From an uncultured Mageeibacillus sp. (GTDB taxonomy: Bacteria > Bacillota > Clostridia > Saccharofermentanales > DTU023), in assembly GCA_964345335.1 (NCBI GenBank), contig CAYFQU010000005.1, forward strand, positions 1 to 46,050: a DNA stretch of 46,050 nucleotides, written 5' to 3'. The first letter of the stretch is position 1, and the number at the start of each line of letters is the position of its first letter. This document shows, in pieces, positions 1-46,050 of this stretch. The notes beneath the pieces are model-generated. The model did not search any database and was not told where the DNA came from. It worked only from the letters and a program-made list of their open reading frames with translations. Both the position numbers and the translations under genes were made by a program.

Positions 1-45
1 CTACGGATCAGAAGGTTGGGGGTTCAAGTCCTCTAGGGTACGCCA
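1..45 (+). tRNA. tRNA-Arg(ACG), 3' part only; the window starts inside the anticodon loop
   Basis: The sequence reads as anticodon loop CTACGGA (anticodon ACG), 3' anticodon stem TCAGA, variable loop AGGTT and a T-arm GGGGG/TTCAAGT/CCTCT. It ends with 3' acceptor AGGGTAC, discriminator G and an encoded CCA. It closely resembles Bacillus-type tRNA-Arg(ACG). Confidence 0.75.
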
Positions 46-46
46 T

Positions 47-80
47 AAAACTGTTCTTCAACTGAAGGACAGTTTTTTTA
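47..80. terminator. Bidirectional rho-independent terminator between the tRNA (+) and the lipoprotein gene (-)
   Basis: The stem is ctgttcttc / gaaggacag (one G-U pair) with loop aact. A T7 run follows on the + strand and an A-run precedes it, which gives a T-run on the - strand. Confidence 0.7.
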
Positions 81-84
81 TTAA

Positions 85-1455
85 TTATTCATTCACAACC
101 GTTAAGATCAAATTTTTGACCATTGTATTGTCAACCTGAACGATCAGTTCCGTCTTTGCCCCTTGCGCTGCCGAGCTCTGAATAATATAATCGGCTTCCG
201 GCGAAAACGGATACTGACGATAAAAATCCGTCAAGTTCATGCCATAATAAATAGCATCATCTTGTCCATGAGGTCCGCCTAAAGCAATATCCTTTGAAAC
301 ATTGGTAATTTCCAGACGATCGATAACCCCTGCCCAAGTTTTTGTTTTAAAATCGGCTTCTCCTCTAATCAAAAATGAAATTTGCGGATAAGTGATCCTC
401 CAAAATTGAACCGTTTCATCGTTTTTATCTTTTAAATTTGTCTGGCTGACACGTGGTTTTCCCAGAATCGAATCAAACATAAAATTATAATAGGTTTGTC
501 TGATTCCGTTGCTCGACCAAGATAATAGGAATTGATCTTTATAATAAACATTCAAGTGATAATTTTTGATTGTCTGCGGATAAGGATCCGAAACGGTAAT
601 TTGATTATTTCTATATTTAAAAGTACAAGTACGTAGATTCTCCTGTACACTGTTCAGCGTGTCCAATTCCTGCAAAAATGAAATCTTATTGGGCAGGACA
701 GCTATCGGCACACTTTTCGTCGCTTCCGTCTTAATTTGCATACGATAGTAATCCATCAATAAATTTGCTTTGTTTTCTTCGATCGAGAGGATTTGATCAT
801 CAACCGGTTGCACATAACCCTGTGCTAAAAGCCAAGACAACATATCTACATCCCTTTGCTCAATGGCATCGAAATAGAGTTTCGCAAAGTTCGAAATTTC
901 ATTTGTCCTTTTCACCCATTCTTCTGCCAGATAAGGATGTCCGATGGCATCATGCTGAACGGCAATAATACTTTTGTGCGCAGAGCTGTTATCATTGAAT
1001 TCATATTGCAATTCATAAAATTCAGAATCTTCAGCCATCAGAGCTAAACTAGGTACATCAGTCGTAATCTCGAGTATATAGTCCTTTTTCTCAGCGCTTG
1101 TTAAGCGACGGAAAGCAACAATATGTGAATTGCTATGCTCCAGCATTTCCAGATATGTCGTGAAATCATGCAAGGAAAGATTTGTTTTCATTTCTGCCGG
1201 AATGGCATTATACACATCAATAACCGAGACATTATTATTGGCGATATCAACAAAGGCCGAAATCAAAGATACATCTGTAATCTGTCCGTTTTTATCTTTA
1301 TTAAGGAGATAATTTTGATCACTTTTATGCAATAAACTTTTTAAGGTCTTTTCTTCCTGATTCGGCATAACAAAGCAAGCAGTCATACTCAGCATCAATA
1401 GTGCACAGCTCAAAAAAAGTAAAATTGTTCTTTTTATATTTTTCGGCATTTTCAT
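85..1455 (-). CDS. Putative lipoprotein of unknown function
   Basis: 456-aa ORF whose N-terminus MKMPKNIKRTILLFLSCALLMLSMTAC has a positive n-region, a hydrophobic core and a lipobox-like MTAC. The start lies 5 nt after the sigH stop and is preceded by aaaggaa. I recognise no family motif. Confidence 0.5.
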   Translation of the reverse strand: MKMPKNIKRTILLFLSCALLMLSMTACFVMPNQEEKTLKSLLHKSDQNYLLNKDKNGQITDVSLISAFVDIANNNVSVIDVYNAIPAEMKTNLSLHDFTTYLEMLEHSNSHIVAFRRLTSAEKKDYILEITTDVPSLALMAEDSEFYELQYEFNDNSSAHKSIIAVQHDAIGHPYLAEEWVKRTNEISNFAKLYFDAIEQRDVDMLSWLLAQGYVQPVDDQILSIEENKANLLMDYYRMQIKTEATKSVPIAVLPNKISFLQELDTLNSVQENLRTCTFKYRNNQITVSDPYPQTIKNYHLNVYYKDQFLLSWSSNGIRQTYYNFMFDSILGKPRVSQTNLKDKNDETVQFWRITYPQISFLIRGEADFKTKTWAGVIDRLEITNVSKDIALGGPHGQDDAIYYGMNLTDFYRQYPFSPEADYIIQSSAAQGAKTELIVQVDNTMVKNLILTVVNE

Positions 1456-1460
1456 TTCCT

Positions 1461-2096
1461 TTAATGATTGTTTTGTCTGAAAGCCATAATTTTTTTACGT
1501 ATTCTTTGCAAAGCTCCGTCTATACTCTTATTGGAAACAGAGAGCAGCTCTGCCATTTCATTATACTTTCTTCCCTGCAAATATAAAGTCATCACTTGAT
1601 ATTCAAAGTCGCTGAGATTATTTTTTAAATAAAGATTTAATTGATGAATGCGTTCTTGATCAAGTAATTTACTTTCCGGATCAGCGATTTGTTCATCCGG
1701 AATCAAATCGATAAAACTTTCATCAGTAAAAGAAGCATCGGTATCAATTTTAAAGTCCAGAGAAAGGCTTTGATTCAAGGGTTCATGCTTACGCCGTGCC
1801 GCTTTACGAATCGCATCATATAAGCGAGATTCAACGACCTGAGCAGCAAATTTACCAAACGGCACATTTTTGCTTTTATCAAAAAGGGAAATTGCCTGAT
1901 ATAATCCGATCATTCCCTCTTGAATCAAATCTTCCTGATCGCCACCCTGAAGGAAATATTGCCTTGCTTTAACACTGACCATGCCTTTATATTTCATAAT
2001 CAAATGTTCAACGGCAAGCTCATCGCCTTTGCGGATTTGCTCGATATAATACTCATCTGTTTTAAATTGAGATGTATCGGATATGCTGTGAGACAT
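1461..2096 (-). CDS. sigH: RNA polymerase sigma factor SigH (sigma-70 family, group 3)
   Basis: 211 aa, collinear with B. subtilis SigH (..KARQYFLQGGDQEDLIQEGMIGLYQAI.., ..RRKHEPLNQSLSLD.., C-terminal SIDGALQRIRKK). It sits in the conserved cysS-mrnC-rlmB-sigH context. Confidence 0.85.
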   Translation of the reverse strand: MSHSISDTSQFKTDEYYIEQIRKGDELAVEHLIMKYKGMVSVKARQYFLQGGDQEDLIQEGMIGLYQAISLFDKSKNVPFGKFAAQVVESRLYDAIRKAARRKHEPLNQSLSLDFKIDTDASFTDESFIDLIPDEQIADPESKLLDQERIHQLNLYLKNNLSDFEYQVMTLYLQGRKYNEMAELLSVSNKSIDGALQRIRKKIMAFRQNNH

Positions 2097-2101
2097 GCCT
2101 A

Positions 2102-2866
2102 TTATGCTTTTTCCAATCTTTGCAAGGTAGCTTCAAAAACAATAATTCCTGTAGCAACCGCTGCATTTAAAGAATTTATTTTACCCTGCATAGGAATTGT
2201 CAACAAAAAATCACATCTTTTTTTGATATTTTCGCTCATGCCCTTGCCTTCATTGCCAATAATCAAAGCAATATTCCCCTGATAATTTGCTTTTTGATAA
2301 TTCTCGGCATTTTGCACTTCAGTACCGAAAATCCAAAAGTTGCGTTTTTTTATATTGTCAATAAAAGTAGCTATATTGGTCACCCGGGCGATGGGCACAA
2401 ATTCCACGGCTCCGGCTGATGCTTTAGCTACATGGGCGTCAACCGATACAGATCTGCGTTCCGGTATAACAATTAAGTCAATCCCTGCGGCCTCAGCGAT
2501 ACGAATGATCGAGCCAAAATTATAGCCGTCTTGTAAATTATCTAAGATCAAAATAAAAGGATGCTTGCCAGCTTCTAATTTTTGTTCGATCAGTACATAT
2601 GGATCAATATAATCTTTTGCGGAAACCTGGGCAATAATACCTTGATGACCTGAAGTTTGTGCCATATTTTCCAGGACATCTTTCTCGACCTCCATGATCA
2701 CGGCACCTTTCTTTTTGCATTCGGTAATCAGCTCATTTAAGCGATGATCGCGCGGCTGATCGGATTTGGCAATCCAGATTTTGTTGATGGAACGACCAGC
2801 GCGCAAAGCTTCTTGTACCGGATTACGACCCTCAATTAAATCCAAATATTTATGTTCTTTATTCAA
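2102..2866 (-). CDS. rlmB: 23S rRNA (guanosine-2'-O)-methyltransferase RlmB/YacO (SpoU/TrmH family)
   Basis: 254 aa with SpoU motifs (LDNLQDGYNFGSIIRIAEAAG, LIIGNEGKGMS, IPMQGKINSLNAAVATGI) and the conserved position after mrnC. Confidence 0.85.
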   Translation of the reverse strand: MNKEHKYLDLIEGRNPVQEALRAGRSINKIWIAKSDQPRDHRLNELITECKKKGAVIMEVEKDVLENMAQTSGHQGIIAQVSAKDYIDPYVLIEQKLEAGKHPFILILDNLQDGYNFGSIIRIAEAAGIDLIVIPERRSVSVDAHVAKASAGAVEFVPIARVTNIATFIDNIKKRNFWIFGTEVQNAENYQKANYQGNIALIIGNEGKGMSENIKKRCDFLLTIPMQGKINSLNAAVATGIIVFEATLQRLEKA

Positions 2867-2875
2867 AATGTTCTC

Positions 2876-3268
2876 CTAGATCAATGTTCGTTCAAACTGC
2901 AAATTGGATTGTGAAACAGATAATAGTTCCAAAATACGTTCCTTGTCACCGTTTAAATATAAATAGCCGATCAAAGCCTCAAAACCAGTTGCCCGGCGAT
3001 ATTCAGCAGGATTAACCTGACGGGCATGGGGCACAGAATGATTGCTCGCTCTTTTAACGATGCTTTTTTCCAAGTCACTGAGCTGCCCTTCTATACATTT
3101 TAGAGCAGCGGATTGTGCCGCAGCATTAACTAAAGCAATTACTTCCCTGTGAATGGCTCCGGATTTCGCCTGATAGGTTTTTAAAACAGCCATGCGGATC
3201 GCCAATTCATAGACCGCATCGCCAATATAAGCTAATGTCGAAATTGGTAATTCACTAACCGGCAACAT
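2876..3268 (-). CDS. mrnC: Mini-ribonuclease 3 (Mini-III)
   Basis: 130 aa with the LAYIGDAVYEL RNase III-like signature. It overlaps the cysS stop by 1 nt, as in the Bacillus yazC arrangement. Confidence 0.8.
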   Translation of the reverse strand: MLPVSELPISTLAYIGDAVYELAIRMAVLKTYQAKSGAIHREVIALVNAAAQSAALKCIEGQLSDLEKSIVKRASNHSVPHARQVNPAEYRRATGFEALIGYLYLNGDKERILELLSVSQSNLQFERTLI

Positions 3269-4683
3269 TATTCCTCGTTTTTTGATACTTTAGGACCTTG
3301 CGGCGTATCTTCAATACGATACCCTGCAGCGATGATCTCATCTCTTAACTGATCAGCTTTGGCAAAGTCACGTTCCGCTTTGGCACGGCTTCTTAATTCT
3401 ACTTTTTCTAAAATTTCTACCGGAATTACATGGTCTGCTTGATGTTCCGGTTTTAAGCCTAATACATCACATAATTTCAGAATTAAGTCATGCGTACTTT
3501 GCAAGGCATCTTGCGCAATATTGAATTCGGCAGTAGCAGCATTGACAAAGCGTACCAGATTGAAAATTGCCGCGAAAGCATCAGGTGTATTCAAATCATT
3601 GTCCATGGCCGTTTCGAAATCCTGAACAGTCTGCTGATTAAAATCTCTTAATTCCTGAGATTTATCCTGATCGATTTCCGTATATGTCTGTTCCAGCAAA
3701 AAGCTGATATGGCTGACACAATTTTTGATTCTTTGCCAACCGTTGGCGGCCGCTTCTAAAGGTTCTTTTTCAAAATTAATCGGCATGCGATAATGAGCTT
3801 GTAACATGAAGAAACGTATCACATCATAACCAAATTGATTGGCCAGCTCTCTGACCAGGAAAAAGTTACCGCCGGATTTTGCCATTTTTACATTATCTAC
3901 ATTGATGAAACCATTATGCATCCAATAACGCACGAAGGGTTCACCATTGGCTGCTTCGCTCTGAGCAATTTCATTTTCATGATGCGGGAAAATCAAATCC
4001 ATACCACCGGCATGAATATCCACGGTATTGCCTAAATATTTTTTACTCATAGCGGAACATTCAATATGCCAACCCGGTCTGCCTTCTCCCCAAGGAGAAT
4101 CCCAGGCAGGCTCATTTTCTTTTTTGAATTTCCATAAGACGAAATCGCTCATATTCTTCTTTTCATTATGGATATCAACACGTTCCGAAGCACCCGCTTC
4201 CTGTTCTTCTAAATCACGCTTTGACAATTTGCCATAATCTTGAAATTTTGAAGTATCATAATAGACACCATCTTCCAAAACATAAGTAAAGCCTTTTTCT
4301 TCCAAGACTTTAATCATATCCAAAATTTCGGGAATTGTTTCGGTGGCTCTGGGATGATTGTCCGCACGCATAATATTAAGCTGATCAGCATCAAAGTAAT
4401 ACTCTTTGATCATTTCTTCCGCTAATTCCTGCACAGAAATTTTTCTGGACTGTGCACGATTGATCATTTTGTCATCGATATCAGTAAAGTTCTGCACATA
4501 AGTCACAGAATAACCCTTATACAATAAATATCGACGCAATGTATCATATACGATAAACGGTCTGGCATTACCTAAATGAAACAAATCATATACCGTCGGA
4601 CCGCAAACATAAATCGTAAAATGATTATCTTTCAGCGGAATCAACTCTTCTTCTTTTCTGCTAAGATCATTATAAACTCGCAT
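3268..4683 (-). CDS. cysS: Cysteine--tRNA ligase
   Basis: 471 aa with a class I HIGH-type motif (FHLGNARP), KMAKSGGN (KMSKS) and typical CysRS blocks (GWHIECSAM). Confidence 0.95.
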   Translation of the reverse strand: MRVYNDLSRKEEELIPLKDNHFTIYVCGPTVYDLFHLGNARPFIVYDTLRRYLLYKGYSVTYVQNFTDIDDKMINRAQSRKISVQELAEEMIKEYYFDADQLNIMRADNHPRATETIPEILDMIKVLEEKGFTYVLEDGVYYDTSKFQDYGKLSKRDLEEQEAGASERVDIHNEKKNMSDFVLWKFKKENEPAWDSPWGEGRPGWHIECSAMSKKYLGNTVDIHAGGMDLIFPHHENEIAQSEAANGEPFVRYWMHNGFINVDNVKMAKSGGNFFLVRELANQFGYDVIRFFMLQAHYRMPINFEKEPLEAAANGWQRIKNCVSHISFLLEQTYTEIDQDKSQELRDFNQQTVQDFETAMDNDLNTPDAFAAIFNLVRFVNAATAEFNIAQDALQSTHDLILKLCDVLGLKPEHQADHVIPVEILEKVELRSRAKAERDFAKADQLRDEIIAAGYRIEDTPQGPKVSKNEE

Positions 4684-4885
4684 GGAACGCCTCTCCTAAG
4701 TATTAAACATAAAATACCCCTGAATATGCACTTCTTTTGAGACCTAGCACAGTAACTAGGTGGGTGCTCTGCGGCGGTCTTAGATTTTCCGGTTAAGGCG
4801 TAATCGTATTCCGCATCGACTCCGAGCTCCCTTAAATATCTTGAAGGTTCAAATACGAAGCGTCTTATAACTCAAGGGTATATTT

Positions 4886-4914
4886 ACTATACAAAAAAGA
4901 TCGGAATTGTACAA
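4886..4914 (-). promoter_or_regulatory. Candidate sigma-A promoter for cysS (TTGTAC-17 nt-TATAGT)
   Basis: On the - strand the sequence reads TTGTAC aattccgatcttttttg TATAGT. It would give a leader of about 195 nt ahead of the cysS ATG. Confidence 0.4.
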
Positions 4915-4942
4915 GGATCTTCTATTTCCGGACTCGTTTTTT

Positions 4943-5752
4943 TCAGGAAAAATCTCTTTCTGTTGCAACTGTAAAAGCCCTGATTCGGCAGTTTTTTTCA
5001 AGCAAAGATTCCGCTGCGGAAAGCAAAGTCATACCGCTTGTCACAATGTCGTCAAATAAAATGATCTCTTTATCTTGCAAAAAATCTTCCCCTTTGCTCT
5101 GCAAAATATCCTGATTCAAGCAAAAAGCATTTCTGAGATTTATTCGTCTCTCCTCACGATGTTTCGTTTCGCTCTGCCTTTTTGTATTTTTGACACGCAG
5201 CAGAAGATCCGGCAAATAATAAATATTTGCCAGTCGAGCGATTTTGGCAGCGATCAGATCAGATTGATTATAGCCTCTTTCCTTAAAGCGTTTCACTGAT
5301 AAAGGAATCGGACATAAAATGATATTTCCAGATATTTCTTGCCAAATTTTTTGCGTTAATAAAAAGACTAATTCCGCTAAATAATCAGCTAAATATGCTT
5401 TTTGATAAAATTTTAATTGCAGCAAAAGCCGATCAATTGGTTTTTCATAGGAAAAAACCGTCATAACAGGAAACGGCAAATCTGTCATTCCATGCCAGAC
5501 AAGAGGTCTGAGCAGAGGTAAATCAGTCAGACATGCAGAGCATAATCCAAGCCGCCTGGTCAGGCTTTCCGCTTCATCCTTTTTTTGTGAAAAAGCCAGA
5601 TTGCCAAGTTTAGTCTTACTTGCTTTTTGCACGAAGCTCTGTTGCAAGGGCAAACCACAAGCTATGCAGGTATTTCCGGCAAGAAAATTGAGCCAATCTG
5701 ACTTTTTGTTATGTATCAATTTCACTACGCTTCTATTTTTTAATGGAGGCAA
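4943..5752 (-). CDS. comFC: ComF family protein (ComFC-like phosphoribosyltransferase-fold competence protein)
   Basis: 269 aa with N-terminal Cys pairs (CIACG ... CSAC) and a C-terminal PRTase motif ([14 protein letters not shown]). The TTG start overlaps the metK 3' end by 20 nt, so the exact start is uncertain. No comFA is adjacent. Confidence 0.75.
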
Positions 5753-6914
5753 AAAGTGCTGTCTGATCTAATTTTTCCCAAGGCAAATTCAACTCTTTAT
5801 GTCCGAAATGTCCGTAATTTGCTGTCTGACGATAAATCGGCCGGCGTAAATCCAGGTGATGAATAATTGCTTCGGGTCTTAAATCGAAATGATCTTGAAT
5901 CAATTCAGCGATCTCTTCATCCGGTATAATGCCGGTGGAAAATGTATCAACAAAAATGGAAACCGGCTGTGCGACACCAATAGCATAGGCTAATTGTACT
6001 TCGCATTTTTCAGCCAGGCCGGCAGCAACAATATTTTTGGCTAAATAACGAGCCATATAACTCGCCGAACGATCAACTTTGGTCGGATCTTTGCCGGAGA
6101 GAGCTCCGCCACCATTTCTGGCATATCCGCCATAGGTATCAACAATAATTTTCCGGCCGGTTAAACCGGTATCTGCCATAGGTCCGCCAAGCACAAAACG
6201 GCCCGTCGGATTGATCAGCACTTTGGTCTGCTGATCAAAAAGATCTTGCGGCAAAATAGGTTTAAGCACATATTGCATAATCTCTTCTTCAACAATATCT
6301 AAACTGCATTCTTTCTTATGTTGTGTTGACACGACAACAGTGTCAATATGTACGGGTTTATCCTCTTCGTATGCGACCGTAACCTGCGTTTTCCCATCCG
6401 GTAAAAAGCTTTTAGCCGTTCCGTTTTTTCTGACCATTGTCAATTGTTTGCTCAAGCGATGAGCCAAATAAATTGGCAGGGGCAAATATTCGTCTGTTTC
6501 GGAATTAGCATAACCAAACATTAAACCTTGATCGCCTGCTCCTCCGGAAAAAGCGTCGTCTTTTAAGCCCATACGCTTTTCATATCCAATTGAAACGCCT
6601 TGCGCAATATCTTGTGATTGTTGATGAATAGCAAGAGAAATCGGATAATCGTCAGGATCAAGACCGGCTTTTGCATCATAACCGACATCACGCATGATTT
6701 CTCTGGCAATCTGCTCAACATCAAGCTCGGCTTTACTTGTGATCTCCCCTGCAATTAACATGCCGTAAGCATGAGCCATCACTTCACAGGCGACTCTGGA
6801 CATCGTGTCCTGTTTCAAGGCTTCATCCAATATTGCATCTGCAATCTGATCACAAACTTTGTCGGGATGACCTTCGGTTACGGATTCTGACGTAAATAAA
6901 TATTGTTTGCGCAT
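5733..6914 (-). CDS. metK: S-adenosylmethionine synthetase
   Basis: 393 aa with canonical MAT blocks ([45 protein letters not shown]). Confidence 0.97.
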
Positions 6915-6961
6915 ATTCTATTCTCCTTTGCACTGTATCTTATCGATTTGTTTCAGCGAGA

Positions 6962-7092
6962 ATAAAAAAACCTCTCGACTGAGAGGTACTGTCACTCACT
7001 CATCTCTCAGGTAAACCTGACGGAATTGGCACCGTATTAACGGTTGCCGGGTTTCATTGGGCCGTTCCCTCCACCACTCTGGATAAGATATA
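6962..7092 (-). promoter_or_regulatory. SAM-I (S-box) riboswitch with intrinsic terminator, controlling metK
   Basis: The - strand reads cttatccagagtggtggagggaacggcccaatgaaacccggcaacc...ggtgccaattcc...gagagatgag, which matches the SAM-I core. It is followed by the hairpin cctctc-agtc-gagagg plus T7 (6962-6987). The 3' strand of P1 can alternatively pair with the 5' strand of the terminator. Confidence 0.92.
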
Positions 7093-7109
7093 AATTAAAA
7101 TGTTCTATT

Positions 7110-7138
7110 AAACTAACATACGAGTTACTTACTGTCAA
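7110..7138 (-). promoter_or_regulatory. Candidate promoter for the SAM riboswitch/metK transcript (TTGACA-17 nt-TAGTTT)
   Basis: On the - strand the sequence reads TTGACA gtaagtaactcgtatgt TAGTTT, about 20 nt upstream of the riboswitch P1. Confidence 0.35.
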
Positions 7139-7258
7139 TTTTTGTTTTTCTGATTTTTCTATTTTTTATCAAAAGAAATCTCTATTCCGCCTTCTAAATT
7201 TTTTATGCTGAAATAGCTATTCAACAGACTGTTTGATCAAAAACAAAAAGAGGAACTT

Positions 7259-8185
7259 ATGAAGAAAATATTATTGATTGATCCCAATATTTTATATGCC
7301 AAACGTGTAGAACAGAGTTTAAATCAACGCTTAAATCCATTAGCCTACATACGATCACAAACCAATTTTACGGATATCACCGACAAGACTGTACTCTATA
7401 TCGTGCATGAAAGCTTTGCAGAGTATTGGTCAAAAGAAGAAAGACCTCAAAAGATTATCTGGCTTAAAGAAAATCCGACCTGGGAAGAAGATACACGGAA
7501 CACTCTATTCCGTCAGAGCAAATTATCCGCTTGGCAGGCAAAAATTTTAGCACAAGTTGGAAACGAAGAGCCGGCAGATCATGACAAGTCAGAATTAACC
7601 CATGCCAAACTATATTTATTTTATGTATTCAATCAAGCTTATTATTTGAATTATTTTACGAAATTTATTCAGGAGCAAATGTATATAGGTAAAGACATCT
7701 TTTTATTACCGATAAAGCCTTTATATCAATGGTTTTATCAGGCAAAATTCAGTCAGGGAAGCACTTTATTCGAAATGCTTTTTCAGATTGAAAGGGGTAT
7801 TCCCCTTGACGGACAGGTGATCGGGCATATTTTCGAAAAGCAAAAAAGTGGTATCTATATTGCCCGTCCCGGTATACACAGTGAAGATATTCTGCAAATT
7901 GAACCAAAGGATTTATTATGCTTTATTCGTTTATTTCGGAATTTTATATCTACGCTCAGCGATACCGCCATCGGCATGATCGATTATCAAGGTTTATCTT
8001 TTGAACTATTAAAAAACATCGCCTTTCTCAGTGATGTTTGTCTGTTTGATGTGCCGGAAGAAAAATGTTTCGGAGCTAAAATCGGCAAAGAGTTAATTGC
8101 TGATTTTTTAGCAGAAAAACCTAATTCAACAAAATTTGTTCCATTGAGTTTAAAGAAAAACGAGGCAAAACATGTTAACGCATAA
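7259..8185 (+). CDS. Hypothetical protein, first gene of the Tad-like operon; sits in the TadZ/CpaE position but has no Walker A
   Basis: 308 aa with a good RBS (agagga). It overlaps the ATPase gene by 14 nt. The N-terminus MKKILLIDPN looks receiver-like. I see no GxxGxGK[ST] anywhere in the protein. Confidence 0.45.
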   Translation: MKKILLIDPNILYAKRVEQSLNQRLNPLAYIRSQTNFTDITDKTVLYIVHESFAEYWSKEERPQKIIWLKENPTWEEDTRNTLFRQSKLSAWQAKILAQVGNEEPADHDKSELTHAKLYLFYVFNQAYYLNYFTKFIQEQMYIGKDIFLLPIKPLYQWFYQAKFSQGSTLFEMLFQIERGIPLDGQVIGHIFEKQKSGIYIARPGIHSEDILQIEPKDLLCFIRLFRNFISTLSDTAIGMIDYQGLSFELLKNIAFLSDVCLFDVPEEKCFGAKIGKELIADFLAEKPNSTKFVPLSLKKNEAKHVNA

Positions 8186-9317
8186 ACAAAGACAAGAATA
8201 TATCGAACAACTTATTTCTAAAAATCAGGAAATAGATATTCTTAACGATCGAAAATTAATGCAGTTTCTCTCAAAAAAATTGGCGGAGAACCCTGATTTT
8301 TCAGAATTGAGTCTGTTGGACAGAAGAACTTTATTGACCCAATTGTTCAATACAATGCGAGGTTTGGATTTATTGCAACCATTGCTCAATGATGAAACCG
8401 TCACGGAAATCATGGTCAACGGTTATCAAGATATTTTTATTGAAAGATTTGGCAAAATTCATCGAGCAAATCTCAAATTTGACGATGTAAGTCATCTGAC
8501 TCATGTTATTACTAGATTTTTCGGCAAAGCCAATCGTTTAATCAATGAACAAAATCCGATTAATGGCATGCGTTTGGCAGACGGTTCGAGAATACATGCC
8601 GTTTTACCTCCTTCGGCCCCCGACGGTCCTGTTATGAGCATTCGGCGTTTTACAGGTATTCGCCCCGATATGAATGCGTTGCTGGAACATCAGACATTAA
8701 GCCAGGAAGCTGCCGATTTTTTAATTGAATGCGTGCATAACAAGAAAAATATATTTGTTTCAGGCGGAACCGGTACCGGCAAGACAACTTTTTTAAATGC
8801 TTTATCTTCTTATATCGGCGAAGATGAGCGCATTGTCACCATTGAGGATGCGGTTGAATTAGATTTACAGGGTATTCAAAACCTAGTCCGTCTGGAATCT
8901 CGCGAAGCTGGTCCTGACGGTTTAGGAGGGATTTCCTTAGAAGATTTGATCCGTTCTTCTCTGCGCTTAAGACCTGACCGAATTATCGTCGGAGAAATTC
9001 GAGGCAAGGAAGCATTTGAAATGATTCAAGCGATGAGTACAGGGCATCCGGGATCCATGTCAACCGGTCATGGCAATAACAGTCTAGAAATGCTGGATCG
9101 TATTTGTCTGATGATCCTCATGTCCTCCAGCTTGCCCTGGGAGGCTATTCGCAGATTAGTGGCATCTGCTCTGGATATTAATATTCATTTGAGCCGCCAA
9201 CCAAACGGTACCAGAGTAGTACAGGAAATTATCGAAATCCAAGGCTATGCTGATCAACAATTTGTGACAAAAACAATTTTTAAAAGAGTAGGAGAAAATT
9301 TAATATGGCAGCCGTAA
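8172..9317 (+). CDS. cpaF: CpaF/TadA-family type IV filament secretion ATPase
   Basis: 381 aa with Walker A VSGGTGTGKTT, Asp box ERIVTIEDAVEL, Walker B LRPDRIIVGEIRG, His box GHPGSMSTGHGN and the N-terminal TEIMVNG block. Confidence 0.88.
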   Translation: MLTHKQRQEYIEQLISKNQEIDILNDRKLMQFLSKKLAENPDFSELSLLDRRTLLTQLFNTMRGLDLLQPLLNDETVTEIMVNGYQDIFIERFGKIHRANLKFDDVSHLTHVITRFFGKANRLINEQNPINGMRLADGSRIHAVLPPSAPDGPVMSIRRFTGIRPDMNALLEHQTLSQEAADFLIECVHNKKNIFVSGGTGTGKTTFLNALSSYIGEDERIVTIEDAVELDLQGIQNLVRLESREAGPDGLGGISLEDLIRSSLRLRPDRIIVGEIRGKEAFEMIQAMSTGHPGSMSTGHGNNSLEMLDRICLMILMSSSLPWEAIRRLVASALDINIHLSRQPNGTRVVQEIIEIQGYADQQFVTKTIFKRVGENLIWQP

Positions 9318-10816
9318 AAACATTTTTTTCTAATCTTCTATTTTGCCTCATGTTTGTTTACTTAACCTATACAACCTGGTTGGATTTAGAAAATCTGGGC
9401 ATGCCGATCATCATTTTCTGCGGACTGTTAATCTGTTTTGGTTTCACAATTTATTTGAGAGGTAAACAAAACGCTGCAAAAATTGAACAGTATCGTATCT
9501 TATTGGAATATTTGAGCAGCCGTATCTCTGCCGGTCACACTTTGGAATCGTGCTTGTCTGAAGCCTATGCTCGTTTAAAGCATGAACTCGGCTTCAAAAG
9601 CACATTGGGAAAATGCTTAAAACAATTGGAACAAGCCATGCATGCACATTTAGATTTAGATCGCTGTCTGGAAATGTTAAAAAAGAATTTTCATTGTCAA
9701 ACCAGTGATGCCTTTTTTGATGTTTTACCCTATCTAAACCACTATGGCGGACGCTTGGACATCTTTATCAAGCAAACTTATAAAACGCTGAATGCAGAAA
9801 TTCAAATGCAAAAAGATATCGCCGCCGAACAAAATGCGCAGAAAAGTGAAGCCTTGATCTTGATTTTTTTACCGTTTCTTTTCTCTCTGATTTTGATCAG
9901 GCACGGTAGCTCCTATGCGCAGTCTTTAACGAATGTAGCCTGGAGCAAAATACTGTTGGCTGTTATTTTTGTCATTTCGCATCTTTCAATTTTTATCGCT
10001 TTATTAATTTGGGCACAGAATCCAGTACGAATAAATAATAAAGATATTTTTATTGAATTGAAAGATAAGGCTTGTCGAAGCCGTTTTGTAAAATATAGCG
10101 CGCAGTTTATTTTAAGTTATTTACCTTTAAAATTCGGTTATCATTTAGCGGACAGCGTACGTATTTTATCTCAAAACCAAACAGAATCGTGGCAGAAGTA
10201 TATACGGAAAAAAATAATACTCATCGTACTCTGCTTTCTTTTCACTGCTTGTTTATTTTCAATGCAGCTGATCAACTTGTCAGTTGCTCTGATTTGCATA
10301 ATTGGAATATGGTTTTTACCGGATTTTGATATTTTTTATCGTGAAAGTAAATTAAAAGAACAAATTCGTATTGAATACCCGACTTTTTTAAATTCGATGG
10401 TCATTTTATTGCGCAGTGGTTTGAGTTTGGATAGAAGTTTACGTTTAATGATTGATTCAGTACACGGGAAGGTAAATTCTCAACTCAAAAATGACTTATT
10501 AAAGATCAGGCATCATCTCAGTGTAGGTGACAGTGCCTCCTATGCAATCAGTTCAATTACAGATAATCTACCGCAGGAAGAAATTGCCTCTATTTTGCAA
10601 TTGATGACTCGCTATGATCGTGATGGTGGTAAAGAAATTTTAGATATTTTAGATATTCAGGCAAATGCCAGCTGGCAATTATATAGAAATGCGATGCGCA
10701 GACGTCTGCAAAGAAAAAATATGGGTTTATTGTTACCGATGACACTCGACTTGTTCATCGTGATTATCATGGCGATGCTGCCGGCTGTCGCCAGCTTAGC
10801 CGATATCACTCTATAA
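9305..10816 (+). CDS. Fused TadB-TadC-like platform protein (two T2SS-F-type repeats)
   Basis: 503 aa, polytopic. Two cytoplasmic helical modules (YRILLEYLSSRISAGHTLESCL.. and EYPTFLNSMVILLRSGLSLDRSL..) are each followed by TM segments. It overlaps the ATPase gene by 13 nt. Confidence 0.7.
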   Translation: MAAVKTFFSNLLFCLMFVYLTYTTWLDLENLGMPIIIFCGLLICFGFTIYLRGKQNAAKIEQYRILLEYLSSRISAGHTLESCLSEAYARLKHELGFKSTLGKCLKQLEQAMHAHLDLDRCLEMLKKNFHCQTSDAFFDVLPYLNHYGGRLDIFIKQTYKTLNAEIQMQKDIAAEQNAQKSEALILIFLPFLFSLILIRHGSSYAQSLTNVAWSKILLAVIFVISHLSIFIALLIWAQNPVRINNKDIFIELKDKACRSRFVKYSAQFILSYLPLKFGYHLADSVRILSQNQTESWQKYIRKKIILIVLCFLFTACLFSMQLINLSVALICIIGIWFLPDFDIFYRESKLKEQIRIEYPTFLNSMVILLRSGLSLDRSLRLMIDSVHGKVNSQLKNDLLKIRHHLSVGDSASYAISSITDNLPQEEIASILQLMTRYDRDGGKEILDILDIQANASWQLYRNAMRRRLQRKNMGLLLPMTLDLFIVIIMAMLPAVASLADITL

Positions 10817-10830
10817 TCAGAAAGGAAATT

Positions 10831-11022
10831 ATGATGGAAAAACAAAATGGGATCAAAAAGAAATTACAAGATAACAGCGGTTTAGGGACTTTGGAAATTG
10901 TCTTAATTATTGCCGTGCTCGTCGCAGTGGCCTTAATCTTCCGCACACAGTTGACGAGTTTTGCTAACAGTTTAATCGAAAAAGTTTTCGATTATTCAAT
11001 CATTGACAGTATTTCATATTGA
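10831..11022 (+). CDS. flp: Flp/Flp1-like type IVc prepilin
   Basis: 63 aa. A charged leader MMEKQNGIKKKLQDNSG is followed by LGTLEIVLIIAVLVAVALIF, so Gly then Glu at +5 after a predicted G|L cleavage. RBS aaagga. Confidence 0.7.
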   Translation: MMEKQNGIKKKLQDNSGLGTLEIVLIIAVLVAVALIFRTQLTSFANSLIEKVFDYSIIDSISY

Positions 11023-12122
11023 CGGTAGGAAACAAAATGCTTGATTTTTATAAAATAAAGGTTCAATTGAATGAAATGCAGAAGCTCGCACTTCTGCATT
11101 TTCAACAACAAAATATTCCGTTTAGCAAGCAAATCATTCTATATAGTGGCCCTGAGCAAGAACAGGAATATTTGTTATTAGAAAGGAGTGAAACAAACAG
11201 AATTTTATTGCATGTCATAGAGTATTTACAAGAAAAAAAGGCAGAGTGGCGATATCCTTCTTGTTTATGCCTTTTACACTCTCTGAATCAACAAATGCTT
11301 TTCCTTGAAGAGCATTTTTTAGCGGCCAATCTGAATTTACTGCAAACAGGACTGCTCGAGATAGATCAAACTTTCATAGAAAAGTTTTTAGAAGATCCGA
11401 TAAATTTATTGCGAGATGCAGATATTACAGTACATCATCAAATGTTGCATTGGTACATACTGCCACAGGAAGTGGATTTCAATTTAGACGAAATACTGCC
11501 AAGCCAAGAAAGTATTTGGCAAGGTTTAAGTCAATTAGATCCTTCTCATCATGAATTATATCAAATGCACGAACAATTCAACAAAGCCGGCAAATGGAAA
11601 GAAGCCGATCAACTTCTACTCCCTCATATTATGAAATTCAAAGAAAATATGCCTGATAAAACATTGCAACAACAAAATAGAAAGCCAAAAAGCAGAGCAA
11701 AGAAATCTATATTCTCATATTTCGCGAAAATTAAAAATCTAAAAACAGGTAAAAGTATTTATCAGGAAGAAAAAACAATACCTTTGAATCCTCAAGAGGA
11801 ACTGTTTCGCCTAGCAATGATTTCAGAAGGGATACCGGGTACCGTCGAAGAAAATGAAGGTTTAAGAGCTTTCATCTTAATCAATGAATTTCTAATTGGT
11901 CGAGATGGAAAAATCTGTGATTTATGCTTATCGGAAAAAACAGTGGGTAGAATTCATGCCAGAATTTCCAGACATGGATCTCATTATTTTATTGAAGATT
12001 TAGGTTCAGCCAACGGCACTTATTTAGACGGAAAAAAGCTCAACAAACATCAAACATATCTGTTGCCGGATTATTGTCGTTTGAAGTTTGCCGAGCTGGC
12101 TTTCTATTTTATCGTTGATTGA
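11019..12122 (+). CDS. FHA-domain protein with an unrecognised N-terminal region of about 270 aa
   Basis: The C-terminus carries FHA signatures (VGRIHARISRHGSHYFIEDLGSANGTYLDGKKL). The ORF-track start is a TTG overlapping the pilin stop. The ATG at 11037 (MLDFYK) has a better RBS (aggaaac) and is the likelier start. No TM segment is evident. Confidence 0.75.
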   Translation: MTVGNKMLDFYKIKVQLNEMQKLALLHFQQQNIPFSKQIILYSGPEQEQEYLLLERSETNRILLHVIEYLQEKKAEWRYPSCLCLLHSLNQQMLFLEEHFLAANLNLLQTGLLEIDQTFIEKFLEDPINLLRDADITVHHQMLHWYILPQEVDFNLDEILPSQESIWQGLSQLDPSHHELYQMHEQFNKAGKWKEADQLLLPHIMKFKENMPDKTLQQQNRKPKSRAKKSIFSYFAKIKNLKTGKSIYQEEKTIPLNPQEELFRLAMISEGIPGTVEENEGLRAFILINEFLIGRDGKICDLCLSEKTVGRIHARISRHGSHYFIEDLGSANGTYLDGKKLNKHQTYLLPDYCRLKFAELAFYFIVD

Positions 12123-12135
12123 TGAATTTATAAAA

Positions 12136-12765
12136 TTATTTTGTGCCGAATAAGCGGTCGCCTGCATCGCCCAGGCCCGGGACGATATAAGCATGTTCAT
12201 TCAGACCGTCATCTTTCGCAGCACAGAAAATAGGTACATCCGGATGCTCTTTATGTAAACGTTCAATCCCTTCCGGAGCTGCGATAATACACATAAATTT
12301 AATCGAAGTGATACCTTTTTTCTTTAATTGATTCACCGCGTCAATTGCTGAAGCACCTGTTGCCAACATCGGATCTAATAAAATAACATCTCTTTTATCG
12401 ACATCGGCAGGCAATTTACAATAATATTCTACCGCTTCTAAAGTCTCAGGGTCACGGTATAAGCCAATATGTCCTACTCTTGCCATTGGGATCAAATCAA
12501 GCATACCGTCAACCATGCCCAAACCTGCTCTAAGAATCGGAATCAAAGCAATTTTCTTGCCGGCAATTACTTTAGCATGTGCCTTACCGACCGGTGTCTC
12601 CACTTCAATTTCTTTTAACGGCAGATCGCGCGTAACTTCATAAGCCATCAATCTCGCAACTTCACGTACTAATTCTCTGAATTCTTTGGTCGGAGTATTC
12701 TTATCTCTCATTAAACTAATCTTATGCTGAATTAAGGGATGATCAAATATAAAAACGTTTTCCAT
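12136..12765 (-). CDS. upp: Uracil phosphoribosyltransferase
   Basis: 209 aa with canonical UPRTase blocks ([36 protein letters not shown]). Confidence 0.95.
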
Positions 12766-12886
12766 AAAGCCCTCCTGTATTTATCTCTCATCATTTTACA
12801 AAATTTAAAGTTCATAAACAATGACTCTTTTATACATATTCGAAGATTTCTGCAAAAAAGCGTTCAAAGTATTGATGTCAAAAGCT

Positions 12887-12914
12887 ATAATACCGTTTTC
12901 CACAAAAATGTTAA
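12887..12914 (-). promoter_or_regulatory. Candidate upp promoter (TTAACA-16 nt-TATTAT)
   Basis: On the - strand the sequence reads TTAACA tttttgtggaaaacgg TATTAT. The -35 lies inside the tandem ATGTTAATA repeat. Confidence 0.3.
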
Positions 12915-13150
12915 TAATGTTAATAACTATGTGTATAACTATGGCAACAAGCTTTCAGAGATTTACTATCAGAAAAGCCTATGAGTATAAGGCTTAAATT
13001 GATAGATCCATTTTTATTGAAAACAAACATATATTCAAATGCACAGGAAATCCTATTGTATCAAGCCTTTTACAGTTTCCTTCAAGATATGACAAAAATT
13101 CATTGTCCGTGCCTGAAGGACAACTCGCACTGTTGTCATAACAACTGTTT

Positions 13151-14431
13151 TTATCTTTTCTTAAATCTGAAATAGTGAAATAAAGTACAACGCATGCCGC
13201 CATTGTATAATTTTCTTCTTTTGTCAGCTGAATGTCCGATTGTTTTTTCAAAATCCTCATCGGAAGTAATTAAAGCTAAACGCATTCCTTTGCGCAAATC
13301 ACCGGACTTGTTAAAACAAATTTTACGAATCTCAGATTCCAGAAGATTTGCTTCTTCTTCATTCCCTAAGCGTTTCCCATAAGGGGGATTTGTGGTGATT
13401 AAAATACGTTCCGTTCCTGCCTTATGCAAAACATCTGTATAATTTAACTGTACAATATCCTGTACCGTAAAATCGATATAATCCGCTACTCCGGCACGCT
13501 CTGCACATTGTTTCGCATATGAAATTGTTTCAGGCGAAATATCCGAACCAAAAATTCTGTTTTTTTCCTTTGCAGAAATCAACTCGTTAGTTTCACCTGA
13601 TCGATACAATTCAGGGTGATAGAGCAGAGATTTTCTTTTGGCAATTTCCCTTTGCCGATCAAACGCACTTTTACCGATTAATTGGTATTTTTCCGCAATA
13701 AAATGCCGTTTTATTCCGGGAGCCGTATTTGTCGCGAGCAAAGCCGCTTCAATCAAAAAGGTACCGCTGCCGCAAAACGGATCAAATAAAACTTCTTGAT
13801 TTTTTATATTGCGTTGATAAAAAGCAATCTGCAGAATTGCCGCCGCCAAGGTTTCTTTCAGAGGTGCCTCATGTGCTAAGGGACGATATCCTCTTTTATG
13901 CAAACCATCTCCCGAAGTATCCATGCGCATTCTGACAATATCATTGACAATAGAAAATTGAATGCGATTAATACCCGTACGATGATTTTCCGGAACTTTA
14001 TTGGTACCGTACTGAAACTCTTGCCTTAATTTCTCTATGATCGCTTTTTTAATAATTCTCTGACAAGCAGGGACACCAAACAGTTTTGACTTGCGGCTAT
14101 GACCGTTGACTTCAATAAAAAAATCACGATCCAGCCAATCCTGCCAAGGTAAAGCAAATGTCTCATCATATAACTGATCGAAAGTGACCGCTTTAAATTC
14201 CGCAAGCCCCAACAAAACTCTTTCAGCCGTTCTGATATTAAAATTTAAGCGGGCAATCAGATCGGGCATTCGGCTGACTTCATCCAGATGTAAACAAACT
14301 TCCGCATCGTCTACGGTAATCTGTGATTTTTCGAAACCCAGATCGATTAATTCTTTAGCAGTGATCGATTCAATCCCGAATAAAGTGGGCAAATAAATTT
14401 TATCAAGCAAATTTTTTCTCCTGCCTGTCAA
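13151..14431 (-). CDS. THUMP-domain class I SAM-dependent RNA methyltransferase (YpsC/RlmL-like)
   Basis: 426 aa with an N-terminal THUMP-like region, SAM-binding DPFCGSGTFLIEAA and the catalytic NPPYGKRLG motif. Confidence 0.8.
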   Translation of the reverse strand: MTGRRKNLLDKIYLPTLFGIESITAKELIDLGFEKSQITVDDAEVCLHLDEVSRMPDLIARLNFNIRTAERVLLGLAEFKAVTFDQLYDETFALPWQDWLDRDFFIEVNGHSRKSKLFGVPACQRIIKKAIIEKLRQEFQYGTNKVPENHRTGINRIQFSIVNDIVRMRMDTSGDGLHKRGYRPLAHEAPLKETLAAAILQIAFYQRNIKNQEVLFDPFCGSGTFLIEAALLATNTAPGIKRHFIAEKYQLIGKSAFDRQREIAKRKSLLYHPELYRSGETNELISAKEKNRIFGSDISPETISYAKQCAERAGVADYIDFTVQDIVQLNYTDVLHKAGTERILITTNPPYGKRLGNEEEANLLESEIRKICFNKSGDLRKGMRLALITSDEDFEKTIGHSADKRRKLYNGGMRCTLFHYFRFKKR

Positions 14432-14787
14432 CTGTATTGACTAGGTTTAGGCTTATCTTTCCGCTCAATACGATAGGTATCATGCAAGACAAACTCATCA
14501 TGTTCAAAACGATACCATGATTTTTTTTCAGCAGAATAACAATCCCAAACACCTGTCTCTGAAATCGTGTCGGGCTGACAGGATTCTTTTACCGTAAAAG
14601 TGATGCAATCTCCGTTTTTAAAGCAATAATCATAGCTGACAACTTGATAAATATGACCTTCCGGTTGTAAATAATAAGGAGCATCATTTTTAGAAAAAGA
14701 TGATATATCTGTTCTTTGCTCCAACCGAGAAAGAGCTTCTTTCGGCTCTAAATGCGTCAACTCCTTCACTAATTCAAATAATTCCAT
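14428..14787 (-). CDS. Hypothetical protein
   Basis: 119 aa with RBS gaggtg at 8 nt and a 4-nt overlap (ATGA type) with the methyltransferase gene. I recognise no motif. Confidence 0.5.
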   Translation of the reverse strand: MELFELVKELTHLEPKEALSRLEQRTDISSFSKNDAPYYLQPEGHIYQVVSYDYCFKNGDCITFTVKESCQPDTISETGVWDCYSAEKKSWYRFEHDEFVLHDTYRIERKDKPKPSQYS

Positions 14788-15239
14788 GGATTTGTCACCT
14801 CATCATTTATGCATCATTTTAGCATATATAGATGATCTTTTTTTAGTGTTTGTTACAGCATAAGATTAATTTAAATTTATTTTTGAATCTTACAATCCTG
14901 TTTTTTATAATTGTATATATATTTTGACGGCAATTCCCAAAAATCATCAAGAAAAATCAAACCTGCTAAATTTATCTGAGGAAGAAGTAATTCAGTCCCC
15001 TGCCCAAAGTAACTTCAAGTCTCAGCGGTCTTTTCTTTTTCACAGAAAAATATTTTATCGTTTTTGTCGGTAAAAATAGACTTCGATGATTATTAAGCAG
15101 ACACTTTTGATAAAAAGTATTGCGAAAACAGCTCTTTTCCTCTCTTACATAAGATTTATCGTTATAATAATTATTATCTAAAAATTATATATTGTTAGAT
15201 CATTAGACTACTTTTGTTATTGTATAAAGGAGAGGTGAA

Positions 15240-15551
15240 ATGAAAGATATAAATTTCGGTGTAAAATTAGAAGTAATTTCTCATAATTATCAAGGTTATT
15301 TTGGCGATCCTTACGGCTTTGAAGAATTTTTATACGGTACTAAATCAAAAAATTCTTATTTATTGGTAGGTAAAGGCGGTCATGAATCAAAATATCCTCA
15401 AAATGAAATCAGAGAGTTAACCAGAAAACAGGCTCAAGACTATTTAACGGAAATCGTTGGTGAAGAAGAAGCTTTAAAAATCATTCCTCAACAAGGAAAA
15501 AAGGTGACTAAAAAGACTGTTAAGAAATCTACCAAGCCTAAGACAAAATAA
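15240..15551 (+). CDS. Hypothetical small protein with a Lys-rich tail
   Basis: 103 aa with a strong RBS (aaaggagaggtg). The C-terminus is KKVTKKTVKKSTKPKTK. I recognise no family. Confidence 0.5.
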   Translation: MKDINFGVKLEVISHNYQGYFGDPYGFEEFLYGTKSKNSYLLVGKGGHESKYPQNEIRELTRKQAQDYLTEIVGEEEALKIIPQQGKKVTKKTVKKSTKPKTK

Positions 15552-15603
15552 AAGCCGGGCATAGTAGCTCATCTTTTGAAATCGTAGTAAAATGATTGAG
15601 TAC

Positions 15604-15680
15604 GTCTCCGTAGCTCAGCAGGATAGAGCGTCCGCCTCCTAAGCGGAAGGCCGGCGGTTCAAATCCGCCCGGGGATACCA
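15604..15680 (+). tRNA. tRNA-Arg(CCT)
   Basis: The full cloverleaf can be parsed by hand: acceptor GTCTCCG/CGGGGAT, D-arm GCTC..GAGC, anticodon stem TCCGC/GCGGA with loop CTCCTAA (anticodon CCT), T-arm GGCGG-TTCAAAT-CCGCC, discriminator A and an encoded CCA. Confidence 0.93.
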
Positions 15681-15681
15681 A

Positions 15682-15716
15682 AAAGCACTGTTATACAAGG
15701 ATAGCAGTGCTTTTTA
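15682..15716 (+). terminator. Rho-independent terminator after tRNA-Arg(CCT)
   Basis: Stem aaagcactg / cagtgcttt followed by a T-run. Confidence 0.75.
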
Positions 15717-15732
15717 TAATATTGCTTATAAA

Positions 15733-15771
15733 CAACAAAAAATTTAAGATTGATTTTTATAAAATCAATCT
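15733..15771 (-). terminator. Rho-independent terminator of the oxidoreductase gene
   Basis: An 11-bp stem agattgatttt / aaaatcaatct with a 3-nt loop overlaps the stop codon. On the - strand it is followed by taaatttttt. Confidence 0.65.
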
Positions 15772-16858
15772 ATTCCACACCCGCATCGCAATAGAGTGCT
15801 TCGACCAGGCGCAGAGCTTCTAAGCCGCTGTGACCATCGGCTAAAGGCGGCTGCCCGCTTTCAATACTCTTTAGCAGATCAAATAAAATGCCTGTATGAG
15901 GATTGGTAATTTGTTTCAAGGATGAAAAGCCCAATGTTTTGATACGCTTGCCCAAATCTTTTTTTAGATAATAATATTTCAATTCTTTTTGTGCATCATC
16001 TAAAATCGAAAATTTCATTTTTTTCTTGATCAGCGAAGCTCGAATTTCTCCTTTTTCATACTTGACAAAAAAACCTGCCTCAGGCCTGTCTTTATGAGTA
16101 TTGGTCGTGCCTTCGAGCAAAAGCCAAATATCATTCGCGAAGGAAAAAATCCCCATCCCTAAATCTTCCGATTCCATTTGATGAATTTGTGTGCTGACAT
16201 AGCCTTTGGCAGATAGGAGTTGCGGTTCACCGAGCAACCAGCGCAATAAATCCAAAGCATGAATGCTTTGATTCATAATCGCGCCTCCGTCGAGTGCTCT
16301 CGTACCGCGCCAAGCTGCCTGATCATAATAAGCCTGATCATGTCCCCAGCGCACCTGGACATTGCCATAAAGGGCTTTGCCAAATCTACCTTTCTGTAAA
16401 TCTTGCATAAACTCTTGCAAAACCGGGAAATAGCGATAAATATGCCCGACCGCTATTTGGCATTGATTGACTTCAGCCAGAGACAATAATTCTTCTGCTT
16501 CAGCTATTTTCAGCGTGATCGGCTTTTCGACCAAAACATGACAATGCTGCCTTAAAGCTATTTTCGCTTGCTCATAATGTAAACCGGAAGGTGTTGTAAT
16601 TAGGACAATATCAATCTTTTCACCCATTTCATTCGTCCGTTCGAACATTTCTTCAAGGCTATGAAAATGCAGTACTGTATTCTTTCCTCGATATTGCTCA
16701 AGAATCATGTCGGCATTTTTCTTCAGAGGGTCTACAACAGCAAAAAGTTCTACCTTAAAATCATTCTTTTTACGTTTTTTCAGAAAAAAATGAATAGCTT
16801 TGAGATGCTTTTTAGCAATTTTCCCACATCCAACCAGAGTAATTTTATATGTTTTCAT
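15770..16858 (-). CDS. Gfo/Idh/MocA family NAD(P)-dependent oxidoreductase
   Basis: 362 aa with an N-terminal Rossmann motif (ITLVGCGKIAKKH) and the family blocks EKPITL and GGAIMNQSIHALD. Confidence 0.75.
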   Translation of the reverse strand: MKTYKITLVGCGKIAKKHLKAIHFFLKKRKKNDFKVELFAVVDPLKKNADMILEQYRGKNTVLHFHSLEEMFERTNEMGEKIDIVLITTPSGLHYEQAKIALRQHCHVLVEKPITLKIAEAEELLSLAEVNQCQIAVGHIYRYFPVLQEFMQDLQKGRFGKALYGNVQVRWGHDQAYYDQAAWRGTRALDGGAIMNQSIHALDLLRWLLGEPQLLSAKGYVSTQIHQMESEDLGMGIFSFANDIWLLLEGTTNTHKDRPEAGFFVKYEKGEIRASLIKKKMKFSILDDAQKELKYYYLKKDLGKRIKTLGFSSLKQITNPHTGILFDLLKSIESGQPPLADGHSGLEALRLVEALYCDAGVE

Positions 16859-17058
16859 AATCTTCCTTTATCGCTTAAATCTTAAATACTAATTCTATTT
16901 TATTCATTATAAATTAATTTGTCTTGCTGATTTTTTCAAGGTAAACTGATAAAGATAAGGAAATAAATCAATAAAATCATAAATAAATTATTTTGAACAA
17001 AAATTTAATCTATCGAAGTCGGGCTGATTCATTTTAGCCGCAAGAAATAGAGGTTAAT

Positions 17059-18090
17059 ATGGCGATTTTGAACTTACAGGAAGCTGCTGAAAACGGCAAG
17101 ATATCTCAGGGGATCGTGCTGATTAATAATCCGCCGATGGTGCGTTCCGGTAAAAAGGGCGACTATATGGTCGGACAATTTGCTTCTGTTGAAGGGGATT
17201 ATGAATTTAAGATCTGGGAAGAAGAAATTTTTTCTATTATTCAGGCTTATGGTCCGGGACTTTATGATGTAGAAGTAATCGGAGCGGAATTTAATGGTTT
17301 TTATTTTACGGTACGGAGAGCGGAGCCTTGTACTGATTCCAATATCTCAAAGCATGATTTTTTGCCGCGTATTCCGCGTGAGCATATTAATCAACAATGG
17401 AAAAGAACCATCTCTTGCTTACATTCTTTAGGTGTCAGCAATGATTGCTGGCAATTAGTGCAGGATATCCTGTCTGCCCCTGAATTAGAAGGACGCTTTA
17501 CGGTTGAAGGAGCAGCTATTTTTCATCATGATAATAAAATTGGCGGTTTAGTCAACCATACGACCAAAATGCTGAATATTCTGGCCGCTTTGTTGGAAAA
17601 CAATACAGAACTTGTTGAATGTGCCGATTTATTGGCTTTTTCTATTGTTATGCATGATATCGGCAAAGTTTTTGAATATAAAGATTTGGCACCGGCTGAA
17701 TTTTGGTACAGTAATCACCGTGTACGCGGCATCGAATTTCTTGCTAAATACCGGGATGACATAATCGATCTTTACGATGAAGTTTTTTATCGTCATGTGC
17801 AAAGTGTGATTGCGGGACATCATGGCGAATATGGGGATCGTCCGACCAGCGTAACAGCTGGTATTGTGCATTATATTGACACTTTGGAAAGTCAGACAAC
17901 CGGTCTGATCGAAGCTGTTATTGACTGTAAAGCAGATCGTATTCGCTATACTGATTGGGGATTTTTGGAACCTTTGCCGATCAGACAATTTAAGCCTCTG
18001 GACGAAGATTCTCCGGAAGCTTTAGAATCTTATTTCACTAATCCTGTTCAGCATGAGCCAATCGGAAATGATGACAGCGATGCAGAATAA
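17059..18090 (+). CDS. yhaM: YhaM-like 3'-5' exoribonuclease (OB-fold plus HD domain)
   Basis: 343 aa. The N-terminus looks OB-like (GDYMVGQFASVEGDYEFKIWEE..). The C-terminus carries HD-domain residues (IVMHDIGKV, AGHHGEYG, VHYIDTLES), collinear with B. subtilis YhaM. Confidence 0.6.
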   Translation: MAILNLQEAAENGKISQGIVLINNPPMVRSGKKGDYMVGQFASVEGDYEFKIWEEEIFSIIQAYGPGLYDVEVIGAEFNGFYFTVRRAEPCTDSNISKHDFLPRIPREHINQQWKRTISCLHSLGVSNDCWQLVQDILSAPELEGRFTVEGAAIFHHDNKIGGLVNHTTKMLNILAALLENNTELVECADLLAFSIVMHDIGKVFEYKDLAPAEFWYSNHRVRGIEFLAKYRDDIIDLYDEVFYRHVQSVIAGHHGEYGDRPTSVTAGIVHYIDTLESQTTGLIEAVIDCKADRIRYTDWGFLEPLPIRQFKPLDEDSPEALESYFTNPVQHEPIGNDDSDAE

Positions 18091-18790
18091 TTGGCAGCAA
18101 GCCCTTTATGAACGCTCTTTGCCTTTACTGAAAAAAGAAGGTATTGAAAAATTAAGCAAGGCAAAAGTAGCAGTTTTCGGCGTCGGCGGCGTCGGTTCTT
18201 ATGCAGTAGAAGCTTTAGCCAGGGCCGGTATAGGACATTTTGATCTGATTGATAAGGATACTGTCGACCCCAGCAACTTAAATCGTCAGCTCTGCGCTCT
18301 GCATTCAACCATCGGTCAAGCGAAAGTCCAGGTGATGAAATCTAGAATTCTAGACATAAATCCTGCTGCTGTCGTTCATAGTCAGCAGCTTTTTCATACA
18401 CACGACACAGAGTTAGATTTTCTGCCGGATGATTTAGATTTTATCGTGGATGCAATTGATCATGTCAAAGCCAAAATTGACCTGATCATTCGTGCTCATG
18501 AAAAAAACATACCGATCATCTCGGCTATGGGTGCCGGCAATAAATTTGACCCGACAAAATTTGAAATTACAGATATTTATAAAACATATAATGATCGTCT
18601 TGCCAAAGCGATTCGAACGGCATTGCGCAAAGCAAATATAAAAAAACATCCGGTTGTTTTTTCGCCAGAAACACCCACTTTCAAGGATCCGGATCTGATT
18701 GCTTCCTTATCTTTCGTTCCTTCTGTCAGCGGCCTGCTCTGTGCTTCTTATGTGGTGCGTATGCTCACCGGAACAATGACTGCTTCATGA
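18053..18790 (+). CDS. tcdA: tRNA threonylcarbamoyladenosine dehydratase (TcdA/CsdL, ThiF/E1-like)
   Basis: 245 aa with VAVFGVGGVGSYAVEALARAGIGHFDLIDKDTVDPSNLNRQ. The first ATG overlaps the yhaM end by 38 nt, and in-frame ATGs at 18068, 18071 and 18080 are alternative starts. Confidence 0.78.
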   Translation: MSQSEMMTAMQNNWQQALYERSLPLLKKEGIEKLSKAKVAVFGVGGVGSYAVEALARAGIGHFDLIDKDTVDPSNLNRQLCALHSTIGQAKVQVMKSRILDINPAAVVHSQQLFHTHDTELDFLPDDLDFIVDAIDHVKAKIDLIIRAHEKNIPIISAMGAGNKFDPTKFEITDIYKTYNDRLAKAIRTALRKANIKKHPVVFSPETPTFKDPDLIASLSFVPSVSGLLCASYVVRMLTGTMTAS

Positions 18791-18952
18791 ACAGAGATCA
18801 TATTTTTCGCGACGGCTTTGGAAATATCGATTGTTACAATATCATAGCTCCACCACTAGACGATGATCTGACAGTTTTGCAGACTCGAAAAAAGGTTCAT
18901 CATGATATTTTATTCCGGCATAATTTAAGTTCTTGAAAAGGAGTTCAAGATC

Positions 18953-20302
18953 ATGTATTTCCCTTTACCTGATTATATTGAAACCAGCATCAAAAAATTA
19001 AACGAGTCAGGCTTTGAGGCTTTTTTAGTCGGAGGTGCCGTGCGCGATTATCTGCTGGATAAAACACCTCATGATTTCGATCTTTGCACTGCTGCTCTTC
19101 CCGAACAGATCATGACTGTTTTCAAAGATTATCCGACCATTGCCACCGGCTTAAAATACGGTACTGTCACCGTTTTAATCGAGCAAAATCCAATTGAAGT
19201 TACAACTTTTCGTATCGATCAGGAATATTTTGACGGTCGTCATCCGCAGGAAGTTTCCTTTACTCCTAACTTAAAAGATGATTTGCAGCGCCGTGATTTT
19301 ACCATGAATGCTATGGCTTATCATCCTGAGCAAGGGTTGATCGATTATTTTCAGGGTCAAAAGGACTTAATGGCCAAACGGTTGCGCTGTGTCGGCGAGC
19401 CCGCACAACGTTTTCAGGAAGATGCTCTGCGCTTATTTAGAGCATTGCGCTTTGCTTCTATCATGCAATTAAATATTGAAGAACATACTGCGAAAGCAAT
19501 TTTACAGTTTTATCCTCGCTTAGCTCAGATTGCAAAAGAGCGCATTCAAATTGAACTGAAAAAGCTCTTGATGGGTAAAAATGCGCCGGATATTTTATTA
19601 ACTTACCGCGATGTTTTTGCTTTTGTGATCCCTGAATTAAGAGCAACTTTCGATTTTGAGCAACATTCCCCTTATCATATTTATCCGGTATACCGACATC
19701 TTGTCGAAGTTGTCAAAAATACGCCCACCGATCCTACTTTGCGTTTAGCTGCATTATTGCATGACATCAGCAAGCCGCAGGAGTTTTTCTTAGATGAAAA
19801 CGGCATCGGTCATTTTTATCATCATGCACATAGCTCGGCTATTACGGCAGAACAGATTTTGAAAAATTTGCGTTTTGATAAAAAAACGATTGCTGCAGTA
19901 TATACCTTAATTAAATATCACGATACTCCTCTGCAAGCAGATAAAATTCTTTTAAGAAAGCGTGCTCAAAAATTAGGTTTTCCTATGCTGTATTATTTAA
20001 TTGATTTGCAAAAAGCAGATACTTTGGGACAGGCGCCGAAACTGCATCAGGAACGGCTAAACAGATTAAATACCGTATATGAACTGGTAAAAGACCTGGA
20101 AACAGAAAAGCCACCGTTAACGGTTACAGATTTAGCCGTCAACGGTTATGATGCGATGGAATACGGTTTAAGAGGTAAACAAATCGGTCAGGCTTTACAG
20201 AAGCTGTTGGAAAAGGTTTTAGATAATGAAATAAAAAATGAGCGGCAATCTCTGCTCTTTGCTTTAGAAGAAATTGCCGCACATGATTTAAATGATGACT
20301 AA
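18953..20302 (+). CDS. cca: CCA-adding tRNA nucleotidyltransferase (PolyA-pol head plus HD domain)
   Basis: 449 aa with GGAVRD, the RRDFTMNA motif and a C-terminal HD (LLHDISKP). RBS aaggag. Confidence 0.85.
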   Translation: MYFPLPDYIETSIKKLNESGFEAFLVGGAVRDYLLDKTPHDFDLCTAALPEQIMTVFKDYPTIATGLKYGTVTVLIEQNPIEVTTFRIDQEYFDGRHPQEVSFTPNLKDDLQRRDFTMNAMAYHPEQGLIDYFQGQKDLMAKRLRCVGEPAQRFQEDALRLFRALRFASIMQLNIEEHTAKAILQFYPRLAQIAKERIQIELKKLLMGKNAPDILLTYRDVFAFVIPELRATFDFEQHSPYHIYPVYRHLVEVVKNTPTDPTLRLAALLHDISKPQEFFLDENGIGHFYHHAHSSAITAEQILKNLRFDKKTIAAVYTLIKYHDTPLQADKILLRKRAQKLGFPMLYYLIDLQKADTLGQAPKLHQERLNRLNTVYELVKDLETEKPPLTVTDLAVNGYDAMEYGLRGKQIGQALQKLLEKVLDNEIKNERQSLLFALEEIAAHDLNDD

Positions 20303-20327
20303 ATGTTAAACAATCGTCAGTATTTTA

Positions 20328-21077
20328 TTATTGATAATCAACCACACCTACCCAAGATGCTAAGAATTCACGTTCTTCCTGATTACCCTTGACAGATTGG
20401 CTGGCTGCCACAATCGGCATCCATTTTTGTACATATTGTTTCGCCGTATCTGCTTTCTGACAGAAAAGGTTCAAATATTTTTCTGCCAATTCATCTTGTT
20501 TTTTCAGCTTAAACAGCAGATACGTTCTGGCCACATCTGCGGAAGCATTGCCGCGAGTTACATGGGACCAGTCCAGAATATAAGGCGTACCGTCTTTCGC
20601 AATAATCACATTGGACGGATTATAATCCCCATGACAAACTTTATCATGTCTTGGCATTGCCTCTAAGCGAGTATGCAGATCATAACGCGTTGTCGCATCG
20701 AAGCCGGAAGCGGAAATCTTACGATTCATTTTATCTTTTAATTTATTGAGCATCGGCGCCGTTTGAGCATGAATGGTCAATTGTAGATCAACAAACAACT
20801 CTAAATATTCATCTTCTTTTTCCGGGTTTTCATCAAATAGCTCTTGTAAATTTTTACCTTCGATATATTCCATGATAATCACGGCTCCCTGATCATTCAT
20901 CTCAACACCCATAATTTGGGGAATATGTAAATCAGTTTCTTCGACACGTGCAATATTTAATGCTTCATTCAAAATATCCGCTTTGGAAAAGCTTTTATCA
21001 AAAGTTTTATATACTTTTCCGTCCCGTTCATAAATTTTCTTATTTTTTCTTTCTGCAATTAAATGTTCAGATTTCAT
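20328..21077 (-). CDS. Aminoglycoside/choline-kinase-fold phosphotransferase family protein
   Basis: 249 aa with the Brenner motif HGDYNPSN, then ILDWS, and an N-terminal kinase-lobe Lys (KVYKTF). Its RBS taggagg overlaps the adhE stop codon. Confidence 0.65.
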   Translation of the reverse strand: MKSEHLIAERKNKKIYERDGKVYKTFDKSFSKADILNEALNIARVEETDLHIPQIMGVEMNDQGAVIIMEYIEGKNLQELFDENPEKEDEYLELFVDLQLTIHAQTAPMLNKLKDKMNRKISASGFDATTRYDLHTRLEAMPRHDKVCHGDYNPSNVIIAKDGTPYILDWSHVTRGNASADVARTYLLFKLKKQDELAEKYLNLFCQKADTAKQYVQKWMPIVAASQSVKGNQEEREFLASWVGVVDYQ

Positions 21078-21086
21078 ACATTCCTC

Positions 21087-23762
21087 CTAGGCTTTCTTAG
21101 AAGAACTTTTCTTCTTTAATTGTGATTCGTTCGGCATTTCTACTTCTTTAAATGTACTTTCACCATAATAGGCGTTTAAGTACATTTGTTTTATTTCGCT
21201 CATCAGCGGATATCTCGGATTTGCACCTGTACATTGATCGTCAAAAGCATTTTCAACCATCTCATCTAAGCTTGCCAGGAAATCTTTTTCTTCGACACCG
21301 TATTCCTGAATCGTATCCTTGATACCGACTCTCTTACGCAATTTCTTGAATTCTGTAATAAAGTTTTCTACTTTTTCTTCGTCCGTTTCACCCGGAAGAC
21401 CTAAGCTCTCAGCTACTTCTGCATACTTTCTCAAAGTATTCGGGAAAGGATATTGCGAGAAGGTACCCATCTTTACCGGCTGTTCGGAAGCATTGAAACG
21501 AATGACTTGCTCCAAGAGCAAAGCATTGGCAATACCATGCGGAATATGATGGAAGGCACCTAATTTATGGGCCAAAGAGTGGCAAACTCCGAGGAATGCA
21601 TTCGCAAAAGCCATACCGGCCATGCAGGCTGCATTTGCCATCTTTTCTCTAGCTTCCACATCTTCCTGACCATTATCATAACATCTTGGCAGATATTTGA
21701 AACAGTTTTTCAGAGATTGCAAAGCGATACCGTCCGTATAATCTGTGGCCAGCATGGCGGCTAAAGCTTCCATACAATGGGTTACAACATCAATACCAGA
21801 CGAAGCCGTCACGCTCTTCGGGGCAGTCATATGATAATCGACATCGATAATTGCCATTTTCGGCAAGAGTTCATAGTCAGCAATCGGATATTTAATATGC
21901 GTTTTTTCATCGGTAATAACGGCAAACGGGGTGACCTCGGAACCGGTTCCTGCCGTTGTCGGGATTGCGACAAAATATGCTTTTTCGCCCATTTTAGGGA
22001 ATTTATAAACACGTTTTCTGATATCAATATAACGCATTGCCATATCTTTGAAGTCGGCTTCCGGATGTTCATAGAGAACCCACATGATTTTCGCAGCATC
22101 CATTGCAGAGCCGCCGCCGATAGCAATAATTGTATCCGGCTTGAATTGATTCATCTGTGCTGTTCCTTCATAGACAGAAGCAAGCGTCGGATCCGGCTGT
22201 ACATCGAAGAAAGTTTGATGAACAATTCCTAATTCGTCTAATTGTTTAGCAATCGAATCGGTAAAACCGTTTTTATATAGGAATTCATCGGTAACAATAA
22301 ATGCTCTCTTGCGGTTTTCTTCAATTTTTAATTCTTGTAAAGCAACCGGCAGGCAGCCTTTTTTAATATAAATTTTAGGTGGAACTTTGAACCAAAGCAT
22401 ATTTTCTCTCCTCTCGGCCACTGTCTTCACATTGATTAAATGCTTAACACCAACATTTTCACTGACTGAGTTGCCGCCCCAGGAACCGCAACCTAAAGTC
22501 ATAGAAGGTGTGAGTTTGAAGTTGTACAGATCTCCGATACCACCTTGTGCTGACGGTGTATTCACTAAAACACGTCCGGTTTTCATTCTGCTTTCAAATT
22601 CTTCTAAAATATCTTTCGCTGTATTGACATTTAAGTAAATAGAAGAGGTATGTCCATATCCGCCGTCCGCAATTAAAGCTTCTGCTTTGGCAAAAGAATC
22701 TTGAATATCCTTTGATTTATACATAGCCAAAACAGGGGATAATTTTTCATGAGCAAATTCTTCCGACAAGTCAACGGATGTAACTTCACCGATTAAAACT
22801 TTCGTCCCCTCTGGAACTTTTATACCGGCAAGCTTGGCGATTGTCGCTGCACTCTGTCCGACAATTTTAGCATTTAAAGCACCGTTGATAATGATCGTTT
22901 TACGAACTTTATCCAATTCTGTCGGATTTAAGAAATAGCAGCCTCTTTTGGCAAATTCAAATTTGACCTCATCGTAGATGACCCGATCGACGATCACAGA
23001 CTGTTCGGAAGCACAGATCATACCGTTATCGAAGGTTTTGGAATGAATAATGGAATTGACAGCTAAAGGGATATCTGCCGATTGATCAATAATAGCCGGA
23101 GTATTGCCTGGACCGACGCCCAAGGCCGGTTTACCTGAAGAATAAGCAGCTTTGACCATGCCCGGTCCGCCGGTTGCCAAAATAATATCCGATTCTTTCA
23201 TCACCATATTTGTTAATTCCAATGATGGTGCATCAATCCAATCAATAATTCCTTCTGGTGCACCTGCTGCGACAGCTGCTTCCAAAACAATTCTGGCAGC
23301 TTCTACCGTTGATTTTTTGGCGCGCGGATGCGGTGAAATAATAATACCGTTTCTGGTTTTTAGAGAAATCAGACATTTAAAAATTGCGGTTGAAGTCGGA
23401 TTGGTAGTTGGAATAACAGCTGCGACCAAACCAATCGGCTCTGCAATTTTCTTGCTGCCATAGGCTTTATCTTCTTCTAAGACACCGCAAGTTTTGGTAT
23501 AGCGATAGGCATTATAAATATGCTCGGAAGCATAGTTATTCTTAATCACTTTATCTTCCACAACACCCATACCTGTTTCCGCGACCGCCATTTTTGCCAA
23601 AGGAATTCTGGCTTTGTTAGCGGCACTTGCTGCAGCAAAAAAGATTTCATCTACTTGTTCTTGACTATAAGTCGAAAAAACTTTTTGAGCTTCTCTTACT
23701 CTCACTAAAGCCTTTTCCAAATCAGCCACATTCTCGATTCTACTTCTTGTCTTATTCGTCAT
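21087..23762 (-). CDS. adhE: Bifunctional acetaldehyde-CoA/alcohol dehydrogenase
   Basis: 891 aa with an N-terminal ALDH domain (catalytic-Cys context FDNGMICASEQS) and a C-terminal Fe-ADH domain (GGGSAMDAAK, HSLAHKLG). Confidence 0.97.
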   Translation of the reverse strand: MTNKTRSRIENVADLEKALVRVREAQKVFSTYSQEQVDEIFFAAASAANKARIPLAKMAVAETGMGVVEDKVIKNNYASEHIYNAYRYTKTCGVLEEDKAYGSKKIAEPIGLVAAVIPTTNPTSTAIFKCLISLKTRNGIIISPHPRAKKSTVEAARIVLEAAVAAGAPEGIIDWIDAPSLELTNMVMKESDIILATGGPGMVKAAYSSGKPALGVGPGNTPAIIDQSADIPLAVNSIIHSKTFDNGMICASEQSVIVDRVIYDEVKFEFAKRGCYFLNPTELDKVRKTIIINGALNAKIVGQSAATIAKLAGIKVPEGTKVLIGEVTSVDLSEEFAHEKLSPVLAMYKSKDIQDSFAKAEALIADGGYGHTSSIYLNVNTAKDILEEFESRMKTGRVLVNTPSAQGGIGDLYNFKLTPSMTLGCGSWGGNSVSENVGVKHLINVKTVAERRENMLWFKVPPKIYIKKGCLPVALQELKIEENRKRAFIVTDEFLYKNGFTDSIAKQLDELGIVHQTFFDVQPDPTLASVYEGTAQMNQFKPDTIIAIGGGSAMDAAKIMWVLYEHPEADFKDMAMRYIDIRKRVYKFPKMGEKAYFVAIPTTAGTGSEVTPFAVITDEKTHIKYPIADYELLPKMAIIDVDYHMTAPKSVTASSGIDVVTHCMEALAAMLATDYTDGIALQSLKNCFKYLPRCYDNGQEDVEAREKMANAACMAGMAFANAFLGVCHSLAHKLGAFHHIPHGIANALLLEQVIRFNASEQPVKMGTFSQYPFPNTLRKYAEVAESLGLPGETDEEKVENFITEFKKLRKRVGIKDTIQEYGVEEKDFLASLDEMVENAFDDQCTGANPRYPLMSEIKQMYLNAYYGESTFKEVEMPNESQLKKKSSSKKA

Positions 23763-23812
23763 TGATTTAATCCCTCCAGTTATCGTAAACGTTTAAAACT
23801 TATAACAAAGTT

Positions 23813-23841
23813 ATTGTGAACGTTTACGATCAGTCTTGCAA
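23813..23841 (-). promoter_or_regulatory. Candidate adhE promoter (TTGCAA-17 nt-CACAAT), overlapped by a cre-like palindrome
   Basis: On the - strand the sequence reads TTGCAA gactgatcgtaaacgtt CACAAT. The spacer and -10 contain GTAAACGTTCAC. Confidence 0.35.
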
Positions 23842-23921
23842 TGAATAATATTACTAAAATATTAAAATATTATTCATCAAAAATTATTAATATGTACTAA
23901 AAATAGGATTTTTATAAAGAA

Positions 23922-24632
23922 TTAGGCCCCTAAGTAGGCTGCTTTGACATCCGGATCATTCATTAATTCTACAGCAGAACCAGATTTAACAATTTTACCC
24001 GTTTCCAAAACATAAGCCCTGTCCGCAATCTGTAAAGCGACCTTTGCATTTTGTTCTACCAAGAGAATCGTCACGCCGTCTTCATGTAATTTTTTAATAA
24101 CATCGAAGATTTTTTCAACATATAGAGGGCTTAAACCCATGGAAGGTTCATCTAATAAAAGCAAATTTGGTCTGCTCATCAAAGCACGGCCAATCGCGAG
24201 CATCTGCTGTTCGCCTCCTGATAAGGTACCGGCTCTCTGTTCGCGGCGCTCTTTGAGAATAGGGAAACGTTCATAAATACGCTCTATCTCTTTCTCTTTA
24301 TTGGCCTGCGTATCTTTAATGGCAAATGAACCGAGCATTAAATTATCAAAAACACTCAAATTTGTAAAAACACGCCTGCCCTCCGGCACCTGTGCAATGC
24401 CGGATTGAGTGATCATATGTGCCTTTTCCTTGGTAATATTCTTGCCGTTAAATAAAACTTCACCGGAACGAATCGGGATTAACCCTGAAATACTTTGTAA
24501 AGTAGTCGTCTTTCCAGCACCATTAGCTCCGATCAAACAGACCGTTTCACCCTCATTGACTTTAATGGAAAGACCTTTAATAGCATGAATATTACCATAA
24601 AATATATTGAGATCATTGACTTCTAATAACAT
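23922..24632 (-). CDS. livF: Branched-chain amino acid ABC transporter, ATP-binding protein LivF
   Basis: 236 aa with Walker A GANGAGKTT, the signature LSGGEQQML and operon context. Confidence 0.88.
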   Translation of the reverse strand: MLLEVNDLNIFYGNIHAIKGLSIKVNEGETVCLIGANGAGKTTTLQSISGLIPIRSGEVLFNGKNITKEKAHMITQSGIAQVPEGRRVFTNLSVFDNLMLGSFAIKDTQANKEKEIERIYERFPILKERREQRAGTLSGGEQQMLAIGRALMSRPNLLLLDEPSMGLSPLYVEKIFDVIKKLHEDGVTILLVEQNAKVALQIADRAYVLETGKIVKSGSAVELMNDPDVKAAYLGA

Positions 24633-24633
24633 G

Positions 24634-25404
24634 TTATTGCCCCTTCCCTAAATAAGCCTCAATGACTTTGGCATCATTGATAATCGTATGCGGATTGCCT
24701 TCGGCCAATATCTGACCATAGTCCAAAACAGTCAGGCGCTCGCAAATGCCTAATACCAGTCGCATATCATGTTCAATCAATAATGTTGTAATGCCGAATT
24801 CATTACGAATCAACATGATCGTGTCCATCAGCTCATCGGTTTCCGTCGGGTTCATGCCGGCTGCCGGCTCATCTAACAATAAGAGTTGCGGATCTGTCGC
24901 CATAGCCCTGGCAATTTCTAACTTACGCTGTGCACCATAAGGTAAGGATGACGCAGACTGATAAGCAAATTTTGACATATCAAAAATATCTAATATTTTC
25001 AGAGCCTTTTCGGTTGCTTCTTTTTCCTCTTGCCAGTATTTTCCAAAGCGAAACATGCCGGATAAAATTGAATAATGCATGTCTTTGTTGCTTGCAACTT
25101 TCAGGTTTTCGAGAACTGTCAAATGATTAAACAATCTGATATTTTGAAACGTTCTGGCTATGCCTTGTTTAACAATTTGATCCGGTTTTTTCCCATTGAT
25201 GGGTTTACCCAGTAATTTAATTTCACCTTCGGTCGGAGTATAAACCCCGGTTATCATATTGAATACCGTTGTTTTACCGGCTCCGTTTGGACCGATCAAA
25301 CCGATCAATTCACCTTCCTGAATCGTTAAGTTAAAGTGCTGAACAGCTTTCAAACCGCCAAAATGAATTCCGACATCTGCACAAGATAAGATTACTTTTG
25401 TCAT
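24634..25404 (-). CDS. livG: Branched-chain amino acid ABC transporter, ATP-binding protein LivG
   Basis: 256 aa with GPNGAGKTT, LPYGAQRKLEIARA and LLLDEPAAGM. Confidence 0.88.
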   Translation of the reverse strand: MTKVILSCADVGIHFGGLKAVQHFNLTIQEGELIGLIGPNGAGKTTVFNMITGVYTPTEGEIKLLGKPINGKKPDQIVKQGIARTFQNIRLFNHLTVLENLKVASNKDMHYSILSGMFRFGKYWQEEKEATEKALKILDIFDMSKFAYQSASSLPYGAQRKLEIARAMATDPQLLLLDEPAAGMNPTETDELMDTIMLIRNEFGITTLLIEHDMRLVLGICERLTVLDYGQILAEGNPHTIINDAKVIEAYLGKGQ

Positions 25405-26387
25405 TTGGCACCTCTCTTCATTTGCTGTTTGGCTTTACGATTTTTAATAAAGTCCAGTACTTTCGTAATCTGAAATTCTTTTCTGCCTAATAGCCCTTCC
25501 GGTCGGAAAATCATGATCATGATTAACATCAAAGAATAGACAATCATACGATATTCAGCAAATTCTCTTAATAACTCCGGCAAAATGGTTAAGACCGTAG
25601 CTGCTAAAATCGCTCCGGTGAAAGAACCCATGCCTCCTAAAACAACCATGACCAAGATATCGAAAGAACGATTATAGCCGAAATCTCCGGCTCCGATCGT
25701 ACCGATATTATGAGCATGCATAGCACCCGCTACACCGGCAAAAAATGAAGATAAAACGAAAGCAAACGTTTTATAATAGGTGATATTGATCCCGGAACTC
25801 TGAGCGGCGATTTCATCTTCTCTGATGGCGAGCACGGCGCGGCCATGCCTGGAGGTCATCACTGAATACATCAAAGTAATTGAGATGACGGCAATTAAGA
25901 ACATGATGCTGAAATTTTGCATTCTGGGAATACCATTCAAACCTTGTGCCCCACCTGTGAAATCAAAATATTCTATCAAAACCCTGATAATCTCCCCAAA
26001 TGCCAAAGTAACGATCGCTAAATAGTCTCCTTTTAAGCGCAATACTGGAACTCCGATAGCAATCCCGAAAATTCCTGCCATCAAACCTGCTAACAATAAT
26101 CCGACAATGTAATTTCCGGTATTAAAAGCCGGTAAAGATTTAGCAAAAAGTGCTGCGGTATAAGCTCCAATAGACATAAAGCCGGCATGACCCAAGGTGA
26201 TCTGACCCAGATTGCCGACCGTGATATTCAAGCTCGTCGCCAAAATAGTATTGATACAGACCAGTCTTAAAATAGACATCGTATAACTGGTAAATAAACC
26301 TGCCGCTTCAAAGATCGTCAGTAAGGCAAAGAGCAAAATTAACAAGGCTAAATTGATCAAATAAATTAATCTTTTTTCTTTCGGCAT
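25401..26387 (-). CDS. livM: Branched-chain amino acid ABC transporter permease LivM
   Basis: 328 aa, polytopic, with typical LivM blocks (GQITLGHAGFMSIGAY, LRLKGDYLAIVTLAFGEI). It overlaps livG by 4 nt. Confidence 0.85.
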   Translation of the reverse strand: MPKEKRLIYLINLALLILLFALLTIFEAAGLFTSYTMSILRLVCINTILATSLNITVGNLGQITLGHAGFMSIGAYTAALFAKSLPAFNTGNYIVGLLLAGLMAGIFGIAIGVPVLRLKGDYLAIVTLAFGEIIRVLIEYFDFTGGAQGLNGIPRMQNFSIMFLIAVISITLMYSVMTSRHGRAVLAIREDEIAAQSSGINITYYKTFAFVLSSFFAGVAGAMHAHNIGTIGAGDFGYNRSFDILVMVVLGGMGSFTGAILAATVLTILPELLREFAEYRMIVYSLMLIMIMIFRPEGLLGRKEFQITKVLDFIKNRKAKQQMKRGAK

Positions 26388-26395
26388 AGAATCAC

Positions 26396-27298
26396 CTAAA
26401 CTTTCTCTTTAACATCTTCGCCAAGCAAACCACCGGGTTTTATCAATAGAACTAAAATCAATAAACCGAAAACAATCGCGTCTGTTAACTTGCTGGAGAT
26501 AAAAGCTTTTGTTAAGGTTTCTACGATTCCCAAAATCAAGCCACCTAAAACGGCGCCGGGAATTAATCCGATTCCGCCGACAACCGCCGCTGTAAACGCT
26601 TTGATACCAAGCATAGATCCCATTAGCGGCTGAGCCTGTGGATAAGATGATACATATAAAAGTGAAGCTACACCGGCTAAAGCGGAGCCAATTGCAAAAG
26701 TCAGCGTCAAAGTGCTGTTCACATTGATACCGACAAGTGCCGCAGCACCGTAATCTTCAGAAGTAGCGACCATCGCTTTTCCGTATTTTGTTTTTTTGAT
26801 AAATAATTGCAGCAAAATCATCAAAACCGCTGTGATGACAATGGTCAGAATCGTCGCCATAGAGATTTTCGCTCCGAAGAAATTGACTGCTTCAGCATTG
26901 ATAATTTTCGGCACCGATCTGGACTGAGCCCCAAATAATTTCATCATCAGGTTTTGCAGAAGTAAAGATACACCGATCGCCGTGATCAAATTTGAAATAC
27001 GCGGACTGTTGCGCAGAGGGCGATAAGCCAAACGCTCAATCAGCATACCGACAATCGTGCAGACAATCACTGTAGGAATAATGGCAAACAGATAAGAAAT
27101 ATTGGTGTTTGCCAAGAGCAGTTGAATTGTAAAAACAGTTGTATAGGCACCGATCATAATGATTTCGCCATGTGCGAAATTAATCAGCAAAGCGATTCCA
27201 TACACCATGGTATACCCTAGAGCAACCAGAGCATAAATCGAACCGATCTGCAGCCCATTTAATAATTGTAATAAAAAGTTCAAATTAACGCTCCTCAA
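26396..27298 (-). CDS. livH: Branched-chain amino acid ABC transporter permease LivH
   Basis: 300 aa, polytopic, with LivH blocks (INFAHGEIIMIGAY, GIKAFTAAVVGGIG). Confidence 0.85.
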   Translation of the reverse strand: MRSVNLNFLLQLLNGLQIGSIYALVALGYTMVYGIALLINFAHGEIIMIGAYTTVFTIQLLLANTNISYLFAIIPTVIVCTIVGMLIERLAYRPLRNSPRISNLITAIGVSLLLQNLMMKLFGAQSRSVPKIINAEAVNFFGAKISMATILTIVITAVLMILLQLFIKKTKYGKAMVATSEDYGAAALVGINVNSTLTLTFAIGSALAGVASLLYVSSYPQAQPLMGSMLGIKAFTAAVVGGIGLIPGAVLGGLILGIVETLTKAFISSKLTDAIVFGLLILVLLIKPGGLLGEDVKEKV

Positions 27299-27304
27299 AT
27301 AAAA

Positions 27305-27340
27305 ATTTTAGTAGCAAGTAATCACTTGCTACTAATTTAA
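27305..27340 (-). terminator. Intra-operon attenuating hairpin between the binding-protein and permease genes
   Basis: Stem tagtagcaagt / acttgctacta with a 4-nt loop. On the - strand it is followed by an A/T-rich tail (aaaattttt). This is the usual arrangement for over-expressing the SBP gene. Confidence 0.55.
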
Positions 27341-27417
27341 TAATTATAATACACCAATTATAATACACTCGATGCAACTAAGCATCATTTTTTCTTTATG
27401 ATGACGGAAACTAACTT

Positions 27418-28578
27418 TTAATCAACTTCGACGCTGTCAAAATATTTGTATTCACCATCCTCGATCTCAATAATAGAGGAAGCTTTGATCGGATTATTAT
27501 TTTCGCCAAATGTTAAATTACCAGTAACACCTGGCTGTTCAATACCTTTCAGCGCTTCGATTGTAGCTGCATAATCTGTCGATCCGGCTTTTTCCCAAGC
27601 GGCTTTCAACAGATAAACCGTATCATAACCTAAAGCTGCAAAAGCGGACGGATCCTGATTATGTTCCGCACGATAATTTTTAGCAAAATTTTGTACCAAC
27701 TCCGATTTGTCATCTAAAGAATAGTGATTTGCAAAATAAATACCATTCAAAACAGCAACGGAACCATCATCGATCTCAGCCAAAACACCGTCCCAGCCAT
27801 CAGGGCCAATAATTTGAGCCTGCAATCCTAATTCCTTCGCTTGCTTCGCAATTAAAACATCTTTTTGATAATATTCTGGAACAAGTAAAACATCAGGGTT
27901 ACTTTGGATAATATTGGTTAATTGAGCATTAAAATCAACATCGTCTTTTCCATAACCTTCATCTGCTACAATCTCAATGCCTTTTTCTTTTGCCTTTTCA
28001 ATAAAAGCGTCTGCTACGCCGTTGGAATAGTCATCCGAGTTATTTCTCATAACAGCTGCTGTTTTCGCATTTAATTTATTTGCTGCAAAAGTTGCCAACA
28101 CTTGACCTTGATATGGGTCAATATAACAAGTACGGAATACATTATCTCTACCTTCAGTGATAGAAGCCATCGTACCTGTCGGAGTAATAATTGGAATACC
28201 GTCTTCAGTTGAATTCGCAGCCACTGCATCTGTCGGTTTAGAAGTGATCGCACCGATAATGGCAGAAACATTCTGATCTTTTAATTTATTATAAATGCTG
28301 ACAGCTTCCGAAGGATCACCTTTATCATCTTCAGCAAGTAATTCGATTTTCTTTCCTAAGACACCGCCTGCTTCATTAATTTCAGCAACTGCTAATGTGA
28401 TACCCTGCAAAGCCTGCGTACCATAAACAGCTAATTCTCCTGTCTGTGGTCCTATCTGACCAATTCGAATAGTGTCGCCGCTTTCTACTTCACCACTCGC
28501 ATCTTTACTGTTTCCACAAGCTACTAGTGAGAAGAGCATGAAACAAGTTAATACTAAACTTAAAACTCTTTTTTTCAT
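27418..28578 (-). CDS. livJ: Branched-chain amino acid ABC transporter substrate-binding lipoprotein
   Basis: Type I periplasmic-binding-fold sequence. I moved the start to the ATG at 28578 (MKKRVLSLVLTCFMLFSLVACGNS, lipobox LVAC), which is preceded by ggagggg. The ORF-track start at 28614 is a TTG with no RBS. Confidence 0.85.
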   Translation of the reverse strand: MKKRVLSLVLTCFMLFSLVACGNSKDASGEVESGDTIRIGQIGPQTGELAVYGTQALQGITLAVAEINEAGGVLGKKIELLAEDDKGDPSEAVSIYNKLKDQNVSAIIGAITSKPTDAVAANSTEDGIPIITPTGTMASITEGRDNVFRTCYIDPYQGQVLATFAANKLNAKTAAVMRNNSDDYSNGVADAFIEKAKEKGIEIVADEGYGKDDVDFNAQLTNIIQSNPDVLLVPEYYQKDVLIAKQAKELGLQAQIIGPDGWDGVLAEIDDGSVAVLNGIYFANHYSLDDKSELVQNFAKNYRAEHNQDPSAFAALGYDTVYLLKAAWEKAGSTDYAATIEALKGIEQPGVTGNLTFGENNNPIKASSIIEIEDGEYKYFDSVEVD

Positions 28579-28778
28579 AAAACCCCTCCATTTGTCTTTT
28601 TTAGATCTATTCAATATAGCCTAAATAATATCTTATAATTATACCAATATTATGTATAAATGGAATTGTTAATTTTTACAAGAATAAAAAACAAGAATAG
28701 ACTATTTACAGTGATTTTTTACATAATCGTTAAAAAATTCCTAAAATAGTCTATTGAATAAATAAAAATAATTATAAA

Positions 28779-29918
28779 TTATGCCAAGCTTAATAGACGC
28801 ATGATTTCTCGAACAGTTAACTTCAAATCACTTTTCGCTCTTTTTTTAGCTTTTTCATATGGCTGAGCCACTCTGTTGATACTGCAAATAGCCGAAATCC
28901 CCAGTTCATAGGCTGCATCTAATCGGTCACCGATATCACCTACAACAGCTATCACCGGAACATCAGCGGCTTTCGCTCTTTTTGCGATACCACTCACGAC
29001 TTTACCGCCTAAAGATTGTGAATCAATTTTACCTTCACCTGTAAAAACCAAGGCTGCATCCTGCAATAGTTCAGTGAATTTCACAGTATCAAGCATGACT
29101 TCAATACCTGATTCCAATTCACCCTGCAATAATGCATAGAGTCCGCCGCCCATACCTCCTGCCGCACCGGCACCCGGTACCTCTGAAATATCGACACCTA
29201 AATCTTTTTTAATGACTTCAGCAAAATTTTGTAAACCTTCATCCAATAATTGAATCATTTCCTCTGAAGCACCTTTTTGTGGCCCGAAAACAGCAGCTGC
29301 GCCATTTTCACCACAAAGTGGATTGTTAATATCCGACATGATATGAAAAGAAGATTCTTTAATTCCCGGATGCATATGTTCCATATTGATGGAGCAAATA
29401 TCTTTAAGAGTACCTCCGACCGGCACAAAACTTTCACCCTGTGCATTTAAGAATTCAATGCCAAGTGCAGCACAGGCTCCGGCTCCGCCATCATTCGTAG
29501 CGCTGCCTCCAAGGCCGATAATAAAATTTCTCTGTCCCTTATCCAAAGCATCTTTCATTAATTGACCGACACCGTAAGTTGAAGCATGTAAGACATCTAA
29601 TTTTTCCATTAAGGGCAAACCTGCGGCAGCAGCCATTTCAATGGCTACCGTGCCATTGTCCAGAATAGCATAAAAACTGTCGACTTCACCCGACAGAGGA
29701 TGCTTGACACGCAGATTCATTTTTTTGCCGCCAACACCTTCAAGCAAAGCATCAACCGTACCTTCACCCCCATCAGCAATCGGAATACGAGTTATTTTTA
29801 TTTCAGGTAAAAATTCATGAATCGCTTCTTCCATAATCTGACAAATTTCAGAAGAAGACATTGTTCCCTTGAATGAATCCGGAATAACGATAATTCTCTC
29901 TTGTGTATTGAATTCCAT
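28779..29918 (-). CDS. glxK: Glycerate kinase
   Basis: 379 aa with IPDSFKGTMSS, GLGGSATNDGGAG and GEGKIDSQSLGGKV. Confidence 0.9.
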   Translation of the reverse strand: MEFNTQERIIVIPDSFKGTMSSSEICQIMEEAIHEFLPEIKITRIPIADGGEGTVDALLEGVGGKKMNLRVKHPLSGEVDSFYAILDNGTVAIEMAAAAGLPLMEKLDVLHASTYGVGQLMKDALDKGQRNFIIGLGGSATNDGGAGACAALGIEFLNAQGESFVPVGGTLKDICSINMEHMHPGIKESSFHIMSDINNPLCGENGAAAVFGPQKGASEEMIQLLDEGLQNFAEVIKKDLGVDISEVPGAGAAGGMGGGLYALLQGELESGIEVMLDTVKFTELLQDAALVFTGEGKIDSQSLGGKVVSGIAKRAKAADVPVIAVVGDIGDRLDAAYELGISAICSINRVAQPYEKAKKRAKSDLKLTVREIMRLLSLA

Positions 29919-30252
29919 ACTGACCTCTCAATTGATGTTTTTCTTATGCTATCAAGCTCGAAATTTGAATAATTTTTTCATCTGTTATTTAGTTTTTTAT
30001 ATCTTATCACAATCACAGCAACAAAAAATACAAGTCCATATAATCTTTTATTCACTTGTTATATAAAACAAATTTATTCTTTCAGAAGCAGTTTATAGGT
30101 TCTAAAATCCGATAAACTCATGGTTTCACTATTTTGATTTTTGTGTCATCGGATGCTCCGTACTTACTATTTTTACAACATTTTCATGAAAATTATGGTA
30201 TGATATAGCTCGATTATGCAGCTATTGTATAAATCTGAGGAGGCGATAAATA

Positions 30253-31208
30253 TGGACTTGTTAATAGAAAAATTATCCAAAAAAGGGAAGAGAAAAAGAA
30301 CCATTCGTTCCATCTTTTTCTTATTGATAGGCTCCTTCCTCTCAGCCTTTGCCATCAATGTTTTCTTTACGCCGATTATGTTGACCATGGGCGGTATCTC
30401 CGGTATCGCTTCTATTGCGTATCAACTGACCGGCAGAGGGGACTTTCTCCCTTTAGGTATCTGGATTTTGATTCTGAACTTGCCTTTATTGATTTTGGGC
30501 TGGGTAAAAGTGGGCTGGCGTTTTGTCTATAAAAGCATTATCGGATCCACCTTCTACTCCTTATGTTTAACATTGACTGAAAAACCGATGGGGCATTGGT
30601 TTAATACTTATTTCAATAATCCTACAGTTAACGGTCCGCCGGACTTATTGATCTTCTGTCTATTTGGCGGGATTTTGTTTGGAATTTCCATGGGCTTGAT
30701 CTTGCGGGCCGGTTTCACGACAGGCGGCACCGATATTCTTGCCGTCATTTTGCATCGCCGTTTTCCCTCTATTACGATCGGTAAATTTATATTGGTAACA
30801 GATGCTTTAATTGTCGCTTCCAGTTTATTCTTCTATATCAATTTTCAGGCAAATGTCATGGCGATTACCATGTATTCGTTTGTCGCTCTCTATTTAGCCG
30901 GCAGATTTACAGATATTACTTTGGATGGCTTGGAAGTCATAAAAGTGGCTTATATTATTTCCGATAAAAAACAAGAAATCGCCGCTCATATTTTCGAAAA
31001 ATTGGATCGCGGAGCTACCTCTTTGAAAGCAAAGGGTATGTACAGCAAGACCGATAAAGGAATGCTCTTCTGCGTTTTATCAAATCGTCAGGTGCCGAAA
31101 TTAAAAGAAATCGTCAATATTATTGATCCCAAGGCTTTTGTCATTGTAACCGAGGCCCGTGAAGTTTTAGGAGAAGGTTTTGAAAAAGATACAGAAGATT
31201 TCATCTGA
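30253..31208 (+). CDS. YitT family membrane protein (DUF2179 C-terminal domain)
   Basis: Polytopic N-terminus plus a soluble C-terminal domain (RGATSLKAKGMYS...FVIVTEAREVLGEGF). I placed the start at the ATG at 30253 (MDLLIEK), 8 nt after gaggagg. The ORF-track start at 30216 lacks an RBS. Confidence 0.75.
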
Positions 31209-32208
31209 TCAGCAACCGATCATCACCTTAAACCTTGCTGAAAATACATCGGACTTCACGCTTGAGTCTGCTTCGATCAGTCTGAAAGCACCTGCTAAGA
31301 TCAATTTGAATTTAAATATTCTCGGCAAGAGGACAGATCATTATCATGAATTGGAAACAATCATGCAATCGATCGCTATATTTGATCATCTGTATCTGAA
31401 AATCAGGAAAGCCCAAAATATAAGCAAGATCAAACTACATACAAATGTTGATCTCGCCATTGAACCGCAAAATAATTTAGCATATCGTGCCGCGGCTTTA
31501 TTCCTGGAGCAATTTAATTTACATTGTGATCTGGAAATGATATTGAAAAAAAACATTCCGGCAGCGGCAGGTTTAGCGGGAGGCAGTACGGACGCTGCAG
31601 CTGTTTTATTGGCTCTGTTCTATTTATTGCAGGATGAACAGGCCGGAGAAATTTTTCAAAATAAAACAAATCAAGTTACTTATGAAGATTTATTTCCTGT
31701 AGCAGAAAAATTAGGAGCCGATGTCCCGTTTTGTCTATTTCAAGGTACAGCTCTCTGCCTGGGTAAAGGGGAAAGAATGTATGCTCTAAATGATTTTGCC
31801 AATCAGCCTTTATTGCTCTATAATCCACCGCTTGAAGTTTTTACCAAAGAAGCTTTTGCTTATCTTGCTGCAGAACCATATGTAGAAAATGCTGTATCAA
31901 ATCATCTGCAAGCAAAAATGAGGCATTTCAATCAGCTATTAAGCTCTGCGAATTTGAAATCATTAAAATCTTTCAAAAATGATTTCAGCGAATTTTTATT
32001 CTATAAATATCCGGATCTGATAGAAATATTTACCCTTTTTAAGCAAAGTAAAGCTGAATTTGTACGTTTTACTGGCAGCGGTCCGACTCTCTTTGCGATC
32101 TATGCTTCTTATCAAGAAAGAGATAAAGCCTATCGATTACTGAAAGACAAGCTGCCGGCAGGTAAACTTTTTTCGACCTATACCTGTAAACGACTTTATG
32201 AACCTTAG
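31180..32208 (+). CDS. ispE: 4-diphosphocytidyl-2-C-methyl-D-erythritol kinase
   Basis: GHMP kinase with APAKINLNLNILGKR and IPAAAGLAGGSTDAAAV. At 342 aa it is long for IspE, with about 35 extra N-terminal residues that overlap the yitT-like gene by 29 nt. The start is uncertain. Confidence 0.85.
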   Translation: MKKIQKISSDQQPIITLNLAENTSDFTLESASISLKAPAKINLNLNILGKRTDHYHELETIMQSIAIFDHLYLKIRKAQNISKIKLHTNVDLAIEPQNNLAYRAAALFLEQFNLHCDLEMILKKNIPAAAGLAGGSTDAAAVLLALFYLLQDEQAGEIFQNKTNQVTYEDLFPVAEKLGADVPFCLFQGTALCLGKGERMYALNDFANQPLLLYNPPLEVFTKEAFAYLAAEPYVENAVSNHLQAKMRHFNQLLSSANLKSLKSFKNDFSEFLFYKYPDLIEIFTLFKQSKAEFVRFTGSGPTLFAIYASYQERDKAYRLLKDKLPAGKLFSTYTCKRLYEP

Positions 32209-32262
32209 TTTAGAAAATCATTACGGATCTTGCTTTTATCACAATAATTTAATCGTATTTGC

Positions 32263-32302
32263 AAAAAGCAGCTTAAAGGGATCACCCTGCAAGCTGCTTT
32301 TT
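32263..32302. terminator. Bidirectional rho-independent terminator between convergent ispE and the ABC exporter genes
   Basis: aaaaagcagctt-aaagggatcaccctgc-aagctgcttttt: a GC-containing stem flanked by an A5 run and a T5 run. Confidence 0.8.
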
Positions 32303-32332
32303 AGAATATAAGCACAATCTAAGGTCAGATTT

Positions 32333-33931
32333 TTATTTGGCGGGACCTTTTTCCAAATATCTTTTACCGAAATATAGTCCTAAAAAGCCCAGAGCAAAAT
32401 TGATCAATAAAATGATACCGAGTAAAAGATAAAAGATCATCGGATTATTTTTCATCTGAAAACTCGCAATCACCATTAAAATGACGGTCGGAGCGACAAA
32501 GGCCATACTCGTGAAAAATAAAAACATCGTCGACAACCAATTTTCAATTTCACCTAAAATACGAAACACCAAAATCTGGGCAGAATTGATTAACAGCAAT
32601 AGGCTGAATGATAATAAAAGACCTAAACCTAAAACGCCGATCGAAAAGCCTTCAAAAATCGTTACAAACAAATAAGCCGGTAAAAGATCTGCCAAGCGCA
32701 AAACAATACTCAAAATGCTGGCGAAAAAAACTTTCTTCAAAGGATTGCCGGGTAACAGAAAAAATTGCCAATCGTTAAACGCGTCAAGCGTGGAAGATGA
32801 AAAGGCCATAAAGTAGAGCAGCACGGCACTGACCGTCCAATAAATCAGAGGTCCCGGCCCTCCTCCATTCGTGATGTTCCCAATGACGGCAATCCCTCCT
32901 AATACAACCAAAACAGTAATCATTGCACCACCAAAGAAATAGGGTCTGGTTCTTCTGTACTCGCGCCACTGCTTATAAAAGACAGTAGACTCTCCGGAAC
33001 CTTTATTGATCCCTATATCCCTGATTTTATATTTGCTGTAAGCCTTTCTTTTAGCTGCTTCCACAGCTTCCTTATCGCCTTTGCCATTTGGCAATTCCTG
33101 GGACATCGTCAGGGCATCTTCATAATAATCGATATTCGAATGATAAACCTGATACATCAAAAGTGTCGGAACGAGAAAGAAGCAAAGTAAAGCAAGCAGT
33201 CTATGTATGGAAAAACCTAGATATAGTAAATCAAGCAGCCCTTTGCCCCATCCGGAAACAGGCACCAAATACAGAAGATTACTCTGCAGGAAACCACTAA
33301 AGGCCTCCTTTAAATCATGCTTTTGCAAATAAAGATAAACAAAAATAAGTACCGGAATAATCAAAACAAGATAACTGATTACAGTAACAATTTTCTTACG
33401 AGCAGGATTGCCCACACAAAATGAATAAGCAAAGGTTGAAATAATCTGATTGATAAAAATCGTTAAAATCCACAAAATAAACAATGTGATGATATCTCGA
33501 TGATCGACACCTAGTCTGCGTAAATTCGGAATTTGATAGAGCAAAAAGAAAGAACTCAAAATCGAAGCTTTTAATTGATTGGTCATACCAAATAAAAGGA
33601 CAGTAGCCGGATGATAAGGTGCGGTAAACAAAAATTGTGTATCGGGTAAAGTAAAAATATTGATCCCTGTCTTAGTACCTGTGTTCCAGGAAATAGCACT
33701 GATAATGGTAACCAGAATCATCATACCCACCGACAGGATAAGTTGAGGAGCTTTCGCTAAACCTTCCATGCGAAAACCTTCTGAAACGGCTTCACCTGAC
33801 CCGGTTCCTATAATCAAAAGGCTGAAAAAACCTAGATAGAAAACAATTCCTATTAATTTTTTCGGATCCTCTTTATATTGCTTAATACTGTTAATCAAAG
33901 AACGATATTTCAAGTAAAACAAGGCATTCAT
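32333..33931 (-). CDS. Putative ABC exporter permease (multi-pass membrane protein)
   Basis: 532 aa with about 12 hydrophobic segments and an ATGA overlap with the upstream ABC ATPase gene. Confidence 0.6.
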   Translation of the reverse strand: MNALFYLKYRSLINSIKQYKEDPKKLIGIVFYLGFFSLLIIGTGSGEAVSEGFRMEGLAKAPQLILSVGMMILVTIISAISWNTGTKTGINIFTLPDTQFLFTAPYHPATVLLFGMTNQLKASILSSFFLLYQIPNLRRLGVDHRDIITLFILWILTIFINQIISTFAYSFCVGNPARKKIVTVISYLVLIIPVLIFVYLYLQKHDLKEAFSGFLQSNLLYLVPVSGWGKGLLDLLYLGFSIHRLLALLCFFLVPTLLMYQVYHSNIDYYEDALTMSQELPNGKGDKEAVEAAKRKAYSKYKIRDIGINKGSGESTVFYKQWREYRRTRPYFFGGAMITVLVVLGGIAVIGNITNGGGPGPLIYWTVSAVLLYFMAFSSSTLDAFNDWQFFLLPGNPLKKVFFASILSIVLRLADLLPAYLFVTIFEGFSIGVLGLGLLLSFSLLLLINSAQILVFRILGEIENWLSTMFLFFTSMAFVAPTVILMVIASFQMKNNPMIFYLLLGIILLINFALGFLGLYFGKRYLEKGPAK

Positions 33932-34683
33932 TGGCTTACCTCTTCATGTATGCTTTCTGCCTGACGACCCATCTCTGATTGATCCGTTTTTTCCGTAACA
34001 TCAAAGAAGAAATCTTCCAAGCTTTTGCCTAAACCAGCCAATTCCGTACGATCACCTTGGGCTATCAATCTGCCTTCTTCCAGGATAAATACCTTGTCCC
34101 ATAATTCATCAACCGTATCCAGAATATGGGTGCTGATCAAAAGCGAACGCCCTTCTTCCACCAGTTCATGAAATATTTGTTTTAATTCTTTAATAGCATG
34201 GGGATCTAAACCGATTAAGGGTTCGTCAAGAATCAAAAACTCCGGTTCCGGCAGTAAAGCTAAACAAATACTTAATTTCTGCTGCATTCCTTTGGATAAA
34301 GTTCCGCCCAATTTATCTTTTTTATCTGCCAGTTCAAAACGCTTTAACAGTTGTTCAGCTCTGGCATGCCAATCGTCTGACAATTTATAGACTCTGGCAA
34401 TAAATTCCAAATGCTCGGCAATTGTCAGCAAAGGATAGAGATGCGGCATTTCCGGCACATAGCCTAATACCCTTTTGGCATCACTTGATTTATTGGGATA
34501 ACCGTGGATTGTGATGTCTCCCTCATAGCGCAGTAAACCGGTAATGCATTTAATCAGAGTTGACTTGCCCGCTCCGTTCGGTCCGACTAAAAGAGCGACC
34601 GATTTTTCCGGAATATAAAGATTGATATTTTGATTGGCAAGTACTTTGCCATATCTTTTCGTCACATTTTGAATATTTAACAT
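33928..34683 (-). CDS. ABC transporter ATP-binding protein
   Basis: Walker A GPNGAGKSTL, signature LSKGMQQKL and Walker B FLILDEP. I placed the start at the ATG at 34683 (MLNIQNVTKRYG). The 91 extra codons in the ORF track run inside the P-type ATPase gene and are not coding. Confidence 0.88.
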   Translation of the reverse strand: MLNIQNVTKRYGKVLANQNINLYIPEKSVALLVGPNGAGKSTLIKCITGLLRYEGDITIHGYPNKSSDAKRVLGYVPEMPHLYPLLTIAEHLEFIARVYKLSDDWHARAEQLLKRFELADKKDKLGGTLSKGMQQKLSICLALLPEPEFLILDEPLIGLDPHAIKELKQIFHELVEEGRSLLISTHILDTVDELWDKVFILEEGRLIAQGDRTELAGLGKSLEDFFFDVTEKTDQSEMGRQAESIHEEVSQ

Positions 34684-34697
34684 AACTACCCATTTTA

Positions 34698-37142
34698 CTA
34701 TATAAGTTGATATTTTTTTACAATATATTGACTGATTTTCAAAAACAGTACTGTGAGTAATAAAGCAATGCCACAATAGACAATTGTATACATTAAAATG
34801 CCGCCGCTGAGTTGTTCCAAAAAGAAAATCCCAGGAAAAATCGTAAAAGCAAGCAAAACCAGCACAAAAGAAAAAAGCCAGATCGATGCAGTATGCCGAT
34901 TGAAAGGCTTGCAAACCCGCCATAGAATCAACAGACTGATGCTTAATAAAATACAAAGCGTAATTGTGCTGCGGTACATTTTAGGAATATGAAATACCGG
35001 CATGGTGAGATATTGCAGAAAAACCATCAGGGTGGCAACCAATCCTGCAGGCAAAGAAACTTGCATCGTTTTCGGTAAAAATTTGCCTTTCACCCGGTTT
35101 TGATTGGGCAGCAAAGCCAAGAAAAATCCCGGTATGCCAATCGTACCGGAGCTGATCAAAGTCATCTGTATGGGGAACAGAGGGAAAGGATCTTTTAAGA
35201 ATAAAAAGACAATACTCAGCAGAACGACATAGACAGTTTTGGTTAAAAATAAAATAGCCGTTCTTTCAATATTATTGATAATTCTTCTCCCCTCATAGAC
35301 AGTCGGGATCATTTCCGAAAGATTATTATTTAAAAGCACTAAATCGGAACTGATTTTCGCAACATTACTACCTTCAGCCATAGCAATACTACAGTCGGCA
35401 ATTTTCATGGCCGGTACATCATTGATCCCGTCACCCGTCATGCCGACAATATGGTTTTTCTTCTGCAAGGTCGAAATAATTTCTTTTTTCTGAAAAGGCG
35501 TCACCCTGCCGAAGAATTGATATTCATCGACAATCTGCTCATAGGGGATAGGTTCTTGTTCCTGGCTTAAATCAATGGTTTTGCCCAAATCAGAAATATT
35601 CGCTTTATTGGCAATCGTCTGCACTGTCACCGGATTATCTCCGGAAATAATTTTCAATTTAACATCCTGCTTGGAAAAATAATCAAAAGTTTCCTTGGCC
35701 TGTTCCCGGATCGTATCGCTGAGCTCAATGATACATTGTAAAGTCAGATTCTCCGGAATAATCGTGTCCTGCTCCAAATCGGAAGGAGCATAAGCAACGG
35801 CTAAAAGACGAATTCCCTGTTTTGCTCTGCGGGACAAATAATCCTGTTGCTTTTCCAACTCCTCGTTTGCTAAGAGTATCTCCGGAGCACCGAAAAGCCA
35901 TAATCCGGCTTTTTCAAAAAATACGCCAGACCATTTCTTTTCAGAAGAAAAAGAATAAAGCCGCTTGATTTTATCCTGCGTTTGTTGTTTAGGAATTCCA
36001 TGAGTTGCCAAATAGGCTAAAATTGCCTGTGCTGTTTTATTCTGATCGTCCAAAGCAAGAAGTCCCCGTTCAACAGCTTCCAAAATTTGCTCTTCCGACT
36101 TCGTAAAAAATTCAATATCTTCAACCTGCATATCCCCGGTGGTAATCGTACCGGTTTTATCCAGGCATAACACGTCAATGCGGGCCAGAGTTTCAATCGT
36201 GCTCATTCTTTGGACTAAAATATTATTTTTTGCTAAAGCGATCACACCGATGAAAAAAGCAGCTGAATTTAATAAAACCAGCCCTTCCGGAATCATACCG
36301 ACCAGAGCAGCTACGGTCGATGTCAAAATCTCTGCCAGAGGATCCGCATCGGCCTGTAGAACTTTACTCAAAATCATGGCTGTCCCGATCACGAAAATCA
36401 GCAGACCCAGATATTTAGAAATTTTGTCCAAGGCATTTTTGATTTCCGAATTCGGTTTGCGAATAATATGTGCTTCTTTGGAAATTTGAGCGGCATAGGT
36501 ATCATTTCCTACTTTTGTCACGAAAGCCAGCGCATTGCCGCTCGTTACATTGCTCCCGGAATAGAGTATGTCGCCTTCTTTTTTTTCGATAAAATCCGAC
36601 TCACCGGTTAATAAAGATTCATCAACCCGGAAATTAGCACCGCTCAAAAAAACAGCGTCAACCGGAATTTGATCTTCATAATGTAACTCCAATAAATCGC
36701 CCAGTACGATATCTTTAATATCTATTTTTTTCTTCTGACCGTCACGAATGGCGGTTATATCCATTTGATTGATAATGGAGAGGCGCAGCATTTCTTTGCG
36801 AGCTTTGGTTTCCTGAATAATACCGCCGATTGTATTGACGATCGCAACTCCAAAAAAGAAACCGTTGACAAGATATCTGAGATGATGTGTCAGCGAAACA
36901 TAGACAATCACCAAAAACAAAAAAAGATTGAGCATATTAAAAGGTGTGAGAATATGCTCTGCCATAATTTTGCCGATCGATTTCGGTTTATTGACCGAAT
37001 CATGATTGCCATACCCTAGCTTTTGACGACGCAGAGCTTCTGCTTCACTCAAACCCTCCGGTCCTGTTTGCTCAAAATCCGGACGATCATCCTGTTTCCT
37101 TTTCTGCCTTATAGGGTTCAATTTTGTTAATTTTTTCCACAT
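34698..37142 (-). CDS. Cation-translocating P-type ATPase (type II-like, PEGL motif)
   Basis: 814 aa with TGES, the phosphorylation site DKTGTIT, MIPEGL in TM4 and the hinge MTGDGINDVPAMK. Confidence 0.88.
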   Translation of the reverse strand: MWKKLTKLNPIRQKRKQDDRPDFEQTGPEGLSEAEALRRQKLGYGNHDSVNKPKSIGKIMAEHILTPFNMLNLFLFLVIVYVSLTHHLRYLVNGFFFGVAIVNTIGGIIQETKARKEMLRLSIINQMDITAIRDGQKKKIDIKDIVLGDLLELHYEDQIPVDAVFLSGANFRVDESLLTGESDFIEKKEGDILYSGSNVTSGNALAFVTKVGNDTYAAQISKEAHIIRKPNSEIKNALDKISKYLGLLIFVIGTAMILSKVLQADADPLAEILTSTVAALVGMIPEGLVLLNSAAFFIGVIALAKNNILVQRMSTIETLARIDVLCLDKTGTITTGDMQVEDIEFFTKSEEQILEAVERGLLALDDQNKTAQAILAYLATHGIPKQQTQDKIKRLYSFSSEKKWSGVFFEKAGLWLFGAPEILLANEELEKQQDYLSRRAKQGIRLLAVAYAPSDLEQDTIIPENLTLQCIIELSDTIREQAKETFDYFSKQDVKLKIISGDNPVTVQTIANKANISDLGKTIDLSQEQEPIPYEQIVDEYQFFGRVTPFQKKEIISTLQKKNHIVGMTGDGINDVPAMKIADCSIAMAEGSNVAKISSDLVLLNNNLSEMIPTVYEGRRIINNIERTAILFLTKTVYVVLLSIVFLFLKDPFPLFPIQMTLISSGTIGIPGFFLALLPNQNRVKGKFLPKTMQVSLPAGLVATLMVFLQYLTMPVFHIPKMYRSTITLCILLSISLLILWRVCKPFNRHTASIWLFSFVLVLLAFTIFPGIFFLEQLSGGILMYTIVYCGIALLLTVLFLKISQYIVKKYQLI

Positions 37143-37224
37143 ATATATAGTCTACCAAAGTCAGTGTTTCGGAACAGTCATAAAAACTAAGATTTTATTA
37201 ATTTCTGCAGTTTTAAATTCATAT

Positions 37225-38139
37225 TTAGGAACGTATTGCAGATAGTGCCTCCGTCTTATGAAATAGCTTCTGATCAAAGTGAATATTCTTTAGATAAAGC
37301 AAAAAATCAGTCACTCTCTTCAATTCCCGAAGCGGTACCAGATGACCTTGCTTTTGATCATAAGAAAAAATCAAATTGCGGGCTTCAGGATAGGCACGGG
37401 ACTTTTGTTCGAAGTCCTCGGTGATCCGACAAGGTACCAGCGGATCCTGTTTGGCATGCCAAAAATACATGATGCGCTGCTTGAGTCGTCTGATGTCCTG
37501 TCCCAAGTCATATTCCGCAAGCTGTCTTTGTAAATCCGTTAAAGCTTGTTCTTTTTGCCTGGTCATGCGATCTAAGCTTGTTGTATTCGGCAAAGGTTGT
37601 TCCGGATAGAAAAACTGACTCGCATCAACCAGCGATCGCATACCGTCTATTTGAAAATGCTTGACCAGATCTTGTAAGAAAGCAGCTCCCATCAGCGAAA
37701 CAGCAGCCGGTATATAGTCGAATTTATACATCAGGGCATTGACGATCATCGCTCCCATGGAAATGCCGGCAACAGCAAATTGGCTTCTATCCATCTGCTG
37801 AGGAGAAGATGTTCGATAATAATCGAATAATATAGGAAATTCATCGACCGTTTTCATAATCGTCTGAAACATCAGATCAATATCCCACATTTTTAATTCC
37901 TGCTTCTTTCTGGCACCGTGACCATAACAATCCGCCATGATAATACGGTAATTTGAAGCGGACAATTGTTTGGCGATATCCAGCATATCTTCTTTACAAG
38001 AAGTCCAACCATGATATAAAAACAGTAATGGCAACTCAGAATGATTTTGCTCCCGGTAGATTTCCAAAATCGGAATTTCTCCGACCAAATAATCTTTGGT
38101 GTATATTTTTTTCGTCACAGTAATCCGCTTCCCAATCAA
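37225..38139 (-). CDS. Alpha/beta hydrolase (esterase/peptidase-like)
   Basis: 304 aa with the nucleophile elbow GISMGA and an HGW oxyanion region. The TTG start has a poor RBS, and an in-frame GTG 7 codons downstream (VTKKIY) is an alternative. Confidence 0.6.
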   Translation of the reverse strand: MIGKRITVTKKIYTKDYLVGEIPILEIYREQNHSELPLLFLYHGWTSCKEDMLDIAKQLSASNYRIIMADCYGHGARKKQELKMWDIDLMFQTIMKTVDEFPILFDYYRTSSPQQMDRSQFAVAGISMGAMIVNALMYKFDYIPAAVSLMGAAFLQDLVKHFQIDGMRSLVDASQFFYPEQPLPNTTSLDRMTRQKEQALTDLQRQLAEYDLGQDIRRLKQRIMYFWHAKQDPLVPCRITEDFEQKSRAYPEARNLIFSYDQKQGHLVPLRELKRVTDFLLYLKNIHFDQKLFHKTEALSAIRS

Positions 38140-38247
38140 TAGATTTTTTAAAATCCTAATAATTTCTTAATAATATCTTTTTTCTTACCGACTATATTAT
38201 GTTAGCATTTAGAATATAATAGTGAAATATCGGAGAGATAAGAAAGC

Positions 38248-38961
38248 ATGAGTGATAAAAAAACCATTTTAATCTGCGATGATGATTGTGATATTGTCAC
38301 AGCTTTGAAAATATATTTAAAGTCAGAAGGCTATCATGTTTTAACCGCTTATAATGGACAGGAAGCAATTGACATATTACACAACAATAATGTTCATCTC
38401 ATTTTATTGGATTTGATGATGCCGATTATGGATGGAATGACGGCGACCAAAAAAATTCGCGAATTTAGCAATGTACCGATCATTCATCTAACAGCCAAAA
38501 GTCAAGATCATGAGAAGGTGATGGGTTTGAATTTAGGCGCGGATGATTATATTGTAAAGCCCTTTAATCCGACCGAGCTCATCGCCAGAATCAGATCGCA
38601 ATTAAGACGTTTTACTCATTTAGGTGGCTTAAAAGTAACCGGCAATATTCTCTCCAGCGGTTCATTAACGATGAATACAGAAACCAGAGAAGTAAAAGTT
38701 GAGCAGGAAACAATCGCGTTAACTCCAATCGAATTCAATATTTTAAAATTATTATTAGAAAATCCGGGGAAAGTCTTTTCCTCTTCCGACATTTATGAAC
38801 ATGTTTGGCAAACACCTTCCTATGGTGCAGACGGCACCGTTGCGGTACACATTCGCCATTTGAGAGAAAAAATTGAAATCAATCCGGCAGATCCGAAATT
38901 GATTACGGTCATCTGGGGTCAGGGTTATCGCATTGAAGATTTACCCCGTCCTGAACAATAA
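38248..38961 (+). CDS. OmpR-family response regulator
   Basis: 237 aa with a receiver domain (DDDCD ... LILLDLMMP ... TAKS) and a winged-helix domain (LTPIEFNILKLL, IWGQGYRI). Confidence 0.9.
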   Translation: MSDKKTILICDDDCDIVTALKIYLKSEGYHVLTAYNGQEAIDILHNNNVHLILLDLMMPIMDGMTATKKIREFSNVPIIHLTAKSQDHEKVMGLNLGADDYIVKPFNPTELIARIRSQLRRFTHLGGLKVTGNILSSGSLTMNTETREVKVEQETIALTPIEFNILKLLLENPGKVFSSSDIYEHVWQTPSYGADGTVAVHIRHLREKIEINPADPKLITVIWGQGYRIEDLPRPEQ

Positions 38962-38990
38962 ATAGACTTTGGAATATTGTTGCCGTAAAA

Positions 38991-40700
38991 ATGCGTATTC
39001 GATCCAGTTTATTATTTAAATTATTCGTTTTCAGTATCTCTGTACTTTTATTTTTTTACAGTGCTTTCATGATCGTGTCCCTTTATTCGGCTGATCATAT
39101 TCCATCACAGGCTGGTCAGGAGTGGAACCTCTATCCCCCAAATAATATGAGCAATCGAGAATTTTCGCTGAAAGGTAATGAAATGCCTCTGTCGCCCCAA
39201 GCGAAGGAAATCGATCATCCTCAGGAGTTTCAAGATAAGCTGATAGAATTTAACAGTCGTAAAAATCAGCATCTGAGCATCCCGATTTTTTCTTTTTTTG
39301 TTATTTTGATTTCCTTTATCTATTTAACACTCAGTCTGGGTTGGCAAAAATCTCAAGATCATCCTGCTTTTTATATCATACATAAATTGCCGATTGACTT
39401 GCTCCTGATTGTATTTGCTTTGCTTTGCTACAGTATCAGCCTTATATCGCAAGAACTCTTTGCCGATGAAATACCGGTTTTTCTATCATCTTTTCCTAAT
39501 CTACAGTTATTGGCGGCCACTTTATATACTATTATTTTTATCGCTCTATACGGTTTCGTTTTAGTTTTTACGGCTCAGATCAAAGTCGATACATTGTGGC
39601 AAAGCTCTTTGTTTTATAAACTATTGCTGTTCCTGCAAAAACAATTGCTCAAACTCTGGCAATTATTAAAAAAACTTTATCTGTCCTGCTCGCTTTATAC
39701 CAAACAAATTATTCTTGTCATTCTCTTTTTATCGTTGAATTTTTTCTTGATCCGGCAGATTATCACACAAGAAAATAAACGCTATTTATATATCATTGGT
39801 TTTGTCCTTTTCAACATCATTTATTTCATCATCAATGTCCGCTATATCAAAAGTTTTGAAATCATAAAAAAATCAATTATTTTAATTAACAAGGGCAATT
39901 TTGATGAAATTAAGGTGACAGATGTGAATGAAAACTTCGCAGAAGTTGCTGATTCCATTTCCGAATTGAATCAGAATATAAAAAGAGCAATTGAGGAAAA
40001 AACCCGAAGCGAGCAATTTAAAACAGAATTGATCACCAATGTTTCACATGATATCAAAACACCTCTTACTTCGATTATCATGTTTACAGATCTATTAGCC
40101 CGAGAAAAAACAGAAAACGAAAATATCAAGGAATATGTCGCTATCCTCGAAAAGCAATCAGCTCGCCTAAAGAATTTAATTGAAGATTTAATTGAAGCCT
40201 CCAAAATTTCCACCGGTAATATCCAGGTTCAATTAACTTCTTTAAATCTAAATGAATTTTTGAATCAGATCTATGCTGAATACGAAGAAAAATTTAATCG
40301 GCAAAACCTGAAATTGATCTTTACTTTGCCTGAAAACCCGGTTTTTGTGAAAGCTGACGCCAAGGCTTTTTTCCGCGTTATTGATAATTTGCTGAATAAT
40401 ATTCTGAAATACGCATTACCCGACAGCAGAGTATATTTAGATGTTCTCACACTAAAAAAGGAAAACATTCAAATCCGTCTACGCAATGTTTCGGCCGAGC
40501 CTCTGAATATTTCAGCCGAGCAATTAATGGAACGCTTTGTACAGGGTGATCTGTCTAGAAATTCCGGCGGCAGCGGGATCGGTTTATCGATTGCCAAATC
40601 TTTAATGGAAGCACAAAACGGTTCTTTGTCTATAAAAATAGACGGCGATTTATTCACCGTCTATTTAAGTATTCCGAAATCGTTCATTTTGGACAAATGA
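38991..40700 (+). CDS. Sensor histidine kinase (HisKA/HATPase_c) with a multi-TM N-terminus
   Basis: 569 aa with H-box SHDIKTPLTS, N-box LLNNILKYA and G-box GGSGIGLSIAK. Several N-terminal TM segments are present. Confidence 0.88.
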   Translation: MRIRSSLLFKLFVFSISVLLFFYSAFMIVSLYSADHIPSQAGQEWNLYPPNNMSNREFSLKGNEMPLSPQAKEIDHPQEFQDKLIEFNSRKNQHLSIPIFSFFVILISFIYLTLSLGWQKSQDHPAFYIIHKLPIDLLLIVFALLCYSISLISQELFADEIPVFLSSFPNLQLLAATLYTIIFIALYGFVLVFTAQIKVDTLWQSSLFYKLLLFLQKQLLKLWQLLKKLYLSCSLYTKQIILVILFLSLNFFLIRQIITQENKRYLYIIGFVLFNIIYFIINVRYIKSFEIIKKSIILINKGNFDEIKVTDVNENFAEVADSISELNQNIKRAIEEKTRSEQFKTELITNVSHDIKTPLTSIIMFTDLLAREKTENENIKEYVAILEKQSARLKNLIEDLIEASKISTGNIQVQLTSLNLNEFLNQIYAEYEEKFNRQNLKLIFTLPENPVFVKADAKAFFRVIDNLLNNILKYALPDSRVYLDVLTLKKENIQIRLRNVSAEPLNISAEQLMERFVQGDLSRNSGGSGIGLSIAKSLMEAQNGSLSIKIDGDLFTVYLSIPKSFILDK

Positions 40701-40718
40701 GAAATGACCACAAGGTGT

Positions 40719-42011
40719 TTATAAAGTTATCTCTTCCATACCATTCATAAACGGATGCAATACTTCAGGGATTTTAACGCTGCCGTCAGCCTGCTGATAT
40801 TGTTCAATAATCGCCGGGAAAATGCGGCTAGTCGCCAGCCCTGAGGCATTCAAGGTATGGACGAATTCATTTTTACCGGTCTTTTCATTCTTATAGCGAA
40901 TATTACCTCTTCTCGCCTGATAATCACCTGCATTTGAAGCTGAAGAAACCTCTTTATAATCATTCATGCTGGGAATCCAAACTTCGATATCATAAGTTTC
41001 ACGCATCGATGCCGAGCAATCTTCAGCCGCTAATTTAGAGACACGATAATGTAAACCTAAGCCCTTGACCAACTGTTCCGCTTTGCGAATCAATTCCTGT
41101 AAAGCTTCAGCGGAATTCTCCGGAGTTGTGTATTGGAACATTTCAATCTTATTGAATTGATGGCCGCGAATCATTCCGCGCTCCTCTGCTCGATAGCTGC
41201 CTGCTTCCATACGGTAACAAGGTGTATAGGCAAAATATTTAAACGGCAATTCCGCTTCATTTAAAATTTCGTCACGATGCAGATTCACCAATGCCGTTTC
41301 AGCCGTCGGCAATAAAAAGCGCTTAAAGCCATGCTCATCATCGATATCTTTCTCACCGATCGTATATACGTCACCTTCAAATTTAGGAAATTGTCCTGCC
41401 GTAAAACCACATTCATAATTCAGCATATGTGGAGGTAAGATCATTTCATAATTATCCAGTAAATGATTCTGTATAAAGTAATTAAGCAAAGCCCATTCCA
41501 GCATAGCTCCCGCCCCACGATAAACCCAATGGCCGGCACCGGCAAGCTTAGCCCCTCTCGCATAATCAATAATGCCTAAGCGTTCAACTAAATCCACATG
41601 ATGTTTCGGTTCAAAATCAAAACTTGGTTTTTCACCGTAAGCACGAATCACTTGATTATTTTCTTTGCCGCCTCCCACAACACCGTCAGCCGGTAAATTT
41701 GGCAAACCGATTACAAAATTATTTTGTTCCTCGGTTAAAATGGAGAGCTTTGTATCATTCTCTTTGATTTGATCGCTGATTTCGCGCATTTTTGCCAGAA
41801 TATCAGAAACATCTTTTCCTTCTTTTTTCAGCCTTGGAACCTCAGCAGATGTTTTATTTCTCTCCGCCTTCAAAGTTTCCGTTGCATGAATTAAATTTCT
41901 GCGTTCTTTATCTTTTTCTAAAAAATCCGTGAAATCAACATCAACCCCGCGTAAAGCCAGTTTTTCTTTCACAAAAGCAGGATCTTTTCTGATTAAATTA
42001 ATATCTAACAT
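40719..42011 (-). CDS. serS: Serine--tRNA ligase
   Basis: 430 aa with an N-terminal coiled-coil arm and class II motifs (FRLLPTAE-like LLPTAETAL, YRAEERGMIRGHQF, NASGLATSR). Confidence 0.95.
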   Translation of the reverse strand: MLDINLIRKDPAFVKEKLALRGVDVDFTDFLEKDKERRNLIHATETLKAERNKTSAEVPRLKKEGKDVSDILAKMREISDQIKENDTKLSILTEEQNNFVIGLPNLPADGVVGGGKENNQVIRAYGEKPSFDFEPKHHVDLVERLGIIDYARGAKLAGAGHWVYRGAGAMLEWALLNYFIQNHLLDNYEMILPPHMLNYECGFTAGQFPKFEGDVYTIGEKDIDDEHGFKRFLLPTAETALVNLHRDEILNEAELPFKYFAYTPCYRMEAGSYRAEERGMIRGHQFNKIEMFQYTTPENSAEALQELIRKAEQLVKGLGLHYRVSKLAAEDCSASMRETYDIEVWIPSMNDYKEVSSASNAGDYQARRGNIRYKNEKTGKNEFVHTLNASGLATSRIFPAIIEQYQQADGSVKIPEVLHPFMNGMEEITL

Positions 42012-42228
42012 AGGTCCTCTCCAATCTGCATATCAATACCCTATATTATTATCCAGACATCATTTTTTTTCAAATCTATCAAATGATATTTCTTGGATTT
42101 TGCCTGCTATATCAAATTTATCAATGCATCAATCTATATTCTATTTACGAATAAAGCGAAAACATGATATCTTATAAATAAGATAAATAAGATAAAGGAT
42201 TTATAAATTTATTTGGAGTATATCGGAT

Positions 42229-43626
42229 ATGAAAAAGTTGAGTTCCACAGAAAAAATTATTTTATTTGCTACGTTTATGTTGGTTTTCTGCACCGTGATC
42301 CTACTTGTGGTTAAGGTCATTAAAAATAATAAAAATAATCACTTAACCGCAGCTCTTGTCCCTATCAACAGCGAGCATAAAACAAATTTGCCTGAATCGG
42401 AAGAAGCAAATTCAGGCATCGTGTTGTCGGAGCAAGACACAAGCAATGAAACCAATGCAACAAAAAAAAGTGAGAAATCCCTGGATCCGGAAAAAATTGA
42501 ACGCCTGATCGCTATGTACGATTATGATACCGCCCTGGCGGAAATTGCTGATTCCAAAGAAGCAAATACGGCGATTGGGGAACAATATAAAAAGCAAATT
42601 GAAGAAATTAAGGCTGCTTTAGTCCCCGCAGATCCATATCCGACACATATTTTCTTTCATTCTCTCATCGCCGATACAGACTTAGCCTTCGATGGAGATT
42701 ATAAAGCAGACGGTTATAATCAATATATGACGACAATTACTGAATTTAATAAGATGCTGGAAGAAATGCATCAACGCGGTTTTGTCTTGATTTCCATCAA
42801 AGATTTAGTACGTAGAGAAAAAGATGAAAACGGGAATGATGTATTTGTACAAAATGAAATCTTATTGCCGCAAGGTAAAAAACCGCTCATCCTTTCTGTC
42901 GATGATGTCAATTACTATGAGTATATGGAAGCAGACGGTTTCGCCAAAAAACTGACCCTGGATGATCAGGGCAAGGTCGTCAATGAATATGTGACCCAAG
43001 AGGGATTTACAAAATATGGTGCTTATGATGTGGCTCCACTGCTCGATCAATTCGTCGAAGAACATCCCGATTTTTCCTATCAAGGTGCCAAAGGTATCTT
43101 AGCAGTCACAGGCTACGAGGGAGTTTTAGGTTATCGCACGGATAGTTCCTACCAGCAGGAGAATCCTAATTTTGAAGAAGATAAAGCCATGGCAAAAAAA
43201 GTAGCTGATGCCTTAAAAGCCGATGGTTGGGAATTTGCTTCCCATTCCTGGGGGCATATACCGATGGCTGTCACTCCTTTAGAAAATATTATAGAAGATA
43301 CACAAAATTTTTTGGAAAATGTCATCCCGATTATCGGAGAAACCAATATTCTGATTTATGCACATGGCAGTGATATTGCCGTAGGAGTGGATCCTTATGC
43401 AGCGGATAATGATAAATTTCAGTATTTACACTCCGTCGGTTTTGAATTTTTCTGTCCGGTTGACTCAATTTCAAACTGGACTGTATATGCTGCCGATCAT
43501 GTACGCCAGGGTCGCAAAAATTTAGACGGTTATCGCATGTATTATAATCCGGAGTTAGTTGATGATTTATTTGATGTAGAGGATATTCTGGATCCCGCCA
43601 GACCATTACCTGTACCTCCGATTTAA
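42229..43626 (+). CDS. Membrane-anchored NodB-fold polysaccharide deacetylase family protein
   Basis: 465 aa with an N-terminal TM anchor and the NodB-like motifs LSVDDVNYY (TFDD-type) and SHSWGH (H-S-x-x-H). Confidence 0.55.
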   Translation: MKKLSSTEKIILFATFMLVFCTVILLVVKVIKNNKNNHLTAALVPINSEHKTNLPESEEANSGIVLSEQDTSNETNATKKSEKSLDPEKIERLIAMYDYDTALAEIADSKEANTAIGEQYKKQIEEIKAALVPADPYPTHIFFHSLIADTDLAFDGDYKADGYNQYMTTITEFNKMLEEMHQRGFVLISIKDLVRREKDENGNDVFVQNEILLPQGKKPLILSVDDVNYYEYMEADGFAKKLTLDDQGKVVNEYVTQEGFTKYGAYDVAPLLDQFVEEHPDFSYQGAKGILAVTGYEGVLGYRTDSSYQQENPNFEEDKAMAKKVADALKADGWEFASHSWGHIPMAVTPLENIIEDTQNFLENVIPIIGETNILIYAHGSDIAVGVDPYAADNDKFQYLHSVGFEFFCPVDSISNWTVYAADHVRQGRKNLDGYRMYYNPELVDDLFDVEDILDPARPLPVPPI

Positions 43627-43651
43627 AGAAACTTTTGCTATGTTTTTCAGT

Positions 43652-43690
43652 AAAAAAAGAGAGTTGATCTTTTGTATCAACTCTCTTTTA
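43652..43690. terminator. Bidirectional rho-independent terminator between the deacetylase gene (+) and rplL (-)
   Basis: A7 run, stem agagagttgat / atcaactctct with a 7-nt loop, then a T-run. Confidence 0.8.
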
Positions 43691-43714
43691 TATTAAAACA
43701 GATTAAAAGTAAAA

Positions 43715-44095
43715 TTATTTAATTTCTACTTCAGCACCAGCTTCTGTTAACTTAGCAGCAGCTGCATCTGCTTCTTCTTTTGAAACATTTTCTTTAACAG
43801 CTTTAGGAGCTTCATCAACAACTGCTTTGGCTTCTTTTAAGCCTAAGCCTGTTAACTCACGCACAACTTTGATAACAGCAATTTTGGAAGAACCAGCTGA
43901 TTTTAACATAACAGTAAATTCTGTTTGTTCTTCTTCTGCAGCAGCAGCGCCACCGGCACCACCTGCGCTGACAGTCATCATAGCGGCAGCAGATACGCCG
44001 AATTCTTCTTCGATTAATTTTACTAAATCATTTAATTCAATAACACTTAAAGATTTAACATCTTCTAAGATCTGTGTAATTTTTTCGTTAGCCAT
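43715..44095 (-). CDS. rplL: 50S ribosomal protein L7/L12
   Basis: The sequence [26 protein letters not shown]... is canonical. I placed the start at the ATG at 44095, 7 nt after ggagga. The ORF-track start at 44110 includes the RBS. Confidence 0.95.
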
Positions 44096-44152
44096 GTAAA
44101 TTTCCTCCATACATATAACTAATTATGGCTTTATGCCTCGGATTATTTCCGT

Positions 44153-44776
44153 TTATTCTTGAGCAGCTTCTTGTTCAGCTGCTTCTTCTTTTGTCTCTTC
44201 AGCTTTTTCTGTAACAGGTTCTTCGCTATTTTCAGCTTCAGCAGTTTTATCGACAACCAGATCCGCTACATTCTCTTTGCCTGCTTCAGCAGCTTTTTTT
44301 GCTAAGGCGTTCAAAGTCATAGCTAAGGATGTGATCGGGAACATAATGCCGGAAACCAATTGGCCATACAAAGTAGTTTGATCAGGAATACTTGCCAATT
44401 GCATGATCTTATCAAGATCAACTTTAGCACCTTCCATGGTACCACCTTTGATTTCCAATTTTTTTGTTTTATCGGCATATTCTTTGCTCAATTTCGGTGC
44501 TAAAACAACATCTTCACTAAAAGCAATGGCTGTCGGTCCTTTGAGTTCTTCTTCAAAACCCTCTAAACCTAATTGCTCAAAAGCTCTGATCAGAGTTGTA
44601 TTTTTAACAACGCGATAATGAACTCCTGCTTTGCGAAAAGCCGCACGCATTTCGGTATCTTCAGTCACATTCAGACCCATATAATCGTTTAAGACGATTG
44701 ATTGTGCGTCTTTTAATTCTGCAACCAAAGCATCTACTGCTTGCTGTTTCTTTTCCAAAATTCTAGGACTTGGCAT
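44153..44776 (-). CDS. rplJ: 50S ribosomal protein L10, with an acidic C-terminal extension
   Basis: 207 aa with a canonical L10 core (VLNDYMGLNVTEDTEMRAAFRKAGVHYRVVKNT). An additional Glu/Ala-rich tail of about 35-40 aa follows. Confidence 0.92.
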   Translation of the reverse strand: MPSPRILEKKQQAVDALVAELKDAQSIVLNDYMGLNVTEDTEMRAAFRKAGVHYRVVKNTTLIRAFEQLGLEGFEEELKGPTAIAFSEDVVLAPKLSKEYADKTKKLEIKGGTMEGAKVDLDKIMQLASIPDQTTLYGQLVSGIMFPITSLAMTLNALAKKAAEAGKENVADLVVDKTAEAENSEEPVTEKAEETKEEAAEQEAAQE

Positions 44777-44990
44777 TGAAATACCTCCTTTTTATATTTA
44801 AATACCCCTCACGCATCGGCGGAGGGGCAGGAAGTTCTTTCAACGAGCTGAAGAAATAAGCTTGTATCAGGAAACCTACTTTCCACCTCGGACGGAATGA
44901 TTATGCATAAAGCTCCGTCTGTCTTAGGCGTTGAGGTAATATTTATTTAATTGTCGCACATCGCTGTGCTCATTTCAAATCGATCGGTGC
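44777..44990 (-). promoter_or_regulatory. Probable L10 (rplJ) autoregulatory leader
   Basis: A 214-nt GC-enriched, hairpin-rich spacer lies between rplA and rplJ, where Bacillota carry the L10(L12)4-binding leader. I did not verify it motif by motif. Confidence 0.5.
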
Positions 44991-45683
44991 TTAGTCTATT
45001 TTATGGTTTACTTTAATACTAGGACCCATTGAAGAAGATATATAACAGGTTCTGATATATTGACCCTTTGCACCGGACGGTTTTGATTTATACACTGCAT
45101 TCAATAAAGCTAAGAAGTTTTCATTGATTTGTTCTTCTGTAAATGAAACTTTACCGATTGGGCAGTGAATAATGTTTTGGCGATCCAAACGATATTCGAT
45201 TTTACCGGCTTTACTGTCTTGAACAGCCTGCTTGATATCCATTGTTACCGTACCAGCTTTAGGGTTCGGCATCAAACCGTGAGGGCCTAAAATACGACCC
45301 AAGGGACCTACTTTACCCATCATATCCGGACTGGCAATCACAACATCAAAATCCAACCAGTTTTCATTTTTAATTTTGTCGATAATTTCCTGGTCACCAA
45401 TATAATCTGCACCGGCTGCTCTTGCTTCATCAGCTTTTGGTCCTTGTGCAAAAACTAAAACTTTAACATCTTTACCGGTACCATGTGGTAAAACAACTGC
45501 GCCTCTGACCTGTTGATCTGCATATCTGGAGTCAACACCCATGCGCAAATGAACTTCTACCGTTTCATCAAATTTAGCAGACGCGATTTCTTTGACAAGA
45601 GCTGCTGCTTCCGCAGATTCATAAACTTTTTCTGCATCTACTTTCGCAACACTCTCAAGATATCTTTTTCCTCTTTTTGCCAT
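44991..45683 (-). CDS. rplA: 50S ribosomal protein L1
   Basis: 230 aa, canonical (MAKRGKRY..., [30 protein letters not shown]). Confidence 0.96.
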
Positions 45684-45694
45684 GTTTAACTCCT

Positions 45695-46050
45695 TTATTT
45701 ATCCATATCGATGACGATACCCATAGAACGGGCTGTTCCTGCAACCATTCTGGCACCGCTTTCTACACTAGATGCGTTTAAATCCTGCATCTTTAATTCA
45801 GCAATCTTTAAACATTCAGACCAAGGTAATGTTGCAACTTTATTACGATTCGGCTCACCTGATGCAGATTCGAGTTTTGCAGCCTTTTTCAATAAAACTG
45901 CTGCCGGCGGAGTCTTGACAACGAAGGAGAAAGAACGATCTTGATAAACTGTAATTTCAACCGGAACAATCAATCCGATATCTTGTTGTGTTCTTTCATT
46001 AAATTCTTTAACGAATTGAGAAATATTCAATCCGTGTTGTCCAAGAGCTG
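45695..46050 (-). CDS. rplK: 50S ribosomal protein L11 (5' end lies beyond the window)
   Basis: The reading frame stays open to the window edge. The sequence ..[19 protein letters not shown].. to the C-terminal IDMDK is canonical L11. The Met shown in the ORF track is internal. Confidence 0.93.

What the first reader, a model, noticed from the sequence alone, without database searches (positions are those of the whole stretch)
7259..12122. Minimal five-gene Tad/Flp-type pilus-like operon with non-canonical accessory genes, embedded in housekeeping DNA
Seen in sequence: five + strand genes are packed with 13-14-nt overlaps or gaps of 14 nt or less. In order they are a 308-aa unknown protein, a CpaF/TadA ATPase, a 503-aa double T2SS-F-like membrane protein, a 63-aa Flp1-like prepilin and a 367-aa FHA-domain protein. 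The block lies between the divergent SAM-riboswitch/metK unit and the convergent upp gene, and by eye it looks more AT-rich than its neighbours. Established knowledge: Tad (type IVc) machines need the TadA ATPase, the TadB/TadC platform, TadZ, Flp pilin, the TadV prepilin peptidase and TadE/TadF pseudopilins. Here the peptidase and pseudopilins are missing from the locus. The TadZ slot is filled by a protein without a P-loop, and an FHA protein is added. Inference: this is either a stripped-down, phospho-signal-controlled type IVc filament system of a kind that is poorly described in Gram-positives, or a decaying locus.
Basis: partly seen in the sequence, partly recalled or inferred. Interest (0 to 1): 0.72.

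Follow-up and report, generated by a model that had tools for sequence, protein, structure and literature searches.

The report
Streamlined five-gene Tad pilus operon
A five-gene operon kept intact in a little-studied group of anaerobic Clostridia encodes a stripped-down Tad-type (type IVc) pilus machine, so it is a working new variant of a known system and not a decaying relic.

Summary
Five tightly packed + strand genes lie at 7259-12122 between the SAM-riboswitch/metK unit and upp.

- **Gene 1** has no sequence family, but its model matches TadZ of Eubacterium rectale (3FKQ). None of 107 family clusters has a Walker A motif.
- **Gene 2** is a CpaF/TadA ATPase: about 250 bits to CpaF against about 120 to FlaI and VirB11.
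- **Gene 3** is a fusion of TadB (N-half) and TadC (C-half).
- **Gene 4** is a Flp-like prepilin with a (G/A)|(F/L)GTLE site.
- **Gene 5** has a confidently folded N-domain that is possibly kinase-like, a disordered linker with an invariant Thr-x-x-L/I, and an FHA domain with a nearly canonical phosphothreonine pocket.

The same five genes, in the same order, occur in 35 of 42 species-level Saccharofermentanales genomes; the other 7 are cut by contig ends. They usually sit in the same chromosomal slot, which argues for vertical inheritance and against decay.

No prepilin peptidase, minor pilin, kinase or phosphatase is linked in any locus. The peptidase must act in trans, and I could not check this genome-wide. 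Phospho-control is inferred, not shown. The AT-richness is marginal and GC3 equals the flanks.

Verdict: a new variant of a known kind, of moderate interest.

The parts
7259..8185 (+). Gene 1: a TadZ-like scaffold (308 aa). It has an N-terminal atypical receiver-like domain (about residues 1-104, nt 7259-7570) and a MinD/ParA-like domain without a P-loop (about residues 113-308, nt 7595-8182).
   Evidence: The AF2 model has pLDDT 72. The top Foldseek hit is 3FKQ, E. rectale TadZ, at E 1e-8, followed by ParA/MinD/Wzc/NifH. No Pfam, NCBIfam or PDB sequence hit was found. The family has 107 clusters and none has a Walker A motif.
7619..7645 (+). The position equivalent to the Walker A/P-loop in gene 1 ('FYVFNQAYY'). 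It has no Gly, no Lys and no Ser/Thr.
   Evidence: Alignment of 107 family members. In the model, strand 118-122 is followed by helix 126-142.
7703..7726 (+). Family signature 'LLPIKPLY' of the gene 1 family (consensus YLP-L/I-M/K-P-T/L-Y).
8172..9317 (+). Gene 2: a CpaF/TadA-type assembly ATPase (381 aa) with no N-terminal disordered or FHA extension. Intact motifs: Walker A at 8763-8789, Asp box at 8832-8861, Walker B at 8979-9005 and His box at 9039-9077.
   Evidence: Pfam T2SSE at E 2e-48. CpaF structures score about 250 bits, against GspE2 124, FlaI 120 and VirB11 119. The plasmid tblastn ranking is CpaF, then TrbB, then VirB11.
9305..10816 (+). Gene 3: a fused TadB-TadC platform (503 aa). 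The N-half (9305-10069) resembles TadB and the C-half (10070-10813) resembles TadC.
   Evidence: Pfam T2SSF in two stretches. Half-profiles give N-half scores of 33/22/36 bits for TadB against 8/5/10 for TadC. C-half scores are 60/38/33/32 bits for TadC against 8/7/28/10 for TadB. The protein is 503-560 aa in all loci.
10831..11022 (+). Gene 4: a Flp-like prepilin (63 aa). The predicted cleavage is after Gly17 (site motif at nt 10876-10902), giving a 46-aa mature pilin with Glu at +5.
   Evidence: Pfam Flp1_like at 58 bits. The motif (G/A)|(F/L/V/I)GT(L/I/V)E is conserved in all loci, and each locus has exactly one pilin-like ORF.
11037..12122 (+). Gene 5: a cytoplasmic adaptor/regulator (361 aa). 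[quoted passage not shown]
   Evidence: Pfam FHA at E 2e-17. In the AF2 model the N-domain has pLDDT 85-97 and the linker is below 50. The Foldseek top hits are almost all protein kinases but weak, at E 0.03-0.2. Distant orthologues carry DUF6382+FHA.
11766..11786 (+). The 'EEKTIPL' motif. It has an invariant Thr (T247) with L/I at +3 and usually an acidic residue at -2, and lies in the disordered linker about 40 residues before the FHA Gly-Arg. It is a candidate phospho-acceptor and self-ligand.
   Evidence: Thr is present in 73/73 distinct family sequences, L/I at +3 in 73/73, and E/D at -2 in 59/73. The segment has pLDDT below 50.
11895..12020 (+). FHA phosphothreonine-pocket residues: the Arg of Gly-Arg (11895-11906), 'VGRIHA' (11943-11960, where the canonical Ser is Gly here) and 'GSANGT' (12003-12020).
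   Evidence: Arg 73/73; Ser position G 61 / S 12; following Arg 73/73; His 72/73; Asn 73/73. The alignment to solved FHA domains shows Ser aligned to Gly.

Best explanation
This is a functional, vertically inherited, streamlined Tad (type IVc) filament-assembly module of monoderm Clostridia of the order Saccharofermentanales.

**Proposed mechanism.**
1. The 63-aa Flp-like prepilin inserts into the membrane. It is cut after Gly17 by an A24-type prepilin peptidase encoded elsewhere in the genome.
2. A hexameric CpaF/TadA ATPase (gene 2) docks on the fused TadB-TadC platform (gene 3) and drives the 46-aa pilins into a thin filament through the Gram-positive wall.
3. Gene 1 is a TadZ homologue that keeps the atypical-receiver plus MinD-like fold but cannot bind ATP. 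It acts as a passive scaffold or localisation factor for the motor.
4. Gene 5 is a cytoplasmic adaptor. Its folded N-domain, possibly a catalytically dead kinase-like fold, docks on the machine. Its FHA domain reads a phosphothreonine.
5. That phosphothreonine is either on a partner or on the protein's own invariant Thr247-x-x-L motif, as in the GarA/OdhI self-binding switch. This would couple filament assembly to a Hanks-type Ser/Thr kinase and phosphatase encoded elsewhere.

**Shown.** The component identities, the fusion order, the family-wide loss of the P-loop, and the conservation of the module and its chromosomal slot.

**Inferred.** That a filament is made, that the peptidase acts in trans, the scaffold role of gene 1, and the phospho-switch.
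For: **Component identities.**
- The ATPase scores about 250 bits to CpaF structures, against about 120 to archaeal GspE2, FlaI and VirB11. It is 47-40% identical to annotated CpaF proteins and ranks above TrbB and VirB11.
- Its Walker A, Asp box, Walker B and His box are intact.
- The platform halves match TadB (N-half) and TadC (C-half) from four canonical loci.
- The pilin passes the Pfam Flp1_like cut-off and has a conserved class-III signal peptide with Glu at +5.
- The gene 1 model's best PDB match is E. rectale TadZ (3FKQ) at E 1e-8, followed by ParA/MinD-type ATPases. None of 107 family members has a Walker A motif.

**Conservation.**
- The five-gene order and strand are conserved in 35 of 42 species-level genomes; the other 7 are truncated by contig ends.
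- The same is true of all 12 metagenomic or MAG neighbourhoods inspected.
- The module usually sits between metK and upp or the atp operon.
- GC3 equals that of the flanks.
- Every gene has a ribosome-binding site, and the genes overlap in a way that suggests translational coupling.

**FHA switch.** The FHA pocket residues are invariant except for Ser/Gly alternation, and an invariant T-x-x-L/I lies in the disordered linker.

**Precedents.**
- tadV lies outside the Tad cluster in bifidobacteria (PMC13091076).
- FHA is fused to CpaF in class III orthologues and in Myxococcus KilF (PMC12019362 and PMC8460266).
- DUF6382-FHA proteins are components of the Clostridial T7SSe/f variants (PMC11217815).
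Against: - No prepilin peptidase, minor pilins (TadE/F/G) or CpaB were found in the 46-kb window or within 8-10 kb of the module in about 55 loci. An essential processing step is therefore unaccounted for here.
- No Ser/Thr kinase or PPM phosphatase is linked.
- The canonical phosphate-binding Ser of the FHA domain is Gly in 61 of 73 members.
- The TadZ assignment rests on a moderate-confidence model (pLDDT 72, TM about 0.4) with no sequence-level support.
- The kinase-like reading of the gene 5 N-domain is weak: Foldseek E is at least 0.03, and there is no profile hit to the PDB or to DUF6382.
- There are no expression or filament data. All carriers I found are uncultured MAGs.
Confidence: 0.75

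Rival explanations
1. The machinery is the same, but the filament is a short pseudopilus used for DNA uptake (competence) or protein export, not an adhesive pilus.
For: - The locus has only one pilin and no minor or tip pilins, resembling minimal Com-type machines (PMC10191384).
- Tad systems are needed for DNA uptake in Micrococcus and Liberibacter, according to the titles and abstracts of PMC8467076 and PMC8513845.
- A ComFC-like phosphoribosyltransferase and a RecD2/YrrC helicase are recurrent upstream neighbours beyond metK.
Against: - Those neighbours are on the opposite strand and separated from the module by metK. They are part of a housekeeping synteny block.
- No ComEA/ComEC-type genes were seen next to the module.
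- Nothing in the sequence distinguishes an adhesive role from an uptake role.
Confidence: 0.18
2. Gene 5 is a phospho-independent structural component. Its FHA and kinase-like domains would simply bridge machine parts, as the EssC FHA domains and the EssB pseudokinase do in T7SSb, so no Ser/Thr-phosphorylation switch would exist.
For: - The canonical Ser is Gly in 61 of 73 members.
- No kinase or phosphatase is linked.
- T7SSb provides a precedent for a phospho-independent contact between an FHA domain and a pseudokinase (PMC11217815).
- Pfam also scores the domain as the YscD-type FHA fold, which has a structural role in T3SS.
Against: - The Arg of Gly-Arg, the Arg after the Ser position, the His, the Ser-x-Asn and the Asn are invariant in 72-73 of 73 members.
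- 12 members keep the canonical Ser.
- An invariant Thr with L/I at +3 sits in a disordered linker. That is hard to explain without a ligand or phospho-site role.
Confidence: 0.3
3. The block is a decaying relic of a canonical tad locus that has lost its peptidase, minor pilins and the TadZ ATPase activity.
For: Components regarded as essential in canonical Tad systems are absent from the locus. TadZ has lost its P-loop.
Against: - The same five intact genes are conserved in order in 35 of 42 species-level genomes, with gene 1 down to about 20% identity.
- The ATPase motifs are intact.
- Motifs are strongly conserved in gene 1, the pilin and the FHA protein.
- The loss of the P-loop is family-wide and comes with a new conserved signature.
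Confidence: 0.03
4. The block is not a Tad system. It would instead be a VirB11/TrbB-type conjugation module, or an archaeal-type pilus or archaellum-like system with an ancestral unsplit platform.
For: NCBIfam gives sub-threshold hits to the VirB11, TrbB and FlaI models. A single two-domain platform is the archaeal state (PMC6668835).
Against: - CpaF scores twice as high as FlaI, GspE2 and VirB11.
- There is no VirB4, coupling protein or relaxase in the window or among the recurrent flanking gene families.
- The platform's N-half resembles TadB and its C-half TadC. This is the bacterial tadB-tadC gene order and the reverse of the archaeal arrangement reported by Denise et al., so the single platform is a secondary fusion.
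Confidence: 0.03

Closest known systems
Canonical Tad / type IVc pilus (Aggregatibacter tad, Caulobacter cpa; also the monoderm Arthrobacter plasmid locus L054)
   Same: It shares the CpaF/TadA ATPase, TadB- and TadC-type platform domains, a small Flp-type pilin with Glu at +5, and a TadZ-fold protein encoded just upstream of the ATPase.
   Different: - TadB and TadC are fused into one protein.
- The TadZ-like protein has no Walker A.
- The locus has no TadE/F/G minor pilins, no CpaB and no peptidase.
- A gene for an FHA protein is added.
- The pilin lacks the Tyr at +6 of the G/XXXXEY motif.
TadZ of Eubacterium rectale (PDB 3FKQ; Xu et al. 2012, as cited in PMC6668835)
   Same: It has the same two-domain architecture, a receiver-like domain plus a MinD/ParA-like domain, and is the best structural match. 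It occupies the same position before the ATPase gene.
   Different: TadZ has an atypical Walker A and binds ATP (PMC6668835). The gene 1 family has no P-loop in any of 107 members, and no sequence-level similarity is detectable.
Bifidobacterium Tad (T4cP) loci
   Same: It is a chromosomal, vertically inherited Tad system in a monoderm, and its prepilin peptidase gene lies outside the cluster or is absent (PMC13091076).
   Different: Bifidobacteria keep tadZ, separate tadB and tadC, and tadE/tadF. They have no FHA protein.
FHA-associated Tad systems: class III CpaF (N-terminal FHA) and the Myxococcus Kil system (FHA-KilF plus FHA proteins)
   Same: An FHA domain is coupled to a CpaF-type motor, which suggests control by Ser/Thr phosphorylation (PMC12019362; PMC8460266).
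   Different: Here the FHA domain is on a separate 361-aa protein with its own folded N-domain, in a monoderm. The ATPase itself has the minimal class I architecture.
TseJ/TsfJ (DUF6382 + FHA) of the Bacillota type VII secretion variants T7SSe/f
   Same: The cytoplasmic domain architecture is the same, a DUF6382-type N-domain plus a C-terminal FHA domain, and it is likewise encoded inside a secretion-machine gene cluster of Clostridia-type Bacillota (PMC11217815). Distant orthologues of gene 5 hit DUF6382.
   Different: Here it is associated with a Tad-type machine, not a T7SS. The window protein's own N-domain does not reach the DUF6382 model. No direct comparison with TseJ sequences was made.
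GarA/OdhI-type FHA switches of Actinobacteria
   Same: An FHA domain is preceded at about 40 residues by a conserved Thr in a flexible segment that could bind back on the pocket. This parallel rests on my own knowledge of GarA/OdhI. The NCBIfam OdhI model gives a weak FHA hit, and GarA is a weak PDB hit.
   Different: Homology does not extend beyond the FHA fold. The target here would be a pilus machine, not a metabolic enzyme. Phosphorylation has not been shown.

Membership tests
Tad / type IVc pilus system | A CpaF/TadA-clade assembly ATPase | tested here: met
   CpaF structures score about 250 bits, against 119-124 for GspE2, FlaI and VirB11. It is 40-47% identical to annotated CpaF proteins. 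The catalytic motifs are intact. It falls below the NCBIfam equivalog cut-offs.
Tad / type IVc pilus system | TadB and TadC platform proteins, each with one T2SSF domain | tested here: met
   Both domains are present and can be assigned: the N-half to TadB and the C-half to TadC. They are fused in one 503-aa protein, which departs from the canonical split.
Tad / type IVc pilus system | A small Flp-type prepilin with the G/XXXXEY processing motif | tested here: inconclusive
   Pfam Flp1_like is passed, but Flp_Fap is not (15.6 bits against a cut-off of 32.2). Gly or Ala at -1 and Glu at +5 are conserved. Position +6 is V/I/M, not Tyr.
Tad / type IVc pilus system | TadZ: a ParA/MinD-family protein with an atypical Walker A that binds ATP, plus an atypical receiver domain | tested here: not met
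   The fold matches TadZ 3FKQ, but Walker A is absent in all 107 family members. There is no sequence-level match to TadZ/CpaE from three canonical loci.
Tad / type IVc pilus system | A TadV/CpaA A24 prepilin peptidase | tested here: not met
   None was found in the 46-kb window or in about 55 loci with 8-10 kb flanks. This was tested by motif scan and by phmmer with Ralstonia CpaA and the Bacillus A24-like protein. The rest of the genome cannot be tested with these tools. Peptidases acting in trans are known.
Tad / type IVc pilus system | TadE/TadF (and TadG) minor pilins | tested here: not met
   No homologue of TadE/TadG from three loci or of the Bacillus DUF4320 protein was found. Each locus has only one ORF with a class-III signal peptide.
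FHA domain (PF00498) | Passes the Pfam gathering score | tested here: met
   63.8 bits against a cut-off of 20.7.
FHA domain (PF00498) | Canonical phosphothreonine-binding residues: the Arg of Gly-Arg, the Ser and His of Ser-x-x-His, and Asn-Gly | tested here: inconclusive
   Arg, His and Asn are invariant. The Ser is Gly in the window protein and in 61 of 73 members, and Ser in 12.
DUF6382 (PF19909) + FHA proteins (TseJ/TsfJ-like) | The N-terminal domain matches PF19909 | tested here: not met
   The window protein and its 17 closest relatives do not hit DUF6382 even at E<=1. All 21 more distant orthologues from the same operon position do. hhalign of the N-domains gives E 0.26. A MAFFT alignment shows a shared core and an invariant Pro.
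Protein kinase-like fold (pseudokinase) | Structural match to kinase domains, and presence of the catalytic HRD and DFG Asp residues | tested here: inconclusive
   About 45 of the top 50 Foldseek hits are kinase domains, but E is 0.03-0.2. The profile finds no hit in the PDB. No HRD or DFG Asp equivalents appear in the conserved 'LLKPNLxLL' and 'WLxLP' stretches, so if the fold is kinase-like it is catalytically dead.
VirB11/TrbB conjugative T4SS ATPase module | ATPase closest to VirB11/TrbB, with VirB4, a coupling protein and a relaxase nearby | tested here: not met
   VirB11 and TrbB score lower than CpaF. No T4SS genes are in the window or among the recurrent flanking families.

The most novel reading that the evidence does not exclude
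The five genes are a self-sufficient minimal type IV filament machine that needs neither minor pilins nor a dedicated Tad peptidase. Its output would be gated by a pseudokinase-FHA adaptor (the DUF6382-FHA family) that Clostridia also plug into type VII secretion variants. That would make the adaptor a portable phosphothreonine-reading switch shared between two unrelated envelope machines. In this reading the P-loop-less TadZ acts as a nucleotide-independent assembly hub.
Probability: 0.15. Interest if true: 0.75.

Novelty: new variant of a known kind. Interest (0 to 1): 0.45.

Why it matters
Tad (type IVc) pili are important for adhesion and colonisation, but they have been studied almost only in diderms and bifidobacteria. 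This module shows how far the system can be pared down in a monoderm: one pilin, one motor, one fused platform, a TadZ that has given up ATP binding, and an FHA adaptor.

It offers three concrete test cases:
- whether TadZ's scaffold role is independent of nucleotide binding;
- whether a covalent TadB-TadC platform works as the split pair is assumed to;
- how Ser/Thr phosphorylation might gate pilus assembly through a DUF6382-FHA-type adaptor, a protein family so far reported only in T7SS variants.

It also assigns a role to a gene family that currently has no annotation: about 107 clusters with no Pfam or NCBIfam model.

Tried and rejected
- **Sequence profile of the gene 1 family against the PDB.** No meaningful hit. 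Only the structure comparison linked it to TadZ.
- **hhalign of the gene 5 family against DUF6382-FHA proteins.** Only the FHA domain aligned. N-domain against N-domain gave E 0.26. The profile of the combined N-domains found nothing in the PDB.
- **The kinase-like idea.** It is kept only as tentative.
- **Literature.** There were no papers for 'Flp1-like' or PF16982. DUF6382 appears only in the T7SS-variants paper. The TadZ structure paper (PMC3272108) is not held, so the identification of 3FKQ as the published E. rectale TadZ rests on the matching organism in the PDB title, the citation in PMC6668835 and my own recollection.
- **Foreign origin or AT-rich island.** Rejected on GC3 and conserved synteny.
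- **Promoter and terminator scan.** Not above shuffled expectation. No operon terminator was found, and upp ends 13 nt downstream.
- **Peptidase, kinase or phosphatase in the flanks.** Recurrent neighbours are metK, an RlmL-like gene, upp, the atp operon, threonine aldolase, a ComFC-like gene and RecD2.
- **Archaeal-type unsplit platform.** Rejected by the TadB-then-TadC order of the halves.
- **L037.** It looked incomplete, but a 10-N scaffold gap had broken the ORF call.

Full report
**1. Observation**

The junctions are a 14-nt overlap, a 13-nt overlap and a 14-nt gap.

Gene 5 more likely starts at ATG 11037 (361 aa). That codon has an AGGA ribosome-binding site and the TTG at 11019 has none. 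The catalogued protein P0011 (361 aa) also has this start.

Pfam confirms the following:
- T2SSE at E 2e-48;
- two T2SSF stretches;
- Flp1_like at 58 bits against a cut-off of 33.5;
- FHA at E 2e-17;
- nothing for gene 1.

The flanks are housekeeping genes:
- Upstream: a sigH-like sigma factor, rlmB, mini-RNase III, cysS, a ComFC-like phosphoribosyltransferase, and metK with a SAM riboswitch at 6997-7089.
- Downstream: upp, an RlmL-like methyltransferase and tRNA-Arg.

The 'AT-rich by eye' remark is marginal. GC is 0.367 against 0.385 for the window, and 8.7% of equal-sized windows are as low or lower. GC3 is 0.357 against 0.355.

**2. Is it a relic?**

No.
- Gene 1 homologues (33-70% identical) and gene 5 homologues lie on the same contigs.
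- Six neighbourhoods of gene 1 homologues show the same five genes in the same order, next to upp and downstream of metK.
- More distant relatives, in which the last gene is annotated DUF6382+FHA, have the same five-gene layout.
- A scan of one genome per GTDB species with the FHA-protein profile returned 42 loci. All come from Saccharofermentanales-type Clostridia: Mageeibacillus, Saccharofermentans, Fastidiosipila and unnamed 'Clostridiaceae'/Oscillospiraceae MAGs.
- Local HMM scoring found all five genes, co-oriented and in order, in 34 of these loci. A 35th (L037) was interrupted only by a scaffold gap. The other 7 are cut by contig ends.
- The only recurrent neighbours are metK (29 of 40 loci), the RlmL-like gene, upp, the atp operon, threonine aldolase, a ComFC-like gene and RecD2.

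The module is therefore an old, vertically inherited part of the core chromosome of this order.

**3. The parts**

*ATPase.* Caulobacter CpaF structures score about 250 bits (E about 4e-73). Archaeal GspE2 scores 124, FlaI 120 and VirB11 119. In annotated plasmids the ranking is CpaF (47-40% identity), then TadA, TrbB and VirB11. Walker A, Asp box, Walker B and His box are intact. At 381 aa it has the minimal 'class I' CpaF architecture described in PMC12019362.

*Platform.* I built separate profiles for the two halves of the family. I scored them against TadB/TadC pairs taken from annotated loci of Arthrobacter, Sulfitobacter, Ralstonia and Bacillus thuringiensis.
- The N-half prefers TadB: 33, 22 and 36 bits, against 8, 5 and 10 for TadC.
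- The C-half prefers TadC: 60, 38, 33 and 32 bits, against 8, 7, 28 and 10 for TadB.

Denise et al. report that in archaeal two-domain platforms TadC aligns with the N-domain and TadB with the C-domain (PMC6668835). The order here is the bacterial tadB-tadC gene order. The single gene is therefore a secondary fusion, not an ancestral unsplit platform.

*Pilin.* There is one pilin per locus, with the invariant motif (G/A)|(F/L/V/I)-G-T-(L/I/V)-E followed by a hydrophobic helix. Cleavage after Gly17 would leave a 46-aa pilin with Glu at +5. The Tyr at +6 of the classical Flp motif is absent.

*Gene 1.* The AF2 model has pLDDT 72. It shows a receiver-like alpha/beta domain followed by a second alpha/beta domain.
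- Its best PDB match is 3FKQ, the E. rectale two-domain protein, at E 1e-8. Next come ParA, MinD, Wzc and NifH-type P-loop proteins.
- 3FKQ is, to my knowledge, the TadZ structure of Xu et al. 2012, which is cited in PMC6668835.
- An exhaustive profile search found only 107 clusters at 50% identity among 1.84 billion representatives.
- None of them has a Walker A. The P-loop position reads 'FNQ', 'FDR', 'SST' and similar, and a new signature YLP-L/I-M/K-P-T/L-Y follows.
- At the end of strand 3 of the receiver-like domain, the invariant residues are His and Ser, not the phospho-acceptor Asp.

Gene 1 is thus a TadZ-fold protein that has lost nucleotide binding across the whole family.

*Gene 5.* Residues 1-205 fold confidently (pLDDT 85-97). 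Residues 208-258 are disordered and Lys-rich. The FHA domain is C-terminal.
- Foldseek gives no hit at E <= 1e-3. About 45 of the top 50 hits are protein-kinase domains, including pseudokinases, at E 0.03-0.2.
- The conserved stretch 'LLKPNLxLL ... WLxLP' resembles a catalytic loop without the Asp residues.
- Sequence-level tests fail. I therefore treat 'dead kinase-like fold' as tentative.
- Pfam DUF6382 is hit by all 21 distant orthologues, but by none of the window's subclade.

In 73 distinct family sequences the FHA pocket is nearly canonical:
- the Arg of Gly-Arg is present in 73/73;
- the Arg after the Ser position in 73/73;
- His in 72/73;
- Asn in 73/73;
- the Ser itself alternates between Gly (61) and Ser (12).

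An invariant Thr (T247) with L/I at +3 (73/73) and usually an acidic residue at -2 sits in the disordered linker, about 40 residues upstream of the Gly-Arg.

**4. What is missing**

- No ORF in the window or in about 55 loci matches Ralstonia CpaA or the Bacillus Tad-locus A24-like protein.
- None matches TadE, TadG, DUF4320, CpaB or P-loop TadZ/CpaE.
- A GxGDxK multi-TM motif scan and a class-III signal-peptide scan found nothing beyond the single pilin.
- No kinase or phosphatase is linked.

The pilin clearly carries a prepilin-peptidase site, so a peptidase must act in trans. This is known for bifidobacterial Tad (PMC13091076) and for MSH pili (PMC6668835). I could not scan whole genomes of the carriers.

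**5. Mechanism**

The best-supported reading is a streamlined Tad filament machine.
1. The pilin is processed by a peptidase acting in trans.
2. It is polymerised by CpaF on the fused TadBC platform.
3. A nucleotide-independent TadZ-like scaffold accompanies the motor.
4. A cytoplasmic adaptor carries an FHA domain that reads a phosphothreonine, either on a partner or on its own T247-x-x-L motif. The self-binding version is an analogy to GarA/OdhI drawn from my own knowledge.

Couplings of FHA domains to Tad motors are known in fused form: class III CpaF and Myxococcus KilF. DUF6382-FHA proteins have been described as components of the Clostridial T7SSe/f variants. The phospho-independent contact between the EssB pseudokinase and the EssC FHA domains is a structural alternative (PMC11217815).

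Whether the filament serves adhesion, DNA uptake or export cannot be told from the sequence.

**6. Novelty**

I found no description of this five-gene module, of the P-loop-less TadZ family or of a fused TadBC in the searchable literature. Every part nevertheless belongs to a known kind of system. The module is a new variant of the Tad/type IVc family, confined as far as I could see to one order of mostly uncultured Clostridia.

Interest is moderate. It is informative for specialists in type IV filaments and yields testable hypotheses, but it is not categorically new.

Noticed in passing
window 4943-5752 (-); also L003, L035, L059: A ComFC-like phosphoribosyltransferase lies just downstream of metK on the minus strand. 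As listed, its ORF overlaps the metK 3' end by 20 nt, so the true start is probably further in. In several related genomes a RecD2/YrrC helicase sits in the same block. This is a possible, untested hint of a link between DNA uptake and the neighbouring pilus operon.
   Followed up: partly
window 85-1455 (-), downstream of the sigH-like sigma factor gene at 1461-2096 (-): A 456-aa protein with no Pfam hit is conserved at the same position after the sigma factor gene in related genomes (a 455-477 aa gene with no Pfam in L001, L002 and L006, and an end-truncated 458-aa one in L003). Its function is unknown.
   Followed up: no
window 10788-10817 (+): The best sigma-70-like match of the region (TCGCCA-18-TATAAT, 10 of 12) lies inside the 3' end of the platform gene, just upstream of the pilin gene. 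It might be an internal promoter that boosts pilin expression. The scan as a whole was not above shuffled expectation.
   Followed up: no
window 20328-21077 (-): A small 249-aa protein has weak APH, RIO1 and Pkinase-like hits, suggesting an atypical kinase, about 8 kb from the operon. It was not among the recurrent neighbours of the module in other genomes.
   Followed up: partly
window 33928-34956 (-) and 34698-37142 (-): As listed, the ABC ATPase ORF overlaps the P-type ATPase ORF by about 260 nt. The TTG start of the ABC gene is probably called too far upstream.
   Followed up: no
window 43715-46030 (-), with the L10 leader at 44790-44946 (-): A string of minus-strand ORFs (111, 230, 207 and 131 aa), probably ribosomal-protein genes of the rplK-rplA-rplJ-rplL type, with an Rfam L10 leader before the 207-aa ORF. 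I did not run these ORFs through Pfam. Together with the sigH-like/cysS block, this would mark the window as core chromosome.
   Followed up: no
L057 (Bacillus thuringiensis plasmid poh1) 7001-13980: This Bacillus megaplasmid carries a Tad-like locus with CpaB, a P-loop TadZ-like ATPase, a CpaF/VirB11 protein and two unannotated TadB/TadC-like genes. It also has three tandem 67-aa pilin-like genes and an unannotated A24-like membrane protein with an 'SPGDTK' motif. The locus is largely annotated as 'hypothetical'.
   Followed up: partly
L007, L009, L011 and others (ATPase genes): ATPases of the more distant five-gene modules carry precomputed hits, mostly weak, to the new Pfam family PF27713 (UCP018868). 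The window's ATPase showed no such hit among the 25 of its 30 Pfam matches that were displayed.
   Followed up: no
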